The notes below the pieces were generated by a model, which was not told where the DNA came from, did not search any database, and saw only the letters and a list, made by a program, of their open reading frames with translations. A stretch of 64,000 bases of DNA from Candidatus Zixiibacteriota bacterium (lineage in GTDB: Bacteria; Zixibacteria; MSB-5A5; GN15; JAAZOE01). Where the stretch lies: the NCBI GenBank assembly GCA_036480375.1, contig JAZGGI010000016.1:156806-220805 (forward strand). Direction: 5' to 3'. Positions 1-64,000 of the stretch are shown here, one piece after another. Both the position numbers and the translations under genes were made by a program. How positions within the stretch are numbered: position 1 is the stretch's first letter; each line of letters starts with the position of its first letter.

Positions 1-47
1 TTGTGTTGCTCAATAATTTCTTTCCTTTTTTCATTGCTTGTTAGCAC
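1..47 (-). CDS. rpsO: 30S ribosomal protein S15, N-terminal fragment running off the window edge
   Basis: The minus-strand frame is open to position 1. A GAGGAG SD lies at 54-59 and a GTG start at 45-47. The translation (M)LTSNEKRKEIIEQH looks like an S15 N-terminus, and truB-ribF-rpsO synteny supports it. Confidence 0.55.
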   Translation of the reverse strand, partial: MLTSNEKRKEIIEQH

Positions 48-61
48 AACTACTCTCCTCT

Positions 62-994
62 TTAATGTAACAATCTTTCGATTTTCTCTTTGTCATCGGC
101 AATCTGATGCGATAAGGCTTCGACCGATTCAAAACGCCTACTGGATCTCAGGAAATGCGAAGGATATAAAGTAACCTGTTTTCCATAAACGTCCTTATTG
201 AAATCAAATAGATGAGCTTCTACCGAAACTCTCTTCTCAGGATTCAGCATATTTACTCCGATAAACATCATCCCTTTGTAAGTATGCTCATCTAAAGTGG
301 CCAGACATGAATAGACGCCTTGAGGAGGGAGCATCTTCCTTTCAGACCAGTCAATATTCATGGTCGGCCAACCCAACTGCTTCCCCTTTCCCAGTCCCTT
401 AACTACGGTACCGTAAATCGGGTAATGATGTCCCAGCATGGCTATCGCGTCACGCCATTCGCCACTTTGAATCGCTCGTCTTATGCGGCTTGAGGATATA
501 GGCAAATCCCTATAAGTTACCGGGCCGACAACATTAACATCAAAATTCTCTCGCCGACCCATTTCCCTCAAATGATCTATATTTCCGGAGCGGTCGCGAC
601 CAAAACTATGATTATATCCAACGACAAGTGATTTTATACCGAATCTTTCTATTAAAACATTTTTCGCGAATTCCTCCGCCGTCATACGTCTAAGTTTGTC
701 ATTAAAAGTCAAAAAGACCAGAGATCCGTCTAAACGGCTTTTTAATATTTCAATTTTCTCATCGGGGACGGTTAAAAGCTGGGGCGGGTTATCAGGGGTC
801 ACCAAAACGCGCGGATGAGGATGAAATGTAATTACCACCGCCGGCAGATTCATATCCTGACTTACTTTGATTAATCGACTGAAGATAGAAGCATGCCCTT
901 TATGGAAACCATCAAACGTCCCCAGTGTAGCAACGCAGGGGCCGCCGCTTTTTTTGGCATATTCATCCGCCGATGTAAAGACCTTAAGACTCAA
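62..994 (-). CDS. ribF: Bifunctional riboflavin kinase / FMN adenylyltransferase
   Basis: 310 aa. The N-terminus carries the GTFDGFHKGH nucleotidyltransferase motif and the C-terminal half looks like riboflavin kinase. It overlaps truB by 4 nt. Confidence 0.9.
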   Translation of the reverse strand: MSLKVFTSADEYAKKSGGPCVATLGTFDGFHKGHASIFSRLIKVSQDMNLPAVVITFHPHPRVLVTPDNPPQLLTVPDEKIEILKSRLDGSLVFLTFNDKLRRMTAEEFAKNVLIERFGIKSLVVGYNHSFGRDRSGNIDHLREMGRRENFDVNVVGPVTYRDLPISSSRIRRAIQSGEWRDAIAMLGHHYPIYGTVVKGLGKGKQLGWPTMNIDWSERKMLPPQGVYSCLATLDEHTYKGMMFIGVNMLNPEKRVSVEAHLFDFNKDVYGKQVTLYPSHFLRSSRRFESVEALSHQIADDKEKIERLLH

Positions 995-1923
995 ATCAAA
1001 ACCCTTACGAAAGAAAAATAATCATTATCTAAATTACTTTTCAGGGAAGCGGCACTGCACTTCGACTTACCGATCGCCAGAATATTCCCGTTCTGACTTG
1101 CCATCGCGACTAAATTACCGGGTAAAAATTCCCGATTCCAATTCAGTATTTCTTTTCTTTCAGGTACGCCCCCATGTTTTATAGATTTTTCCGCCTCCAA
1201 AGAAACGCTCAAAATTGGAAATTCTATTACATCGCGCATCGGGATGATATGTTTTGCCAGTTTCCCATTATTGTATAACTCCGATACCGATTCCAGAGTC
1301 AGGGCCGAATCGATTTCCAACGAACCAGCCCTAAGTCTTTTTAATCCCGACAAATACGCACCGCACCCGATGTTATTTCCCAAGTCGTTGGCCAGTACGC
1401 GAATGTATGTTCCCTTACCGCAATCCACTCTTATAGTTAATTTGTGGCGATCATAAGATAACAAATCAATTGAATGAATTTCGATCTCGCGATTCGGCGT
1501 TTCCACCTTGATGCCCCGTCGAGCATATTTGTATAGTTCTTTGCCTTTAACTTTGACCGCGGAAAATGAAGGAACTTTCTGGATAATCTTCCCGATAAAA
1601 GCGCTTAAATAACCTTTAATATCATCTTTCGAAAGCTCGGGAATTTCCCGATTATCCGAAATATGACCCTCAGAATCGAAAGTATCTGATCTCGCTCCCA
1701 GTGTTATCTCGGCCTGATAAGATTTATCCCAATCCGTAAAGAATTGCGTCAATTTCGTGGCTCTTCCCAGGGTAATCGGCAATAATCCCGAGGCTAATGG
1801 ATCGAGCGTACCGGTATGCCCTATCTTCTGGCGATTAAGAATGCTACGAAGTCGATAGATAACATCATGACTTGTCGGACCTGAGTCTTTATATATAGGC
1901 AACAAGCCGTCAAATCGTTCCAT
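991..1923 (-). CDS. truB: tRNA pseudouridine-55 synthase
   Basis: 310 aa with the GHTGTLDPLASG catalytic Asp motif. It ends in TGA (991-993). Operon context supports the call. Confidence 0.9.
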   Translation of the reverse strand: MERFDGLLPIYKDSGPTSHDVIYRLRSILNRQKIGHTGTLDPLASGLLPITLGRATKLTQFFTDWDKSYQAEITLGARSDTFDSEGHISDNREIPELSKDDIKGYLSAFIGKIIQKVPSFSAVKVKGKELYKYARRGIKVETPNREIEIHSIDLLSYDRHKLTIRVDCGKGTYIRVLANDLGNNIGCGAYLSGLKRLRAGSLEIDSALTLESVSELYNNGKLAKHIIPMRDVIEFPILSVSLEAEKSIKHGGVPERKEILNWNREFLPGNLVAMASQNGNILAIGKSKCSAASLKSNLDNDYFSFVRVLI

Positions 1924-3274
1924 TTAGCAATTCCTTAATATCGGCTAAAATCATTTTTTTGGCTTCATCCAAGGATGTCTCAAGAGTGCAACCACAGGCA
2001 ATGCGATGGCCCCCACCGCCGTATTTGGCCGCTACTTTTATAATATCTATACCATTGGCCGAACGAAATGAGGCCTTAGTAACGTTTGCTGATATTTCCC
2101 GAAATAACACTCCGATAACAACCCCGGCCAGGCTAATGGAATAATTTATCAATCCCTCGGTGTCTTTTTTGGCAGAGCCGGTTTGCTCGAGCAAATCATC
2201 AGTGACCGTCATATAGCATACTTTGCCGTCGAGGTGATATTCCTGATTCAAAAGAGAAGTTCCCAACAACCGCATCGCTCCCGGTGTATAATTGTGATAC
2301 AACTCATTTATGATTTCAATATAGTCAATGCCTTTATCCATTAAGACCGCGGCAATTCTCAGACTGCGGGAGGTCGTGCAGCTATACTGAAATTGACCAG
2401 TATCGGTTACGATGGCGGTATATAAATTGGTTGCGATATTGGAATCGATTTCAGCCGACGCATAAAGAAGAATATCATAAATCATTTCTCCTGCGGCGGA
2501 GGCTTCATTATCGACAAAATTGATATGGCCGAATGAACTATTATCCCGATGATGATCGATATTTATAATTTTCTGATTTTCAGGATCTATTAGCGAGGCT
2601 ACCTTGCCGCAACGATCACCAGTGGAGCATTCAATAAACACAACCGTATCAAATGAATCATCACCTCCGTTAAGGTTCTCAATATTCTCAATTTGATCGA
2701 TCCCGGGCAAAAACTCATAGTTGAATGGAATAGTACCCTCATTGATAATCCGGCATTTAATATTCTTTTGATCTAAATACCCCGCAAAGCCCAGTTGTGA
2801 TCCAATGGAATCCCCGTCCGGATTGATATGCCCCACGATCAGAACCTTTTCCGAATTATTCAGCGTATCAATTATTTGACTAATCGTTTCCGGATCGTGA
2901 ATTTCTTGTTTGTTACCGCCTATAATGTCTTTTTCAATAACTTGATCAATCTTTGTCGTTAATCGAATTCCTTCGATCAGAGAGGTATCATACTTAAAAG
3001 AGATTTCGGGTATACGTCGGATTCTTAAACGATGAGCCAGTTCTCTCTGGACATAACCCGTTGACCGGTCGAAGACGTCTTTTATTTCATCCAGTTTCTT
3101 CTCACCGCCGAGAACGGTATAATATATTTTAGCATGCCGCAAATCGTCAGAAACATTAACGGCGCTGATAGTTACCATCGCGTCAACTTTATCACGAAGC
3201 ATGGCGCTGACGATATCCGAGACATCTCGTTGGATTTGATCAGCAACACGACTTGAACGCTTAAATGATTTCAT
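1910..3274 (-). CDS. rbfA: Fusion protein: ribosome-binding factor A (about aa 1-116) plus a DHH/DHHA1 phosphoesterase (NrnA-like nanoRNase/pAp phosphatase)
   Basis: This is one uninterrupted 454-aa frame. The N-terminus reads KRSSRVADQIQRDVSDIV...AKIYYTV...IPEISFKYD, which is RbfA-like. It is followed by GHINPDGDSIGS, IDHHRDN and GGGH(R), the DHH and DHHA1 motifs. Confidence 0.8.
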   Translation of the reverse strand: MKSFKRSSRVADQIQRDVSDIVSAMLRDKVDAMVTISAVNVSDDLRHAKIYYTVLGGEKKLDEIKDVFDRSTGYVQRELAHRLRIRRIPEISFKYDTSLIEGIRLTTKIDQVIEKDIIGGNKQEIHDPETISQIIDTLNNSEKVLIVGHINPDGDSIGSQLGFAGYLDQKNIKCRIINEGTIPFNYEFLPGIDQIENIENLNGGDDSFDTVVFIECSTGDRCGKVASLIDPENQKIINIDHHRDNSSFGHINFVDNEASAAGEMIYDILLYASAEIDSNIATNLYTAIVTDTGQFQYSCTTSRSLRIAAVLMDKGIDYIEIINELYHNYTPGAMRLLGTSLLNQEYHLDGKVCYMTVTDDLLEQTGSAKKDTEGLINYSISLAGVVIGVLFREISANVTKASFRSANGIDIIKVAAKYGGGGHRIACGCTLETSLDEAKKMILADIKELLNGTI

Positions 3275-3555
3275 TACAGCAACTCGATTTCATAGTCAAC
3301 AATATAGGATTCGCTCTCTCGTTCAATCATATTAACGATTGCCGACAAACACTGATTGGCGTGACCGCTATCATTGGATACCACGGCGGTTCCCAGAAGA
3401 CAAGATTGATGCCTCTCATTTTCACCCACTTCAGCTACGGACGCGTTATGCCGATTGTGTATTCGAGTAATCAGGGATTTAATTACTCGCCGCTTATCTT
3501 TAAGCGAGCGGGCCGCAGGAATATTCAGCATTACTTTCAAACAACCAATAATCAC
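3274..3555 (-). CDS. DUF503 (YlxP-like) small protein
   Basis: 93 aa with an SLKDKRRVIKSL motif. It occupies the classic position between infB and rbfA. Confidence 0.7.
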   Translation of the reverse strand: MIIGCLKVMLNIPAARSLKDKRRVIKSLITRIHNRHNASVAEVGENERHQSCLLGTAVVSNDSGHANQCLSAIVNMIERESESYIVDYEIELL

Positions 3556-3557
3556 AT

Positions 3558-6155
3558 CTATAATGTCCGCGATGTTTCGACCATTTCGTAAGTTTCGATA
3601 TGATCGCCCACCTGGACATCCTCAAATTTTTCAATTCCAATTCCGCATTCAAGCCCGGCCACGACTTCTTTCACGTCTTCTTTAAACCTCTTGAGAGAAG
3701 AAATAGTTCCTTCATGAATAACAACACCATCACGACTCACACGTATTTTATCTCCCCGGGTCATTTTGCCCTGTTGAATGTGGGAACCGCATATTAAGCC
3801 AACTTTTGGAATTTTGAAAGGCTGACGCACTTCGGCAGTACCTTTCCATTTCTCAACCAGTTCAGGTTTAAGCAATCCCTCAATTGCTTTTGTAATATCC
3901 TCTTTAACTTCATAAATAACTGAATAGGTGCGGATATCAACTTTTTCGCGGTTGGCCGTTTCACGAGCACGAGGATCGGCTGTAATATGAAAACCGACGA
4001 CAATGGCATCAGAAGCAGACGCTAACAATACATCGGATTCACTAATAGCTCCAACACCAGAGCGGATAATATTGACCCGTACTTCTTCATTGCCAATTCC
4101 GGTAAGAGTTTCAGTCAAGGCTTCAACAGAACCGGCAACATCACCCTTAATTACTATTTTCAAGTCAGTAACCTGACCATCTTTGATTTTCTCATAAATT
4201 GATTCAAGGGTAGTCGGGGTACCGACGCGGCGTAATTCATACTCGCGTTTAATTTGTTGTCTCTTTTGAGCTACGTCTCGGGCTTCTGATTCAGAAGATG
4301 TTACAATAAACGAATCACCCGCTTGAGGTACGCCTGATATTCCGGTAATAATTGTTGGGGTTGATGGCCCTGCTTTTTCAACCTTATTGCCTCGATCATC
4401 AGCCATGGCTCTAACGCGGCCAAAATAGCTTCCGGAGACGAAAGGCCTTCCAACCTCCAATGTGCCCTTTTGAATAAGAACAGTGGCGACAGTGCCTCGC
4501 CCCTTTTCCAATTGGGCTTCAATTACAGTTCCCTGAGCTTTAATGTTTGGGTCGGCCTTAAGCTCAAGCATTTCAACCTGTAGTAGGATCATTTCCAGTA
4601 GTTTATCTACGCCTTCACCGGTTTTGGCCGACAACTCTACCATTATGGTTTTGCCGCCCCATGATTCATCAAGAAGATTATGATTCGTTAATTGTTGGCG
4701 AACGGAATCGGGGTTAGCGTCTGGTAAATCCATTTTATTTATCGCCACCATGATAGGCACTTTGGCGGCTTTGGCGTGGTCGATGGCTTCCACCGTTTGG
4801 GGCATGACCGCCTCGGTTGAAGAAATGACAAGAATGACAACATCTGTGACTTGAGCGCCGCGGGCACGCATGGCCGAAAATGCTTCATGGCCGGGAGTAT
4901 CAAGAAAAGTAATACGGCCCCCACGGGTTTGCACGCTGTAGGCACCGATATGTTGAGTGATTTTGCCCGCTTCACCTGAAACAATATCGGATTCTCTGAT
5001 ATAATCCAGAAGGGTAGTTTTTCCATGATCGACATGGCCCATAATGGTTACGACCGGAGCGCGGGATTCGAGTTGAGTTTCCTCCTCTTCTTCAATAGTA
5101 ACGTTCACAACTTCTTCAATTTGCCTGACATCAAGCTCGAATTCAATAGCCAGCATTTCGATGGTATCCATGTCAAGACGTTGGTTTATCGATGCGAGCA
5201 TCCCCATTTCCATGCATTTGGCAACCAGTTCGGCTGGCTTTTTGCCAAAAGCCCTGGCTAATTCCGAGAGAGTCATAAATTCAGTGACTTCAATCGCCGT
5301 AATTCCATAATCATCATCCGTAATCTGGCTTCGTTTCTTATGCTTCTTGATTTTTTTCCCCGAATCCATGGTTGCCATTGTCTGTTTAAATGACAATTTA
5401 ACGGCAGTAGTATCGACTTTATGCTCATTCTTTTTCTTAGATCTATCTCGTTTTCTTCGCTTTTTCGGAGGCCGGCCGGCTCCAATTCGTTGATCAAGCT
5501 TTTTCTGCAATTTCTTGGCGGCACCGGGCGTTGAAGTAATCGTCTGACGAGATATTTCCGTTTTTTCTTTTTTGGCTTTTGGCTTTTCAGCCTTAGCGGG
5601 CTCAGCGGCCTTGGCTGGTCCAGTCTTTGGTTTTTCCAGAACCTTTTTGGCAAATCTTCTTGGTTTTTGCTCGGCTACAACTCTCTTTGAGACGGCCTTT
5701 TTGGGCTTTCTGGCTTTGGCTTCAGCGATTTCTTCATCTTTTGCCTTTTTCGCGGCCATTTTTTTGGGCTTCTGATCCTCCAATTCCGCGGTCTTTTGGG
5801 ATTTCTCAAGTTCTCTGGCGGCCAATTTTCTTGCTTTCCTTTCCGCCAGTGATTTTTTCTTTTTGGCCTGAGCAGCAGCTTTTTTTCTAAGGGCGAGTTT
5901 CTTGGCTTCTTCTCGGCGCTTTTTGGATTTCAATTCCTGTAGCTTTTGCTTGCGGGCTTCATCATCTTTTTTGACTTCCGCTATTTCGCGTTTGAACTTA
6001 TTGTCAATAGCTTCGAGCATATCACTCGACGCAATCGACATGTGAGATTTGATAGTAAATCCAAGCCCGCGTAGAACTTTTAGCAAGGCATCACTCGAAA
6101 TTTTATATTCCTTAGCGATATCGTAAATTCGTTTTCTGGACTTATTGTCAGCCAA
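3558..6155 (-). CDS. infB: Translation initiation factor IF-2
   Basis: It has the [13 protein letters not shown]-domain and a Lys/Ala/Glu-rich N-terminal linker. I place the start at TTG 6153-6155, 5 nt after the GGAGGA SD (6161-6166), rather than at the ORF-track start 6185. Confidence 0.93.
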
Positions 6156-6215
6156 GGTAATCCTCCGGTTATAAACCGCCCTCAAATAACTTTATTTTCT
6201 TCCCTGAACAATCTC

Positions 6216-7631
6216 TTATTCATCTTTTTCCGGTGTCTCAGATTCATTGTCATTATCGTCATTTTCGTCTTCTTCATCTTCGGCATCATCCACAAATTCA
6301 AGTTCAGTAATTTTTGAGGATGAATCTGCGTCAAGTTTTTCCTGCGCCTGAGTTTCGACCTTTTGTGCTCTAATTAGTTCTTCATGTTCGGTCATAAATT
6401 CAATTGCGCGTTCAATTAATCTCTTCGCCGTTTTTTCTCCGATACCCTCTATTTTGACAATATCTTCGAGTTCACTATCAGCCAAATCTTTGACGGTATT
6501 GATATCCGCGTCAACCAATCGTTCTTCGAGGACGTCACCGACGCCACTCAATCGCCCAATCGGAACCATCAATTCTGCTTCCTCGTGTTTCATCTCATTA
6601 TAATCGGTTTCTGACATGATATTGATTTTCCAGCCTGTCAGACGTGAGGCGAGGCGAGCGTTTTGACCGTTTTTCCCGATAGCGAGCGACAATTTGTCAT
6701 CTTCTACCGCGACGGTCATTCCCACTTCCTCATCATAAACATCGATAGTAACAACTTTGGCAGGGGCCAGGGCGCGTGAGACAAAAACTTCCGAATTAGA
6801 ACTGTAAGCAACGATATCTATTCGTTCATTGTTTAATTCGCGAACGATGGATTGAACTCTCACCCCTTTAATGCCGACACATGCTCCGACGGGATCAATC
6901 CGTTCATCACCCGAATAAACCGCCAGTTTCGTGCGGTCACCCGGCTCACGAGCGATGGAGCGGATTTCAATAATTTTTTCATATATTTCCGGCACCTCTA
7001 ACTCAAATAAACGTAAGATGAAATCGGTGCTGACGCGCGATAAAATGATTTGCGGTCCCTTCATCGATTTTTGCACATCAAGGATGATGGCGCGGATGCG
7101 GTCGCCCTGGCGGTATTTTTCTCGAGAGATCTGTTCACGGACCGGTAGAATAGATTCGGCCCGACCAAGATTTACGATGACATTTCCTTTATCGATTTGC
7201 TGCACCGTTCCCGAGATAAGCTGTCCCACGCGGTTGATATATTCGTCGTAAATGCGATCGCGTTCCGCTTCCCGGATTCTCTGAATCAGGATTTGTTTGG
7301 CCGAAGCAATCGCGTTTCTTCCAAATTCCTCAACCGGATCAATATAGATTTCCATGAAATCATCCAGTTCGGCATCCGTATCCAATTCGCGAGCTTCCTC
7401 AATAGAAATTTCGGTATAAGGATCTTTAACTTTCTCTACAACGATTCGCAAAGAAATCATAGTCAGCTCTCCCTCCTTATGGTCGAAATTGAAGGAGAGA
7501 TTATCGATAAATCCATATTTTTTTCGCGCCGCAGCGAGTAACCCGGCCTCGACCGTCTCAATCACCAAATCCATATCGATGTTCTTATCTCGCGCGATAA
7601 GCGTCATTGCTTCCAGTGTATCAAATCCCAT
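6216..7631 (-). CDS. nusA: Transcription termination/antitermination factor NusA
   Basis: 471 aa with the S1/KH architecture readable (GDRIRAIILDV, VGACVGIKGVRVQ, LAIGKNGQNARLA) and an acidic C-terminal tail. Confidence 0.92.
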   Translation of the reverse strand: MGFDTLEAMTLIARDKNIDMDLVIETVEAGLLAAARKKYGFIDNLSFNFDHKEGELTMISLRIVVEKVKDPYTEISIEEARELDTDAELDDFMEIYIDPVEEFGRNAIASAKQILIQRIREAERDRIYDEYINRVGQLISGTVQQIDKGNVIVNLGRAESILPVREQISREKYRQGDRIRAIILDVQKSMKGPQIILSRVSTDFILRLFELEVPEIYEKIIEIRSIAREPGDRTKLAVYSGDERIDPVGACVGIKGVRVQSIVRELNNERIDIVAYSSNSEVFVSRALAPAKVVTIDVYDEEVGMTVAVEDDKLSLAIGKNGQNARLASRLTGWKINIMSETDYNEMKHEEAELMVPIGRLSGVGDVLEERLVDADINTVKDLADSELEDIVKIEGIGEKTAKRLIERAIEFMTEHEELIRAQKVETQAQEKLDADSSSKITELEFVDDAEDEEDENDDNDNESETPEKDE

Positions 7632-7644
7632 CAGAATTACTCCA

Positions 7645-8094
7645 CTAAATTACTACCTTACCCTGCCGAATATCAGACAGGGCTATTTTAAATTCGCCGT
7701 CTTCACCGTTAATTAGAATTGTCGTCGTATCCACATCAGTCAGCGAACCGCGAATTCTTTTCTTCTTGCCGCCTTCGGTGTATTCCACTTTTATGTTCTT
7801 GCCGATTTTTCTTTCAAAATCACGCTGAGTGTGAAGATGTCGATCCAGTCCCGGCGAAGAAACCTCAAGGATATATTTGGAATCCAAAATATCTTCGACA
7901 TCCACAGCGGCACCGATAATTTTCGACAATTCAACGCATTTGTCAAGCGTCACGCCGTTATCGGAATCGACAAATATCTGCAGACGGAAATTGCTCTTGT
8001 ACCGGGAGAGTTTGATTTCCACTAATTCAAAACCTTCCGAGGCTAACAGAGGTTCCGCCAAATTCTCGATATCTGTTTTTAGATCACTAATCAA
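7645..8094 (-). CDS. rimP: Ribosome maturation factor RimP
   Basis: 149 aa with an LEVSSPGLDR motif, immediately upstream of nusA. Confidence 0.88.
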   Translation of the reverse strand: MISDLKTDIENLAEPLLASEGFELVEIKLSRYKSNFRLQIFVDSDNGVTLDKCVELSKIIGAAVDVEDILDSKYILEVSSPGLDRHLHTQRDFERKIGKNIKVEYTEGGKKKRIRGSLTDVDTTTILINGEDGEFKIALSDIRQGKVVI

Positions 8095-8170
8095 CTTAAT
8101 ACCTCATCGCCTACTACCGACACCATTCTGTTAAACTCAAATAATTGAGTCGGCTTTTGGCGCATAACAA

Positions 8171-8189
8171 AACCGGGCTTTCTCCGGTT
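8171..8189 (-). terminator. Weak hairpin downstream of proS (AACCGG/CCGGTT) followed by a U-rich run
   Basis: A 6-bp stem at 8171-8176 / 8184-8189. On the minus strand it is followed by TTGTTAT. Confidence 0.3.
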
Positions 8190-8264
8190 GACTCCAGAAA
8201 ACTCCCAGAATACACTAAAGCTTAACAGTATAATAAATTAGACAGGGAAAGCAATAAAAAAATG

Positions 8265-9983
8265 TTAAATTGCGCGATCCAAAAATTCGGCAGTTTTTTG
8301 AACTATTTCGCCTATTTGGACCAGTTCCACATCGGTTTCATTTCTAAGTTTTAGCTCGACTTTGCCCTTAGCCAGGGATTTGTTTCCCAATGCTATTCGG
8401 AGCGGAATACCTATTAAATCCGCGTCATTGAACTTGACGCCGGCCCGTTCGGCCCGATCATCTAAAATAACCTCATAACCTGCTTCGATTAGCTGGGAAT
8501 AGATTCTTTCGGCTATTTCGATCTGTTCTTGATTTGTCATATTAAGCGGGCAAATTATCACTTGATATGGCGCAATCGCTTTGGGCCAGATTATCCCTTT
8601 ATCGTCATGGTATTTTTCAATCGCTGCCTGCGCCGTTCGAGTAATTCCAATTCCGTAAGAACCCATAAAATAAGGCTTCTCGTTACCTCCGGTATCGAGG
8701 TATTTGCCTCCCAGGCTATCGGAATATTTGGTTCCGAGCGAAAATGTGTTGCCGACTTCAATTCCTCGATATTTCTCAAGCCGCCCTTTATTGCAGCGGG
8801 GGCACCCTTCCCCAGTTTCGGCATTGATAAGGTCAACTATCGCCGCGGCTTTGAAATCCCGGTCCGAATTGACGTTCAGAATATGCGTGTCCTTTTTGTT
8901 GGCCCCGGTTACGAAATTAGTCATCGCCTCGACTTCAGGATCGGCTATAATGGGAATTGTGAGACTTATCGGGCCGGCGAAACCTACCGGCGCTTTTGTA
9001 ATTTCTTCGACCGTTTCCGGACCGGCCATTTCGAGTTTCAGACAGCCGAAGTAGTTATTTAATTTAAGTTCATTGATTTGCCGGTCGCCCCGAATCATCG
9101 CCGCCACCGGTTTTCCATCGGCCAGATATAATAAGGTTTTGGCAAAACGGTGAGCAGGCAATTTGAGAAACGCGGTAATCTCTTCGATAGTAGCGGCGTT
9201 TGGAGTGTCAACTTCTTCGATTGGTTTTTGTTCGTTATCCTGCTCGGGTGGGTTTAATTCTCTAAAAGTAGCTTTTTCGATATTGGCAGCATAATCGCAG
9301 GAATCGCAGGATAGAATAATCTCTTCTCCGCCGTCGGTTTCGACCAGGACCATAAATTCGTGAGCTCCGGTTCCGCCCATGGCTCCGGTATCTGATTCAA
9401 CCTTTTTGGCGGCAACACCGCAACGCTCAAAGACTTTAAAATAGGCGTCAACCATTTTTTGATAAGCGATTTTGTGTGCTTCCAAATCAACGTCAAAAGT
9501 ATAAGCGTCTTTCATTATAAATTCGCGCCCGCGCATCAATCCGAAACGGGGACGGATTTCGTCTCGAAACTTGGTTTGAATCTGATACATATTGAGAGGC
9601 ATCTGGCGATAGCTTTTTAATTCTCCGGAGACAAGATTGGTTATAACCTCTTCATGAGTCGGCCCGAGGACCATATCATGGTCATGGCGATCTTTGAGAC
9701 GGACCAATTCTTTACCGATGGTGTCCCAGCGACCGGATTTTTGCCATAATTCTGCCGGATGCAAAACAGGCATGAGAATTTCAATAGCCCCCGAGGCGTC
9801 CATCTCTTCTCGCACAATGGTTGAGATATTGTTCAGAACTCTTTGCATCAGAGGAAGATAATTATACACCCCTGCGGCCAGTCGGCGCATATATCCGGCC
9901 CTGAGAAGATATTGATGAGAAATTAATTCGGCCTCGGCGGGAACTTCCCGAAGAGTCGGTATGTATGTTTTACTCCAGCGCAT
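8265..9983 (-). CDS. proS: Prolyl-tRNA synthetase (bacterial type with editing insertion)
   Basis: 572 aa. The N-terminus is MRWSKTYIPTLREVPAEAE...HQYLLRAGY, and class II motifs are present. Confidence 0.93.
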   Translation of the reverse strand: MRWSKTYIPTLREVPAEAELISHQYLLRAGYMRRLAAGVYNYLPLMQRVLNNISTIVREEMDASGAIEILMPVLHPAELWQKSGRWDTIGKELVRLKDRHDHDMVLGPTHEEVITNLVSGELKSYRQMPLNMYQIQTKFRDEIRPRFGLMRGREFIMKDAYTFDVDLEAHKIAYQKMVDAYFKVFERCGVAAKKVESDTGAMGGTGAHEFMVLVETDGGEEIILSCDSCDYAANIEKATFRELNPPEQDNEQKPIEEVDTPNAATIEEITAFLKLPAHRFAKTLLYLADGKPVAAMIRGDRQINELKLNNYFGCLKLEMAGPETVEEITKAPVGFAGPISLTIPIIADPEVEAMTNFVTGANKKDTHILNVNSDRDFKAAAIVDLINAETGEGCPRCNKGRLEKYRGIEVGNTFSLGTKYSDSLGGKYLDTGGNEKPYFMGSYGIGITRTAQAAIEKYHDDKGIIWPKAIAPYQVIICPLNMTNQEQIEIAERIYSQLIEAGYEVILDDRAERAGVKFNDADLIGIPLRIALGNKSLAKGKVELKLRNETDVELVQIGEIVQKTAEFLDRAI

Positions 9984-10087
9984 AGTAATTGCCTCTCGTT
10001 ATTATTTATGCAATAGGAGAAAATAAGTTTTGAGCATCATTTGTCAATCTTTTAATTTGTCGATTGGCATCGCGATATTCAAAAGAG

Positions 10088-10116
10088 TTGACAAGGCGGA
10101 TTTTTCGACTTAGTTT
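10088..10116 (+). promoter_or_regulatory. Candidate sigma70 promoter for tRNA-Arg
   Basis: TTGACA (10088-10093), a 17-nt spacer, then TAGTTT (10111-10116), about 30 nt upstream of the tRNA. Confidence 0.35.
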
Positions 10117-10146
10117 ATCGATTCCAAAAGTAAATGTATCCAACTG

Positions 10147-10218
10147 CCCCCGTGGCGTAACGGATAGCGCGACAGCCTCCGGAGCTGTAAGTTCAGGTTC
10201 GATTCCTGACGGGGGTAT
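10147..10218 (+). tRNA. tRNA-Arg (anticodon CCG)
   Basis: I folded the cloverleaf by hand. The acceptor is GCCCCCG/CGGGGGT (G1-U72 wobble), the D stem GCGT/GCGC and the anticodon stem ACAGC/GCTGT with loop CTCCGGA. The variable region is 4 nt, the T arm is TCAGG-TTCGATT-CCTGA and the discriminator is A. No CCA is encoded. Confidence 0.85.
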
Positions 10219-10350
10219 TATTTTCCTCAAAAAAGTGCTTTTATAAAAATTAAACATTCTTATATTACTTATGCGAGCAACGGGGAATGTCTCCCACCTC
10301 ACAGCGCAATTACCGCCGGGAAAATGGGCAATTTACAGGAGGAAATTATT

Positions 10351-12378
10351 ATGACAGGGAGGCTAAGGCAGCTATTCGTTTTTATTCCCACAATTTTTAT
10401 TTTTTTTAATATAACTGCCCTCGCTCAGATAGAATATGCCGATGATGCCGGTGAAGGCTTTTGTTCGGAAGAGACTATTATTAGTCTTTTTCCGAATACA
10501 GATACTACTATAATCGTCAATATGTTTAATTCCGGGCAGTTCGATAATGGATTTTCGATTTTTATTGATTATGTCAATGGCTCCGACTGGATTACGCCAT
10601 CCGTTACAACCAGTTCAATTCCAGCGGGCGGTGAGGCATATCCGGTCGAGTTTGGCATAACGGTTCCGCCGGGAACTCAAGAAGGCATGACTTTGGAGGC
10701 GGATATATCCATTACACATTTGGGCAAAAATTCACCTCGCGAATTTCCGATATGTTTATATGTTAAACATTTAACCGATTACGAAGATGATGCCGGGGAT
10801 GGTATCGGATTGTGTTATTCGGATGAGATGCTGACTGCCGCGCCGGGCGAATCTGTTTATGATACCGTGAGAGCTTTCAATCCCGGTATGCTGGATAATA
10901 ATTTCAATATCTCGATGTATTACGAGCAGGGCGACGGATGGATTACCGCCAATCCATCGTCGGGAATGATATTGGCCGGAGGTATGGATACTCTCGATAT
11001 CGAGTTTATTTTCACCGCTCCGACCGATGTGGGTGATCCGGTTACGATTGAGGCGATGATAAGTATCAACCATGAGGGGACAAGTAGTCCGAGGCAGATA
11101 CCGGTTTGTTTTACAGTTGCGTCGGAGTTTTACTTTCCTCAACATGCCGATCTGGCGACGACATGCAAGCAGATCAGGGTATTCAATACCGGTCGTTTGT
11201 CGGGTAAGACGCCTGATTATTCAATGGATTATATCGAAGACTGCGATACGTTTGGAAACGCCGATGCGCGTACGTATTTGTATGATGGTTCGCCGGTGAT
11301 AGCCTGGGATGACGGTGAGGGGATTAAAGTATGTACTGATTTTCTTTCCGATAGCGAATTTGGATCTCGTGGATTTCGGGCAATGAGTAATCTGAGTGTG
11401 GATGATACAAGTGATCCTGATTATATCAAGGCTACCGGAGATTTCACGACTTTTGATTCGTCGATAAATTTCACGGTCGAATATTATATACCTCAAGGTG
11501 ATACAGCGTGCGAATTTATAGTCCAAAAATTATATATCACAAGCGCATCGGGAACTAAGAATAACGTATTAATCGGTTATGCTTGGGACTGGAACGTGCC
11601 CAGTGACACTGGTTCCGATAATAATTCTTTAGCCGATGAAGCTCGTCAATTGCTGTATATGCAGGGTGAAGAGGCGGATGATGACGGTGAAGACGATCAA
11701 ATTGCTGAATGCGGTGTTTGTTGGCAATCCGACGATCGCTATGCCGGTGTTCGCTTTTTTCCAACATTGGATGTTACAACGCCCAAGAACGCAATGACGC
11801 TAGATAATGCCACCTGGGTTTCCAAATCCGGGCCGTATGGTAATGATGCGCCGCTTCCTGACGGACCGATATATGATTTGATGCTGACGACTGAAGGATT
11901 TGTCCCATGGGAATCGGCAACGGGTTCAGAAGATTCTGTCTATGTTGATCTGACTATGCTGGCTACTTTTGGAGAGTTCGATCTTACCGAGACTGAACCG
12001 ATTGAGATTGCATTTGCGATGATAACCGGCCGCACCGGTGAGACCGATTTTTTGGCCGAGGTTGACAAGGCGCTTGATTGGGCAAGTCCATGGCCTCCCC
12101 CGCCTCGCCCATATTGCGACAGCCCCGGTGACCCGAATTTAGACGGGCAAAGCAATGTTGGTGATGCTGTTTACCTGATTAATTTTGTTTTCAAGGGTGG
12201 CCCAGGACCTGAAATATACTGTCATAGTGGCGCTTATGGTAACGGCGATGCTAACGGTGATTGTAGCGTCAATGTTGGAGACGCCGTGTATATTATAAAT
12301 CACGTTTTCAAGGGCGGGCCTGTGCCCTGGTGCAATAATAGCGAATGCTCACCACATCATCAAGATGATTGTCGCTGA
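10351..12378 (+). CDS. Secreted protein with two N-terminal Ig-like repeats, a large central domain and a C-terminal dockerin-like double Ca-loop module (paralog 1)
   Basis: I prefer the start ATG 10351, after AGGAGG, over the track start 10324. There is a signal peptide ending ALAQ. The C-terminus carries DPNLDGQSNVGDAVYLINFVFKGGP and DANGDCSVNVGDAVYIINHVFKGGP, which are DxNxDGxxNxxD loops. The gene ends in TGA. Confidence 0.75.
   Translation: MTGRLRQLFVFIPTIFIFFNITALAQIEYADDAGEGFCSEETIISLFPNTDTTIIVNMFNSGQFDNGFSIFIDYVNGSDWITPSVTTSSIPAGGEAYPVEFGITVPPGTQEGMTLEADISITHLGKNSPREFPICLYVKHLTDYEDDAGDGIGLCYSDEMLTAAPGESVYDTVRAFNPGMLDNNFNISMYYEQGDGWITANPSSGMILAGGMDTLDIEFIFTAPTDVGDPVTIEAMISINHEGTSSPRQIPVCFTVASEFYFPQHADLATTCKQIRVFNTGRLSGKTPDYSMDYIEDCDTFGNADARTYLYDGSPVIAWDDGEGIKVCTDFLSDSEFGSRGFRAMSNLSVDDTSDPDYIKATGDFTTFDSSINFTVEYYIPQGDTACEFIVQKLYITSASGTKNNVLIGYAWDWNVPSDTGSDNNSLADEARQLLYMQGEEADDDGEDDQIAECGVCWQSDDRYAGVRFFPTLDVTTPKNAMTLDNATWVSKSGPYGNDAPLPDGPIYDLMLTTEGFVPWESATGSEDSVYVDLTMLATFGEFDLTETEPIEIAFAMITGRTGETDFLAEVDKALDWASPWPPPPRPYCDSPGDPNLDGQSNVGDAVYLINFVFKGGPGPEIYCHSGAYGNGDANGDCSVNVGDAVYIINHVFKGGPVPWCNNSECSPHHQDDCR
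10930..11110 (+). repeat. High-identity tract shared with 12633-12813 (about 95% identity, with 44- and 62-nt perfect runs)
   Basis: Direct by-eye comparison of the two paralogs. Flanking parts of the genes are only about 70-90% identical. Confidence 0.7.
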
Positions 12379-12401
12379 GCGGCTTTAGGGAGGTAAACAT
12401 A

Positions 12402-14048
12402 GTGCAAGGATTAAAGAGAATAATGCCGTATATCCCCATCCTCATTTTTTGTTTTACAATTAATTCCTTCGCTCAGATAGAATATGTAGATGATGCCGGG
12501 GATGGTATTGGATTGTGCTATTCGGGCGAGATGTTGGTTGCTCAGCCGGGTGATGTTACTTATGATACCGTGAGAGCTGTCAATCCCGGTTCGCAGGATA
12601 ATAATTTCAATATCTCGGTTAATTATGATCATGGCGACGGATGGATTACCGCCAATCCATCGTCAGGGACGATTTTGGCCGGAGGTTTGGATACTCTCGA
12701 TATCGAGTTTATTTTCACCGCTCCGACCGATGTAGGCGATCCGGTTACGATTGAGGCGATGATAAGTATCAACCATGAGGGGACAAGTAGTCCGAGGCAA
12801 ATACCGGTCTGTTTAACTATTGCTTCTGAGTTTTATTTGCCGCAATATGCTGATCTGGCAACGACGTGCAAGCAGATTAGGATATCGAATACTGGTCGAT
12901 TGGGCGCCATGACACCCGATTATTCTTTGGATTATATCGAAGATTGCGATACGTTTGGTAATGCTGACGCCCGGATGTATTTGTATGATGGCTCGCCGGT
13001 GATAGCATGGGATGACGGTGGTGAGATTAAACTGTGTACTGATTTTCTTTCCGATAGCGAATTTGGATCTCGCGGATTTCGAGCATTGAGTGATTTGGAA
13101 ATCGATGAAACAAGTGATCCGGATTACATAAGAGCGACAGGCGATTTCACTACTTTTGATTCTTCTATTAACTTAACAGTTGAATATTATATACCCAAAG
13201 GCGATACTGCGTGTGAATTTGTGATTCAAAAACTATTTGTTACAAGTGCCTCAGGCAATAAGAATAATGTTTTCATTGGATATGTATGGGATTGGAATGT
13301 GCCTTCTGATTCCGGCAATGACAATATCTCTTTTGCCGATGAAGAACGTCAATTATTGTATTTGCAGGGTGAAGAGGCTGATGATAACGGTGAGGCTGAG
13401 GCTTTGGCAGAGTGCGGAATTGAGCAGCAGTCTGATGATCGCTTTGCGGGAGTTCGGTTTTTTCCCACTGAGAGCGTATCGTTCCCTAAAAATGCAATAA
13501 TGCTCGATAATGCTACATGGATATCCAAATCCGGGCCGTATGGTGATGATGCTCCTCTTCCCGCTGGTCCGACTCTCGATTTGATGATAACGATGGAAGG
13601 ATTTGTGCCTTGGACCGCTACTTCCGGTTCCGAAGATTCAATTTATACTGATCTGACAATGCTGGCGACTTTCAGTGAATTCGATCTTGATGAAAATGAG
13701 CCGGTAGAAATATTAACTGCCTTGATCACCAGTCGTAATGGGGCGATTGATTTCTTGGCCGAAGCTGATAAGGCCTATGCTTGGGCGGCGGGACTGGATT
13801 TATTCAATGACTCCTGTTGTGATATTCCCGGAGATGCCAATTCCGATGGTGCATATAACGTAGGCGACGTAATCTACATTATTAACCATGTTTTTAAGGG
13901 TGGGCCTGACTCTGAATGTCCTCGCGCGGCTGATATCAATGGAGATTGTCATGACAATATTGGGGATGCTGTGCGTGGAATATATTGTATTTTCATTTAT
14001 CCACACACTTGCTGGCCGGATTGTGACGATTTAGAATGTGATGAGTAA
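12402..14048 (+). CDS. Secreted dockerin-like protein, paralog 2 (a single N-terminal Ig-like repeat)
   Basis: I prefer the start GTG 12402, 8 nt after GGGAGG (12388-12393). There is a signal peptide ending SFAQ. It is roughly 80% identical in protein to residues 160-684 of paralog 1. The motifs DANSDGAYNVGDVIYIINHVFKGGP and DINGDCHDNIGD are present. Confidence 0.75.
   Translation: MQGLKRIMPYIPILIFCFTINSFAQIEYVDDAGDGIGLCYSGEMLVAQPGDVTYDTVRAVNPGSQDNNFNISVNYDHGDGWITANPSSGTILAGGLDTLDIEFIFTAPTDVGDPVTIEAMISINHEGTSSPRQIPVCLTIASEFYLPQYADLATTCKQIRISNTGRLGAMTPDYSLDYIEDCDTFGNADARMYLYDGSPVIAWDDGGEIKLCTDFLSDSEFGSRGFRALSDLEIDETSDPDYIRATGDFTTFDSSINLTVEYYIPKGDTACEFVIQKLFVTSASGNKNNVFIGYVWDWNVPSDSGNDNISFADEERQLLYLQGEEADDNGEAEALAECGIEQQSDDRFAGVRFFPTESVSFPKNAIMLDNATWISKSGPYGDDAPLPAGPTLDLMITMEGFVPWTATSGSEDSIYTDLTMLATFSEFDLDENEPVEILTALITSRNGAIDFLAEADKAYAWAAGLDLFNDSCCDIPGDANSDGAYNVGDVIYIINHVFKGGPDSECPRAADINGDCHDNIGDAVRGIYCIFIYPHTCWPDCDDLECDE
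12633..12813 (+). repeat. Partner of the high-identity tract at 10930-11110
   Basis: See 10930-11110. Confidence 0.7.
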
Positions 14049-14054
14049 TTTCTA

Positions 14055-14088
14055 ACCGGCGGAAATAATATTCCGTCGGTTTTATTTT
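14055..14088 (+). terminator. Rho-independent terminator after paralog 2
   Basis: Stem ACCGGCGG / CCGTCGGT (one G-U pair) followed by TTTATTTT. It lies between convergent genes. Confidence 0.6.
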
Positions 14089-14089
14089 G

Positions 14090-16027
14090 TTATCGGCCGT
14101 ATGAAATATCCTGTTTGATATCCCATTCGGTTTGGGCGTGGCCGCGGAGGAAATCTTTGACGCCTGCAACGATTGCCCGGGCGATTTTCTTCTGGAACTT
14201 TTTGGTTCGCAACGCCGCTTCCTGCTCGGGAATCATCATATAGGCGCATTCGACTAATATTGCCGGGTACTGGGTCGGGCGGATGACGGCAAAATTTCCG
14301 TAATACCATCCAAAATCGTTAAGATCCAGATGGCGCGATAATGATTGATGAACGGCATGCGCCAGGGGCGCCGAATGCGGATGATAATAAAAGGTAGAAG
14401 TGCCGTTATTGACAAACGGATTGGTTCCGGGCGGCAGGGCGTTGTTGTGAATGGATATGAATATATCGGTGTTTTCTCGTTTTGCGATTTTGGGCCGGTC
14501 ATAAAGAGGCAGATGGGAATCATCATCGCGAGTGAGGATAACTTCAGCGCCCTCCCGTTCGAGTTGTTTTTTTAGCTGCCGGGCAATAAACAGATTGGCG
14601 TCTTTTTCGGTCAGGCCGGTTGGGCCGACGGCGCCTTTGTCTTCCGAATGCCCCGGATCAATTACAAAACGAAACTGCGATATTCGAACTTTGTCGCGGG
14701 GGAATTTCTTGATATCGAAATGAAATTCATTGCCGACATAATATCCGTCATAGCCCCATATACGATTGGAAGTTAAAAATATTTTTACGGCGTAAATTCC
14801 CGGTACGGGCTGAAACCAGGTAATTTGATCGATAAGAAAATCGGCGTTATCGTATCGTATCCAGTCGGTATCGGAATCGGCTCCGTAGAGATAGACCATG
14901 ATTGATTTTTCCTTGATGTTTTCTTCAACCCTGAAGGGATGTTTTCCTGAAGTCGATATGATGACCGATACTTTATCATCATGATTTATCGTCCGAATTT
15001 TCCTGATATAGGAATGAGGGACTTTTTCTGTCGCTGGCAGAAGGACCGCAGCGGTATCGATAATCCAGCCATGCTGATAATCGGAGAGTCTGATTTTGAG
15101 CCAGCGGCCATCTTTACCGATTAATTTGGCCCTGATACCGGCCGGTTGATGAATACACAGGTAACCTTTACCGGGGCCGGTGCGAATAATACTGATACTA
15201 TCAACCAATTCAATCGTCGGTTCGAGATCATCGTGAATAATTTTCGCTGCTTCGATCGTTGTATCACGGATGATTTTTGGAAGATTGAGAATTTTATCTA
15301 CGGCCAACAACTGACGCCCAAGAATTGCTCGATAATTATTTATCCATTCCAGTTGCTCCTCTGAGGGAGGATATACATGATAGATAAATAACAAACTATC
15401 GGCGGAAGATTTAGGCAAAGTGTACTGTCCAATATACTCTCCCCTGACCAGAAGCGATTCCGGGGTTAGTACATTTCTATTTTCACCGCCGCCAAATACA
15501 TTTTCTCCAATATAGTAATTCTTTGGCAGCGCTTCAGTCATCGGAACGGTATCACAAAACGGCTCCACGACGCAAAAGGCATTGCAGAAAGGCAGTGACT
15601 TAAACGCTAATGAAATCTTATCACCGGTTTTGACCCATGTTTCTCGCGAGGGACTCATTGACCCCGGCTGCATGTGCAGACTATCGTAAGTATATTTAGG
15701 CAAATCCGGCAGTTTAACAATAATTGTTTTTTCTTCAATAATTCCGTTTTTCTCGGCGCGGATGTTAAAAGAAAATTCTCCGGGGTTAACCGGCAGAAAA
15801 GCCAGCCATCCTCCGTCTTTGTGGACTCCTATTTCAAAGCGATTAATTGACAGCGACGCATCGGGAGATACCGAGCCAAAGATGAAGCATGAATCTATTG
15901 GCGGTAGATTTTGGTTTTCTTTGGGGTAAACAATATTCAGATCGAGTGAATCGGCCGAACTAATTGCGGCAAAACAATTCAGAATTAAAATTAAGGCAGA
16001 TATTTTATTTAGCCAGCGTAATGCCAT
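14090..16027 (-). CDS. N-acetylmuramoyl-L-alanine amidase (Amidase_3 C-terminal domain) with a long exported N-terminal region
   Basis: 645 aa with a signal peptide. The C-terminus reads IDPGHSEDKGAVGP...DIFISIHNNA... Confidence 0.8.
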   Translation of the reverse strand: MALRWLNKISALILILNCFAAISSADSLDLNIVYPKENQNLPPIDSCFIFGSVSPDASLSINRFEIGVHKDGGWLAFLPVNPGEFSFNIRAEKNGIIEEKTIIVKLPDLPKYTYDSLHMQPGSMSPSRETWVKTGDKISLAFKSLPFCNAFCVVEPFCDTVPMTEALPKNYYIGENVFGGGENRNVLTPESLLVRGEYIGQYTLPKSSADSLLFIYHVYPPSEEQLEWINNYRAILGRQLLAVDKILNLPKIIRDTTIEAAKIIHDDLEPTIELVDSISIIRTGPGKGYLCIHQPAGIRAKLIGKDGRWLKIRLSDYQHGWIIDTAAVLLPATEKVPHSYIRKIRTINHDDKVSVIISTSGKHPFRVEENIKEKSIMVYLYGADSDTDWIRYDNADFLIDQITWFQPVPGIYAVKIFLTSNRIWGYDGYYVGNEFHFDIKKFPRDKVRISQFRFVIDPGHSEDKGAVGPTGLTEKDANLFIARQLKKQLEREGAEVILTRDDDSHLPLYDRPKIAKRENTDIFISIHNNALPPGTNPFVNNGTSTFYYHPHSAPLAHAVHQSLSRHLDLNDFGWYYGNFAVIRPTQYPAILVECAYMMIPEQEAALRTKKFQKKIARAIVAGVKDFLRGHAQTEWDIKQDISYGR

Positions 16028-17003
16028 GTCCGTATTTTCCGTTAATATTCAAATATTGATTATTGTAAGATAAGCCGTCAAAGGGGTCATTTTCAATTAA
16101 AAGCGCACCATCGAGATCAATAAAATCAGCCATGCCCGACAATGAATAGGCAGCCGCGATACCAATGGATGATTCAATCATGCAGCCTATCATAGTTTTT
16201 AGATTATTCTGTTTGGCGATTTTAATCATTTCTATGGCTGTTTCCAGTCTTCCGGTTTTTTGAATCTTTATATTAACTCCATCGACAAATTCGGCGACTC
16301 TTTTGATGTCTGTGGGAGAATTGATCGATTCATCCATGAAAATAGGAATATCAGTTTCACTTCTCAATTGAGTCCACAAATCCAATTTTTCATAATCGAA
16401 AGGTTGTTCAATCAATTCGATTTTATCCGTTCTCACATTGTTTATAAAAAACTCCACCATGGAAATATCCCAGCTTCCATTGGCGTCGATGCGAAATCTC
16501 GTTCCTTCGCTTTGATTGATCAACGCGATAATATTGTCAGCCGCATTTAAATCGTTATTCATTTTCAACTTTACGAATTGAGCATTCGATGAGATAACCC
16601 GTTTCAATTGATCCAAATCGCCTACTGAAACGGTCAATGATGTTGGTTTTTTTTGCGGCTCCGGTAATGAGAAATATTCAGAAATATTCTGCCGATTATT
16701 TTTGCACTGTAAATCATGCCAGGCGGTTGAAATGGCGCATAACGTCGGCGCGCTATATTTGTCATCTATTGTCTCAATATACTCATCCAAATTAGTTTGG
16801 AGACAATTGATTTCGTCGGCGATTGAGGATAACTCCTCTAGTATTTTCCTGTCATCAACGCCGTAATGAACTGACCCGGCCGCTTCGCCCAACCCGATAT
16901 TATCTAATATCACAATGAAATTATTTTTAATCGAGGCCTTTCCCCCGGCGACGATGAAATCATTTTTGAGTTTTAATTCGATTGGCAGAACTTCGCATTT
17001 CAT
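16005..17003 (-). CDS. Enolase-superfamily dipeptide (L-Ala-D/L-Glu) epimerase
   Basis: 332 aa. It has KLK (the KxK motif), IDANGSW, IEQP, MDES and a NIKIQKTG lysine. Its neighbours are an amidase and an NlpC/P60 protein. Confidence 0.75.
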   Translation of the reverse strand: MKCEVLPIELKLKNDFIVAGGKASIKNNFIVILDNIGLGEAAGSVHYGVDDRKILEELSSIADEINCLQTNLDEYIETIDDKYSAPTLCAISTAWHDLQCKNNRQNISEYFSLPEPQKKPTSLTVSVGDLDQLKRVISSNAQFVKLKMNNDLNAADNIIALINQSEGTRFRIDANGSWDISMVEFFINNVRTDKIELIEQPFDYEKLDLWTQLRSETDIPIFMDESINSPTDIKRVAEFVDGVNIKIQKTGRLETAIEMIKIAKQNNLKTMIGCMIESSIGIAAAYSLSGMADFIDLDGALLIENDPFDGLSYNNQYLNINGKYGHGITLAK

Positions 17004-17794
17004 AACGATAGCCGCCGGGCGAAAAGGAATCCATCGTCAAGGTCTTTTCGATAAATCGGTGATTGAGGATCAAGCAAATCATAAGAAACCATGCCTCGCC
17101 TCAGATTGGCATGAATAATATCAAGTCCGCCCCGGGAAATGGCAACATGACCCTCGAAAAACAGTAAATCCCCGGGCTTTAGTTCATGGCGTTCAATGGC
17201 GAACCCGACGTCTCTCTGGTCCTTACTGTCGCGGGGCACTTCTAAGCTATGGAACCGGCATACTGACTGAACCAGCCCGCTGCAATCAAATCCGGCAGGA
17301 GTTATTCCTCCCCAAAGATAAGGAGCTCCCAAAAATCTTTCCGCGGTTTTAACCAGTGTCTCGCCGGTAATCCCCTTAGATATTTTTCTCGGGATTTTTT
17401 TCAAGAATTTTTTCTCAATTCGAATTTTATCCCAGGATGGAATCGTAAAGTAGGTTCTGCATTTGACCTCTGATAAGATTAGCCGGGTGCCGAAATAGAG
17501 GCGGTGAGGAATTATCCGCTTTTTTGATTTATTTTTGATAATTACGCAATTACTTTTAACGACATATTTGGGCGCTTCAAGATATTTTTTCCAGTACTCA
17601 TAGTTTATTTGCATAATATGGCTGTTTTTGCTCCAGCCTCGATATCCTTCAATTAATCGGATACGGGAATATTCCTTGCCCGGTTCGATAATTTCAATCG
17701 GCGTTCCAAACAGAGCCTGACTGAGACGCTCCGATTTGAATTCGGGTGCGGCTCTTAGATCAATAACCGGGGCTGTGACGATTCCGTGCAACAT
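17000..17794 (-). CDS. SH3b plus NlpC/P60 cysteine peptidase (YkfC-like gamma-D-Glu-diamino-acid endopeptidase)
   Basis: 264 aa with GAPYLWGG...GFDCSGLV and GHVAIS. No signal peptide is evident. Confidence 0.75.
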   Translation of the reverse strand: MLHGIVTAPVIDLRAAPEFKSERLSQALFGTPIEIIEPGKEYSRIRLIEGYRGWSKNSHIMQINYEYWKKYLEAPKYVVKSNCVIIKNKSKKRIIPHRLYFGTRLILSEVKCRTYFTIPSWDKIRIEKKFLKKIPRKISKGITGETLVKTAERFLGAPYLWGGITPAGFDCSGLVQSVCRFHSLEVPRDSKDQRDVGFAIERHELKPGDLLFFEGHVAISRGGLDIIHANLRRGMVSYDLLDPQSPIYRKDLDDGFLFARRLSL

Positions 17795-17856
17795 AATGTA
17801 TCGATATTAAGATTATACGCGTAAGGCAACCAAAAATTTATATTCCCATTTCGCAT

Positions 17857-17890
17857 AAAAAAACCGGGATGATTTTCATTCCGGTTTTTT
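17857..17890 (-). terminator. Hairpin plus U-run after the aminotransferase gene
   Basis: AAAACCGG / CCGGTTTT with a 13-nt loop. It is flanked by A and T runs, so it could act bidirectionally. Confidence 0.45.
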
Positions 17891-17909
17891 ACTTAAACCT
17901 ATCAGGGAT

Positions 17910-19088
17910 CTATTTGATTATTTTGGGAATCGCTTCTTTGAGTCGATTAACGGCTTTCTCAATATTGTCAATTGAATTGGCATACGAAAAGCGCAGATAC
18001 CCCTCTCCTTCGTCCCCAAAAGCAGTACCGGATAGTCCGGCAATGCCCAATTGGGTGATGAGATATTCGGCCAAATCGGCTGATTTCCAGCCGGTTTTTT
18101 TAATGTTAGGCCAGACATAAAAAGCGCCATGAGGCTTGAGACAGGAAAATCCTTCGATGTCATTCAAGCCGTCAACGAAGAAATCGCGCCGCCGTTCAAA
18201 TTCGGCGACCATTTCATTGGCTCCTGCCTGATCACCCAGTAAGGCTTCAATTGCCGCCTTCTGAACAAACGAGGTCGCGCACGAAGTTATATTGGTTTGG
18301 ATTCTCGCAACCTTAGGCGCCAGTTCGAGAGGCATCATGCCCCAGCCTAATCTCCAGCCGCACATAGCATAAACTTTGGAGAGGCCGTCAGAAACGATGA
18401 CTCTTTCTTTCTTTTCATCAAACTGCGAAATAGTTTCAAATTTCATGCCATATATAATTCTTGAATACACTTCATCGTTCATGACATAAAAATCTTCGTC
18501 GCAGGCGAGTTTGTATATTTTTTCAAGGTCTTCCCTGGTAAGAACTCCTCCGGTTGGATTCTGGGGAGAGTTAATTATCAGGAGCTTGGTCTTTGAAGTA
18601 ACCAGTGAGGCTAACTCATCGACGTCAAGACGGAATTCGTTTTTTTCTCGCAGAGGAATCGGCACCGCGGTCGCTCCGGAAAAATCTATGACCGATTTAT
18701 AAATCGGGTATCCGGGATCCGGATATATTATTTCCACTCCGGGCTCACCGAGCATCATGATGAGTGCGAACATAATAGGTTTACTTCCGGGAGTCACGAC
18801 TATTTGATCCGGAGTGTAACGGACGCCGTTCATTTTATTATAATTCTCGCAAATGGCTTCGCGGACATCAAGCATTCCGGCCGACGGCGTATAATGCGTA
18901 AATTTATCATTAATAGCCTTTATCGCGGCATCAGAAATATTCGACGGCGTTGCGAAATCCGGCTCGCCGATTTGCAAATGGACATATTCGATGCCTGTTT
19001 CTTTTTCCAGCTTTTGGGCTCGGGCAAGGACTTCAAAAGCCGATTCCGTACCAAGGCGGGACATTCTTTTTGCTAAATCCATATTCAC
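17910..19088 (-). CDS. Class I/II PLP-dependent aminotransferase (aspartate aminotransferase-like)
   Basis: 392 aa with an SKVYAMCGWRLGW lysine motif and NSPQNPTG. Confidence 0.85.
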   Translation of the reverse strand: MNMDLAKRMSRLGTESAFEVLARAQKLEKETGIEYVHLQIGEPDFATPSNISDAAIKAINDKFTHYTPSAGMLDVREAICENYNKMNGVRYTPDQIVVTPGSKPIMFALIMMLGEPGVEIIYPDPGYPIYKSVIDFSGATAVPIPLREKNEFRLDVDELASLVTSKTKLLIINSPQNPTGGVLTREDLEKIYKLACDEDFYVMNDEVYSRIIYGMKFETISQFDEKKERVIVSDGLSKVYAMCGWRLGWGMMPLELAPKVARIQTNITSCATSFVQKAAIEALLGDQAGANEMVAEFERRRDFFVDGLNDIEGFSCLKPHGAFYVWPNIKKTGWKSADLAEYLITQLGIAGLSGTAFGDEGEGYLRFSYANSIDNIEKAVNRLKEAIPKIIK

Positions 19089-19098
19089 CCCTATATGA

Positions 19099-21111
19099 TT
19101 ATTTATGATCTACTAAATATTTTGCTTTTTCAGCGATATGCTCGGCGGATAAACCAAATTCTTTTATCAACTGCCATGATTTGCCTGATTCGCCAAAGCG
19201 ATCGGTTACGCCCAGCATATCGAACAATACTTTTTTATCGGCCGACTTTGAATCGCAAAGGACGGTCGAGGCGATCCAGTTGCCCATACCTCCTCGTTGA
19301 TGCTCTTCGCAGGTTAAGATCGCACCGGTTTCCTCCGCGGCTCTGATAATGGCGGAACCGTCGAGAGGCTTAACGGTGTGCATATTGACGACGCGCGCTT
19401 CAATGTTAAAATCGTTTTTGAGAATCCACGCTGCCCGGCAGGCTTCAGCCGATTCCGGTCCGCAGGCAATCAAAGCAATATCTTCATTTTCATTTTTATA
19501 ATCTTCTGCCAGGTAAATATCGAAGGCGTCAATGAAGCGATCCTGCTCGCCGCGGAAACGATAAATATTGGCCTTGCCAAACTCAAACGGAGTTTTTTCG
19601 GTGCTAATAATCGGAGTGGCTTCACGAGCAAAACGTATATACTTGGGCCCAACGATATCAAATAGCATAGCTTTGGTCATTCGTTTGGTCTCCACCGAAT
19701 CACAAGGTACCCCTACATGCATATTCGGCAAACCGCACATTTGGAACAGGGCTTCAAGTTCCTGGTGCGTGGCGCCATCCGGACCGACCGACACGCCGCC
19801 GTGAGCACCGACGATAAGGACGTTGAAATCACCGTAACAGACTGATACGCGAACCTGATCCAGATTTCTCGCCGATGAGAATACTCCATAGGTTCCAAAG
19901 ACAGGGATTTTGCCTTCCTTAGCCAAACCGACCGCGATAGTCGTCGCGCCCTGCTCGGCGACGCCAACTGAGAACCAGCGATTGGCGCGTTCGGGATGTT
20001 TGGCAAAAAATTCTGAGATAGTTATCGAACCTGAAATATCGGCGCCGATGCAAACAACTCGTTCATCATCGCCATATTCGGACAAAGCCCGTCCCATTCC
20101 CTTACGGGTTGGGTCCATATCCACTTTCATGTTATCATTGTTATTCCACCAGTAATCTTTGGAAAACTTTGGCAATTGCGCCGACAAACGGATTTCTACT
20201 TCCTTTTGATAATCATTAGCGATTTTGAAGAACTTTTCTTTATCGAAGGTTTCCGTCAATCCCAGTTCTTCGAGAGCTTTGTCGAGCTCTTCGCGGTTAG
20301 GCGATTTACCATGCCATCCGACTACATTTTCCATAAAGCTGACGCCCTTACCCTTGATTGTGTTGGCCAAAATCAAAGTCGATTTGTTGCCGGTATTATT
20401 GTAAGCCTTTTCCAAAGCGGGTAGGATTTCTTCTATGGAGTGGCCGTCTACTTCAATCACATTCCAGCCAAAGGAGCGGTATTTATCGGCCAGCGGTTCC
20501 AAAGCCATAACATCTTCGGTGAAACCGTCAATCTGAAGTTGATTACGATCCAAAATCATAATCAGATTATTCAGTTTGAAATTGGAAGCCGCCATTGCCG
20601 CTTCCCACATGGAACCTTCCTGTTGCTCGCCATCGGATGAGATAACAAAGACGCGATAATCTTTTTTATCCAGTTTGGCGGCCAATGCGACGCCAACAGC
20701 GACGGAGAAACCCTGCCCCAGACTGCCTGAAGAAATCTCGACTCCCGGCAAATCTTTCCAATGCGGATGTCCCTGGAAAGGCGAGCCCAGAGCTCTCAAT
20801 TTGGCCAGTTGTTCTTCCTGAAAATATCCCGACATGGCCAGGGAAACGTAGAGTGAGGGAGCTTTATGGCCAGCCGACCAAATTACTCGATCACGGTCTT
20901 CCCAGAATGGATTTTGCGGATCGTGTTTGAGGACTTTTAAATACAATGTTGCCAGAATATCCATCATGGAAAGGGTGCCGCCGGAATGACCTGAACCGGC
21001 GCAACAAAGCGATATTAAATTTAATCCGCGCATGTAATTGGCGCGTTCTTTCAATTGCTCTATAGTCATTTCAGAATCTATACCAATTCGTTTTGTATTG
21101 GGCGTACTCAT
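19099..21111 (-). CDS. tkt: Transketolase (N- and C-terminal sections fused)
   Basis: 670 aa with GHSGGTLSMMD and the thiamine-diphosphate region SSDGEQQEGSMWEA. Confidence 0.85.
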   Translation of the reverse strand: MSTPNTKRIGIDSEMTIEQLKERANYMRGLNLISLCCAGSGHSGGTLSMMDILATLYLKVLKHDPQNPFWEDRDRVIWSAGHKAPSLYVSLAMSGYFQEEQLAKLRALGSPFQGHPHWKDLPGVEISSGSLGQGFSVAVGVALAAKLDKKDYRVFVISSDGEQQEGSMWEAAMAASNFKLNNLIMILDRNQLQIDGFTEDVMALEPLADKYRSFGWNVIEVDGHSIEEILPALEKAYNNTGNKSTLILANTIKGKGVSFMENVVGWHGKSPNREELDKALEELGLTETFDKEKFFKIANDYQKEVEIRLSAQLPKFSKDYWWNNNDNMKVDMDPTRKGMGRALSEYGDDERVVCIGADISGSITISEFFAKHPERANRWFSVGVAEQGATTIAVGLAKEGKIPVFGTYGVFSSARNLDQVRVSVCYGDFNVLIVGAHGGVSVGPDGATHQELEALFQMCGLPNMHVGVPCDSVETKRMTKAMLFDIVGPKYIRFAREATPIISTEKTPFEFGKANIYRFRGEQDRFIDAFDIYLAEDYKNENEDIALIACGPESAEACRAAWILKNDFNIEARVVNMHTVKPLDGSAIIRAAEETGAILTCEEHQRGGMGNWIASTVLCDSKSADKKVLFDMLGVTDRFGESGKSWQLIKEFGLSAEHIAEKAKYLVDHK

Positions 21112-21172
21112 TTTACCTCCTGAAGATAAGCTATATTCTTTCGGGCCAATCTGATAAAAACGGCGTTAGAAG

Positions 21173-21763
21173 TCAACCCTTTTCGGTCAGGTCGTGAAAA
21201 AAATCACGAGATTTTTTCCGGAGCGAATCGAGTCCATTATTATTGGTAATTATAAAATCTGAAGCCGACTTTAGATGGGAAATCGATAGTTGAGATTTAG
21301 AGCGTTGTTTGAATTCAAATTCTGAATAATCCCTCTTTAATAATCTCTTTTTTCTTAGGCTGGTTCTTGAGTCCACCAGCACAGTTTTATCCATTTTTTT
21401 ATAATATCCTGAACTAATAAGTAAGGCGGCATCGATAACAACATGCTTTTTATTTTTTTTGGCTTTAATTATTCCTTGATCGAGTTCGTTTATGACGTGG
21501 GGGTGCACTATGAAATTTAACACTTTGGTTTTTTCGGGTGATGGGAATATTAGTAGCCCAAGTTTTCGCCGGTTCAATTGATTGTTCTTATTCAATATTT
21601 CCGAACCGAATTCCAGCACCAGTTGATAGAGGACGCTTTGATTATTTTCGACCACTTCTTTGGCGATTTTATCGGCATCGAGTAATATCGCCCCTTCCCC
21701 TGCGAAAACCCGAGCGACTTCGGATTTCCCCGAGCCGAATAATCCGGTGACCCCAATAATCAT
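21173..21763 (-). CDS. coaE: Dephospho-CoA kinase
   Basis: 196 aa with an IIGVTGLFGSGKSEV P-loop, directly after polA. Confidence 0.85.
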   Translation of the reverse strand: MIIGVTGLFGSGKSEVARVFAGEGAILLDADKIAKEVVENNQSVLYQLVLEFGSEILNKNNQLNRRKLGLLIFPSPEKTKVLNFIVHPHVINELDQGIIKAKKNKKHVVIDAALLISSGYYKKMDKTVLVDSRTSLRKKRLLKRDYSEFEFKQRSKSQLSISHLKSASDFIITNNNGLDSLRKKSRDFFHDLTEKG

Positions 21764-24508
21764 TTATTTCGCCTCCAGCCAGTTGGGGCCAACTCCGATA
21801 TCGATCTCAAGGGGGACTTTTAGTTTTAAGGCTCCGCTCATATATTTTTGGACAATCATTTTCAATTCTTCGAGTTCATTATTAGGCGCGTCAAAAACCA
21901 GTTCGTCGTGAACCTGCAAAACCATTTTAGATTTCATTGATTTTATAGCTATGTCGATTTTTATCATCGCCAGTTTGATAATATCAGCGGCGGTACCCTG
22001 TATCGGAGTATTAATGGCCGTGCGCTCAGCGAATTGACGGATTTGAAAATTCTTGTTATTGATATCCGGCAAATACCTGCGGCGGCCAAGCAAGGTTGTT
22101 ACATATCCATTTTCCCGCGCGAAGTCGAGGGTCTTATTCATATAAGTTTTAATGCCAGGATAGCGCTCAAAATAAGTATCAATAAAATCTTTGGATTCGG
22201 TAAGATTTAGCTCGGTCTGCTGGGAAAGGCCATAGGCAGAAACTCCGTAAACGACAGCAAAATTGGCCGTTTTGGCGGCCCGCCTCTGCTCGCTATTAAC
22301 CTGCTCAATGGGGATACCATAAACTTCCGCGGCCGTTCGGGTATGAATATCTTCACCATTTTTAAAGGCATTTATTAGTCCCTTGTCGTCCGAATAATGG
22401 GCCAAAATACGGAGTTCGACCTGCGAATAGTCAGCTGCCAATAATGATGAATTTTTATCGTTCGGAATAAAGGCTTTTCTAATTTCACGACCGGTTTCAG
22501 TACGGATTGGTATATTCTGCAGGTTTGGATCGGAAGATGATAATCGGCCGGTCGCAGTTACTGCCTGATTGAACGAAGTATGAACTCTTCCCGTTTCCGG
22601 GTTGGCAAGCTCCGGGATGGCGTCAACGTAGGTCGATTTCAGTTTATTGTACTGCCGATATTCAAGAACCGCTTTGGGAAGCGGATGTAATTCCGAAAGC
22701 TCTTCAAGAACTCGGACATCGGTAGAATAGCCGGTTTTCTTGGCCGTTTTTCTACGGGCCGGGAGTTTTAATTCGTCGAATAAAAGGCGGGACAATTGCT
22801 GAGTGGAATTCAGGTTAAACTCATAACCGGCCATTTCAAAAATGGCACCCGCGATTTTGTCAATTTCCTCCTGCATTTCGCTCGAAAGAGATTGTAGAAA
22901 ATCCAGATCGATTTTTATTCCGGTCATTTCCATGCGAGACAATACAGAGATAAGAGGAAGTTCTATATCATAATACAGGTGATGGAGCTTCAATTCATCT
23001 ATTTTCGGAGCGAAAATACCGCGCAAGCGAAAAGTATAGTCGGCGTCTTCACCCGAATATTGTGCCGCTGTTTGAGGATCAACTGTTGCGAAGGATTTCT
23101 GTTTTTTTCCGCTGCCAATTAAATCCGTAATCGGAGTCATGCGGAAATTGAAATGCTCAAACGCAAGGCTGTCCAGATTATGTCCCCTCGCCGAGGGATT
23201 TATTATATATGAAGCCATCATGGAATCGAACGATACGGGTGACACCGTAATGCCGTGTCGGGTCATTACTTGTATGTCATACTTAAAGTTGTGCGCTATC
23301 TTCTGAGTTTTTTTATCTGATAGTAAAGGCTTGAGAATTTTGATTACGTCAGACAACGTCAGATTTTTTTCGGATTGTTCGGTGTGACCGACCGGAATGT
23401 AATATGCCTCCCCTGCCTTATCTGACAGGGATATCCCAACTAAGTTAGCTTCAAGCGAATTGATTGAATCGGTTTCGGTATCGAAGGCAATCTCTTTTTT
23501 GGCAGATAATTTTGCTACGATTTTTTTTAACTCGGATAATGATTCAACAAGTTTGTATGAAGATTTGGCCTTTTTCTGCGCAACGGGTTTGGCAATAGAT
23601 TCTCCCGTTATCTCCTTCAGAAGATTAAAAAATTCTAACTCAACAAAGAGTTCTTTGCATTTTTCAACATCTGGTTCCTGCCGGGTTAATTCGCCTATTT
23701 TAATATCAATGGGAACATTCTGGTCAATAGTAACAAGCTCCAGAGAAAGTAAAGCCTTTTCTTTATTGTTGAGTACTTTATTTCGAATTCCATTGGCTTT
23801 GATCTCTTCAGCTTTGTCCAGTATGTTTTGAAGGTTTCCAAATTGTTCCATCAGGTTCAAGGCTGTTTTGGGACCTACTCCGGGGATTCCGGGGATATTA
23901 TCAGAACTGTCGCCAGTTAGAGCCATGAATTCAATCACTTTGTCGGGATAAACACCGATCTTATCTTTGACCGCTTCTTTATCCATTCTGAAGGGCGGTA
24001 ATGAGCCCTTCTGGGGGATATACATGTGAATCTTGTCGTTGATCAATTGGAACATATCCTTGTCACTGGAAACGAGATGAACGGATAAGCCCTCTTGAGC
24101 GCCCTGCCTGGCCAGGGTAGCCATGATATCGTCGGCCTCATATCCTTCCAATGAAATTTGCTCTATACTCAGGGCTTCGATGGCCTGAAAAATTCTTGGG
24201 AGTTGAGTGGCCATGTCATCGGGCATTTTTGGGCGGGTGGCCTTATATTCATCATACAATTTATGGCGAAAAGTCGGTTCCCTGGTATCGAATACGACCG
24301 CCAGGAAATCCGGCTTTTCCTTATTTAAGACTTTAATAATCGAATTTACCACCCCAAAGGCGGCCGAAGTATTTTCTCCTTTGGAATTGATTAACGGATT
24401 TCTGACGAAGGCGTAGTATGCTCGGTAAGCCAGAGCCGACCCATCAAATAAAAATAGTTTTTTGGATTGGGAGGCGACTTTCTCAGTCGGCATAAAGACT
24501 CCGCTCAT
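21764..24508 (-). CDS. polA: DNA polymerase I (5-prime nuclease, 3-5 exonuclease and polymerase domains)
   Basis: 914 aa with FDTETDS (Exo I), DYSQVELR, RRAAKTANFAVVYG and QVHDELV. Confidence 0.95.
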   Translation of the reverse strand: MSGVFMPTEKVASQSKKLFLFDGSALAYRAYYAFVRNPLINSKGENTSAAFGVVNSIIKVLNKEKPDFLAVVFDTREPTFRHKLYDEYKATRPKMPDDMATQLPRIFQAIEALSIEQISLEGYEADDIMATLARQGAQEGLSVHLVSSDKDMFQLINDKIHMYIPQKGSLPPFRMDKEAVKDKIGVYPDKVIEFMALTGDSSDNIPGIPGVGPKTALNLMEQFGNLQNILDKAEEIKANGIRNKVLNNKEKALLSLELVTIDQNVPIDIKIGELTRQEPDVEKCKELFVELEFFNLLKEITGESIAKPVAQKKAKSSYKLVESLSELKKIVAKLSAKKEIAFDTETDSINSLEANLVGISLSDKAGEAYYIPVGHTEQSEKNLTLSDVIKILKPLLSDKKTQKIAHNFKYDIQVMTRHGITVSPVSFDSMMASYIINPSARGHNLDSLAFEHFNFRMTPITDLIGSGKKQKSFATVDPQTAAQYSGEDADYTFRLRGIFAPKIDELKLHHLYYDIELPLISVLSRMEMTGIKIDLDFLQSLSSEMQEEIDKIAGAIFEMAGYEFNLNSTQQLSRLLFDELKLPARRKTAKKTGYSTDVRVLEELSELHPLPKAVLEYRQYNKLKSTYVDAIPELANPETGRVHTSFNQAVTATGRLSSSDPNLQNIPIRTETGREIRKAFIPNDKNSSLLAADYSQVELRILAHYSDDKGLINAFKNGEDIHTRTAAEVYGIPIEQVNSEQRRAAKTANFAVVYGVSAYGLSQQTELNLTESKDFIDTYFERYPGIKTYMNKTLDFARENGYVTTLLGRRRYLPDINNKNFQIRQFAERTAINTPIQGTAADIIKLAMIKIDIAIKSMKSKMVLQVHDELVFDAPNNELEELKMIVQKYMSGALKLKVPLEIDIGVGPNWLEAK

Positions 24509-25097
24509 ATATATAATTTTCGATTTGAGGCGGGACGAGGTACTTAATGGAAATCTTTGATTTTATCATTTGTCTTAAGTCCCGGGATGCAATTTTTAAC
24601 TGGGGAATATTTATAATTTCCGCTCCTTTTAGAAGTCCGTCGGGCCGAGGCGTAGGTTCAAATCCCGGACGAACCGCAATAACAATACGGACGCGCTGCT
24701 CGATCTGGCTGCTTTTATACCATTGATGAAATTCACCTATGATATCAGAGCCAATCGGAAGAAAAAAACGGGCTGAGGGATATTTGCTTTGCAAATAATC
24801 AATCAAATCAATGGTATAAGGCGAGGTTTTTGGCGGATGCTCAATCACAAATTTATCATTATCGGTAATTGCCAGAGAAACCATTTTTAGCCGGTCATCA
24901 AAAGAAGAAGCCAGATCGCAATCATTCTTCAACGGATGATCAATAGACGGAATAAATAGCATTCCACTGGCTTCAAGAGATTGCATCAGGGAATTGGCCA
25001 TAGCAAGGTGGCCGAAATGAATGGGATTGAAGGCGCCTCCCATTATTCCCCAGAGGCCACCTTCGGACGGATTAATTAGTTTCTGTTGATTTGGCAA
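24483..25097 (-). CDS. nadD: Nicotinate-nucleotide adenylyltransferase
   Basis: 204 aa with a GGAFNPIHFGH motif. Confidence 0.85.
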   Translation of the reverse strand: MPNQQKLINPSEGGLWGIMGGAFNPIHFGHLAMANSLMQSLEASGMLFIPSIDHPLKNDCDLASSFDDRLKMVSLAITDNDKFVIEHPPKTSPYTIDLIDYLQSKYPSARFFLPIGSDIIGEFHQWYKSSQIEQRVRIVIAVRPGFEPTPRPDGLLKGAEIINIPQLKIASRDLRQMIKSKISIKYLVPPQIENYIYERSLYAD

Positions 25098-25866
25098 TTT
25101 TCTCTTCTGCTTCGGCCAGTTTTTTCTGAGCCTTTTGGGTTAGCTCATGTTCCGGGTAAACAACCAGGAAATTATTAAATTTTTCCTTCGCATCGGAGTA
25201 GTTTTTTCTCTTTAATTCGATTTCCGCCAGATAATATAATGACTGAGCGCCCCAGTTACTATCGGTATGCTCGTCTATGACTGATTGAAAATATATCCCG
25301 GCCGATTTGTAATACCCCAGCCTAAAATACATGCGTCCGTTTTGATAACGCTTTTTGGCCAAACGATCCATACCAACTTTAATAGTTTCCCGAGCATCGT
25401 CAACCAACTCTGATTCCGGATAATCGGTAACGAAATCATTAAGAGCTTCCAAAGCGCGCGTTAATTCATCCTGATCCAGACCTGAGTTTTTGGGAGATGA
25501 TTTAAAATAGCATAAGCCGGCCATATATTGACTATCATCCACAAAATCAGATCCGGGATAATTATTGACAACTCGCTCAAATTCAGCGGCCGCCAAATAA
25601 TATTCTTTATCGAGATAATATGACATGGCCAGATAATACTGCGCCGAATCGACCATCGGTGAGCCGCTAAAACTATAAACTACTTTTTGGAAGCCATCAA
25701 TGGCTTTTACATAGTGTTTCTTCTGAAACTCTTTATAGGCTTCACGGTATTGTTCTTCGGCGGTGGCATAATTTTTCATAGTGATTCCGCCGCATCCGGC
25801 CAGAACAATTGATACAAGAAGGGTGACGATTGAATAAATAATGAGTTCGTGGTTAAGTCTACACAT
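25072..25866 (-). CDS. bamD: Outer membrane protein assembly factor BamD (TPR lipoprotein)
   Basis: 264 aa with the lipobox LAGC and YfiO-like TPR repeats. Confidence 0.75.
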   Translation of the reverse strand: MCRLNHELIIYSIVTLLVSIVLAGCGGITMKNYATAEEQYREAYKEFQKKHYVKAIDGFQKVVYSFSGSPMVDSAQYYLAMSYYLDKEYYLAAAEFERVVNNYPGSDFVDDSQYMAGLCYFKSSPKNSGLDQDELTRALEALNDFVTDYPESELVDDARETIKVGMDRLAKKRYQNGRMYFRLGYYKSAGIYFQSVIDEHTDSNWGAQSLYYLAEIELKRKNYSDAKEKFNNFLVVYPEHELTQKAQKKLAEAEEKIAKSTETN

Positions 25867-26512
25867 CGTATTTTTCTTTCAATATGCTGTAGTTTTCCCA
25901 AATTTTCTGAAAATACTGCCTGGGAAGCGGTTTATTTTTTCTTAACCGGCCTCGCAAACGAGTTTCTCCAAGATTATATGATATTATAGCCTTTTTGACA
26001 TCTTTAAATTTCAATATTTGTTCGAAAAGATGCAGCGTTCCCAGCTGAATATTCAAAGCCGGGTCAAAAAGTTGCTCATGGCCTTCCCAATCAATACCGC
26101 TGCGCATGGCCAAATCGGCTCCGGTCGCGGGCATTAGCTGCATGATGCCTCGCGCGCCAACCCGGGAAACCTGCCCCTTTTTAAATGTTGATTCTGTCAT
26201 GATAACGGCCATTATCAGGAGCGGATCGTAATTGTATTTTTGGCTTTCCTTGAATATGACATTTGCCAGCTCCGTTTTTTCGTTATCATTAAAGCCGATC
26301 TGAAAATCCTCAATAATTTGGAAAATCCTGAGTTTTTCTTCCATTTCGCTAAGGCGATTGCGTTGGAAATCTATTATTTTATGCAGCTCGTATTTATCTT
26401 TCACAAGGAAAATCAGAAGCGTTGATTGCAAAAGATAGATTAAGACCAGAAGAAGAGCGATTGGTTTGGATAAAAATATACCGGTCTTTTCAAGGCTCAC
26501 TCCGGAACTCAT
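25859..26512 (-). CDS. Membrane-anchored lytic transglycosylase (SLT domain)
   Basis: 217 aa with MTESTF and GARGIMQLMPATG. Confidence 0.8.
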   Translation of the reverse strand: MSSGVSLEKTGIFLSKPIALLLVLIYLLQSTLLIFLVKDKYELHKIIDFQRNRLSEMEEKLRIFQIIEDFQIGFNDNEKTELANVIFKESQKYNYDPLLIMAVIMTESTFKKGQVSRVGARGIMQLMPATGADLAMRSGIDWEGHEQLFDPALNIQLGTLHLFEQILKFKDVKKAIISYNLGETRLRGRLRKNKPLPRQYFQKIWENYSILKEKYDV

Positions 26513-26514
26513 AG

Positions 26515-27834
26515 TTACTCCCTTGTTCCAAGTAAATCATATCCATCATACCCGTTTATATTTATCGGTATAAATTCGCCCGGCCTCAAATCGGTAAATC
26601 CCAGTTTTACTTCCCGGTCAATTTCCGGCGCATCAAGCCTTGTACGGGCCATTGAATATCCCTCTTCAATATTAACCCTGTCAACTATTACCTCAAACCG
26701 CTCGCCCACGTCTTTTTCATTGAGGGTAAACGCGATCTCACGCTGAATTTCCATCAGACGATGATATCTCTTTTCCCTGATTATGCGCTTAACCTGCTCC
26801 GGCATATTAGCCGCTTTCGTGTTTTCTTCCCGAGAATACACAAAGGCTCCCAATCGATCAAATTCAATCTCTTCAACAAATGAGCACAATTCCTTAAACT
26901 GCATTCCCGTTTCGCCCGGAAAGCCGACTATAAAATTCGTTCGAATGGCGCTTCTCGCGCTTTTTCCTCGTATCTCGCCTATCAATTTTTCTATCGCACT
27001 CCGTGTCGTTTTTCTGCCCATTGCCTGAAGAATTTCATCGTTACAATGCTGCAGAGGTAGATCAAAGTAATTACATATTCTCGGATTGTCAATCATATAG
27101 TCGATAAGTTCGCTCGTCAATCGTCCAGGGTGCAAGTACATAATTCTAATCCAAAATTCACCGTTCAGGGCCGATAGTCTGTCCAGCAACGCAATCAGGC
27201 TCTGTTTGCCGTACAAATCCAATCCATAGGCGGTGGATTCCTGAGAAACAAGGATTATCTCTTTTTTGCTATGGTCAAGAAGATATCGGGCTTCATCGAG
27301 AATATTTTCCATTTGCCGACTTCGAAAACGTCCCCTGATATCTGGTATGCTGCAATAGGCGCACCTATTATCGCACCCATCGGAAATTTTTAGATAGGCG
27401 AAAACCTGATTAGCATCCAATTCGCGTTCAATATCAAATTCCCGGTACTTGCGGAGATTATTTTCACTAACCGCAATCTTCGCATCCTTGCTTTCCAGTA
27501 TATCTTGTATTTGGATGATATTATCAAGTCCTAAAATACCGTCGATTTCGGGAATATCTCCAGCCAAATCATTGGCATATCTCTGCGCCAAACACCCGGT
27601 TACTATTACACGCGATTTTTCATTTTTTCTTTTTATCTTGAGCGATTTCATGATCGCGTCAATTGATTCTTCTTTGGCATCCTGAATAAATCCACAGGTA
27701 TTGACGATCAACAACTCGGCATCATCGGCCGTGTCCGTCTTTTGATAGCCAAGATTTCTCAGGTAGCCTGAAATACATTCGGCATCGACGTCATTTTTGG
27801 GACATCCTAATTTGTGGATATAATAGCGTTTCAT
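26515..27834 (-). CDS. rimO: Ribosomal protein S12 methylthiotransferase (radical SAM)
   Basis: 439 aa with an N-terminal GCPKN/NTCGF/TGC cysteine triad, CDNRCAYC and a TRAM-like C-terminus. Confidence 0.8.
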   Translation of the reverse strand: MKRYYIHKLGCPKNDVDAECISGYLRNLGYQKTDTADDAELLIVNTCGFIQDAKEESIDAIMKSLKIKRKNEKSRVIVTGCLAQRYANDLAGDIPEIDGILGLDNIIQIQDILESKDAKIAVSENNLRKYREFDIERELDANQVFAYLKISDGCDNRCAYCSIPDIRGRFRSRQMENILDEARYLLDHSKKEIILVSQESTAYGLDLYGKQSLIALLDRLSALNGEFWIRIMYLHPGRLTSELIDYMIDNPRICNYFDLPLQHCNDEILQAMGRKTTRSAIEKLIGEIRGKSARSAIRTNFIVGFPGETGMQFKELCSFVEEIEFDRLGAFVYSREENTKAANMPEQVKRIIREKRYHRLMEIQREIAFTLNEKDVGERFEVIVDRVNIEEGYSMARTRLDAPEIDREVKLGFTDLRPGEFIPININGYDGYDLLGTRE

Positions 27835-28448
27835 GGCATTTCGATAACTTCTATGCCGGTCGGAGGGATAAATTGAAAAACCGAATCAGAAAGATTTGAT
27901 ATAAATCTAAAGTCATTTATATAAATTTCTATGCGAGAATCATTTTCATCCATATAGAAAATTCCGAGGGGGATAAAATCTTCAAGCCTGATTTTGAGTT
28001 GAAATTCGTTCGGCGCTATCAAGCTATCGTGAGCAATCATTGATACTTTGGTAAAAGTTTTATCGTTCTTTTCCGAGGTACACTTATAATAATGGCGGGG
28101 ATTGAAAAAGAGCATAATCGGATTCCAGATTTCATTACGGGTAATTGAATCGATTATGACCTGCTCGTTATCTATCGTGTAATTCCATAATACTGTTCCG
28201 TTGGAAACCAAAATCTGATTGGGTGTTATCATGTGAAAACGGCCATCGGAGCAGGCTTTGATAGTACCGAATAAAGTATCAACACTTTTGAAAATATCAG
28301 AATGAATCAACTGCGAAAAATCCATAGAATAAAATTCGTTTGACTGATACTTATCCATAGCCTTTTCAAACAACGGGCATTCGGCACAGGTTAAGGCATG
28401 AAGCATCACAACTATTAGTATTACCGTGTTTGGAATTTGCCGTATCAT
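27831..28448 (-). CDS. LolA-like outer-membrane lipoprotein carrier family protein
   Basis: 205 aa with a signal peptide and a beta-rich sequence. The conserved ftsK-lolA adjacency supports the call. Confidence 0.55.
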   Translation of the reverse strand: MIRQIPNTVILIVVMLHALTCAECPLFEKAMDKYQSNEFYSMDFSQLIHSDIFKSVDTLFGTIKACSDGRFHMITPNQILVSNGTVLWNYTIDNEQVIIDSITRNEIWNPIMLFFNPRHYYKCTSEKNDKTFTKVSMIAHDSLIAPNEFQLKIRLEDFIPLGIFYMDENDSRIEIYINDFRFISNLSDSVFQFIPPTGIEVIEMP

Positions 28449-28474
28449 AAAATCTTATACAATGAAAATACGAA

Positions 28475-30790
28475 TTATGTTTTGGAATATTTACCGTTTT
28501 TGATATTTTCCAGAAATGCTTTGTCAACGAGAACGTCGCGGGCTTTCGATTCATTATAAGGTCCGATTATTTTCATTTCCTCCAATTCATCGATTAAACG
28601 CGCGGCCCGCTGGTAACCGATTCCGAGTTTGCGTTGCAATAACGAAACCGAAGCCTGTCCTTGTCTGATAACTGTCTCTACCGCTTCCATCATGACCGGG
28701 TCGTTTAGCTGACGAATTTGAGTTTTTTCCTCGGTCACCGCTTCCGATTCTCCCTGTTTTATTTTGCTATAAGGCTGTTGCTTTATAAATGTTACCAACG
28801 CTTCGGTTTCATCCGAAGATATATACGGACCATGCAATCTTTCCGGTTCCGGCGATCCGGTTTTGAGGTACAGCATATCGCCATTTCCCAAAAGACGTTC
28901 AGCTCCATTACCGTCAAGAATAGTGCGAGAATCGATGCGGGTGGCGACCTGAAAAGCTACCCGGGAAGGGAAATTGGCTTTGATAAGCCCGGTAATAACG
29001 TCCACCGACGGTCTCTGCGTGGCCAGAATTAAATGAATCCCGACCGCTCGTGCCATTTGCGCCAGGCGTGTTAACAGCAGTTCTACTCGGCTGGAATGCG
29101 TCGACATCATCAGATCGGCCAATTCGTCAATAATTATCACTATATAGGGCAATTTTTTATCTCTTGATTTCATTTTACGGTTGTAATCGACAATATTTCT
29201 AACCGATTCATTGGCAAGAGTGCGGTAGCGATGTTCCATTCCCAGAACGACATCGTTTAGCACTCGTTCAGCCTGTTTCGCATTGGTGACGACTTTCTCC
29301 TCAAGATGTGGGATATCTTTATATACCGTCAATTCGAGCATTTTGGGATCGATAAAAATAAATCTCAAATTTTCGGGCGGCAGCGAGTACATCAATGACG
29401 TTATAATGACATTGATGCACACGGATTTTCCGGAACCGGTTGTCCCGGCAATTAAAAGATGCGGCATAGTCGTCAAATCGACAACATAAGGATTGCCCGA
29501 AATATTCTTTCCCAATGCCAGAGGTAAATGAAATCTATTTTCCTGAAATTTATCAGATTCGAGAATATCGCGCAAGTAAACGATATGCGGATTGCGATTC
29601 GGAATCTCAATACCAACCGCTCCCTTACCGGGTATAGGCGCGACAATACGTATTGATTTGGCTTTGAGATTTAAGGCCAGATCTTCGGATAAATTTGATA
29701 TCTGACTGACTTTTATTCCTGCCGCCGGTTTAATTTCAAAACGAGTAATAATCGGACCGGGAAACATCTCAATATTGCTGCTCAGGCGAACGCCAAAAGT
29801 TTCAAGAGTCTCTCGCAGGGCTTTTGCCGTATTTTCTAATTCTTTGGTATCAAATTCAATGGCCTTATTTTTATTTTCATTAAGTAGATCATTGGAAGGC
29901 ATTATAAAATCATTGGCGGCCGTTTCCTCTATTTCGATTTGGTCGGTAACCGTTTCGCTTTTGCCCGGGATGGTAACCTTCTTTTTCTTTTCTATTTGTT
30001 TTTGGGCAGAAGACAAATGGTCGGTAACGACTTTGTCGGCAACTTTCGATTGCTCTTCCTGTTCAGCTATCAATGGTATTTGAGGCTTTTTCCTTTTTCT
30101 GCGTTCTTTAACTACCTCCGATGATTCTCGTTTGAAGAATTTCTTAAAGTCGGCCGTGGACTTTATATTTTCCGATTTTTCAAGAGCAAGCTGCCAGCTC
30201 TGCCGGATTCTCTTTTCCGACTCGGAACGCATAAACGCCACCAGATTACGGAATCTGTGCGAGATATATCCATAATAAACCAGGACACAGATCAAGACCG
30301 CGAAGCCAATAATATAGGCTCCCGGCACGCCAACGATATGAATCATACCTTCTATCAGGGTATGCCCCAGGGCTCCGACGCCATCGGGGTAGGTTTCCGC
30401 GAAATTGGCTTCGGAAACTTTTCCAACATCACCGATAATCAGCAAAAGGGTTACCGTAGCCCATAGGACTCCGGCATGTTTAAGACATCGTTTGGCGACA
30501 TCAAGGCCGATAAGTCTTAGAGATAAAACGAGGAGAAAGAATAATCCAAAATACGCGCCCCATCCCAGGAAGAAAAAGGCGATGTAACTGAAATACGCTC
30601 CCATCATGCCGCCGATATTTATGTACGGCAGAGAAAAAGGGTTACCATAGATGGCTTCATCGGAAACAATCATCATGTCATCGGGAGTGTTGTGCCCCGC
30701 TAAACTTATAAGCGACATGATCGCAAAGGCCGCCACAAGAATCCCGATTATTTGTAATTTGGTTTTTTCTTTCATCTTAATCCAATTCAA
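28475..30790 (-). CDS. ftsK: DNA translocase FtsK
   Basis: 771 aa with N-terminal TM helices, the Walker A motif GTTGSGKSV and a gamma winged-helix (LLQRKLGIGYQRAARLID). Confidence 0.93.
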   Translation of the reverse strand: MNWIKMKEKTKLQIIGILVAAFAIMSLISLAGHNTPDDMMIVSDEAIYGNPFSLPYINIGGMMGAYFSYIAFFFLGWGAYFGLFFLLVLSLRLIGLDVAKRCLKHAGVLWATVTLLLIIGDVGKVSEANFAETYPDGVGALGHTLIEGMIHIVGVPGAYIIGFAVLICVLVYYGYISHRFRNLVAFMRSESEKRIRQSWQLALEKSENIKSTADFKKFFKRESSEVVKERRKRKKPQIPLIAEQEEQSKVADKVVTDHLSSAQKQIEKKKKVTIPGKSETVTDQIEIEETAANDFIMPSNDLLNENKNKAIEFDTKELENTAKALRETLETFGVRLSSNIEMFPGPIITRFEIKPAAGIKVSQISNLSEDLALNLKAKSIRIVAPIPGKGAVGIEIPNRNPHIVYLRDILESDKFQENRFHLPLALGKNISGNPYVVDLTTMPHLLIAGTTGSGKSVCINVIITSLMYSLPPENLRFIFIDPKMLELTVYKDIPHLEEKVVTNAKQAERVLNDVVLGMEHRYRTLANESVRNIVDYNRKMKSRDKKLPYIVIIIDELADLMMSTHSSRVELLLTRLAQMARAVGIHLILATQRPSVDVITGLIKANFPSRVAFQVATRIDSRTILDGNGAERLLGNGDMLYLKTGSPEPERLHGPYISSDETEALVTFIKQQPYSKIKQGESEAVTEEKTQIRQLNDPVMMEAVETVIRQGQASVSLLQRKLGIGYQRAARLIDELEEMKIIGPYNESKARDVLVDKAFLENIKNGKYSKT

Positions 30791-30820
30791 GGATAATTAT
30801 CTGGCCCTCTATTGGTCAAC

Positions 30821-30849
30821 AAAAAAGGCAGGGCGATAAACGCCCTGCC
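30821..30849 (-). terminator. Rho-independent terminator after the HU gene
   Basis: A 9-bp GC-rich stem GGCAGGGCG / CGCCCTGCC, followed by T6 on the minus strand. Confidence 0.8.
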
Positions 30850-30870
30850 TGTGAGGAAATATCACTTAAG

Positions 30871-31161
30871 TTACTTCTTCACGGCTTCGCGGAGAGACTT
30901 ACCAGCCTTAAATTTCGGTACTCTTGCGGCCGGAATCTTGATTGCAGCACCCGTTTGCGGGTTACGACCGGTGCGGGCTTTTCTCTTAGTAGTGCTGAAT
31001 GTTCCAAATCCAACAAAGCTCATCTTCTGACCCTTTTTCAAGGCCATTGTGACTGAGCCCAGGAAACATTTCATAGCGTCAGTAGCAGCCCGCTTTGAAA
31101 TACCGGCATCTTTCGCCATTTTTGTGATTAATTGATCCCTTGTCACTATTATATCCTCCAT
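30871..31161 (-). CDS. hup: HU-family DNA-binding protein
   Basis: 96 aa with GFGTFSTTKRKARTGRNPQTG. Confidence 0.9.
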   Translation of the reverse strand: MEDIIVTRDQLITKMAKDAGISKRAATDAMKCFLGSVTMALKKGQKMSFVGFGTFSTTKRKARTGRNPQTGAAIKIPAARVPKFKAGKSLREAVKK

Positions 31162-31196
31162 GGTTAATGGTTATCTCTTTTATCCTTTTCGCAACG

Positions 31197-31226
31197 AATC
31201 TACCTGTTTTATAAAATCTTTGTCAA
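31197..31226 (-). promoter_or_regulatory. Candidate sigma70 promoter of the HU gene
   Basis: Read on the minus strand: TTGACA (31221-31226), an 18-nt spacer, then TAGATT (31197-31202). Confidence 0.4.
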
Positions 31227-31335
31227 ATAAAAAAACGAACAATTTCAAAAAAACCCCGAAAAAACGGGATTTTGAGGCATATAGGTCTAAAAACACTTGA
31301 TTTTACTGGCAAAAACGGTGCGGGGTAGCCGGGAA

Positions 31336-34300
31336 CTACCGATTAAACAGGGCTCCGCGCAAACCTGATTCTGATTTTTCAACTTTAATGTCGGGAATGG
31401 CGAGAAGATATAATTTGAAATAAAATCCCTGACGAGAACCGTCAGGTATCCAGTAAAAATGTCCTTCCCAGCAATTCAGACTTCGATTAATATCAACAAT
31501 TTTATCGATTGTCTGGTGCTTGACGAAATCATAACGCTGCGAATATTTGATTTTCCAGTTTTTTGTTACGCCTAAGTTAAAGGTAAGTTGTGCCCAATGG
31601 GTCTTTGAGACCGCTCCCGTAATGGATCTGGATTCAGTGTAATTGTGCGAGAAATTCATATTCCAGGTTACGGGCGAACCGGTTTGCGATTCCTTTGATT
31701 CTCCGGTCATATACGGCGAAGGCACGGCACTGGAGGTATCATATTGCATCTCCTCGGCATAATCACGATCAGATGACAGGCCGCTTCTGACATAATTGTC
31801 AGACACCGATCCGCGGGCCTGGAATGATGTATTCAGGGAAAACGTTTTTAGCCTCGGGCGCCACCAAATCAGTTTATCGTTTTTATCATACATATCATGG
31901 ATCAGATTGCCGCTGAGATTGATTTTTCGCAAAATCGATGATGAAATACCTGTCCGTAAATTTGAAAATTTCTTCCCGATAGCCTCAAAATTATAGCTGG
32001 TCGAAGATGATATTCGTAATAAATCCAGTTTTTTTTCTTTTTCCCCCTGTTTAATTTTGGCTTGAAGCAGATGCGTTAACGTCATACTCATTGCCATCTG
32101 GCGACTACCTCCGCCTCCTCGGCCAACGAAACTTTTCACAGGCGCGTTTTTATTGATAAATGGCGCCCAATTAAATCCCACCGAAGGAGTCATAACATGT
32201 CGCAGAGCCTGAAGACCGAATAGATTTATAGGAAACGTGCCGTACAAATTAGTATTTGTGGATATTCCGGCCGAAATCGATCCTCGCCGGTATGAACGAT
32301 TAACGGGAATTCCCGCGTTACGGGCTTGATCCGTTTCCGGGATATAATACCAGGTTTCCTGAAAGCTAACCCGAGGACTAATCGAGATATATCCAAATAA
32401 TTTCTGCGAGGCGTTAAGAGACATAGAATGATCAATGAATGAATATTTTTTATTTGTTGTCGAGGTCGAATCCCGGCTTGAGAATATCAAACTATCGACG
32501 TCGATAATTGTTGTATCAATTACATTATGATGAAGAGTTCTTCCGCTGGAATGATATCCAAAATTATTTGAATAACTCAGGCGCAGGTAATTATACCAGC
32601 TCTTTATCGTCTTCCCGCCTTCTTCCCGGCCGCTGCCGAAAGGATGAAATGACGAGATCGAAAATCTTCCGCTGGGCAAATTACTCGAACGCGAATCGGT
32701 ATCGAGATTATCCTGATGATTAAACGAGAGTGATAAGGATGATCTGCCGAAGCGTTTACTGAAATTCGCCTGCGACCGGATATTGCGGTTCCGGCGCTCG
32801 TCGGGATTGGTTGAATAATCGCTGTAATAGCTTTCATCTGAAACAAATGTACCCGAGGCGCCGAATTTGATATCATAAGGAAGCGTTTGCGAATGGCTTC
32901 CGCTTATAGTCCAACGACGGCTTTGTCGTTCGGTGAAGGCCAGCTCCCGGCTTTCCCGAGCGAAGGTGCTTCGTACATATCCGGAATATTCATAACGCTT
33001 ATTGTATCTAAACAGGCCGTTTATGGTAATACCGATATTTTCATAGAAGTCAAGGGAGCCTTCAATATCCCAATATTCAGAGGAGGCCCAATAATACCCA
33101 ATATTTCCGATAAATCGATTCCCCTTTTCGAAATTACCCAGTTTTATGGGAAGTATTCCCGAATGGCGACCCCGCTTAAGAGGAAAAACATAATAAGGGA
33201 TATAGGCTATCGGGAGTTTATAAAGATATAATCGTACCGGCCGGGCAATGACTCGATCATCCTGGATAATTTTCATTTTCCTGGAGCGAAAATGGAAATA
33301 GGCGGCTTCTTTATCGCAGGGAATTAAAATTCCGTTTTCCACATAAAATATTTTTTCATCTTCTTTATACAGGTCATCTCCACGATATTGAGTTTTCTCG
33401 AATCGGGTATTGGAATTTTCGATTAAGCCTTTTTTGGTATCGACGTTGAAAACCAGTTTGGAGCCAAAAATCTCTTCGCCGCCGTCTTTCAATGACAATG
33501 GCACGATCGATGGAATGCTATCGGTGGAATCGACCAGAGCATCTGCGGTAATGATGCGGTCGGGAATGTTATAATTGACTTTGTCGGCTGTCAACAACAC
33601 CGTTCCCTGTCTGACCATAGCGTCGGTGGTTATACCGATGATTCGCTCATTAGAGAAAAATTCAAGAAAGGCACCCCGATAATGAATCGAGTCTTCGGCA
33701 ATAATATTTTCGGAACTTATATCCAGGCTATCATCCAAAGCAAGATTATTATCGGAATAGCGATTATCAAAATTATCCTCAGTGGTCAATAATGTGTAAC
33801 AGGTATCGCACGGTTGTTCCGTTAGTGTATCACTTGCGGTTATCGATGCAACATCCGAGGAATCTATCGGAGCGGTTTCCTTTTCCGTAATATATATGCC
33901 TTCTGCCCCGCCCTTCACTTCCGCTTTCATTATCTTTCTATCTTTTATGTATATAAATATCGAATCACCAGAGACGATATTTTTTCCGGATCCGGTTGTA
34001 TCATCCGGCGACGGCAAGTATTCCGAACGGGCCGCCCCGTTTGCGGCTATTTTCCTAACATCATTATCTTTGAAGAAAAACGTGATATCTCGACCGGTTA
34101 AAGTTGAGCTGCCGGAAAATTCACCAGTGGTTGAATCCGACTGTTCAACAAAATACGCGCTGGCGCTGTCACTGACCTCAATTCTGTCAACCGCCTGAGA
34201 TTTGAAAAATATGTTCATATAATTTCCGGAGATAATTGATGAATCTCTGGTCGCAACCGGCTTATCCATCAGAGATAACAGATTAGCGTCTTTATAAAAT

Positions 34301-34881
34301 TCGGCGCATCCGCAGTTGGCTTTGGTCCCCGAATGATCTATCTGAACATTTTCCTCGGCCATACCGATTTGGTCATCACTGAAATAAGTCAGATACTCGC
34401 CGCTAATGGTTACAAGGTTATTATAATCCGGATAATTCAAAAATAGCCAGGGGTCATTTTCCAATACGATTATTTTATTGGCAATGTCGTATTCGATATA
34501 ATGAGCTTCGGCGCGAATGGAATCGATATTATGAATTAAAACTGCGTTTTCCCTGGCGATTAAAACCGAATCTGCATGATAGTAACTGACTTTATCAGCC
34601 CAGATATGCTGGGTTGAATCATAAGCTTCAACGCCTCCGAAAAAATGAATTATATTTTGATCCTGGAGCCAGACAACCGAATCGGAATAAATCCAGGTTG
34701 AATCTATGCGGAACCATCCCCGCCCCCAACCGTTCCAGACAATTCCGCTATCGGTCGTTATCATATCAAGAAAATCAAAGTCATCAAAAAAAACCGTACG
34801 CTTTTCATCCTGCGCGGTAACGGGGCTGAGAAATAATAAGGTAATGATAACAAGGGCAAATATGTAAATTACATATCGCAT
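31336..34881 (-). CDS. Very large LptD/OstA-like outer membrane protein
   Basis: 1181 aa with a signal peptide. The N-terminal third is repetitive and OstA-like; the C-terminal part is beta-barrel-like, rich in alternating aromatic, Ser and Asn residues. Confidence 0.5.
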   Translation of the reverse strand: MRYVIYIFALVIITLLFLSPVTAQDEKRTVFFDDFDFLDMITTDSGIVWNGWGRGWFRIDSTWIYSDSVVWLQDQNIIHFFGGVEAYDSTQHIWADKVSYYHADSVLIARENAVLIHNIDSIRAEAHYIEYDIANKIIVLENDPWLFLNYPDYNNLVTISGEYLTYFSDDQIGMAEENVQIDHSGTKANCGCAEFYKDANLLSLMDKPVATRDSSIISGNYMNIFFKSQAVDRIEVSDSASAYFVEQSDSTTGEFSGSSTLTGRDITFFFKDNDVRKIAANGAARSEYLPSPDDTTGSGKNIVSGDSIFIYIKDRKIMKAEVKGGAEGIYITEKETAPIDSSDVASITASDTLTEQPCDTCYTLLTTEDNFDNRYSDNNLALDDSLDISSENIIAEDSIHYRGAFLEFFSNERIIGITTDAMVRQGTVLLTADKVNYNIPDRIITADALVDSTDSIPSIVPLSLKDGGEEIFGSKLVFNVDTKKGLIENSNTRFEKTQYRGDDLYKEDEKIFYVENGILIPCDKEAAYFHFRSRKMKIIQDDRVIARPVRLYLYKLPIAYIPYYVFPLKRGRHSGILPIKLGNFEKGNRFIGNIGYYWASSEYWDIEGSLDFYENIGITINGLFRYNKRYEYSGYVRSTFARESRELAFTERQSRRWTISGSHSQTLPYDIKFGASGTFVSDESYYSDYSTNPDERRNRNIRSQANFSKRFGRSSLSLSFNHQDNLDTDSRSSNLPSGRFSISSFHPFGSGREEGGKTIKSWYNYLRLSYSNNFGYHSSGRTLHHNVIDTTIIDVDSLIFSSRDSTSTTNKKYSFIDHSMSLNASQKLFGYISISPRVSFQETWYYIPETDQARNAGIPVNRSYRRGSISAGISTNTNLYGTFPINLFGLQALRHVMTPSVGFNWAPFINKNAPVKSFVGRGGGGSRQMAMSMTLTHLLQAKIKQGEKEKKLDLLRISSSTSYNFEAIGKKFSNLRTGISSSILRKINLSGNLIHDMYDKNDKLIWWRPRLKTFSLNTSFQARGSVSDNYVRSGLSSDRDYAEEMQYDTSSAVPSPYMTGESKESQTGSPVTWNMNFSHNYTESRSITGAVSKTHWAQLTFNLGVTKNWKIKYSQRYDFVKHQTIDKIVDINRSLNCWEGHFYWIPDGSRQGFYFKLYLLAIPDIKVEKSESGLRGALFNR

Positions 34882-34884
34882 CGG

Positions 34885-36075
34885 TTATATATCGATTACT
34901 TTTTCCGGATGAGCAATTAAAAATTTTATATCGTCCGGCGAGAAGCCGCCTCCCTGCGCCAATTCCGGGGAGCCTCCTCCCTTGCCTCCGAAAATCTGAC
35001 TCGCCTTATTCATAATATCCAAGGCCGATATCGGGATGCTTTTTGAAACCGCCGTCAATAACCTGTCGTCAACTCCGATGAGAACAATAGCATTATGATT
35101 ATTTATCATGCACAGGCCGGCATCGCGAGCAAAGCTGAAATCTTCTCCTGACAAATCAATGCTGATTAGTTTATGGCCGTTAATTTCTTTGGGGTTCGCC
35201 ACCCATTCTTCAATTAATACCGGTAGGAGTTTTTTTCTCAGTTCATCTTTCTCTCTGCGCAAATTATTGTTTTCGGCGATAATATGTTCAATTAGCCTGA
35301 AAGAATCGCGGGCGTGACATGAAAACAGATTTGAAATATCTTCAACCTGATTAAAACGCCAGCGATAATCTTCAAGAGCCTTAAGGCCCGTTAGAAAATG
35401 AAATCTGAGATTACCCCTGATTTTTTCCTGACCTGTTATCTTAATTATTCCGACCGAGCCGGTAGTGGAGCAATGAGTGCCTCCGCAAGCCGACCAGTCA
35501 AAATCATCAATAATAATTATGCGATATTTATCCTCACTTCGATCGGGGATTTTTCTTAAAGGATAATTATCGAGTTCATCGACCGGGGCAAATTTCGTTG
35601 AAACCGTTCGATTTTCGAAAATAATTCGATTGGCCAGGTTTTCTGTTTCGATTACCAAATTATTATTTAGTTGAGAAATGTCGAGATCAATTGTGCTATC
35701 CTCTTCGCCCAGACGAGCGCTGATAGTGGCGGCATCGCATACTTTAATAAAGGCCTGCGAGAGAATATGCTGACCGGTATGCTTTTGCATATTATCCCGT
35801 CGCCGCTCCCAATCGATTCTGCTGTTTACTTCATCCCCGCTTTGAAAAGGCGGTTTCGTTTCCAGAACATGAATCACATCGTCGTTAGATTCTATGACAT
35901 CAATTACTTTTTCATCAGATATACAGCCGGTATCAAATAACTGCCCGCCCGAGGTGGGATAAAAAGCTGTGCGATCCAATTTAACATGATAATAGTCCTC
36001 GGCTTTATCAACGGATTTAACCGACGCGGTGAATTCTTTCAGATAACTATCGGCGTAATATAATTTCTCTGTCAT
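34885..36075 (-). CDS. alaX: Alanyl-tRNA editing protein AlaX-L
   Basis: 396 aa with HTGQHILS and CGGTHC zinc motifs and a DHHA1-like C-terminus (GGKGGGSPELAQGG). Confidence 0.8.
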   Translation of the reverse strand: MTEKLYYADSYLKEFTASVKSVDKAEDYYHVKLDRTAFYPTSGGQLFDTGCISDEKVIDVIESNDDVIHVLETKPPFQSGDEVNSRIDWERRRDNMQKHTGQHILSQAFIKVCDAATISARLGEEDSTIDLDISQLNNNLVIETENLANRIIFENRTVSTKFAPVDELDNYPLRKIPDRSEDKYRIIIIDDFDWSACGGTHCSTTGSVGIIKITGQEKIRGNLRFHFLTGLKALEDYRWRFNQVEDISNLFSCHARDSFRLIEHIIAENNNLRREKDELRKKLLPVLIEEWVANPKEINGHKLISIDLSGEDFSFARDAGLCMINNHNAIVLIGVDDRLLTAVSKSIPISALDIMNKASQIFGGKGGGSPELAQGGGFSPDDIKFLIAHPEKVIDI

Positions 36076-36105
36076 TTAGTCTCCGATGTGGATATTTTTC
36101 AATAG

Positions 36106-36885
36106 TTATACAATTTTGTTGAACAATGAACCTATCTTTTCAATTCTAATCTCGACTTCATCCCCGATTTGCATCGGGTCGATTCCTTCGGGGGTACCGG
36201 TAGCGATGATGTCGCCCGGTTCCAGGGTCATTACCGATGAAATGAAACTGATTAGTTCCGGCACGGGAAATATCATTTCTGAAGTATTCCCCGATTGTTT
36301 TTGTTCGCCGTTCAGATAAGCTTCAACCTGCAAACTCTTCGGGTCGATTCCCGTAACAACATGGGGGCCCACCGGACAAAAAGTATCGAAGCCTTTCCCC
36401 CGTGTCCATTGACCGTCACCCTTTTGTATATGGCGGGCGGTCACATCATTGAGGCAGGAATAACCAAAAATATGATCGAATACCTTTTCGGCGGGAATTT
36501 TCCGGCCGCGGCGACCAATAACAACCCCGAGTTCGGCTTCATAATCAACGCGGTCGCAATTATCGGGATAGACGATTTCGCCGCCCGGTTCCAATAACGC
36601 GCTGGGAGGTTTCATGAACAGTACCGGCGTTTTGGGAACTTCCGTGGCCGATTGCGAATGCTGAACATGTTTTCGATAATTAAGACCAACGCACACTATT
36701 TTGGTTGGTTGAACCGGACAGAGCAATTTTATTTCATCTAAAGCAATTGATTTTTCGGTTTCAGTATGGTCCTGCCAATAGGGACCGTTAAGGACCCTGA
36801 CTTTTTTCCCCTCTAATCGTCCATAACCTGATTTTCCATTATGCTCAAATCTGATATACTTCTCCAATTGATAATCCTTCCGCAT
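36106..36885 (-). CDS. Fumarylacetoacetate hydrolase (FAH) family protein
   Basis: 259 aa with DYEAELGVVIG and ATGTPEG motifs. Confidence 0.8.
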   Translation of the reverse strand: MRKDYQLEKYIRFEHNGKSGYGRLEGKKVRVLNGPYWQDHTETEKSIALDEIKLLCPVQPTKIVCVGLNYRKHVQHSQSATEVPKTPVLFMKPPSALLEPGGEIVYPDNCDRVDYEAELGVVIGRRGRKIPAEKVFDHIFGYSCLNDVTARHIQKGDGQWTRGKGFDTFCPVGPHVVTGIDPKSLQVEAYLNGEQKQSGNTSEMIFPVPELISFISSVMTLEPGDIIATGTPEGIDPMQIGDEVEIRIEKIGSLFNKIV

Positions 36886-36937
36886 TTCACTTCATTTTAT
36901 AGTCCTAAAGAATATAGCAAATTCTTTGTGTTGTCAT

Positions 36938-38299
36938 CTATGTTTTTATAATACCCGTTTTTTTCCATCGGCCGAGATAAAACCAGTACATCATAACGAT
37001 AGCTTTTAGCCAGGTTGTGATTGTCAGCGTCCACCAGAGACCGTCAATTCCCATATCTGTCTCAAAGCACAGATAATATGCCATCGGTAAGCGAATGATT
37101 GTTCCCGGGATCGAAATCACGGTCGGAGGAATCGTATTCCCCGCTCCTGCAAAAGCGCCCTCGAGGACTATTTCGGCAGCCATGAATATTTGTGAAAGGG
37201 CCAAAATACGCAAATAATTAACTGCAATGGCGATTACTTCTTTGTCATTGGTAAATATTCTCGACAACACATCCGGAATCGTCAGAAAAAGTATCGATAT
37301 AAATAATGTCCATCCGGCGCAAATGGCGACCGACATCCAGGCTGCTTTGGCGGCGCGGTCCGGCTTTTTGGCTCCCAGGTTTTGTCCGACCATAGTCGTT
37401 GCGGCAATTGAAAACCCGAAACAAATCAGATATGACAGCGATTCCATGCGATTTCCAACCGTCAAAGCGGCGATTGAAATGGTGCCATATTGAGCCGCGA
37501 TTTTATTCAGGAAAATGTAAATGATTGAAAAAACCATCCCCGCGGTCGCGGGCGGACTTCCAATCTTTATAATTGCTTTGGCTAATCCAAAATCAAGTTT
37601 TTCAAAAAGCCTGAAATCAAGATGATATTTCAGGCGCCCGCACCGAATCATATTCAAATAAATCAAAGTTCCGCAAAAGGCGGAAATAATGGTGGCGATT
37701 GCCGCTCCATCCGTTCCCAGAGCGGGAGCTCCGAACCAGCCGAATATGAGGATTGGATCAAGGGCGATATTGATTATAACGGCGGCAGTAGTTGCGTAAA
37801 GAGGCGCCCGCGTATCCCCGACGGCTCTGAAAATAGCCGAAATAGAATCGTTGATAAAGAAAAACAGAACGCCCACAAAGAAAATCCGCAAGTAAGTAAT
37901 ACCAAGCTGGCTGACTATAGCCTCCGTTTCCATAAAATTGAAAACATGGGGAGCTATAATATATCCGAAAATACTATATCCAATGGCGACATAAATTGAG
38001 AATAATATGCCTTGTCTTCCAATCCGGCCGACTTCATCGGTTTGACCGGCTCCTACCGCTCGGGATATAATTGCGACAACACCGGTAGGAATAATCATCA
38101 GCATGGAAAACACGGTCCAGATAGTAAATATGCTTGATTGCACCGCGGCCATTTCGGTCGGTCCCAGACGCCCGACCCAGATAGCATCGGTAAGGGTCAT
38201 CAGCGTATGCAGAAGCATTGACGTCAGGGCCGGCCACCCGAGACGCCAGATTGAGGAGATTATCGATCCTTCCGTATATTTTTCTTTTCGCTTTTCCAT
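36938..38299 (-). CDS. MATE family efflux transporter
   Basis: 453 aa, about 12 TM helices, with an N-terminus typical of MATE (WRLGWPALTSMLL). Confidence 0.8.
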   Translation of the reverse strand: MEKRKEKYTEGSIISSIWRLGWPALTSMLLHTLMTLTDAIWVGRLGPTEMAAVQSSIFTIWTVFSMLMIIPTGVVAIISRAVGAGQTDEVGRIGRQGILFSIYVAIGYSIFGYIIAPHVFNFMETEAIVSQLGITYLRIFFVGVLFFFINDSISAIFRAVGDTRAPLYATTAAVIINIALDPILIFGWFGAPALGTDGAAIATIISAFCGTLIYLNMIRCGRLKYHLDFRLFEKLDFGLAKAIIKIGSPPATAGMVFSIIYIFLNKIAAQYGTISIAALTVGNRMESLSYLICFGFSIAATTMVGQNLGAKKPDRAAKAAWMSVAICAGWTLFISILFLTIPDVLSRIFTNDKEVIAIAVNYLRILALSQIFMAAEIVLEGAFAGAGNTIPPTVISIPGTIIRLPMAYYLCFETDMGIDGLWWTLTITTWLKAIVMMYWFYLGRWKKTGIIKT

Positions 38300-38302
38300 A
38301 AT

Positions 38303-38334
38303 AAAAAAGCGGAGGTAATTTAATTAACCTCCGC
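38303..38334 (-). terminator. Rho-independent terminator after the 529-aa lipoprotein gene
   Basis: A perfect 8-bp stem GCGGAGGT / ACCTCCGC, followed by T6 on the minus strand. Confidence 0.8.
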
Positions 38335-38363
38335 CGACAATATACATCTTTGAAATTTATTCG

Positions 38364-39953
38364 TCAAATACTGTGATAATCCGCGAAGAATTTTGCGTCA
38401 AGACCGCCATCGGTGCTTCGTTCGAGCAAGGCCCGCCAATTATCGCGCGCTCCAAAACGGAATATGTTCTGCACAAGATACTCACGGGTATGTTCATTAT
38501 CCAAAGCGGTGCCGTATTTTTCTTTTAGATAAAAACCGATTTGGGCCGCGATACATTCTCCAATAATTATTTCCGGAATCGAAACCGGGTCATTAACCAA
38601 ACGCGGATTTACAGCCCAGGGACTGATATGGGGATGAAACTGCAATCCCAGGATATCATCGGACAGATTTTCATATATTCGATTAAGATCGGCATAAGGA
38701 TTTCGATATAAGGCACTTTCAAATTTCCCTTCAAGGATCATTCTGCGAATTGAATAGAGCTTCATAAATCCGGAATAATTGTTTATTTCCATAACTAACG
38801 GCTCGGGTAGACCGGGATATTTTCGCAACCAGCCTTCCGTACTCAAATAGCCCGAAAATAACGCGCCTACGGCATATTCAAAACAATCGGCCGGAGCCCG
38901 AGAAAACATATAATCGGCCTGGTATATATTCGATGCGTATATCCCCTGCGATAAATTCGTTACAAGCATCATTAACTCTTCAAAACCGTCGTTTTCGGAA
39001 TATAATATCCTGATATCATTCGGTATGGCTACCGGCAATAACCGAAATTCCGAATCGGATTTTTCATGTGAAAATCTCTTAAAATAAATCGGCAAGCCAT
39101 CAAGATTGAATCCAAGTCCGGCCAGAGTCTTTCGTATTAAGGCTAAATGTGTTGAAGCCGGAAAATACGAATCCCGCGCGATTATGATATTGCGGTAAGC
39201 ATATTCAATATCCCATTCGGATAACTTTTCAATATTTAATGATTTTTTCAAAGAGTCAATTAACTCAAAATACGGATCGGCCGTTATACGGTCAAGATCA
39301 TCAATGATATTCTGCAATTCTATTTTATCAACATCCTTGACAGTCAACATCAAATCGTAATATGAGTTGTAACCCAACTTTTCAACCGCTTGATTACGAT
39401 AACGAGCCAAACGTGCAATTGGATCGCTTAGATTCTTACCGGCTTGATAAATTGCCTGAAACGCCTCTTCTCTCCTGAATCGGTTTGGCTCCGTTCTCAG
39501 GATATTATGAAGAAAATCAAGGGCTACAACCTGGCCTTCAAATGAATAAGAAATATCTCCAAGAAATACCTTAATCGAATCTGCAAGAAATGATGTTGTT
39601 TTATCTGAATCAATCGTTTCACGAGTTATTAAACTCGAAATCAATTCCATTTTTCTTAAATTATTTTTGTCGGTGAGAATATTCGAATACTTTTTTAAGT
39701 TTTTTGATAGAGCTTTGTCGTTGAGTAAATCCTTCCATGTCGATAGATAATAATTGAGAGAATCCAGGTTATTGCCAAATTCCGCCTTCCAGGTATATAT
39801 TGAAATATGACGATTGAGAAATTCCGCGCGAATTTCAAAGTTTTCAATAAATTCCTTCGCTTCCCTTTCGGACACCTGCTCTGTCTGGCACGAATTTAAA
39901 GAAATTAGTAAACAGATCAGGAAAAAACCTAAAGCACACTTTGGAAAAATCAT
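38364..39953 (-). CDS. Lipoprotein of unknown function, possibly an M3-peptidase-like fold lacking HExxH
   Basis: 529 aa with the lipobox LNSC. No HExxH occurs anywhere in the protein. LVTNLSQGIYA sits where M3/PepF enzymes have LxHExGHxxH; this is a weak by-eye resemblance. Confidence 0.4.
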   Translation of the reverse strand: MIFPKCALGFFLICLLISLNSCQTEQVSEREAKEFIENFEIRAEFLNRHISIYTWKAEFGNNLDSLNYYLSTWKDLLNDKALSKNLKKYSNILTDKNNLRKMELISSLITRETIDSDKTTSFLADSIKVFLGDISYSFEGQVVALDFLHNILRTEPNRFRREEAFQAIYQAGKNLSDPIARLARYRNQAVEKLGYNSYYDLMLTVKDVDKIELQNIIDDLDRITADPYFELIDSLKKSLNIEKLSEWDIEYAYRNIIIARDSYFPASTHLALIRKTLAGLGFNLDGLPIYFKRFSHEKSDSEFRLLPVAIPNDIRILYSENDGFEELMMLVTNLSQGIYASNIYQADYMFSRAPADCFEYAVGALFSGYLSTEGWLRKYPGLPEPLVMEINNYSGFMKLYSIRRMILEGKFESALYRNPYADLNRIYENLSDDILGLQFHPHISPWAVNPRLVNDPVSIPEIIIGECIAAQIGFYLKEKYGTALDNEHTREYLVQNIFRFGARDNWRALLERSTDGGLDAKFFADYHSI

Positions 39954-39957
39954 TTTC

Positions 39958-40383
39958 TTAGTCCCTGAAAAATTCCAGCGCCTTAAAATATCCTTCGCTC
40001 CCTAATCCGCTTATTACTTCGGCGCAAATATCTGAAACGACCGATTTTTTTCGCCACTCTTCACGCTTTTGAATGTCGGAAATGTGAACCTCTATTATGG
40101 TGAGCCCGGTTGCGGCCAGACAATCCCGAAGAGAATAACCATAATGCGTCAAGGCTCCGGGATTAATTATTATGCCATCTGAATTTTGGTAATTATCCTG
40201 AATGAAATCGATGAGCGCCCCCTCATGATTACTCTGGTACGGCTCGATTTCAAACCCCATTTCCGCGGCTCCCGCTTTTGCCTTTTCAATAATTTCATTC
40301 AGAGTTTGGGTCCCGTAAATATCCGGTTCCCTTACTCCCAGCATATTCAGGTTCGGCCCGTTTATAAAAAGGATTCGCTTCAT
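39958..40383 (-). CDS. aroQ: Type II 3-dehydroquinate dehydratase
   Basis: 141 aa with INGPNLNMLGVREPDIYG and EVHISD. Confidence 0.92.
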   Translation of the reverse strand: MKRILFINGPNLNMLGVREPDIYGTQTLNEIIEKAKAGAAEMGFEIEPYQSNHEGALIDFIQDNYQNSDGIIINPGALTHYGYSLRDCLAATGLTIIEVHISDIQKREEWRKKSVVSDICAEVISGLGSEGYFKALEFFRD

Positions 40384-41486
40384 CGTCCCGATCGGTTATT
40401 AACATATTCTCGCATAAATCTTATGGCCTCGGATATTTTCTGTTTCGATTTTACCTCGGTGATATGAGGTCGCCCGATATCCTTAAGAAGAACGAAGATT
40501 TGTTTTCCGTTCTCATTCTTTTTATCGACACGCATTGGAGATAAATAAGCGGGAATATCATTTTTCAGGCGATTCAAATGTGATACTAACGGTTCAATCG
40601 CATCAAGAGCTTCGTTCATACTTTTCGAGCGAAGATTACCGGTTGCGTGTGATAGATGAAGAGCTCCAATCATTCCGGCCAGGACTGCCTCGCCGTGACG
40701 ATACCTTCCAAAGCCCTCTACTTTTTCTATTGCATGACCAAAGGTGTGTCCAAAATTAAGAATGCGGCGTAAATCGCTTTCATGCGCATCGCGCGCAACA
40801 ATGGATGCCTTGAATCGCATCGATTTTTTAATCAGCTTTAATAAATTTTTTGTCGGTTTAATAAAGTCATCGGATTTTAATGAAAAGATAGATTTTATAA
40901 ACGGCGGCCCAGATAGAAAACCGGTTTTTATAATTTCCGCGAAGCCATCAATTATTTCTCTGTTTCCCAGAGTTGATAACCAATCGGGGTTAACAATAAC
41001 GGCTTGAGGTTGGAAAAAGGCGCCGATTAAATTTTTTCCAAGGGCATGATTTACGCCGACTTTACCTCCTATCGACGAGTCGACCATGGCCAGAACCGTT
41101 GTTGGCGCCTGAATCAGATTAACACCTCTTTTAAAAGTAGCCGCCGCAAATCCGCCGGTATCTCCGACAATTCCGCCTCCCAGAGTAATGATGGTATCCT
41201 TGCGACTCAATCCAATATCGAAAAAATGATCATATAATTTGTTTATGGTTTGAATTGTCTTGTATTTTTCGCCGTCACCAATCATTATTTTGTGACATTC
41301 TTTACTATGCGGAATAACTTTGTCGATGAATCTCTTCCCATGTAGAGCAAAAACTGTCGGATTCGATATAATAACTATTTTGGCTGATTCTTTTACAAGT
41401 GTAGCGACCTTTTTCCTTGTTGGTGAAAAAATCACCGGATATCGTGTTTCTCCAGCCTTTACAATAAAATTGTCTTTACTTGTCAT
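40380..41486 (-). CDS. aroB: 3-dehydroquinate synthase
   Basis: 368 aa with GGGIVGDTGGFAAATFKRG and GHTFGHAIE. Confidence 0.9.
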   Translation of the reverse strand: MTSKDNFIVKAGETRYPVIFSPTRKKVATLVKESAKIVIISNPTVFALHGKRFIDKVIPHSKECHKIMIGDGEKYKTIQTINKLYDHFFDIGLSRKDTIITLGGGIVGDTGGFAAATFKRGVNLIQAPTTVLAMVDSSIGGKVGVNHALGKNLIGAFFQPQAVIVNPDWLSTLGNREIIDGFAEIIKTGFLSGPPFIKSIFSLKSDDFIKPTKNLLKLIKKSMRFKASIVARDAHESDLRRILNFGHTFGHAIEKVEGFGRYRHGEAVLAGMIGALHLSHATGNLRSKSMNEALDAIEPLVSHLNRLKNDIPAYLSPMRVDKKNENGKQIFVLLKDIGRPHITEVKSKQKISEAIRFMREYVNNRSGR

Positions 41487-42036
41487 CGTTTCCCCAAATA
41501 TTATTTATTTCCCGGGCGATATCTTCACATGATTTATTTTCGGTGTCAATTACCTTATCAGCGCCCAAATAAATTTCTTCTCGCTCATTCAAAAGTTGCT
41601 TTATACGTTCCATCACTTTATTTTCATCCGGTTCCTCGTCTTTATGTAATACTTGTAACATGGGTCGGATGTGACTGTCTTGCAGACGGTTATAAATTGT
41701 CTCAGGCGTTGTTCGCAAGTAAATCAGGTAGCCATTTGATTTAATATATTCCAGCATATACTTGTCATGTATGGCTCCGCCGCCCAGCGCGATAACCTGA
41801 GGTCGATTCATACATGCCATACGAATTGCATCATTTTCGGCGAATCTGAACTTCGCCTCTCCAAATCGCGCAAAAATCTCCGGAATTGTCTTGCCCATAT
41901 GTTCCTCAATAACCGAATCTGTATCAGTGAAGGCATAATTGAGTTTTTGAGCAAGATTTTCTCCCATTTCCGTTTTTCCGGAACCAGAAAATCCGCAGAG
42001 AAAAATTATTTCCGGTTTATTACCTCTCGTACCCAT
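41476..42036 (-). CDS. aroK: Shikimate kinase
   Basis: 186 aa with a GFSGSGKT P-loop. Confidence 0.85.
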   Translation of the reverse strand: MGTRGNKPEIIFLCGFSGSGKTEMGENLAQKLNYAFTDTDSVIEEHMGKTIPEIFARFGEAKFRFAENDAIRMACMNRPQVIALGGGAIHDKYMLEYIKSNGYLIYLRTTPETIYNRLQDSHIRPMLQVLHKDEEPDENKVMERIKQLLNEREEIYLGADKVIDTENKSCEDIAREINNIWGNDDK

Positions 42037-42037
42037 A

Positions 42038-42886
42038 TTAAACCTGCTCTTCCTGAGTTAGAAGTAAATCCTGTGTGAATTTATCCACGGAAATATCATC
42101 CCCGCTCCAGATCTTATACGATTCGACCGCTTGCCTGACAAGCATCGGATAACCGTTTACCACTTGCCACCCCGATTCGGCCGCTTTCGATAATAATAAA
42201 GTTCTGGCAGGAATGTAAATCAAATCATAACAAATTCCGCATCCGTTAAATTCGAAATCTTCAGGTAGTGGAAATTCATTTCTGTGATTTATATCTCCGC
42301 ATGGCGAACAGTTTACGATCAAATCATATTCAACGCTTCGATTTAATTGAGTTACGACTGAATACAAAATTTTCAACTCCAATCCGACGTAACTAAAATA
42401 CCGATTTAACAATTTATCTGAATCAAGATTTTTGCGGCCGCATACGGTGATACTTTCTATCTTAAAATTTTTAATTAATGCGCAAATAATGGCGCGAGCC
42501 GCTCCTCCATAGCCAATAATTAATATATTCTGTAATTCTTTATCAAGAATTAGTCTTTTCAGACCATAAATAAATCCATCACCATCAGTATTAAATCCAA
42601 CGAATCGCGAATTTTCTACTTTGACTGAATTAACCGCCTGTATAGTGCGGGCTGAATCGGAAATTTCGTCACTGTATTCAAGCATCTTTTCTTTGAATGG
42701 AATCGTTACCGAAAACCCATTTAGCTCGCGCAATAGAGGCAAATGCTTATCAAATTCTTTTTCAGGAAAATCATAAACGGTGAATTCACCTTCAATCTGC
42801 CTGCACGTGAAGATAGAATTAAAAATCTTTGGTGATTGAGAATACGAGATATTATGCCCTATGATACCGAAATTTAATTTTGTCAT
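42038..42886 (-). CDS. aroE: Shikimate 5-dehydrogenase
   Basis: 282 aa with SVTIPFK, GFNTDG and GYGGAARA. Confidence 0.88.
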   Translation of the reverse strand: MTKLNFGIIGHNISYSQSPKIFNSIFTCRQIEGEFTVYDFPEKEFDKHLPLLRELNGFSVTIPFKEKMLEYSDEISDSARTIQAVNSVKVENSRFVGFNTDGDGFIYGLKRLILDKELQNILIIGYGGAARAIICALIKNFKIESITVCGRKNLDSDKLLNRYFSYVGLELKILYSVVTQLNRSVEYDLIVNCSPCGDINHRNEFPLPEDFEFNGCGICYDLIYIPARTLLLSKAAESGWQVVNGYPMLVRQAVESYKIWSGDDISVDKFTQDLLLTQEEQV

Positions 42887-44244
42887 TTAATCCGCAATCC
42901 GTCTAATAGAGTAAAAAATTTCGGACACGAGATTGATACCACATCGCTGTTATTGATAACAGTTTGGCCGTGAGCGGTTATACCGGCCACAGCAAACGCC
43001 ATTGCGATCCGATGATCGCCGAAAGAATCGATCTCGGCTCCTTCCAGTTCATCCGTTCCTTCAATCGCCATTCCATCCGGGAACTCACCCACCTTGACCC
43101 CCATCGCGGCAAGATTATTGCATACCGCTTTTATCCGGTCTGATTCTTTATGGCGCAGTTCCTCTGCGTCTCGGATAATGGTGGTCCCTTCAATATTCGC
43201 TGCCATCACTGCCAGAATGGGTATTTCGTCAATCAATCCGGGAATAATGTTTCCTGATATTTTGCGCGGTTTTAATTTACTGTAAAATACTTCAATATCA
43301 CCGATCGGTTCTCCCGAAATCTCACGGCGATTTTTAATATTTATCCGCGCTCCCATCTGCTTGAGGATTTTCACTAATCCCATACGCGTGTTGTTGACAC
43401 CAATATCCTTGATTATCAGATGACTATCTTTAACAAGCAATGCCGCCGCGATAAAGAATGCCGCCGTTGATATATCGCCCGGGACATTGATTTCGCCGCC
43501 CGAAATTCTCGAATTCTTTCCCAAAAAAATAGAGCGTTTATAAGCGTCCGTTGAAAGCACTTTTTTCTTTTTACGGGGATCGACCGGGTCCGGAACAATA
43601 TTCATTTTGACATCCTCAATCCGCAAATCGCCGTCCAAATATGAAATCATTCTTTCTGTGTGATCCCGCGTCAACGATCTCTCACGAATAATCACGTCGG
43701 TTTTCGAAGCCAAACCGGCCAAAATTAAAGCTGATTTTACCTGGGCCGAAGCTACCGGAAGAGTATAGTCGATTGGAATTATCGTTCCGGGAGATATCCG
43801 TATCGGCGCGGTATTGTCCTCGGATATTTCTATTTCGGCGTTCATAAGGCGCAATGGTTCGGCGATTCTTCCCATTGGGCGGGACGATAATGAATCATCG
43901 CCGATCAAAGTTGCGCTAATTGACGCGCCCGATAACAGTCCTGCCAGAAGACGCATAGTCGTCCCTGAGTTGCCGCAGTTGATTGGCTCGAAGGGAGATT
44001 TCATCCCTTCGTCGGGTGGCGGAGATATAATTAACGAATCTCCTTCATTGTGAATCTGACCGCCGAGAGATTTAACGGCGTTTAACGTATTTTGACAATC
44101 GGCGGCATCGGAATAATTAGTTACCGTTAGAGGATTTTCGCATAGCAAAGATAACAGAGCCGCGCGATGCGATATCGATTTATCACCGGGCAGGCTGATG
44201 GCGCCCTGCAATTTATTCGCCTTTTTTATAATCGTTTCACTCAT
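42883..44244 (-). CDS. aroA: 3-phosphoshikimate 1-carboxyvinyltransferase (EPSP synthase)
   Basis: It has the LPGDKSISHR motif. I prefer the start ATG 44242-44244 (MSETIIKK...), which avoids overlap with argS. The track start TTG 44280 is also possible. Confidence 0.9.
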   Translation of the reverse strand: MSETIIKKANKLQGAISLPGDKSISHRAALLSLLCENPLTVTNYSDAADCQNTLNAVKSLGGQIHNEGDSLIISPPPDEGMKSPFEPINCGNSGTTMRLLAGLLSGASISATLIGDDSLSSRPMGRIAEPLRLMNAEIEISEDNTAPIRISPGTIIPIDYTLPVASAQVKSALILAGLASKTDVIIRERSLTRDHTERMISYLDGDLRIEDVKMNIVPDPVDPRKKKKVLSTDAYKRSIFLGKNSRISGGEINVPGDISTAAFFIAAALLVKDSHLIIKDIGVNNTRMGLVKILKQMGARINIKNRREISGEPIGDIEVFYSKLKPRKISGNIIPGLIDEIPILAVMAANIEGTTIIRDAEELRHKESDRIKAVCNNLAAMGVKVGEFPDGMAIEGTDELEGAEIDSFGDHRIAMAFAVAGITAHGQTVINNSDVVSISCPKFFTLLDGLRIK

Positions 44245-44257
44245 CAAAAAAACCCGT

Positions 44258-46045
44258 TTACATTTCATCGGGCGCTTCAATGCCCAATAAATACAGTCCT
44301 TCTTTTAAGACAATTCGAACGCAATCAACCAAAAGCATCCTGGAGGCTGTTTCATCCGGTGCGGAATCGTCGATTATTTTTATTAATCGTCCCGACTCAC
44401 CCTTACGCTGATAAAAACGATTAAAGACCGTCGCTAATCCTATTAGATATTCGGCTATGAAATTAGGTTCGTATTTATCTGCCGCCAACTCGACTATCTC
44501 GCCGAAGCGGTATAAATGCAAGGCAAGGGCCTTCTCTTCTCGAGATATATATTTTGAATAATCCACATTGGCGGTAATATCTTTTCCATATTTACGCTTC
44601 AAAGCGCATAATCGGGCGTGAGTGTACTGGAGATACGGTCCCGTTTCCCCTTCGAAGTTTAATACTTCTTCCCATGAAAAATTCACATCTTTGTGTCTCT
44701 TAACACCCAAATCGGCAAATATTACGGCTCCGATTCCAACCTGCCTCGCGGTTTGCTCCAGATTGGGTAAATCCGGATTTTTCTCCATCATGATTTTCTT
44801 AACGCGATCTTCGGCCGTATCGATAACATCATCAAGGAATATTATATTACCTTTCCGAGTCGACATTGCCTGGTCTTTGAAACGAATCCAACCGAATTCC
44901 ACATGAACCAAATTTCGGGCAAAACTTTCGCCCAGCATTTCCACGACTTTGAAAACCTGTTTAAAATGATCCTGCTGCGCGGAGCCGACTACATAAAGAG
45001 CCTTTTCGAATTTATATGTATCATGTCGATAAAATATCCCGGCTAAATCACGGGTTGCATATAATGTTGCCCCATCCCCTTTCCTGAGAAGACAAGGATT
45101 TAGGCCATGTTCGGATAAATCGACAATCAAAGCCCCTTGGGATTCCGAAGTTAATCCCGCCTGAGATAATCTTTCAATAACGGCATCCATTTTATCGTTA
45201 TAAAACGACTCGCCGGTATAATGGTCAAAGTACACGCCGAGTAAATCATAAATTCGTTTGAATTCCATTAATGAATAATCTTTAAATCCTTGCCATAGAA
45301 TGATTGCCTCATCATCTCCATCTTCAAGCTTCTTAAACCAATCTCTGGCTTCCTCTTCAAGTCCTATGTCTATACCTGAGGCATCTTCCATTGCCTCTTG
45401 CTCATGAAATTTAACATAAAGATCGTACAAATATTTTATAGGATTATTATTAAGTTCAACCTTGTTGCCCCATCGTCTATATGCGGTAATCAATTTCCCA
45501 AATTGAGTTCCCCAGTCTCCGAGGTGATTTATGCCGATTACTTTATATCCGAGTTTTTCATAAAGCCGATATAACGAATTTCCGATCGCGGTTGACCTTA
45601 GATGGCCGACTCCGAAAGGTTTGGCGATATTGGGAGACGAGAAATCGATAACGACAGATTTTCCATTTCCAATTTGCTGACTCGCGTAATTTTTTCTCTG
45701 AGAAAAAATCTCGGGCAGGATTTCACTCGCTGTTTCTTCCGGCGAAAGATTGAGATTAATATATGGACCGGCTAATGAAAATCGGGAGCTATCAAGATTC
45801 CGGAAAATCAGATTCGCGATTTCCGGAGGTTTTTTCTTTAACACCTTTGCGAGAATAAAGGTGGGAAACGCGTAGTCGCCCATTTTGGCATCCCTGGGGA
45901 TTTCCAATTTAGAAGCGAAAAAGTCGGCCAAATCCGAATCTTTGATATTCAGACTTTCTCCAATCGCGGAGATACTCTCCGGGAATGCCTTGCGCGTCGC
46001 CTCTGCCAATTGCTCAGCCGCATTAATCTTAAAAATATTATCCAT
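44258..46045 (-). CDS. argS: Arginyl-tRNA synthetase
   Basis: 595 aa with SPNIAKPFGVGHLRS and an MSTRKG region. Confidence 0.93.
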   Translation of the reverse strand: MDNIFKINAAEQLAEATRKAFPESISAIGESLNIKDSDLADFFASKLEIPRDAKMGDYAFPTFILAKVLKKKPPEIANLIFRNLDSSRFSLAGPYINLNLSPEETASEILPEIFSQRKNYASQQIGNGKSVVIDFSSPNIAKPFGVGHLRSTAIGNSLYRLYEKLGYKVIGINHLGDWGTQFGKLITAYRRWGNKVELNNNPIKYLYDLYVKFHEQEAMEDASGIDIGLEEEARDWFKKLEDGDDEAIILWQGFKDYSLMEFKRIYDLLGVYFDHYTGESFYNDKMDAVIERLSQAGLTSESQGALIVDLSEHGLNPCLLRKGDGATLYATRDLAGIFYRHDTYKFEKALYVVGSAQQDHFKQVFKVVEMLGESFARNLVHVEFGWIRFKDQAMSTRKGNIIFLDDVIDTAEDRVKKIMMEKNPDLPNLEQTARQVGIGAVIFADLGVKRHKDVNFSWEEVLNFEGETGPYLQYTHARLCALKRKYGKDITANVDYSKYISREEKALALHLYRFGEIVELAADKYEPNFIAEYLIGLATVFNRFYQRKGESGRLIKIIDDSAPDETASRMLLVDCVRIVLKEGLYLLGIEAPDEM

Positions 46046-46140
46046 ATTTTCTCAGTTAATCTCCAATGCCCCCAAATCTAAATAAGCGATTATCCGGGCG
46101 CAACAATTTTCCTTGAATATCTTTTTTGGGGAGACGAGAT

Positions 46141-47421
46141 TCAAGCCGTTGATTTGAATTCCGATTTCACGGTTACGCCGTTTAACGTGAATTTTTCGGC
46201 TTTTCGGAAAAACATATAGTACATAACCGAAGAAATGACATAAAGTATAACGGCAATCACCAGTGATTGAGTATAACCATGCGTTTCAATAACCATACCC
46301 CCGATTTTAGTGGAAATCATCCAGGAGGATGTCCAGGCAAACATCAATAGCGCGTTCATAATTGCGTGCATCGATTTGGGAACCATCTCCATTGCGAAAT
46401 TATTGCCGATGGGGTGTCCCAGATTCATCAGCGCGCCTCGAATTAAAAAGGCTGCAATGACTAAAGGAAAATAATAGCTGAAAGCAAGAATCAACATAAA
46501 TGGAATAGATAATAACTGAGTATAAACCATAGTTCGCACCATTCCGATTTTCTTTACCATGATCGGTCCGGCCATGACGCCGATGAACATTGTTAAATGT
46601 GCCAATCCAAAAAACAAACCGATTTCATCGGGATCCTGACTGAAACGGTCGCGGAAAAATATATTTAAAAAAGGAATAATCATCCCGGCCCCGGTTCCTA
46701 CTATAAAATACGGCGCGGCCAATTTAAGAAATAGCCCTTTAAACGGCGCAAAGGTTTTAAGAGAAAATTCGAGACGGTCTTCCAGCGGTATTTGTTTTGG
46801 CATTTTAATTATTGTGAAGGGAATCAAAGCCAGAAGCGAGAGAAGTACTCCGACCGCCAGGGAAAAGCGATGGGCCTGCACCGAATCATACGCTAAACTA
46901 CCTGCCAGGAATTCAACCAAACCTCCGAATATAAACGATCCAATCACTCCGGCAATAACCGCGATCCCAAACGAAAGCGAAAACAAATACGGCCGTTCCC
47001 TCGGACCTGAATTCCTCATAAAAAAAGGAGCTGACGCGATGCGATAAAACGTCATAGCTGCGCCGGCGAAAAAGTACGCTACCTTTATGGCCCATAGTTG
47101 CTGCGCGTAAACCGTAATTAATCCGAAAATCACAAACAATATCGTAGATATCAATAGAATGGGCTTAAGGCGTACACGCGAGATAAGGAATGCTCCCGGA
47201 ATCGAGATGCAAACCATTCCAAGAGCGCCGGATGAAAGGACGCTCCCGATATCGGCTTCTCCGAAGCCTCTCTCCCTCAAATACAGATTAAGCAAGAGCA
47301 TCAGAGAAGAAAATGTCATGCTTATGAAAAATGATCCGAGAAGATATTTTCGGGCGTTTGGGGTCAGTTGCCGCAAATCCTGAAAATAATTTATAGTGCC
47401 CTTTTTAATTCTTGCTAACAT
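46141..47421 (-). CDS. MFS transporter
   Basis: 426 aa, about 12 TM helices. Confidence 0.75.
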   Translation of the reverse strand: MLARIKKGTINYFQDLRQLTPNARKYLLGSFFISMTFSSLMLLLNLYLRERGFGEADIGSVLSSGALGMVCISIPGAFLISRVRLKPILLISTILFVIFGLITVYAQQLWAIKVAYFFAGAAMTFYRIASAPFFMRNSGPRERPYLFSLSFGIAVIAGVIGSFIFGGLVEFLAGSLAYDSVQAHRFSLAVGVLLSLLALIPFTIIKMPKQIPLEDRLEFSLKTFAPFKGLFLKLAAPYFIVGTGAGMIIPFLNIFFRDRFSQDPDEIGLFFGLAHLTMFIGVMAGPIMVKKIGMVRTMVYTQLLSIPFMLILAFSYYFPLVIAAFLIRGALMNLGHPIGNNFAMEMVPKSMHAIMNALLMFAWTSSWMISTKIGGMVIETHGYTQSLVIAVILYVISSVMYYMFFRKAEKFTLNGVTVKSEFKSTA

Positions 47422-47441
47422 CTTAAAATCTAAACTCAGAA

Positions 47442-48290
47442 TTAAGTATCATATTCTCCTGAAAATATAAATTCGATAGGCCCTTTAATAGAGAGTTCAT
47501 CCGATTTACTATCCCAGTAAACCCGCAAAATTCCAGCCTGGGAATGAACACTGACTTTTCGATCCGTAAATCCTCGCATGACCGAAATCGCCACGGCCGC
47601 GGCCGCTCCGGTTCCGGATGAATCGGTCGGGCCGACGCCTCGCTCAAAATCTCGAATATCAATATTTTTGTCGTCGATAACTTTGACAAAGCCAACATTG
47701 ACACGATTGGGAAACATGGGATGAGATTCAAGCTCCGAGCCAATGGTTTGCCAATCGAAATCAAAATCATCGCAAAATAGAATTAAGTGAGGATTTCCCA
47801 CCGAAACGGCTGAAGTAATATAGGCTCTATTGAAACAATGAATTGTCTGACTTATGAAGAATTTTTTATCGGATGCCACCGGTATTTTTTTTGTATTAAA
47901 ATCAGGTACGCCCAAGGAAGCCGAGATAACTCGCTTTTGCTCATTACCCGCATATAGCTTAATTTGAGACTGCCCGGAACCGGTAATTAAATCCAGTGAG
48001 TTTCCGGATATAAGACCGGAATTTGTCAGATACATGGCAGCGATTCGCGAACCATTGCCTGACTTTTCGGCCCAGCTGCCATCGGCATTATAAATATCAA
48101 CGCGATAAACCCCGGGTTCTCCTGATAATACTAATAAACCGTCGGCGCCGATCCCGTGTGTCGGATCACAAATATCCCTTGCCAAATTTTCGAATTTTCT
48201 GGATTTACCATGAACACAAATTTCATCTAAAACGATAAAGTTGTTCCCCAGGGCCTGATATTTTGAAAACGACTTTATCATATTCGCCAA
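47442..48290 (-). CDS. Diaminopimelate epimerase homolog with Ser at both catalytic Cys positions
   Basis: 282 aa, colinear with E. coli DapF as I recall it (FSK..LGN.F.V.D, GNPH, LESH..FP.R.N.GF, ERG.G.T). However, it reads NADGSWAEKSGNGSR and PTDSSGTGAAA where canonical DapF has CGNG and ACG(S/T)G. Confidence 0.7.
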   Translation of the reverse strand: MANMIKSFSKYQALGNNFIVLDEICVHGKSRKFENLARDICDPTHGIGADGLLVLSGEPGVYRVDIYNADGSWAEKSGNGSRIAAMYLTNSGLISGNSLDLITGSGQSQIKLYAGNEQKRVISASLGVPDFNTKKIPVASDKKFFISQTIHCFNRAYITSAVSVGNPHLILFCDDFDFDWQTIGSELESHPMFPNRVNVGFVKVIDDKNIDIRDFERGVGPTDSSGTGAAAAVAISVMRGFTDRKVSVHSQAGILRVYWDSKSDELSIKGPIEFIFSGEYDT

Positions 48291-48320
48291 TAATAGTGAT
48301 CAAAGTGCACTTTGCATACA

Positions 48321-48350
48321 AAAAAACCCGCCGGATAACGGGTTTTTTTA
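48321..48350 (-). terminator. Bidirectional-type terminator after the LysN-like aminotransferase gene
   Basis: AAAAAACCCG-ccggataa-CGGGTTTTTTT. Confidence 0.65.
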
Positions 48351-48370
48351 CAAATCTAAGTTGCCGGGCT

Positions 48371-49597
48371 CTACAAATTATCTTTGATGATTTTGCCCAG
48401 ACGTTTGATACCTTCGGTAATCAAATCATCGGTAGCATTTGAAAAATTCAACCGAAGGGTCTCCTCTCCCCCGCCGTTAGGGAAAAACGGAGAGCCGTAA
48501 ACATAGGCTACTTTTGCCTCAACGGCTTTGCTAAGAAGCTCTTTTCCCGACATTCCTTTTGGTAAAGTCATCCAGAGGAATAATCCGCCTTGTGGTTTGA
48601 CGAATTTTACTTCTTCGGGAAAGTGCTCATGAATAGCCGACACCATAACATCCCGCCGATGCTTATAACATTCGCAAATCTTTTGAATATGGCTGTCGAG
48701 CTTATTCATTTTCATGTATTCAAACAGCACCATCTGCCCGAAAGTGCTGGTATGTAGATCGCAGCACTGTTTTACGCGTTCAAAGATTTGCATAATATCA
48801 GCCGGAGCGATCATCCAGGCGATCCTGTACCCAGGAGCGCAAATTTTGGAAAAAGTAGACAGTGAAATTACCGTGTCACCGCCCAAGGCTCTCAGTGAAG
48901 GTAAAGGTTCCCCTTCAAATCGTAAATCGCCATAAGGATTGTCATCGATAACAGGGATATTATGGCGGTTGGCAATTTCAATCAGTTGAACTCTTCTTTT
49001 AAGAGACATCGTAATACCGGACGGATTCTGGAAATTCGGAACAACATAAATAAATTTGGGATTGTATTTCTTAATTTTTTCTTCGAGTCGATCGACAATC
49101 ATCCCGTACTCATCCATTTCGACGGTGGCATAACGGGCCTGATAAAAATTAAAAGCCTGAAGGGCTCCAACATAAGTAGGCGATTCGCAAATAACATAAT
49201 CGCCAGGGTCAAGAAATACTCGTCCGACCAGATCAAGACCCTGTTGAGAGCCGGAAGTAATGATGATGTTTTCAGCCTTAAGTTCCGGTATCCGCCGACC
49301 GGAATACTCGGCGATAATATTTCTAAAAGCCGGAACGCCCATTGATAGAGAATACTGAAGGGCGGCATCATGATGATTATCGTAGGCTCGAATAGTGGCT
49401 TCTTTTAGGTCTTCTTCGGGAAACATATCGGGCGAAGGTAAACCGCCGGCGAATGAAATCACACCGGGCTGTGATGACAACTTGAGAATTTCTCTGATTA
49501 TCGAGCTTTCCAGCTCAAGGACGTGAGAAGTGACGCCCCATTTTTCGATAGAGCTCATTATATTATCTTTCGGTTTTTCATCGGTTATTGTTTTCAT
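48371..49597 (-). CDS. PLP-dependent aminotransferase (2-aminoadipate/LysN-like, stand-alone MocR-type aminotransferase (AAT) domain)
   Basis: 408 aa with ISFAGGLPSPDMFP and an FSKICAPGYRIAW lysine motif. Confidence 0.8.
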   Translation of the reverse strand: MKTITDEKPKDNIMSSIEKWGVTSHVLELESSIIREILKLSSQPGVISFAGGLPSPDMFPEEDLKEATIRAYDNHHDAALQYSLSMGVPAFRNIIAEYSGRRIPELKAENIIITSGSQQGLDLVGRVFLDPGDYVICESPTYVGALQAFNFYQARYATVEMDEYGMIVDRLEEKIKKYNPKFIYVVPNFQNPSGITMSLKRRVQLIEIANRHNIPVIDDNPYGDLRFEGEPLPSLRALGGDTVISLSTFSKICAPGYRIAWMIAPADIMQIFERVKQCCDLHTSTFGQMVLFEYMKMNKLDSHIQKICECYKHRRDVMVSAIHEHFPEEVKFVKPQGGLFLWMTLPKGMSGKELLSKAVEAKVAYVYGSPFFPNGGGEETLRLNFSNATDDLITEGIKRLGKIIKDNL

Positions 49598-49718
49598 TAT
49601 TACACCCGCATTATGTAATTGACTGTGTGAAAATTATATAACATAGGAGTTTCAAAATCAAGGGATTCAGGAGATAGATTATTAAAAAAAGAAAAAGAGG
49701 ACAAAATAGATATATAAG

Positions 49719-50930
49719 TCAACGCATCGAACCGGCCAGCTTAATTATATGTTCTCCGTATTTATCTCGGATATCATCCATCGCACCGGTCAGCTTGTTA
49801 TATTTCTCATCGCTATTATCAATAATTAGTTCATATTGAGATGTCAAATCAGAATTAATTTCATTCCCTGATGAAGATTTGATCTTTTTTAATTGTGAAG
49901 CGCGAACCCCCAGCAGCCTGACTTTATATTTCATCCCGTATTCTTTGGGAACCAGTTTCACGGCGTTTTGATATATTTCATCACATCGGTCGGTCGGTTT
50001 GTTGAGAGTGTGGGCGCGGGTAATCGTCTTAAAATCGGATGATCGAATTTTGACCGAAACGGTTCTTCCGATGTAACCATGCCTTCGCATCCTGCGGGCA
50101 ACTTTATCCGACAGCCATAAGAGAATAGCTTTAATTATAGTGGGGTCATAAATATCTTCTCTGAGAGTTGTCTCATGCGACATAGACTTATCGTGAGGCA
50201 TATCTTCATAGCGCATAACCTGACCATTATCGGTTCCCCGGGACATGATTGACAATGTGTCTCCGTTTTTGCCGAATATTCGTTTGAGTATTTTTGAGTC
50301 AGTCGCGGCGAGATCCTTGACGGTAAGGATATTTTTTTGAGCCAGTGTTTTTTTGGTGCTTTCGCCTACACCCCACAAGGCATCGACCGGTTTGGGATAA
50401 AATATTTCCTTAAATCTATCCTGGTTCATAATGGTCAACCCGTTCGGTTTGTTTATCCCCGAGGCAAGTTTGGCCAGGTATCGTGTCGGGGCGATGCCGA
50501 CCGAGCAGGTTAATTTCATTTTTTCCCAGATTTCATTTTTCATTTTCTGGATCAACTCGACCGGTCCGTCATACAACCGGTCCGCTCCGGAGATATCGAG
50601 AAATGCTTCATCGATGCTGATCGGTTGCACTCTGGGCGAATATAATTCAAATATTTTCTGTAGATATGCAGAAGCGTACACATATCCTTTTAATCCGGCC
50701 GAAATAAATATTCCATGCGGGCATAATTTTCTCGCCTGAACGGCTGACATCCCGGAATGGACACCATATTTTCGGGCTTCATAAGAGCAGGTTGAAACGA
50801 CACCGCGCGGCCCGATTCCCCCTCCGACAATAACCGGTTTGCCTTTTAGGTGAGGATTATTACGCATTTCCACGGCGGCGAAAAACGCATCCATGTCAAC
50901 ATGGGCAATCACGGGTGAAAAATCGATCAT
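49719..50930 (-). CDS. dinB: DNA polymerase IV (Y-family)
   Basis: 403 aa with HVDMDAFFAAVE and SIDEAFLD. Confidence 0.92.
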   Translation of the reverse strand: MIDFSPVIAHVDMDAFFAAVEMRNNPHLKGKPVIVGGGIGPRGVVSTCSYEARKYGVHSGMSAVQARKLCPHGIFISAGLKGYVYASAYLQKIFELYSPRVQPISIDEAFLDISGADRLYDGPVELIQKMKNEIWEKMKLTCSVGIAPTRYLAKLASGINKPNGLTIMNQDRFKEIFYPKPVDALWGVGESTKKTLAQKNILTVKDLAATDSKILKRIFGKNGDTLSIMSRGTDNGQVMRYEDMPHDKSMSHETTLREDIYDPTIIKAILLWLSDKVARRMRRHGYIGRTVSVKIRSSDFKTITRAHTLNKPTDRCDEIYQNAVKLVPKEYGMKYKVRLLGVRASQLKKIKSSSGNEINSDLTSQYELIIDNSDEKYNKLTGAMDDIRDKYGEHIIKLAGSMR

Positions 50931-51179
50931 CTATTCCACCCAGATTTTACTGATAACCCAACTGGTTTTGCGCTCATCGTACGACAATTGAAAAAAATTA
51001 GACGACGAATCAACCACCGCGAAATGGCGAATACGATACGCCCCAACATCGGTTTTCCAGTCGCCGGTTACTTCAGCAATTTTGTACACCGTACCGTTCC
51101 AGCGAAACCGGGACGGTTTCATTTTGTTGTTCTGAAACAACACAACGACTTCAATAGGTTCGTCCATATCCTGATACAT
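50931..51179 (-). CDS. 82-aa protein of unknown function abutting dinB
   Basis: A GAGGGGGA SD precedes the ATG. Its stop codon (50931-50933) is immediately adjacent to the dinB start codon (50928-50930). I recognise no family. Confidence 0.55.
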   Translation of the reverse strand: MYQDMDEPIEVVVLFQNNKMKPSRFRWNGTVYKIAEVTGDWKTDVGAYRIRHFAVVDSSSNFFQLSYDERKTSWVISKIWVE

Positions 51180-51355
51180 ATCCCCCTCGCGTTACATAAA
51201 GTAATAATTTAACAATAAGCTCTTACTCATTATTATTAAAAGTATTACAAGTGTGTAGTACCTGCTCATCTATACCGCCCAAACTCTGCGAAACCGCAAT
51301 TATTGAAAACAACAAATAAAAAACAAAAAAACCAATAGAACTAAAAATGCCCGTA

Positions 51356-51976
51356 CTATCGCATGCGTCGCATCAGCCCTACGACCCGACCGGCAATATA
51401 GAATCCTGGCGTATTACGATCGACAATAATCGGTCCAAAAGCTTCGTTTTGAGGTTCAAGGCGGACACGTCGTTTCTCCGGATAGAATTTTTTGACAGTC
51501 GCTTCTTCGCCGATAACGGCCACGACAATATCGCCTTTCAGGGGATCAATATCTTTATCGACCAGTACAAAATCTCCGTCAAAAATACCGGCGTTTATCA
51601 TTGATTCACCCTTAACCCTCAAACAAAACACCTGGTCGTTAGGTAAAAATGCCGTGTCAACGGCGAGTTCCCCTTCTCGGTTTTCAATCGCGGTTATCGG
51701 CAGTCCGGCCGGAACCGAACCGACTATTGGGATGCGATTAAACGTGAGCGGCGACCGTTTGACCAGTTCGATTCCGCGTGAAACCAGTTTTTGCCGACGA
51801 ATATATCCTTTCTTTTCAAGAGCGCTCAAAATCGCCCTGACGCCATTGGTTGAGGCAATACTGAACTTGTGGCCAATCTCTCTGATAGTTGGCGGCAAAC
51901 CGGATATATTAACCATCTCCTCGATAAAATCGAGTATCTGTTGCTGCCGCCCGGTCAGTTTGTTTTTGTCAGCCAT
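51356..51976 (-). CDS. lexA: LexA repressor
   Basis: 206 aa with an N-terminal winged HTH, the VPAG cleavage site, GESM serine and ATVKKF lysine. Confidence 0.92.
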   Translation of the reverse strand: MADKNKLTGRQQQILDFIEEMVNISGLPPTIREIGHKFSIASTNGVRAILSALEKKGYIRRQKLVSRGIELVKRSPLTFNRIPIVGSVPAGLPITAIENREGELAVDTAFLPNDQVFCLRVKGESMINAGIFDGDFVLVDKDIDPLKGDIVVAVIGEEATVKKFYPEKRRVRLEPQNEAFGPIIVDRNTPGFYIAGRVVGLMRRMR

Positions 51977-52016
51977 TTATCCTCCCTGAAAAACAGGCTT
52001 TTTTCTACTACCATAC

Positions 52017-52045
52017 TTAATACTGCTCATACGTGCAGTTGTCAA
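52017..52045 (-). promoter_or_regulatory. lexA promoter with a LexA-box-like palindrome in the spacer
   Basis: Read on the minus strand: TTGACA (52040-52045), a 17-nt spacer, then TATTAA (52017-52022). The spacer is the inverted repeat ACTGC-N8-GCAGT (52022-52039), which contains TGCTC-ATAC-GTGCA (52024-52037). Confidence 0.65.
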
Positions 52046-52113
52046 TCATAAAATCGGAAGATATCTGAAAAAAATATAGAATGTGATATTAAAATGTGAT
52101 ATGGAATTTTGAA

Positions 52114-53106
52114 TTATGGAGAATAGGTAATACCCATATTTATACCGAAGTCGATGGAATTATCGAAAATATACATATTTTCCATCAAACTATATTCCAG
52201 CAAAATTCGCGATGATATTTGTTGTTTCGCTCCAAAAACCAATTCATGGGTTGGCTTGGAAAACTCCCCAAAATTACGGGACGTCCCGGAATTAGATAAT
52301 TGCTGTATAACGAATGACAGGGACTTGCTGACGGGCCATTCAACAGCGGCGAAAAAAGTCCACTGATAAGGCCTCAAATCAATTCCGTACAGGCTGCCTG
52401 AGCCATAGACTCCATAACCAATCGTTGAATAAATATATATCGGATTAACCGTATATAAGCCCGAAATGGAAAAGGCCCCATCCACTCCCCCCGAACCATA
52501 ATAATCACGGGCATTGGAGACCGGAAACCGCAACAGGCTGGTAACGGTCAGGGAATTGAACCAGCCGTCTCCGTCATATATTTTATGTCGCGAAAATAGG
52601 CTAATATCTCCCAGAACGATTTCTTTATCAGATTCATCAAGGATGACAATTCTCTCTCCTGAATCATCATCGACAAAACTGAGCGATATTGAATTTTGAG
52701 GGTATTGGTTGCGGCCTGATTGCCCCAAACCAATTTGATTATGGAACCGCGTTATGAATTGATCAAGACGGCCTCCGATACGTGTTAACACCGGTACGAA
52801 AATCCCGACTTCCGTATTTCCTCTGATTCCGGCCGCGATTTCAAAAATATTCTGAATAACCTCTACGTCGAGCAAATAATTCTCGGTTTCATTCCAGCGG
52901 TTTGTCCATGAATTGAATAAACTTATTTCAATATGCCCTGTCTCAAGCAAATTTGCTCGGGTAGGAACGATATCGAGGCGCAAAGTCTGGAGGGGCGTCT
53001 GACCGACTATATGCAACGGCCCTTTTGCCTTGAGCTCGGTCTTACTCCAGACGGCGCCACTCAAAAGCAGCATTAACAGAATATATATCGAGCGTAGTTT
53101 CATCAT
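52114..53106 (-). CDS. Exported beta-rich protein, probably an outer-membrane barrel (DUF3187-like by recollection)
   Basis: 330 aa with a signal peptide. The GGRLDQFITRFHNQIG motif resembles what I recall of DUF3187. Confidence 0.45.
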   Translation of the reverse strand: MMKLRSIYILLMLLLSGAVWSKTELKAKGPLHIVGQTPLQTLRLDIVPTRANLLETGHIEISLFNSWTNRWNETENYLLDVEVIQNIFEIAAGIRGNTEVGIFVPVLTRIGGRLDQFITRFHNQIGLGQSGRNQYPQNSISLSFVDDDSGERIVILDESDKEIVLGDISLFSRHKIYDGDGWFNSLTVTSLLRFPVSNARDYYGSGGVDGAFSISGLYTVNPIYIYSTIGYGVYGSGSLYGIDLRPYQWTFFAAVEWPVSKSLSFVIQQLSNSGTSRNFGEFSKPTHELVFGAKQQISSRILLEYSLMENMYIFDNSIDFGINMGITYSP

Positions 53107-53356
53107 ATCAAATATCTCAAGAATGACATTATGCTAATTGAGATAAGATTATTGTCGGAAACAATTCAAAATATTACAGTTTTTTTGGAGTATGAGGAAA
53201 TTTTGGGCGTAACTTAGATTAAGTTAAAAGCGTCTATATATTGAGACATAAAATAATGGAACAAGGGTATAACGAATTCCAAACTGAATTCGTATATTCC
53301 TTGACATACGGTTGAAATGTATTAGATTTTTAACAAATAGGTACGAATCGATAAAT

Positions 53357-53385
53357 TTGAAACTTTTCGCGCCGATTACTATATA
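53357..53385 (+). promoter_or_regulatory. Candidate sigma70 promoter of the DUF1573-like gene
   Basis: TTGAAA (53357-53362), a 17-nt spacer, then TATATA (53380-53385). An alternative is TTGACA (53301-53306), a 16-nt spacer, then TAGATT (53323-53328). Confidence 0.4.
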
Positions 53386-53421
53386 AAATGACGAGAACTT
53401 ATATATTTAAGTGGAGGATAA

Positions 53422-54162
53422 ATGCGCAAAATATTGATTAGTGTATTCTTGACAATCCTGCTAACGGTGTTTATATCTTCGCAGATAATAGCTGTACCCA
53501 AAATGTTTCTTCCCGAAACTTCATTTGATTTTGGGTTTGTTCCGCAGAACTGCAAAGTGTCTCATGTATTCTGGATTAAGTCAGTTGGGGATGATTCGCT
53601 GAAGATATTAAACGTAAAGCCTGGCTGAGGCTGCACTAAGGCTCCGTTAACAAAGAAGGAGCTCGCTGTCGGTGACAGCACCGAATTAGAAATTATTTAT
53701 TCGACCGGTAAGAAAGTTGGCCCGTCCAGTAAACGACCCGCAATTTCAACCAATGAAGGTCCGCCAACCAAGCGGATTACTATTAAGGTACACTCCGTTC
53801 GCCAGCCTGACTCGACCTATCCGGTAGTGATTAAACCTTATCGCGTTTATGTTTCTCGAGCAGGTAAAGTCGAAGTTGACGAAGCCAAATTTACGGTAAC
53901 CAATGTCTCAGACGAAGATCTGGATTTGAAAATAGTGAGTGAGCCATATGGTTATTTACAAATTGATTTGCCTGATGAAGTAAAAGCCGGCGAAACGGCT
54001 GAATGCAAAATAAAGGTCAATGAGGATCACCTCAATCAAAGTTTCGAAAAATCGATTACGTTGGAGCTCAACGACCCAACCAAAACGCGTTTTTCCATTC
54101 CTATTATCAGGCGATTAATAGGAGGCAAAAAAGCACAGGCCAGTAACGCTGGTTCACGATAA
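53422..54162 (+). CDS. Exported DUF1573-like protein, candidate selenoprotein (in-frame UGA at 53626-53628 read as Sec)
   Basis: Track ORFs 53422-53628 and 53827-54162 share a frame, and there is no other stop between them. The joined product reads ...FDFGFVPQNCKVSHVFWIKSVGDDSLKILNVKPG-U-GCTKAPL.... A GGAGGA SD, a signal/anchor peptide and a strong terminator downstream are all present. Confidence 0.6.
53640..53663 (+). other. Candidate SECIS-like hairpin for the DUF1573-like gene
   Basis: The stem GGCUCC / GGAGCU (one G-U pair) starts 11 nt after the UGA. The loop is GUUAACAAAGAA. A second, perfect hairpin GCUGUC-GGU-GACAGC follows at 53665-53679. Confidence 0.35.
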
Positions 54163-54188
54163 AAAACAAATTCTTTAAGCAATTTACG

Positions 54189-54216
54189 ACCGCCGATTTT
54201 TTCGGCGGTTTTTTTT
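54189..54216 (+). terminator. Rho-independent terminator after the DUF1573-like gene
   Basis: ACCGCCGA-ttttt-TCGGCGGT followed by T7. Confidence 0.85.
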
Positions 54217-54220
54217 GCCC

Positions 54221-54249
54221 TTTACGTGGGCGCAAAAATATTGTATTAT
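54221..54249 (+). promoter_or_regulatory. Candidate sigma70 promoter of the HesB-like gene
   Basis: TTTACG (54221-54226), a 17-nt spacer, then TATTAT (54244-54249). Confidence 0.4.
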
Positions 54250-54320
54250 GAGTTTCTGGAAATTTTAACGACGACCGATAAAAGACCTAAAGAAGACCAA
54301 CATAGAATCGGGAGATATTG

Positions 54321-54689
54321 ATGGTAACCATCTCAGAACTTGCCTCTGTGGAGCTTAATAAAGTTATGCAGTCTGAAAACGCCAGGGGAAAAAGTTTATT
54401 TGTCAATTTCATGGGGTATGGTTGAAGCGGACCCGTCCTGGGTTTGGCTCTGGATGAGCCGGAAGAAGGTCTGACCAACTTTAATTCCAAAGGTATAGAA
54501 GTATTTATGCACTCCGCTTTAGCGGATCAATTGCAGCAATTTGGGGGCGTATCTATTGACTTTATAGATGAGGGGCCCGACCGCAGGGGATTTGTGATTG
54601 CGACTAATAACAAACCCGCGGGGCATGATTGCAAAGGATGCAATACCGATTCGGGGTGTAGTTCCGAGGAAGATAATAAAGGCGAATGA
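54321..54689 (+). CDS. HesB/IscA-like protein, candidate selenoprotein (in-frame UGA at 54423-54425 read as Sec)
   Basis: ATG 54321 follows a GGGAG SD. The first 34 codons run into a TGA and then continue in the same frame as track ORF 54444-54689. The product reads ...SLFVNFMGYG-U-SGPVLGLALDEPEEG...IDFIDEG...HDCKGC, colinear with IscA (..GCSG.., ..DF..EG.., C-terminal CxxC-like). Confidence 0.65.
54443..54463 (+). other. Candidate SECIS-like hairpin for the HesB-like gene
   Basis: GGCUC-UGGAU-GAGCC (54446-54460), extendable by two U-G pairs and one U-A pair. The loop starts 28 nt after the U of UGA. An alternative hairpin lies at 54428-54446 with loop GUCCU. Confidence 0.35.
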
Positions 54690-54696
54690 AAACAAT

Positions 54697-54728
54697 TAAA
54701 AAAAAGAGCCGGCATATTACCGGTTCTT
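54697..54728 (-). terminator. Terminator between the convergent HesB-like and GWxTD genes
   Basis: A 9-bp stem AAGAGCCGG / CCGGTTCTT (one G-U pair), followed by a T-run on the minus strand. Confidence 0.6.
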
Positions 54729-54758
54729 GAGATCATAAACACATTCCGAGACAGAATT

Positions 54759-56189
54759 CTACCAATCATTGTCTCTTGAATCTCGCCAATCGCTATCAGT
54801 ATCATCTTCTTTATCAAGAATCTGTTGCCAGACGGGATCATATTTCTCTCTCGGATGAGTCGAATGAACTAACCTGTAATCGCCGATCTGAGCCATGAAA
54901 TCATTGACAAATACGAATATTTTGCGACCGTCCAAATTATAATAGGTCCATTTTTGATACGGATAACTGCGGCCTTCCATTTCAACCGTTTCAGCGTCAT
55001 TATACGGACCATAAGTAATATATATCCGGCCGCGGTCGGTTTTCCAGCCATCTTTGGTATCGGAGCGAGTCGATAACATCTCATTGGCGAATACAAATCT
55101 CCGAATCGCTTCTTCATATACGGGATTTTTCGCGTCGGATGGGTCATCATCCCTGGTTCGCCAGAACTGATGAATAAAATTCTTTTTGCCCTCAATCGAT
55201 AATTTGTCAATCTGGATTTTCTCGGCTTCAGAAAGATGATAATATGCTATATTCCTCATCAGTTCAACATCTTCAATCGAATACTGTTTTTGGGCGAGTT
55301 CGGACGCAACTATCGAAATCGCTTTGGAAGCCAAAGTCTTTGCGCCGGTAGCCGCATCGGTAACCTCAAAAATCAAATAATAATCCCCCGTGGGTATCGA
55401 AGGCAGTTCCAAACAATTAACAACAACTGCCGATGTTCCGGGCTTATCTTTGGCTTGGCCTCCGAAATCATGTATTAAATTCCCGTTCATGTCCTTAAGG
55501 GAATAATTGGTAAAAAACTTTTTAATTTTGGCGGAGGTAAATTCTTCCTCGAAAGATAATCCGTATAACTCGGCATAGACCCAGATATGTTTATTCAAAA
55601 ATGCTTGATATCGGCCGGTTGGATTCGGAATTACGACCCGATCCTGTTTTATCAATCGATTATTGACAGGTGAATCATCATCTAAATTCAAGGTTGATAT
55701 CTCAAAAGCCACCTGTAAGTCGCTACACCTAAGACCCGGCTGAAAATAATCAGGAATTTCGGCAACGATAGTATTCCGGCTCGATTTTTTGGAGACATCA
55801 TCCACGGCCGAACACAAAATACGATAGTGACCGGGATCCAAATGCAGACCCAATAAATCAAAAAGCTGTATCCCCTGCCTCAGACTTTCTTCACGGTCTT
55901 TTACTCGGCTTAGAAAATATGTTGATGCAGAATCCAGTGCAGCGCCTGATTCATCATACGCGATTGCCGACAAATAAACACCGGCATAAAGATATTCGCT
56001 CGTATCAGAACCAATAAAGCCCAGTTCATCACGATTCAATCCGCAATATATCTCGATATATGGCCGCTTTTCCGCCAAATCGGCATAAGATGCGTAATCG
56101 GTTAAAAATGTCAAAGAATTACCGGTCGCTCCGGAAATACTTCCCAGAGCTAAAAGCGCAATTGCAAATGCCAGAATGATCCGTATCAT
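54759..56189 (-). CDS. GWxTD domain-containing exported protein
   Basis: 476 aa with a signal peptide and a C-terminal DGWKTDRGRIYITYGPYND. Confidence 0.7.
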   Translation of the reverse strand: MIRIILAFAIALLALGSISGATGNSLTFLTDYASYADLAEKRPYIEIYCGLNRDELGFIGSDTSEYLYAGVYLSAIAYDESGAALDSASTYFLSRVKDREESLRQGIQLFDLLGLHLDPGHYRILCSAVDDVSKKSSRNTIVAEIPDYFQPGLRCSDLQVAFEISTLNLDDDSPVNNRLIKQDRVVIPNPTGRYQAFLNKHIWVYAELYGLSFEEEFTSAKIKKFFTNYSLKDMNGNLIHDFGGQAKDKPGTSAVVVNCLELPSIPTGDYYLIFEVTDAATGAKTLASKAISIVASELAQKQYSIEDVELMRNIAYYHLSEAEKIQIDKLSIEGKKNFIHQFWRTRDDDPSDAKNPVYEEAIRRFVFANEMLSTRSDTKDGWKTDRGRIYITYGPYNDAETVEMEGRSYPYQKWTYYNLDGRKIFVFVNDFMAQIGDYRLVHSTHPREKYDPVWQQILDKEDDTDSDWRDSRDNDW

Positions 56190-56191
56190 TA

Positions 56192-57514
56192 TTAATTCCC
56201 AAATCCTAAACCGTCATAAGGCGGTTGTAATTCATAATTCCCGTCGCCCCATTCATCAATAAACAGAAATTTCCGAGGCGGATTCGTACGGAAATAGTGC
56301 CAGATCTGATAGGGTTTTGTCGCTAATTCAAAAGGGTAATCCTCGACCTCATCCGGAGGACCGTAGGTTATATAAATCATACCCCGAGTGGTCTTCCAGC
56401 CATCTCTATTCATAAAGGTGAAGTATCGATTGGAATGTCGGACGCGGCGAAAATACTCTGCTTTGGCGGGATTAATCCTGGTATTGCCCTCGGATGCCCT
56501 GATAGCCCAGAATTCATCCCAAACACGCCGGCGCTCTTCCAGAGTCTTGGCCTCTTTTAGTTTCTTGTGCTCTTTATTATTGGTGAGGTATTTCAGCATG
56601 TCTATCAGCTTTTTATAGTCTGTTACGAACATGCCTTCGCCCGTCAATTTCATTTCGATTTCTTCGGTTATTTTATCATACTCTCTGCCCCGGCGACCGA
56701 TTAATTTTAGTTCCAGTTCATAGTCTCCGGGATAAATATCCTTAATATTGATGTTTTGAAATTCTCGCTTTATATCGTTAATCTCTCCGTAAGAAATCGT
56801 ATCGGTCCGCATGAGTCCTTTATGGCGGTGATAAAGGCCGATAATTAGTTTGGTATATTTATCCTTTTTTCTCCCCGGATAGACTTCATGATAGAACGAC
56901 AACAGGCTGTCGTCTTCCCCGCCGAAAACCCGTATAACCCTGGGAATAATTCTCATATCCTTTTTATTGAATTTTGATGATCTGGTTGATTCGGCTATTT
57001 CATGGGCTAACTCAACTCGAGAGATTGTGGGATATTTTTGGGTATAAGATTTCTTGGACATTTTTTTTGATATCGTGGCCAGCACCGATCCGGATTCATC
57101 GGTTAAAGATGCGTTAATGTTAATATCCTGCGGTTCAAAAGAAAATGAAACCATATTGATGACAAAATCTTCCGAGCGTCTGGTTTCGGCGTAACTGCTG
57201 ACTTTTATTTTCCCATCTTTTGTAATTCCCTCAATTGGTTGATTGTCTTCCCCGATAACATTAAACGAAATTTCATATCTGGCTTCATACCCATCCTGCA
57301 ATTTTTGATAACCAAAAGCGTCATAAAATATCTTGTAATAAATTTCGAGGATATTCTTCTCATCTTCGCCGGAATAAAAATCCACCGCATCTATTGTAAA
57401 TCTATCCTCACCAAATTCATTGGAAGCTCGATAGCCTGTTTGATCCGATACGCAAATCCCGTTACCAATCAGAAGAACTATGATTAGTATGGCAAAGCTC
57501 AGTCTCTTATTCAT
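56192..57514 (-). CDS. GWxTD domain-containing exported protein (second copy)
   Basis: The C-terminus reads DGWKTTRGMIYITYGPPDEVE. I prefer the start ATG 57512-57514 (MNKRLSFAILII...) over the track TTG 57544. Confidence 0.7.
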   Translation of the reverse strand: MNKRLSFAILIIVLLIGNGICVSDQTGYRASNEFGEDRFTIDAVDFYSGEDEKNILEIYYKIFYDAFGYQKLQDGYEARYEISFNVIGEDNQPIEGITKDGKIKVSSYAETRRSEDFVINMVSFSFEPQDININASLTDESGSVLATISKKMSKKSYTQKYPTISRVELAHEIAESTRSSKFNKKDMRIIPRVIRVFGGEDDSLLSFYHEVYPGRKKDKYTKLIIGLYHRHKGLMRTDTISYGEINDIKREFQNINIKDIYPGDYELELKLIGRRGREYDKITEEIEMKLTGEGMFVTDYKKLIDMLKYLTNNKEHKKLKEAKTLEERRRVWDEFWAIRASEGNTRINPAKAEYFRRVRHSNRYFTFMNRDGWKTTRGMIYITYGPPDEVEDYPFELATKPYQIWHYFRTNPPRKFLFIDEWGDGNYELQPPYDGLGFGN

Positions 57515-57576
57515 GTTACACCACCAATCTCTTATACAAAGCAATCTAAACTCCGGCTAACTTTCAGGCAAGCCAA

Positions 57577-58827
57577 TTATTCATAACGCAGTGAGATAAT
57601 TGGATCGGTTCGAGCCGCTTTGAAGGCCGGATAAATCCCGGCTACTAATCCCACCATTATAGATACGGAAAAACCAATACACATCCATAATATAGAGACG
57701 GTGAAAGGCAGTGAAAAGAGCAATTTTGCGAGTAATGCAAGTAAAATACCTGCAATAATGCCCAAAACCCCTCCGGTCGCCGAAAGAGTCATGGCTTCGG
57801 TTAAAAATTGTATAATTATATTAAGTCTTTTAGCCCCGATTGCTTTGCGGACTCCTATTTCCCTCGTCCGCTCAGTGACTGATACCAGCATTATATTCAT
57901 AACACCAACGCCCCCGACTGTGAGGCCAACGGATGAAATTACAATCATAGCTATATATATAACATTGGCGATATCACCGGCCATGTCTTTTAACTTATCC
58001 TGCGTCCAGACGGCGAAATCGTTATCTTTATCATAAGGAACGCCGCGAATTCCCCGCATGGTCGTGATTACTTCTTCCATAGCCTGATCAATTTTATCGG
58101 GACCGTCGGCAGAAACTCGAAGAAACAATGCCTTTTCCCAAGGAATAAGTTTTTCAAAAGTTCCATAAGGAATCGCGACAAAATTGTTTACCCCTCCCGC
58201 ATTAACAAATGAATTGTCAAGTTTCTCCAGGACGCCGACAACAAGAAATTCTCGAGTATTAATTCTAATATTTTTATTTATCGGGTCGTCATTGGGGAAA
58301 AGCGCGGTCGCAACATCATCGCCCAAAACGCATACCATAGCCCGGCGTTGTTCCTCAAACTCATTAAAGAATCTTCCGCGATTTAATACTCGATTTGTAA
58401 CTTTTATATAGTCCGGTAAAGTTCCGAACATAGCAGGGTAATTAGCCTGATTATTCTTATATTTTATAACATTACCGCCACTGGCTCTATAGTAATTTTC
58501 CGGAGCAACGGCTGAGACTGATGGACAATTTTCACGAATCGCCTGGGCCGCTTCAAAATCAATCCATTTACGATTTCTATCTTCTTCTGATAGCTCCCCC
58601 CTATCCACATCAGGCGCAAAACGAGTAACAAATATGACGTTTGATCCAAGTCCTTCAATTTCGCTGACGAGTTTTTTATCAAGCCCTGCAATAATCGAAG
58701 CCAATCCCAAAACAGTCGCTACAGCAATAAGAACTCCGAGAATCGTCATTCCTGCCCGGAATTTATTGGATCTAATCGCGTCCATTGCAAGACCAATTCC
58801 ATCGCGTATTTCAATGAGACTAATCAT
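57577..58827 (-). CDS. ABC transporter permease (MacB/FtsX family)
   Basis: 416 aa with an N-terminal TM helix, a large periplasmic domain and a C-terminal FtsX 3-TM bundle (ERTREIGVRKAIGA). Confidence 0.85.
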   Translation of the reverse strand: MISLIEIRDGIGLAMDAIRSNKFRAGMTILGVLIAVATVLGLASIIAGLDKKLVSEIEGLGSNVIFVTRFAPDVDRGELSEEDRNRKWIDFEAAQAIRENCPSVSAVAPENYYRASGGNVIKYKNNQANYPAMFGTLPDYIKVTNRVLNRGRFFNEFEEQRRAMVCVLGDDVATALFPNDDPINKNIRINTREFLVVGVLEKLDNSFVNAGGVNNFVAIPYGTFEKLIPWEKALFLRVSADGPDKIDQAMEEVITTMRGIRGVPYDKDNDFAVWTQDKLKDMAGDIANVIYIAMIVISSVGLTVGGVGVMNIMLVSVTERTREIGVRKAIGAKRLNIIIQFLTEAMTLSATGGVLGIIAGILLALLAKLLFSLPFTVSILWMCIGFSVSIMVGLVAGIYPAFKAARTDPIISLRYE

Positions 58828-58831
58828 AACT

Positions 58832-60052
58832 TTACTCGTAACTTAACGCCTTTATAGGATCAAGTTTGGCCGCTTTCATAGCCGGATATATCCCAAAAAA
58901 CATACCGACCCCGGTAGATATTAGTATTCCCGCGATAATGGCGAATAATGACGGTGTAATGGGGAGTGAAATTTGACTACCCAGGATAATCGCGACAGTT
59001 ATTCCAAGCGCGGTCCCGATAATGCCGCCGCCCAGGGACAGGATTAAAGACTCGTAGAGAAATTGCATCATAATATTTTTGCGGCGGGCTCCGATAGATT
59101 TGCGAATGCCGATTTCGCGAGTTCTCTCTGATACGGAGACCATCATAATATTCATAATCACGATTCCGCCGACAACAAGCGCAATTGATGAAATTCCAAT
59201 AAGCGCAAAACGAAGTATGCGTGTGATATTATTTACAAATGTCATGATGCTTTCGGCTGTCAGTAATCCAAAATCATCATCATCGTAATATGATACTCCG
59301 CGACGGGCTCGAAGTATTGATCTAACCTGGTCTTGCGTATCTACTGTTTTCTCAACAGACGTAGATTTTACTAATATATCCAGATTATGCCTCGGTTTGC
59401 CGAAAAGTTTTATCTGGGTTGACAATGGAATCAGCACAAAATTATCCTGATTATTTCCCATAGTCGAGCCTCGCTTGAGTGCGATGCCAATAACCTTAAA
59501 TTTACGCCCGCCTATTTTAAGAACTTTGCCAATAGGATCTTCACCGGGATAGAGTTCTTCCTGTACGGTAGGTCCTATAAAGGCAACCTGTCGTTTATGC
59601 AAATACTCCATCTCGGTCATCGAACGTCCCTGTCCGACCTCAAAATCCAGAACCTGCATAAAATTAGCTGTCGCTCCGGCGATGGGCACATTATTCAGAC
59701 TATTATTTTTCCGCTTTATAGTCCTAAATCTATAAGCACGCGCCGCTACGGCCTCACAATCCAGACACCCATCTTCTACGGCGTCCCTGTCTTTCAGGGT
59801 TAGGTCTTTTCGCTTCATGGCGTCAAGATACTCATCCCTTGTAGTTATCATTCCAAATTTGGTGACAATGAAAGTCGATGGGCCAAGTACGCTCAAAGAA
59901 TCTTCAATACTGCTCATAAATCCTTCGACGGCGGAAATTATCGTTATTACCGAAGTTACCCCGATAACGACACCAAAAAGGGTTAGGCCTGAGCGGAGTT
60001 TATTGGCCCACAAAGCCTGGAGAGCAAGCTTTATTGATTCGATAGCGTTCAA
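58832..60052 (-). CDS. ABC transporter permease (MacB/FtsX family), paralog
   Basis: 406 aa with the same architecture (ERTREIGIRKSIGA). Confidence 0.85.
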   Translation of the reverse strand: MNAIESIKLALQALWANKLRSGLTLFGVVIGVTSVITIISAVEGFMSSIEDSLSVLGPSTFIVTKFGMITTRDEYLDAMKRKDLTLKDRDAVEDGCLDCEAVAARAYRFRTIKRKNNSLNNVPIAGATANFMQVLDFEVGQGRSMTEMEYLHKRQVAFIGPTVQEELYPGEDPIGKVLKIGGRKFKVIGIALKRGSTMGNNQDNFVLIPLSTQIKLFGKPRHNLDILVKSTSVEKTVDTQDQVRSILRARRGVSYYDDDDFGLLTAESIMTFVNNITRILRFALIGISSIALVVGGIVIMNIMMVSVSERTREIGIRKSIGARRKNIMMQFLYESLILSLGGGIIGTALGITVAIILGSQISLPITPSLFAIIAGILISTGVGMFFGIYPAMKAAKLDPIKALSYE

Positions 60053-60079
60053 TTAAATACCCTTCAATAGCATTCGCGT

Positions 60080-60769
60080 TTATCCCGTTTCGCGATATTC
60101 TTCTTTTTCGATTGCGCCGTCCCGGAGGAAAATAACGCGTTGTGCCTTTTGCGCGATCGTATATTCGTGCGTGACCACGATAACGGTATTGCCCTGCCGA
60201 TGCAAATCAGAAAGCAAATCCATGATCTCATTACCGGTATTGGTATCGAGATTACCGGTTGGTTCGTCGGCCAGAATAATTGAGGGATTGTTTACCAGAG
60301 CCCGCGCGATAGCCACTCGCTGGCGTTGCCCGCCGGATAGTTCATTTGGCTTGTGAGTCATGCGATCCCCAAGGCCTACGATTTCAAGAGCCTTTTTAGC
60401 CTTTTCAGTTCGGCCTTCGCGCGCGGTACCATTGTAAATTAATGGAAGCTCGACGTTATGAAGTGATGTCGCCCGCGGTAGTAGGTTGAATGTTTGAAAT
60501 ACGAATCCGATTTCTTTATTTCGGATACGGGCCAACTCGTCGTCATTTAAGTCGGCAACATCCTGCCCGTTCAGTAAATATACTCCACGAGTGGGCGTAT
60601 CGAGACAGCCGATTAAATACATAAGCGTCGATTTGCCGGACCCGGAAGGTCCCATTATCGCTACATATTCACCCTTGCGAATCTGTAAGGTTACGCCTCG
60701 AAGGGCGTTGACCTGTTCTTCGCCCATTTGATATATTCTCCACAGGTCATCAACTTGTATCAGGCTCAT
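60080..60769 (-). CDS. ABC transporter ATP-binding protein (MacB/LolD-type)
   Basis: 229 aa with [18 protein letters not shown] and ILADEPT. Confidence 0.9.
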
Positions 60770-60775
60770 ACCTAA

Positions 60776-62107
60776 TTAATCCTCATTTTTATCCGGATTT
60801 TCAACCTTTATTGCTTGTCCATCCTTAATGGTTCGCAAAGTCCTAAAACTACCCGTGATAACTTCATCCTCTTCTTCCAAACCGGATAATACCTCGTAGT
60901 TTTTCTGGTCAACAATTCCGGTTTCGATTTCGACAAATGTAGCAATCCCGTCGCGGTTTACAAAAACACCTTTTTTCTCTATTTTTTCTTTATCGCCTTT
61001 GCTCTTTTTGACTTTCGCCGAATCCGATTCTTCGGTCGTGGCGGCAATGGCCACTCCGGGCTCATCGCTCGCTTCGGCAGGTTTTTCGGCCGCGGCCAGG
61101 GAATCCGGATCAAATTTCCTCATTACAACCGCTTGTATGGGAACCGCCAAAACATCATTATGTTCATTGGTTACGATATCAACGGTAGAAGACATCCCCG
61201 GTCTGATCTTGGGATGCAAATCAAGCAGGGTAACTATGACCTTGAAATTTGTTGACTGGTCGCTGGAACCGAATCCGACCAGGGTAGCGGTATTTCCAAT
61301 TTCGACAACCTCACCGGCAAAAGTGGTATCGGGAAAAGCATCGATTTCGATTGAAGCCGTTTGGTACAATTCCAGATCGGCAATATCAGTTTCATCAATT
61401 TCGACCTCAATTTCAAAGGCCGACAAATCGGAAACAACCATTAAGGTTTTACCCTGAGTAAACGATGTCTGAGCTTGCGCTATTTCACCCTTCTCGGCGT
61501 CAACCAGAGTCACAGTTCCGTCCATCGGAGACTTAATGGTTGTCTTGCTCAAATTATCGCGAGCTTTCTTAAGACGAGAGCGGGAAGCGTTTTTCTGCTG
61601 TATCCATGCTTTATATTCAGATTCCTGCCTTTGGAAAGCATAGTTGGCATTGGTATAGGCCTGTTCCGATGTCAGCTTCTTCTCGTAAAGACCTTTCTGG
61701 CGATTGTATTCATCGCGATATTGATCCAATAAGACCTTGGCCCCTTCAACCCTTGCCTCGGTTTCATTGGCGTTGTACAAAGCCGATTCCATATCTGACT
61801 TGAGCTGAATCGTATCCAGTTGAATTAAAATCTGGCCGTTCCTGACATAATCGCCTTCCTTAATGGGAAGGCTGATAATCTCGGCATTGACTTCGGAGAC
61901 TATGTTCACCTTGGTTTTTGGCTCAACCCGGCCCGAACCGGATACCTTTGAAATGATATCTGCCTGCTCAATAACTTTAGTCTGCACGGAAATTTCCGAA
62001 CGGAACGAACTTTGCAGGTTGATTATAACCATAGCTCCGATCAGGATTACTCCGGCGATAACGCCTAAAATTATATATAGTTTCTTTTTTGACTTTTTCT
62101 TCTCCAT
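60776..62107 (-). CDS. Periplasmic adaptor (HlyD/MacA-like membrane fusion protein)
   Basis: 443 aa with an N-terminal anchor, a coiled-coil hairpin and beta-barrel segments. Confidence 0.8.
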   Translation of the reverse strand: MEKKKSKKKLYIILGVIAGVILIGAMVIINLQSSFRSEISVQTKVIEQADIISKVSGSGRVEPKTKVNIVSEVNAEIISLPIKEGDYVRNGQILIQLDTIQLKSDMESALYNANETEARVEGAKVLLDQYRDEYNRQKGLYEKKLTSEQAYTNANYAFQRQESEYKAWIQQKNASRSRLKKARDNLSKTTIKSPMDGTVTLVDAEKGEIAQAQTSFTQGKTLMVVSDLSAFEIEVEIDETDIADLELYQTASIEIDAFPDTTFAGEVVEIGNTATLVGFGSSDQSTNFKVIVTLLDLHPKIRPGMSSTVDIVTNEHNDVLAVPIQAVVMRKFDPDSLAAAEKPAEASDEPGVAIAATTEESDSAKVKKSKGDKEKIEKKGVFVNRDGIATFVEIETGIVDQKNYEVLSGLEEEDEVITGSFRTLRTIKDGQAIKVENPDKNED

Positions 62108-62148
62108 ATTGCCACCCTAAATATCCTGTTTTAGTGGATACCTCCTAC

Positions 62149-63495
62149 TTATTTCCCCATCGCGTTTTGCAATTTTGCGATGGCCAGGTTATAATCGAAT
62201 TCGGCTTTGACATTGGTAAACTGAGCGCTCTTGAGACTCACCTGGGCGTCGAGAAGCTCCCACAATGCCGCCGCGCCGAGGTTATACTTGGTCTGCACCA
62301 AATCCATATCTTCGGCCGCCGACCGTTCAGTTTCCTCTGTTACAATTAAAGTTTCCTCGGCAATTTGAACTTCAAGATGTGCGTCATCTATTCTTCTCAC
62401 GATCTCATTTTTAGCAAATTCGTAGCTTGCACGAGAGTTATTATAATTAGCCTTGGCCCGGCTAAGATTCAATTCTCTTGAAAAACGATCAAAAATATTA
62501 TAACTAACGGTAAAAGACAAAGTCCCGCTATGATCAAAAGGGCCAAATTTAATCATATCGCTAAAGTGATCTTTCCCCCACCCATAAGAATAACTTAGAG
62601 TTGCGCGCGGAAGATATTGACCTTTTGCGGATCTAACGCCATATTTGGAAACGTCCAGATAATTTTTTGAACTTAGTAATTGAGGATGTTCTTTGCGCGC
62701 GCTGGTTATCATTGCATTCACGTCATCAAGTTGCACCTTGCCAATTTCTATATTTGACACATCAAATTCAGTAACCGGGTCAATGCCAATTGACACCGCC
62801 AAGACATCAAAAGCGATTTCATGGTTTCTTCGCGCTCGGATTTGAGTTAATTTGTCCTGCCCCAATTGTACTCTCTGTTTAAGAACTTCGGAAAGCGAAG
62901 CCGAGCCTAATTCATATTTCGCTTCAAATAATTTTAAAAGTTCCTCTGATCGGTTTACGGTTTCCTTGGCAACCTCAAGGTCTTTTTTGGATTTTAAGAC
63001 CAAATAATAATTGCCTTTGATTGCCAATTCCAAATCTGACATACTCAGAGCGTAATCATATTCAGTCGCTGACTTATTTGCTTTACTCTGTAAATAATTC
63101 CATAAATTGTTCAAACCGTCAAATACAGTATAGTTTATATTGAATCCCGCGCTATAACCTTTAATTTTATAACCGATTGTATCTGCCAAGTTTTCTGTTG
63201 AGGTGACCAATTCGTTTAAATCCGGATCAAAATAAGTAACTGTTCTCAGGCGCGGTGATTCGGGACCTGATGTAATTTCGCGAGAAGAAAAAGAGACTCC
63301 AACAGATGGCAAAAACTGCCCTGCAGCATTCCTGACTTCCCAATTGGAAGTTTTGACCGCATTTCGGAATCGTTCCAGAGTCGGATCGGTTCGTTTAGCC
63401 ATGTCAATACATTCGTCGAGTGTGTATATTTTGGCAAAAGATGAAGCTCCCATAAGAGCAATTACAATAATCAAAAACAAAGAAACCTTTTTCAT
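62149..63495 (-). CDS. TolC-family outer membrane channel
   Basis: 448 aa with a signal peptide and the two-repeat TolC pattern. Confidence 0.8.
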   Translation of the reverse strand: MKKVSLFLIIVIALMGASSFAKIYTLDECIDMAKRTDPTLERFRNAVKTSNWEVRNAAGQFLPSVGVSFSSREITSGPESPRLRTVTYFDPDLNELVTSTENLADTIGYKIKGYSAGFNINYTVFDGLNNLWNYLQSKANKSATEYDYALSMSDLELAIKGNYYLVLKSKKDLEVAKETVNRSEELLKLFEAKYELGSASLSEVLKQRVQLGQDKLTQIRARRNHEIAFDVLAVSIGIDPVTEFDVSNIEIGKVQLDDVNAMITSARKEHPQLLSSKNYLDVSKYGVRSAKGQYLPRATLSYSYGWGKDHFSDMIKFGPFDHSGTLSFTVSYNIFDRFSRELNLSRAKANYNNSRASYEFAKNEIVRRIDDAHLEVQIAEETLIVTEETERSAAEDMDLVQTKYNLGAAALWELLDAQVSLKSAQFTNVKAEFDYNLAIAKLQNAMGK

Positions 63496-63512
63496 ATCAA
63501 CCTCTATATTGG

Positions 63513-64000
63513 TTAGAACCAGGATAATTCTATCCCCGCAAAGCTCATTCCTATTACTTGCAAGCCAATCATAGTAATTACGAGAATCAGAGTAGTTATT
63601 ATCGATGTGGCCATTCCTTTACCTCGCGAAATCCCAAACACTACCGAATACGCAAGACCGGATAAAATTATCAGCCAGATCGCTATGGCGTCAATATACA
63701 ATAGAAACAGGTAAAATATTGATGTTATCCCAAGGTTATGGAAAAACGCGGCAAATCCTATTGATGCCTGAGCGCTACCCGAAGCGGCCATCAAAGGCCA
63801 TTTAATAACAAAACTCGCGAGCAGCCCGATAACACCAATTAAAAGACTAACTCCCCAGACTCGCGTAAATTTAGTAGTGCCTCCGAAAAAGAACGTACCT
63901 ACACCCCATGCCACTAAAGCCGCAAGTAATCCCGGTATTAGTCCAAATCCAGCACCAAAAAGCCCAGCTTTGAGGTAATTTGGATTTTCATAATCACTTT
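63513..64000 (-). CDS. Polytopic membrane protein, 5-prime end outside the window
   Basis: The frame stays open from 63915 to the window edge (..SDYENPNYLKAGLFGAGFGLIPGLLAAL-VAWGVG..). It is hydrophobic throughout, and I do not recognise the family. Confidence 0.5.
   Translation of the reverse strand, partial: SDYENPNYLKAGLFGAGFGLIPGLLAALVAWGVGTFFFGGTTKFTRVWGVSLLIGVIGLLASFVIKWPLMAASGSAQASIGFAAFFHNLGITSIFYLFLLYIDAIAIWLIILSGLAYSVVFGISRGKGMATSIITTLILVITMIGLQVIGMSFAGIELSWF

Follow-up and report, generated by a model that had tools for sequence, protein, structure and literature searches.

Selenoproteome reviews of 2022 and 2026 include DUF1573, with the motif UGC, among selenoprotein families and catalogue this U-G-C form in selenocysteine (Sec)-decoding deltaproteobacteria (PMC9312934, PMC13188914). 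The family, DUF1573/OS_HP2, was first predicted in 2007 by Zhang and Gladyshev from the delta-symbionts of Olavius algarvensis (PMC1976440), and NCBIfam holds a model for it (NF041425, OS_HP2 family (seleno)protein). It is known from computation alone. Here we describe a gene in a 64-kb stretch of DNA from a Zixibacteria-type bacterium (the window) that shares with this family the Pfam domain, the Sec position (U-G-C for C-G-C), the occurrence of Sec/Cys homolog pairs, and stem-loops after the UGA. The catalogued UGC corresponds to U69-G70-C71 of the window protein, a match made by motif and not by residue alignment. The window protein differs from OS_HP2 in its origin (Zixibacteria, not deltaproteobacteria), in having a second Ig-like domain, and in scoring below the NF041425 cutoff; in addition, its relatives are publicly recorded as truncated open reading frames (ORFs) and not as selenoproteins. 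An earlier note on this DNA had proposed the Sec residue and left open whether a Sec form of the domain had already been reported. Such a form, first seen in 2007, is catalogued with the motif UGC in the two reviews cited above, and NCBIfam has NF041425, so the novelty of the proposal was overstated.

Exported selenoproteins of the DsbA-like, DsbG-like, and thioredoxin-fold types likewise combine a signal peptide with a Sec paired to a nearby Cys, although this is a likeness of working only. Exported thiol-disulfide oxidoreductase selenoproteins are presumed to cycle via a selenenylsulfide outside the cytoplasm. An extracytoplasmic selenoprotein, which the earlier note had expected this protein to be, is not unprecedented. 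Unlike the Dsb and thioredoxin types, the window protein is an Ig-like beta-sandwich (ASH/PapD/HYDIN-like), has U-x-C rather than U/C-x-x-C, and shows no evident catalytic context.

Results

A single frame encoding a predicted exported protein

The ORF listing divides the locus at a TGA into two ORFs (53422-53628 and 53827-54162). This TGA, codon 69 (53626-53628), is the only stop inside the entire forward-strand frame at 53422-54162, and the terminal stop is TAA; one TGA thus interrupts a 246-codon frame, as first described. The Shine-Dalgarno sequence, signal peptide, terminator, and promoter attributed to the frame were all located, with the promoter remaining a candidate and the signal peptide a prediction (Table 1). 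The N-terminus (MRKILISVFLTILLTVFISSQIIA, followed by VPK) has n, h, and c regions and an AxA-like cleavage site, and the alignment shows homologs to share the junction A-x-A/[VL]P[KR]. In an AF2 model of P0002, a Cys homolog 65% identical to the window protein (pLDDT 91.9), an N-terminal helix precedes the first beta-sandwich. After signal-peptide cleavage, the mature protein may be periplasmic or surface located. Two other places in the window where a long open frame comes after a TGA (38364 and 46051) were rejected as chance overlaps with neighboring genes.

The read-through translation, with U replaced by C, matched DUF1573 (PF07610) in Pfam at 90.5 bits against a gathering cutoff of 26.1 (E = 7e-26), with residues 32 to 123 aligned to profile positions 5 to 96 of 98; the original domain assignment was correct. 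NF041425 aligned with residues 30 to 124 (profile positions 1 to 94 of 98) at 76.6 bits (E = 1.4e-21), below its cutoff of 100 bits, which places the window protein outside the curated subfamily while the domain is still homologous. After the third strand, the window protein has PG-U-G-C-T where all full-length homologs, the Cys forms of which are 240 to 256 amino acids long, have PG-C-x-C-T. The second domain gave a weak Pfam match to the Ig-like DUF5001. Foldseek matches of the P0002 model were generic tandem Ig domains, ASH/HYDIN/PapD-like, and 2qsv, and PDB sequences searched with a profile yielded no match. We predict that the product of 53422-54162 is a single exported selenoprotein of 246 residues, made by a Zixibacteria-type bacterium.

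Table 1. Positions in the window of the features of the DUF1573 gene and of the adjacent IscA/HesB-type gene
Feature	Position	Strand	Remarks
Candidate promoter-like site, TTGACA-16 nt-TAGATT	53301..53328	+	Consensus scan, 10/12 matches
Shine-Dalgarno sequence, GGAGG	53413..53417	+	4 nt 5′ of ATG; seen directly in the sequence
Predicted selenoprotein CDS	53422..54162	+	246 codons, Sec at codon 69, then TAA
Predicted Sec-type signal peptide	53422..53493	+	Residues 1-24, cleavage after IIA; sequence features
DUF1573 (PF07610) Ig-like domain	53515..53790	+	Residues 32-123; Pfam and below-cutoff NF041425 match
Predicted Sec codon UGA (U69)	53626..53628	+	First position of U-G-C; aligned to Cys in homologs
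C71 of the U-G-C motif	53632-53634	+	Codon TGC
Proximal hairpin, GGCUCC/12-nt loop/GGAGCU	53640..53663	+	11 nt past UGA; proposed SECIS spacer/auxiliary helix
Distal hairpin, GCUGUC-GGU-GACAGC	53665..53679	+	Near-invariant; proposed SelB-binding apical stem-loop of SECIS; encodes A-V-G-D-S
Second Ig-like beta-sandwich domain	53824..54117	+	Approximately residues 135-232; AF2 model of P0002, Foldseek
Intrinsic terminator	54188..54220	+	9-bp stem and T-run; closes the DUF1573 transcription unit
IscA/HesB-type selenoprotein gene	54321..54689	+	Separately transcribed; UGA 54423-54425 (GYG-U-SG)
Proximal hairpin of IscA/HesB gene	54429-54445	+	Covarying; begins 3 nt past UGA
Distal hairpin of IscA/HesB gene, GGCUC-UGGAU-GAGCC	54446-54460	+	Invariant, GG in loop

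The UGA occupies a conserved Cys column

The comparison set consisted of 56 related genome loci of 2 to 13 kb (~0.6 Mb), mostly from Zixibacteria, in which copies of the gene were counted by a census anchored by tblastn. In alignments with the full-length homologs, the TGA column always coincided with the first Cys of PG-C-x-C-T, in agreement with the proposal that it falls on the first Cys of the C-G-C motif. When relatives were searched for Cys or TGA at this column, 58 TGA copies and 59 Cys copies (42 TGC and 17 TGT) were found among paralogs and orthologs. A TGA copy was present in 56 of 57 sources, and 12 loci missed by a pattern-based census all proved to carry TGA in the tblastn-anchored count. 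The TGA copies span 45 to 90% protein identity. In the tree, Cys forms are nested inside the Sec clade; Sec appears to be ancestral in this Zixibacteria clade, and the paralogs appear to derive from repeated duplication and Sec-to-Cys replacement.

Two hairpins follow the UGA in Sec copies

Both hairpins that had been described downstream of the UGA, a 6-bp stem starting after 11 nt and a second, perfect hairpin with a GGU loop, are present (Table 1). The distal one begins 36 nt past the UGA, an offset shared by 58/58 TGA copies, and its sequence is found once in the window. Its 15-mer exists in 4 near-identical variants in the 58 TGA copies, compared with 49 distinct sequences in the 59 Cys copies, and third-position (synonymous-site) entropy is 0.12 bits in Sec copies versus 0.84 bits in Cys copies. 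The helix is 100% paired across Sec copies, and in the RNAalifold consensus no other helix is both strongly paired and fully conserved; the loop is GGU in 56/58 copies and GGC in the other 2. Folding energies, compared without regard to phylogenetic relatedness, were −8.6 kcal/mol for Sec copies and −2.2 kcal/mol for Cys copies. Every Sec copy encodes A-V-G-D-S, and its codons are fixed; the Cys paralogs, which lack both hairpins, encode A-A/S/P-G-D-S with free codons. As read from these codons, an RNA requirement has shaped the protein sequence (A-V-G-D-S). The codons GAC AGC of the 3′ arm (G-D-S) are conserved in Cys paralogs as well, so part of the conservation reflects a protein or codon constraint; the 5′ arm, GCU GUC, and the third loop base are fixed in Sec copies only.

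The proximal hairpin varies in sequence but conserves its pairing, with 84% of alignment cells paired and with compensatory UA-to-AU changes in both directions. Both sides had changed in 18 cells, versus 6.6 in shuffles that ignore phylogenetic relatedness, and 0 of 500 shuffles reached the observed value. The hairpin forms in every Sec copy, with a mean of −10.2 kcal/mol compared to −4.3 kcal/mol in Cys paralogs (kinship ignored), and its loop varies in sequence and length among orthologs.

The bacterial SECIS (bSECIS) consensus specifies an apical loop of 3 to 9 nt, an upper stem of 4 to 16 bp, a G at loop position 1 or 2, usually followed by G or U, a UGA-to-loop distance of 16 to 37 nt, and a minimum free energy (MFE) of −7.5 kcal/mol or lower (PMC13188914). 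With a 3-nt loop, a stem of 6 bp, or of 7 bp in most orthologs, a G where the consensus has it, and an MFE of −8.3 kcal/mol in the window, the distal hairpin agrees with the consensus except in spacing, as its loop lies 42 nt from the UGA (53629-53670). In the window, the proximal hairpin folds at −9.1 kcal/mol and has its loop within range, at 17 nt, but the 12-nt loop falls outside the loop criteria. The window element is like canonical bacterial SECIS elements (E. coli fdhF and the bSECISearch consensus) in being coding, in lying just 3′ of the UGA, and in a distal hairpin with a 6-bp stem, a 3-nt loop beginning G-G-U, its folding energy of −8.3 kcal/mol, and a strictly fixed distance to the UGA. 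It differs from them in its spacing, in the separate covarying hairpin in between, and in Rfam searches, where no SECIS family matched 53560-54560 at the gathering threshold or at E ≤ 10. Rfam matches near 54150-54220 were rejected as SECIS candidates, being only the terminator hairpin. A Sec-specific structure does follow the UGA, which speaks for the earlier proposal of Sec. A single-sequence fold of 53620-53700 was no better than shuffles (z = −1.04), so that the significance of the structure rests on the comparative data and not on the window alone; a long-range pairing in the single-sequence MFE structure was discarded, as the alignment gave it no support.

The adjacent gene has a UGA at a known Sec position

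Downstream lies an IscA/HesB-type gene (Table 1) that matched the curated selenoprotein models NF038090 (IscA_HesB_Se; E = 8.7e-16) and TIGR01911 (HesB_rel_seleno; E = 6.8e-9), both below their cutoffs. Its UGA is at the Sec position of these models and, as in IscA/HesB-like selenoproteins, U replaces the first cluster-ligand Cys (G-x-G-U-S-G). The TGA and the synteny are kept in 10 loci. This second selenoprotein gene provides independent evidence that the lineage decodes UGA as Sec. Like the DUF1573 gene, it has a variable proximal and an invariant distal hairpin; it differs in belonging to another, cytoplasmic protein family, in being separated by a terminator, and in that the adjacency is confined to the closest 10 loci. 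Here the distal hairpin agrees with the bSECIS consensus in every respect, with its loop 25 nt from the UGA, and the proximal hairpin, only 3 nt past the UGA, is too close to remain folded. A GWxTD/MacB-type ABC exporter operon is deeply syntenic with the DUF1573 gene.

Which hairpin would bind SelB

The G-G-U apical loop of the distal hairpin matches the bacterial SECIS consensus, and SelB likely acts on this hairpin. Of the two hairpins that the earlier note had described, the likely SelB element is thus the second, invariant one and not the one at 11 nt. Alternatively, insertion of Sec would depend on the proximal hairpin as the SelB-binding SECIS, and the distal hairpin would have another role, for example in ribosome pausing, mRNA stability, or protein constraint. 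This arrangement would give the SelB-binding stem-loop a canonical position as in fdhF, at distances of 11 nt (stem) and 17 nt (loop) from the UGA, and would be in keeping with the covariation of the proximal stem, with the GU that begins its loop in the window, and with the conservation of the distal 3′-arm codons GAC AGC in Cys paralogs too. In known systems, SelB recognizes specific sequences, and it is the distal GCU GUC and third loop base that are fixed in Sec copies alone, while the proximal loop is conserved neither in sequence nor in length among orthologs. The IscA/HesB gene, with a proximal hairpin too near the UGA and a distal one that fits the bSECIS consensus, also argues against this alternative, which we regard as unlikely.

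The UGA is very probably decoded as Sec

TGA ends 11 of 42 long window ORFs, including truB (991-993) and the gene at 10324-12378, and is also the terminal stop in 10/58 Sec copies, so there is no global code change; genome-wide recoding of TGA, already dismissed in the earlier note from the two named genes, is excluded. The UGA might still be recoded locally to an amino acid other than Sec, by context-dependent read-through as Cys, Trp, or Gly or by SelB-like delivery of a Cys-tRNA. Such recoding would be compatible with the noncanonical 42-nt spacing and with the outcome of searches for the Sec machinery, which covered the 64-kb window and the ~0.6 Mb of related loci and found none of selA, selB, selD, and tRNA-Sec. 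ARAGORN identified no tRNA-Sec in the window or the 56 loci, and Pfam searches identified no selA, selB, or selD among 47 long window ORFs, which comprise housekeeping genes and a MacB/HlyD/OEP exporter. However, the column is Cys in all paralogs, which makes a classic Sec/Cys pair, the G-G-U loop fits the bSECIS consensus, the adjacent gene belongs to an established selenoprotein family with its UGA at the Sec position, and the selenoproteins catalogued for Sec-decoding deltaproteobacteria include DUF1573 U-G-C. We consider a residue other than Sec very improbable.

That gene callers split the frame, and that public ORFs of relatives (165 to 190 amino acids) begin just past the motif, might suggest a pseudogene or truncated gene, in which the TGA is a nonsense mutation and the product is only a 68-residue peptide and/or a fragment that starts at the internal GTG (53827). 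The short ORFs are instead the signature of gene callers restarting past the TGA. All 58 TGA copies, from 56/57 sources, have their TGA at the same column and exactly one internal stop, with 125 to 196 codons open past it. Median dN/dS is 0.19 before the TGA and 0.21 after it, and the C-terminal part of the window gene compared with related locus L001 gave a dN of 0.038, a dS of 0.82, and a dN/dS of 0.046. Decaying copies in relatives, which would have spoken for a pseudogene, were not what we found: downstream frames are intact and under purifying selection. From these comparisons, both halves of the frame are shown to be translated. A pseudogene would moreover have no reason to conserve a Sec-specific RNA structure, and this explanation is effectively refuted. 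A sequencing or assembly error for a true TGC or TGT, although TGA is one base from TGC, has a negligible probability, as the identical TGA recurs in dozens of assemblies made independently, in different studies and with different assemblers, always joined to the hairpin codons GCT GTC GGT that are absent in true TGC paralogs.

The comparative evidence supports Sec at the conserved Cys of an exported DUF1573 protein, as had been proposed, and the UGA at 53626-53628 is very probably decoded as Sec.

Discussion

We propose that SelB carrying Sec-tRNA(Sec) would bind the invariant distal hairpin (53665-53679) and would then deliver Sec to the UGA, 36 nt 5′ of the distal stem. The proximal hairpin (53640-53663) would fold away 24 nt between the two, which would shorten the effective path from the UGA to the SelB hairpin to ~11+1 nt, much like the spacing of 11 nt in the minimal E. 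coli fdhF SECIS that Liu et al. reportedly described in 1998.

The product would comprise two Ig-like beta-sandwiches and may carry U69-G-C71 in the loop after the third strand. By analogy with the exported selenoproteins discussed above, U69 and C71 may form a reversible selenenylsulfide. Tentatively, the U-x-C may act in redox reactions or in metal or metalloid binding, and would not be an active site of the classical enzyme kind. We found nothing specific in the literature on selenium use in Zixibacteria or on DUF1573 function.

The two-hairpin layout recurs in two unrelated selenoprotein mRNAs of this lineage, which raises the speculative possibility that Zixibacteria use a distinct SECIS class, with an invariant SelB hairpin beyond the 37-nt limit and a covarying spacer hairpin that brings it into range. 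If such a class exists, the two-hairpin element escapes SECIS-based predictors and the selenoproteome of the phylum is under-called. In addition, the U-x-C loop on the exported Ig-like scaffold might be a redox or metalloid-binding site outside the cytoplasm, maybe with a functional tie to the GWxTD/MacB-type ABC exporter operon.

This gene represents no new category, as the family and the Sec position are already catalogued. Modestly new are the Zixibacteria clade misannotated as truncated ORFs and the two-hairpin SECIS with its 42-nt UGA-to-loop spacing. For SECIS-based gene finders, this arrangement serves as a practical warning, and the fixed codons for A-V-G-D-S show clearly how an RNA signal can constrain a protein sequence. 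The analysis confirms that the gene, which is broken into fragments in the public annotation of the phylum, is a real selenoprotein gene, and the retention of Sec at the C-x-C of DUF1573 throughout a candidate phylum marks this motif as the functional center of a widespread exported domain.

A single DUF1573 frame is interrupted by one TGA

The sequence at 53301-54220 holds a single 246-codon frame that one TGA (codon 69) splits, together with its own Shine-Dalgarno sequence, promoter-like site and terminator, as the earlier note had described. When the stop was taken as Cys, the read-through protein matched the DUF1573 family named there (PF07610; 90.5 bits, cutoff 26.1, residues 32 to 123) and also the related HYDIN/VesB Ig-like family in Pfam. 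TGA is an ordinary stop nearby, as had been claimed, and terminates 11 of the 42 long open reading frames (ORFs) of the window, including truB and the gene at 10324-12378. This gene (684 amino acids) overlaps another large plus-strand ORF (12369-14048; 559 amino acids); Pfam assigned neither to a family, bar weak dockerin-repeat matches near their C termini. Two other TGA codons adjoining open frames, both on the minus strand, were rejected as chance: in the first case (38364-39953), the long same-frame extension after 38364 is devoid of coding character and overlaps a MatE gene out of frame; in the second (44258-46045), the extension precedes the ArgRS gene and runs into the end of an MFS gene.

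Features of the DUF1573 selenoprotein candidate gene and its surroundings
Feature	Position	Strand	Remarks
Y-family (impB/mucB/samB) DNA polymerase	49719-50930	-	Upstream neighbour
lexA	51356-51976	-	Upstream neighbour
DUF3187 protein	52114-53106	-	Upstream neighbour
Promoter-like site	53301-53328		TTGACA-16-TAGATT; upstream of DUF1573 gene
GGAGG	4 nt upstream of ATG	+	DUF1573 gene
DUF1573 frame	53422-54162	+	One internal stop, TGA 53626-53628; terminal stop TAA
Signal peptide			Cleavable-looking N terminus, MRKILISVFLTILLTVFISSQIIA before VPK
Proximal hairpin	53640-53663	+	3′ of UGA
Distal hairpin	53665-53679	+	GCTGTC-GGT-GACAGC
Terminator	54188-54220		9-bp stem and T-run; downstream of DUF1573 gene
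IscA/HesB-type selenoprotein gene	54321-54689	+	Directly downstream, behind terminator
UGA of IscA/HesB-type gene	54423-54425	+	Motif G-Y-G-U-S-G
Its proximal hairpin	54429-54445	+	Covarying; starts only 3 nt after UGA
Its distal hairpin	54446-54460	+	GGCUC-UGGAU-GAGCC; invariant; loop 25 nt from UGA
Convergent operon	54759-63495	-	Two GWxTD-domain proteins, two MacB/FtsX permeases, ABC ATPase, HlyD, outer-membrane factor (OEP/TolC-like)

The TGA is conserved and lies within a frame under purifying selection

A protein search returned 257 relatives, the named ones from Zixibacteria, in two length classes: proteins of ~240 to 256 amino acids with the motif PG-C-x-C-T and proteins of ~165 to 190 amino acids that start right after the motif, such as gene callers yield on restarting behind an in-frame stop. 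Public calls of Sec-type copies (P0010, P0027, P0032, P0033, P0036, and others) are short ORFs starting after the UGA, for example an NCBI entry of 186 amino acids, "DUF1573 domain-containing protein"; misannotation of the selenoprotein in the phylum is thus systematic.

Loci were taken from species-representative genomes (n = 56), and every DUF1573 copy was anchored to the window protein by tblastn. At the motif column, which the earlier note had proposed checking in relatives, 58 copies read TGA, 42 TGC, and 17 TGT. All sources but one (56 of 57) contain a TGA copy, and the exception (L008) is from the same metagenome-assembled genome as L013, which does have one. Each of the 58 TGA copies has exactly one internal stop, with 125 to 196 open codons behind it, and no decaying copies turned up among the relatives. 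Upstream of the TGA (44 codons) the median dN/dS was 0.19, and downstream (61 codons) it was 0.21; between the window and its 90%-identical relative L001, dN was 0.038 and dS 0.82 in the C-terminal part. These data exclude a pseudogene and an assembly error, and genome-wide reassignment of TGA is likewise excluded, since 10 of the 58 Sec copies terminate in TGA.

Two hairpins follow the UGA

Both hairpins that had been noted behind the UGA are present, and the distal one (+39 to +53) is invariant in the first 44 TGA copies, synonymous sites included. Its third-position entropy over 15 nt was 0.12 bits in these copies versus 0.84 in 15 Cys paralogs, which read GCC GCC GGC, GCC TCC GGC, etc. When all copies were counted, four near-identical 15-mers accounted for the 58 TGA copies, compared to 49 different ones in 59 Cys copies. 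Pairing of the distal helix holds in 100% of cells, and no other helix kept in the RNAalifold consensus is both strongly paired and fully conserved. The residue that it fixes is Val in Sec copies and Ala, Ser, or Pro in Cys paralogs; the A-V-G-D-S of Sec copies is imposed by the RNA element.

The proximal hairpin varies in sequence yet forms in every Sec copy, with a mean energy of -10.2 kcal/mol versus -4.3 in Cys paralogs. Compensatory UA-AU changes occur in both directions, and 18 cells changed on both sides versus 6.6 in shuffles, a level reached by 0 of 500 shuffles (these figures, like the energies, are descriptive and ignore relatedness). By itself, the window sequence gave a fold no better than that of shuffles (z = -1.04), which could not decide the Sec question.

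Judged by the published bSECIS model (loop size, G-G/U loop rule, energy, and spacing), the distal hairpin agrees in all but spacing, which is 42 nt versus 16 to 37 nt. The proximal hairpin has canonical spacing (loop 17 nt and stem 11 nt from the UGA), with a long, unconserved loop. We therefore propose that SelB would bind the distal hairpin, the proximal one serving as a putative folded spacer between it and the UGA.

The earlier note's central proposal, that the UGA is a Sec codon, is strongly supported by the conserved TGA column, purifying selection, and Sec-specific hairpins, and we consider Sec decoding highly probable. No selA, selB, selD, or tRNA-Sec gene was found within the 64-kb window or in the related loci examined.

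A second selenoprotein gene and an exporter operon adjoin the gene

The product of the downstream IscA/HesB-type gene matched NF038090 (E = 8.7e-16) and TIGR01911 (E = 6.8e-9), both below cutoffs; its UGA and synteny are kept in 10 related loci. The two genes have the two-hairpin layout in common, and the invariant distal hairpin of the IscA/HesB-type gene agrees with the bSECIS model on all four counts, which supports assigning SelB to the distal element. The presence of a second, established selenoprotein family at this site provides an independent line of evidence for Sec decoding of UGA in the lineage.

The convergent arrangement with the minus-strand operon recurs in ~50 of the 56 loci and persists even where neighbour identity drops to 25 to 30%; a functional link between the DUF1573 gene and this exporter is possible. 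The upstream genes look like an SOS-type cassette (49719-53106); DUF3187 occupies this place in just 4 loci.

Fold and paralogs of the DUF1573 protein

AlphaFold2 was run on P0002, a Cys homolog 65% identical to the window protein, with 44 aligned sequences. The model (pLDDT, 91.9) has an N-terminal helix (signal peptide) and two Ig-like beta-sandwiches, with C-G-C at the start of a long loop behind the third strand, and contains no enzyme fold. Foldseek matched tandem ASH/HYDIN/PapD-like domains and an uncharacterised Porphyromonas gingivalis protein (2qsv); no PDB sequence matched the family profile. On the best available reading, which draws on analogy with other Sec/Cys pairs, the exposed U-x-C may act outside the cytoplasm, either by forming a reversible selenenylsulfide or by binding a soft metal or metalloid. 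Low-complexity C-terminal tails follow a conserved RRLIG (alignment A1, columns 235 to 267); the last three residues are G-G-H, G-G-K, or S-G-H in many homologs, and the window protein ends in AGSR.

Most Zixibacteria loci (L002, L006, L007, L014, and L021-L056) contain DUF1573 paralogs in tandem, two or three per locus, within ~700 to 900 nt either side of the Sec copy. Upstream stands a distant Cys type (K-T-G-C-x-C-A); the Sec type is in some loci joined by a recent Cys copy. Two Sec copies are present in L006 and a second, divergent one in L046; the window has a Sec copy only. A rough neighbor-joining tree has the distant Cys clade as its outgroup and a single clade that comprises all Sec forms, in which Cys forms are nested several times beside Sec neighbours. 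This pattern suggests that Sec is ancestral, with repeated duplication and Sec-to-Cys replacement.

Relation to the known selenoprotein family

The earlier note was uncertain whether DUF1573 was known in a Sec form; that form is already catalogued. Two selenoproteome reviews list a "DUF1573 domain-containing protein, PF07610, motif UGC" (PMC9312934, PMC13188914), both citing the Olavius algarvensis symbiont study, where it is hypothetical family OS_HP2 with two sequences (PMC1976440). The window protein matched NCBIfam NF041425, "OS_HP2 family (seleno)protein," over the whole model (E = 1.4e-21) at 76.6 bits, below the cutoff of 100; its clade is therefore homologous to the curated subfamily but not part of it. 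The searchable literature held no functional study of DUF1573 and nothing on selenium use in Zixibacteria.

What is new adds incrementally to a catalogued family: a phylum-wide Zixibacteria clade, shortened in public annotation; a two-hairpin SECIS with 42-nt spacing, in a layout common to the neighbouring selenoprotein; a peptide segment dictated by RNA; and repeated Sec-to-Cys turnover among paralogs.

Follow-up and report, generated by a model that had tools for sequence, protein, structure and literature searches.

Positions 54321 to 54689 on the plus strand of the window, by which we mean the whole 64,000-nucleotide stretch of a Candidatus Zixiibacteriota genome analyzed here, very probably hold a genuine selenoprotein gene related to HesB and IscA. 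In this reading, which draws on the reading frame, profile matches, fold, and orthologs, an in-frame UGA at codon 35 is decoded as selenocysteine (Sec) by means of a hairpin in the mRNA; the parts that we infer are that SelB binds this hairpin and what the product does biochemically. The family itself is already known, and the Zixibacteria gene adds a fairly ordinary member to it. HesB-like proteins are a listed prokaryotic selenoprotein family, with 11 bacterial members counted by Zhang et al. 2006 (PMC1794560), and Table 1 of a 2026 review gives their motif as UxGP and their model as TIGR01911 (PMC13188914). Both sources agree with the initial annotation of this DNA, which took the family to be previously listed. 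One HesB-like selenoprotein was confirmed in Methanococcus maripaludis by 75Se labelling, and its role there is still obscure (PMC11097638). Our literature search found no paper describing selenoproteins of Zixibacteria.

The frame of the gene can be followed directly. Six nucleotides after a Shine-Dalgarno sequence (GGGAG, 54310–54314, plus strand, read from the sequence) comes the ATG at 54321, from which 34 sense codons run into TGA (54423–54425, codon 35) and on, in the same frame, into the table-11 open reading frame 54444–54689. The gene thus has 122 codons and ends at a TGA stop (54687–54689), and codons 34–38 of the joined 122-aa product read G-U-S-G-P, an assignment supported by alignment and by homologous loci. 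These coordinates reproduce those of the initial annotation, which had also expected standard gene callers to miss or truncate the gene. That expectation is borne out by the public protein for the locus (P0002), an 81-aa fragment corresponding to the back half of the gene, and by orthologous contigs, on which the gene is split into calls of 34 aa and 80–83 aa. For one ortholog (L014:1917–2276, JGI Ga0272443_10034102), the public call puts Trp at the Sec position (GFGWSGP), an annotation artefact that presumably arose through the choice of a code with TGA as W.

Profile searches place the product in the neighborhood of known families while leaving it under their thresholds. It matched NCBIfam NF038090 (IscA_HesB_Se) at E = 9e-16 and 58 bits, below the curated cut-off of 85; TIGR01911 (HesB_rel_seleno) at E = 7e-9 and 36.2 bits against a cut-off of 66.35, over residues 2–81 only; and TIGR00049 (IscA/SufA/ErpA) at E = 4e-7 and 30 bits, below the cut-off of 58.8. 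All of the Zixibacteria forms tested scored 52–61 bits on NF038090, likewise under the cut-off. Because the scores on NF038090 and TIGR01911 fall short, we consider the protein a diverged relative that lies outside the recognized members of those models. A Pfam-A scan of the 122-aa product returned no family at E <= 1, and this includes PF01521 (Fe-S_biosyn), the family to which the initial annotation had proposed aligning it. The proposed colinearity with E. coli IscA fared better, since a phmmer/HMMER search against the PDB matched that protein (1r94) at E = 2e-4 and reproduced all three of the blocks in question. In this alignment, U35 falls on the ligand Cys35 of G-C-S-G, the IDFIDEG block on LDFVKEG, and C104 and C107 on Cys99 and Cys101. 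The proposal that the UGA occupies the position of a conserved ligand Cys is upheld by the same alignment and by the presence of Cys there in 13 homologous loci. The C-terminal cluster C104-x2-C107-x5-C113 (54630–54659, plus strand; codons 54630–32, 54639–41, and 54657–59) was placed from the IscA alignment, the ortholog alignment, and a structural model.

The model, made with AlphaFold2 from 18 homologs, has a mean pLDDT of 82, with values above 85 over residues 1–104 and a disordered tail at 105–122. The best ten Foldseek matches in the PDB were IscA, SufA, DsrR, and HesB-like proteins, each at a probability of 1.00, with E = 4.5e-7 and a TM-score of about 0.6–0.75 (normalized to target length) for the A-type carriers. 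As modeled, then, the product has the A-type Fe-S carrier fold of the HesB/IscA kind. A canonical Cys-type A-type carrier is encoded elsewhere in the genome (L036, C50:43885–44202, minus strand; TIGR00049, 122 bits), so the Sec-type gene of the window is an additional paralog and not the housekeeping carrier. Of the features by which HesB-like selenoproteins are recognized in the literature, those found here are domain homology, UxGP at the first Cys, Cys homologs, and a SECIS-like hairpin together with Sec machinery.

That machinery is complete in the window's genome, a 3.59-Mb MAG of 50 contigs that is 97% complete. The sel genes, which the initial annotation had suggested looking for elsewhere in the genome, were found: selA (494 bits) and selB (319 bits; C7:16339–18189) are adjacent on contig C7, both above cut-off; selD (L010) lies at C26:126288–127211 on the minus strand (383 bits); and a 95-nt tRNA-SeC with anticodon tca is on C10. 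The selD gene carries one in-frame TGA, and its product is therefore itself a Sec-containing selenophosphate synthetase. TGA terminates 392 of 1563 long open reading frames (25%) in this genome, and the HesB-like gene and three of its orthologs themselves end in TGA. Since TGA is a normal stop for long reading frames and also ends this gene and the three orthologs, it has not been reassigned, and a changed code was rejected on stop-codon usage. As far as gene content can tell, the combination of the gene and the full machinery confirms the view of the initial annotation that this organism decodes UGA as Sec.

The UGA is kept far more widely than in this one genome. Among loci gathered from protein, genome, and metagenome collections and by scanning 201 of the phylum's genomes, codon 35 is TGA in 40 distinct loci and TGC or TGT in 13, and it is never Trp at the DNA level. 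Within the phylum sample, 122 of the 201 genomes (about 60%) have a homolog at E <= 1e-10. An in-frame TGA lies within 122 of the 130 matches, the exact position having been established for the 40 loci that were fetched, and the Cys form occurs alone in only two genomes. When the 12 closest Sec forms are compared, an invariant amino acid is specified by at least two synonymous codons at 13 of the 34 positions upstream of the TGA. This synonymous variation at invariant residues indicates that the N-terminal part is translated, in frame with what follows, and that selection acts on its protein sequence; amino-acid conservation with free synonymous variation is found on both sides of the TGA. Judged from these aligned loci, the pattern of TGA retention is far beyond chance. 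A maximum-likelihood protein tree requires at least six changes between Sec and Cys, with the Cys forms nested among the Sec forms. Three loci titled “uncultured Ignavibacteriales bacterium” (L021, L023, and L024) carry a Zixibacteria-type gene with its DUF1573/GWxTD neighborhood, and because they are nested inside the Zixibacteria clade of the protein tree, their taxonomic titles may be wrong.

In some genomes, both forms are present. Five loci of family f4, from the same order (L049, L059, L060, L061, and L063, in genomes G122, G093, G054, G052, and G186, respectively), have coexisting Sec and Cys paralogs, arranged in tandem or no more than about 1.7 kb apart. Methanococcus has similar pairs of Sec and Cys isogenes, and the f4 arrangement could be a backup under selenium limitation. 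Another locus (L070, G034:C1:3474026–3474803) has two tandem HesB-like copies that both contain Sec; one of them has diverged strongly and has an end branch of 1.47 in the protein tree.

The element that would direct Sec insertion is a hairpin at 54446–54460 (plus strand), identified by folding and comparative data, with a 5-bp stem, GGCUC/GAGCC, and the loop UGGAU, which begins 25 nt after the UGA. In this genome, the stem can be extended to 8 bp over 54443–54463. The folding energy is −7.6 kcal/mol for the core and −10.3 kcal/mol (z = −3.9) for the extended form, and the hairpin taken in isolation stands at z = −3.3 to −3.9 against shuffles. The 58-nt stretch after the UGA folds no better than shuffled sequence (z = −0.78), and the argument for a SECIS consequently rests on comparative data. 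These separate the two forms of the gene sharply: all five core pairs form in 39 of 40 Sec loci, but in just one of the 13 Cys loci (Fisher p = 6e-10, with no phylogenetic correction). The same holds within single genomes with tandem Sec/Cys paralogs, where the Sec copy forms five of five pairs and the Cys copy one to four. The 12 close Sec forms have a synonymous entropy of 0 at codons 38, 43 (GCU), 44 (CUG), and 46 (GAG), with codon 45 almost as low; at codons 38, 43, 44, and 46, the Cys forms have 0.8–1.5 bits, and the other invariant four- or sixfold codons of the gene have 1.3–2.4 bits.

The hairpin loop starts with UG in all 40 Sec loci, and a G conserved within the apical loop of bacterial SECIS elements is given in a published figure legend (PMC1794560). 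Further features of bacterial SECIS elements are also found, namely, a stem-loop 3′ of the UGA, the early position of that loop G, and retention in Sec forms with decay in Cys forms. The second stem pair varies among G-U, G-C, and A-U; it is the only variable pair, and no two-sided change relative to the commonest pair was found. With a stem so short and almost invariant, true covariation is minimal. Nucleotide conservation is also partly driven by the protein, since the hairpin codons specify the conserved peptide A-L-D-E-P. An Rfam scan of 54200–54800 at E <= 10 gave only chance-level sRNA matches and no SECIS family. Taken across the aligned loci, the 54446–54460 hairpin tracks Sec and is a candidate SECIS, with an RNA-level constraint confined to Sec forms. 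A single Cys-form ortholog with TGC, on metagenome contig Ga0114920_10105768 (L033:1501–1749), retains an intact GGCUC-UGGAU-GAGCC, likely a “fossil” SECIS from a recent change of Sec to Cys.

The hairpin also ties the window's gene to an established family. Sec genes of Desulfovibrio (L026 and L028) are true members of NF038090, at 118–121 bits against the cut-off of 85, and their 15-nt hairpin has the very same sequence and lies equally far from the UGA; this identity of hairpin and offset links the Zixibacteria element to the recognized family. It also answers the suggestion, made with the initial annotation, that the gene be compared with known Sec-containing HesB-like sequences and their SECIS structures. 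In the Desulfovibrio MAGs, a Sec copy lies about 500 nt upstream of the NF038090 Cys copy (Sec codon at 2601 and Cys codon at 3097 in L026; 2450 and 3004, respectively, in L028). The matched site in L028 was rejected as a Sec example because that copy is the Cys form, with the Sec copy about 550 nt upstream.

A second hairpin was considered for the same role. The initial annotation had described two alternative hairpins after the UGA, and both exist; the one at 54446–54460 proved to be the conserved SECIS candidate, while that at 54428–54446 is only partly conserved. The latter, seen by folding and in the comparative data on the plus strand, has the form GGACCC-GUCCU-GGGUUU (54429–54445) with the loop GUCCU, −7.8 kcal/mol, and z = −1.8. 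We consider it improbable that Sec is inserted by means of this first hairpin or of a composite of the two. The two hairpins can coexist, as a composite would have it, and 34 of the 40 Sec loci, versus 4 of 13 Cys loci, encode Pro38 by CCC, CCC/GGG being the core of the first hairpin. However, its outer pairs fail in 11–13 of 30 Sec forms, four Sec loci have CCG at Pro38, and its z-score is the weaker. It forms in Cys genes too, since the G-P-x-L-G codons largely dictate it. Only the second hairpin separates Sec from Cys forms. The first hairpin probably plays an accessory or spacing part and not the discriminating one, and the preference for CCC at Pro38 in Sec forms leaves room for an accessory role.

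The remaining alternatives concern the UGA itself. If TGA 54423 were a true stop, the locus would be a pseudogene or two reading frames, one of 34 aa and one of 81 aa from TTG 54444. These fragments are precisely what the public gene calls contain, and TGA does act as a normal stop in this genome. However, the same TGA recurs in 40 distinct loci, which come from across the phylum and from Desulfovibrio and show purifying selection before and after the codon, and 13 homologs have Cys at that very codon. From an 81-aa fragment, the fold's first strand and helix would be missing, and both halves stay in frame at 31–86% identity, unlike a pseudogene. We regard a true stop as scarcely credible. Nor does an error of sequencing or assembly account for the codon; the genome is a 50-contig MAG, but the same codon appears in independent assemblies from many samples, and we give this explanation next to no weight.

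It is also conceivable that the UGA is read through without Sec, by a near-cognate tRNA for Trp or Cys or under a reassigned code, with the hairpin merely stimulating read-through. The JGI call that has the orthologous TGA as W would fit this account, which we nevertheless judge very improbable. The genome has selA, selB, selD, and tRNA-Sec; a codon that ends a quarter of the long reading frames is hardly reassigned; homologs have Cys at this position and never Trp at the DNA level; and the UxGP motif belongs to a family verified with 75Se. Decoding of the UGA as Sec through the second hairpin is the reading that we retain.

The surroundings of the gene say little about its function. Upstream, on the same strand, the product of 53422–54162 is a DUF1573 protein of 246 aa whose N-terminus resembles a signal peptide. 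Codon 69 of this gene is likewise an in-frame TGA, in the motif G-U-G-C, which makes the gene a second selenoprotein gene next door. The DUF1573 gene is followed by an intrinsic-terminator-like hairpin with a T-run (54188–54210, plus strand; 9-bp stem with six G-C pairs), which separates its transcript from the HesB-like gene, and then by a promoter-like site, TTTACG-17-TATTAT, with 9 of 12 consensus matches (54221–54249, plus strand). From its match to the consensus, this site is a candidate for the HesB-like gene's own promoter. Downstream, a hairpin at 54709–54723, CCGGCATATTACCGG, lies between the HesB-like gene and a convergent GWxTD operon on the minus strand; it was scored as a minus-strand terminator and may also terminate the plus-strand HesB-like gene. 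On this arrangement of signals, the gene looks monocistronic. The order DUF1573, HesB-like, and convergent GWxTD is kept throughout the window's family wherever a locus has sufficient flanking sequence. In ten more distant genomes of the phylum, the DUF1573/GWxTD neighborhood is absent, and no Fe-S assembly neighbors were found; conserved operon context was consequently rejected as a functional clue, as it holds only within the window's family. Fe-S assembly genes were not found near the window's HesB-like gene either; a carrier function is suggested by its homology.

Put together, these elements suggest how the gene may work. At the UGA, the mRNA hairpin GGCUC-UGGAU-GAGCC, which sits in the codons for the invariant A-L-D-E-P, would recruit SelB and Sec-tRNA(Sec) to the ribosome, and Sec would be inserted at codon 35 of a cytoplasmic, 122-residue protein of the HesB/IscA fold. 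Sec35 would replace the first cluster or iron ligand, Cys35 in E. coli IscA, and together with C104, C107, and C113 it would presumably bind or transfer a cargo, which may be iron, an Fe-S cluster, or something thiophilic of a related kind. Several parts of this scheme were observed as such: the single frame, the UGA at the ligand site, the alternation of Sec and Cys, the RNA constraint seen in Sec forms only, the fold, and the machinery. By its sequence, the protein is a putative Fe-S or iron carrier. A broader proposition would hold that the Zixibacteria clade is phylum-wide and almost obligately Sec-containing yet uncaptured by curated models, that its SECIS has been frozen since before the split from the Desulfovibrio branch or was transferred, that Sec35 is a true ligand of an Fe-S or iron cargo, in a carrier distinct from the genome's housekeeping Cys-type IscA, and that, in the window's family, the small pair formed with the gene for the exported DUF1573 selenoprotein is selenium-dependent. 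Taken as a whole, this proposition strikes us as doubtful.

The gene has some practical bearing. Recognizing it puts right a misannotation shared by all related assemblies, where the locus appears as an 81-aa hypothetical protein or a split gene. In the phylum as sampled, HesB-like selenoproteins occur almost universally, yet they fall under the cut-offs of the NCBIfam models that would name them. The SECIS hairpin, base for base the same in Zixibacteria and Desulfovibrio, offers a simple search pattern for the family, and the natural Sec/Cys pairs, some of them in tandem, provide material to probe the role of Sec at an Fe-S ligand position.

Among known systems, the NF038090 proteins of Desulfovibrio (L026 and L028) share the fold family, the Sec column, and UxGP followed by L-x-L-A-L-D-E-P. 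The 15-nt hairpin and its offset, a Cys-rich C-terminal tail, and the coexistence of Sec and Cys forms are likewise common to both. The Zixibacteria protein differs in an insert of roughly five residues (E-G-P-D-R-R) before the last strand and in a longer acidic tail, and a long branch and scores below 85 bits set its clade apart from the Desulfovibrio proteins. With the proteins of TIGR01911, it shares the small size and a UxGP motif whose Sec takes the place of the HesB domain's first conserved Cys. Archaeal HesB-like members have their SECIS elements in the 3′-UTR, whereas the SECIS candidate in the window lies within the coding sequence, and the score on TIGR01911 is below the cut-off. IscA, SufA, and ErpA (PDB 1r94, 1s98, 1x0g, and 2d2a) have the same fold and the same ligand positions (Cys35, Cys99, and Cys101), but in the window's protein the first ligand is Sec, and the C-terminus has C-x2-C-x5-C, that is, C-K-G-C plus a third Cys, in place of C-G-C. 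Bacterial SECIS elements of the fdhF type likewise form a coding-sequence hairpin not far beyond the UGA, in which a G is conserved close to where the apical loop begins. The window's stem is short (5 to 8 bp), lacks a bulged U, and has the loop UGGAU rather than GGUC. A bSECIS consensus, numeric limits included, was reportedly set out by Zhang and Gladyshev in 2005; the spacing between UGA and hairpin in the window is larger than in E. coli fdhF.
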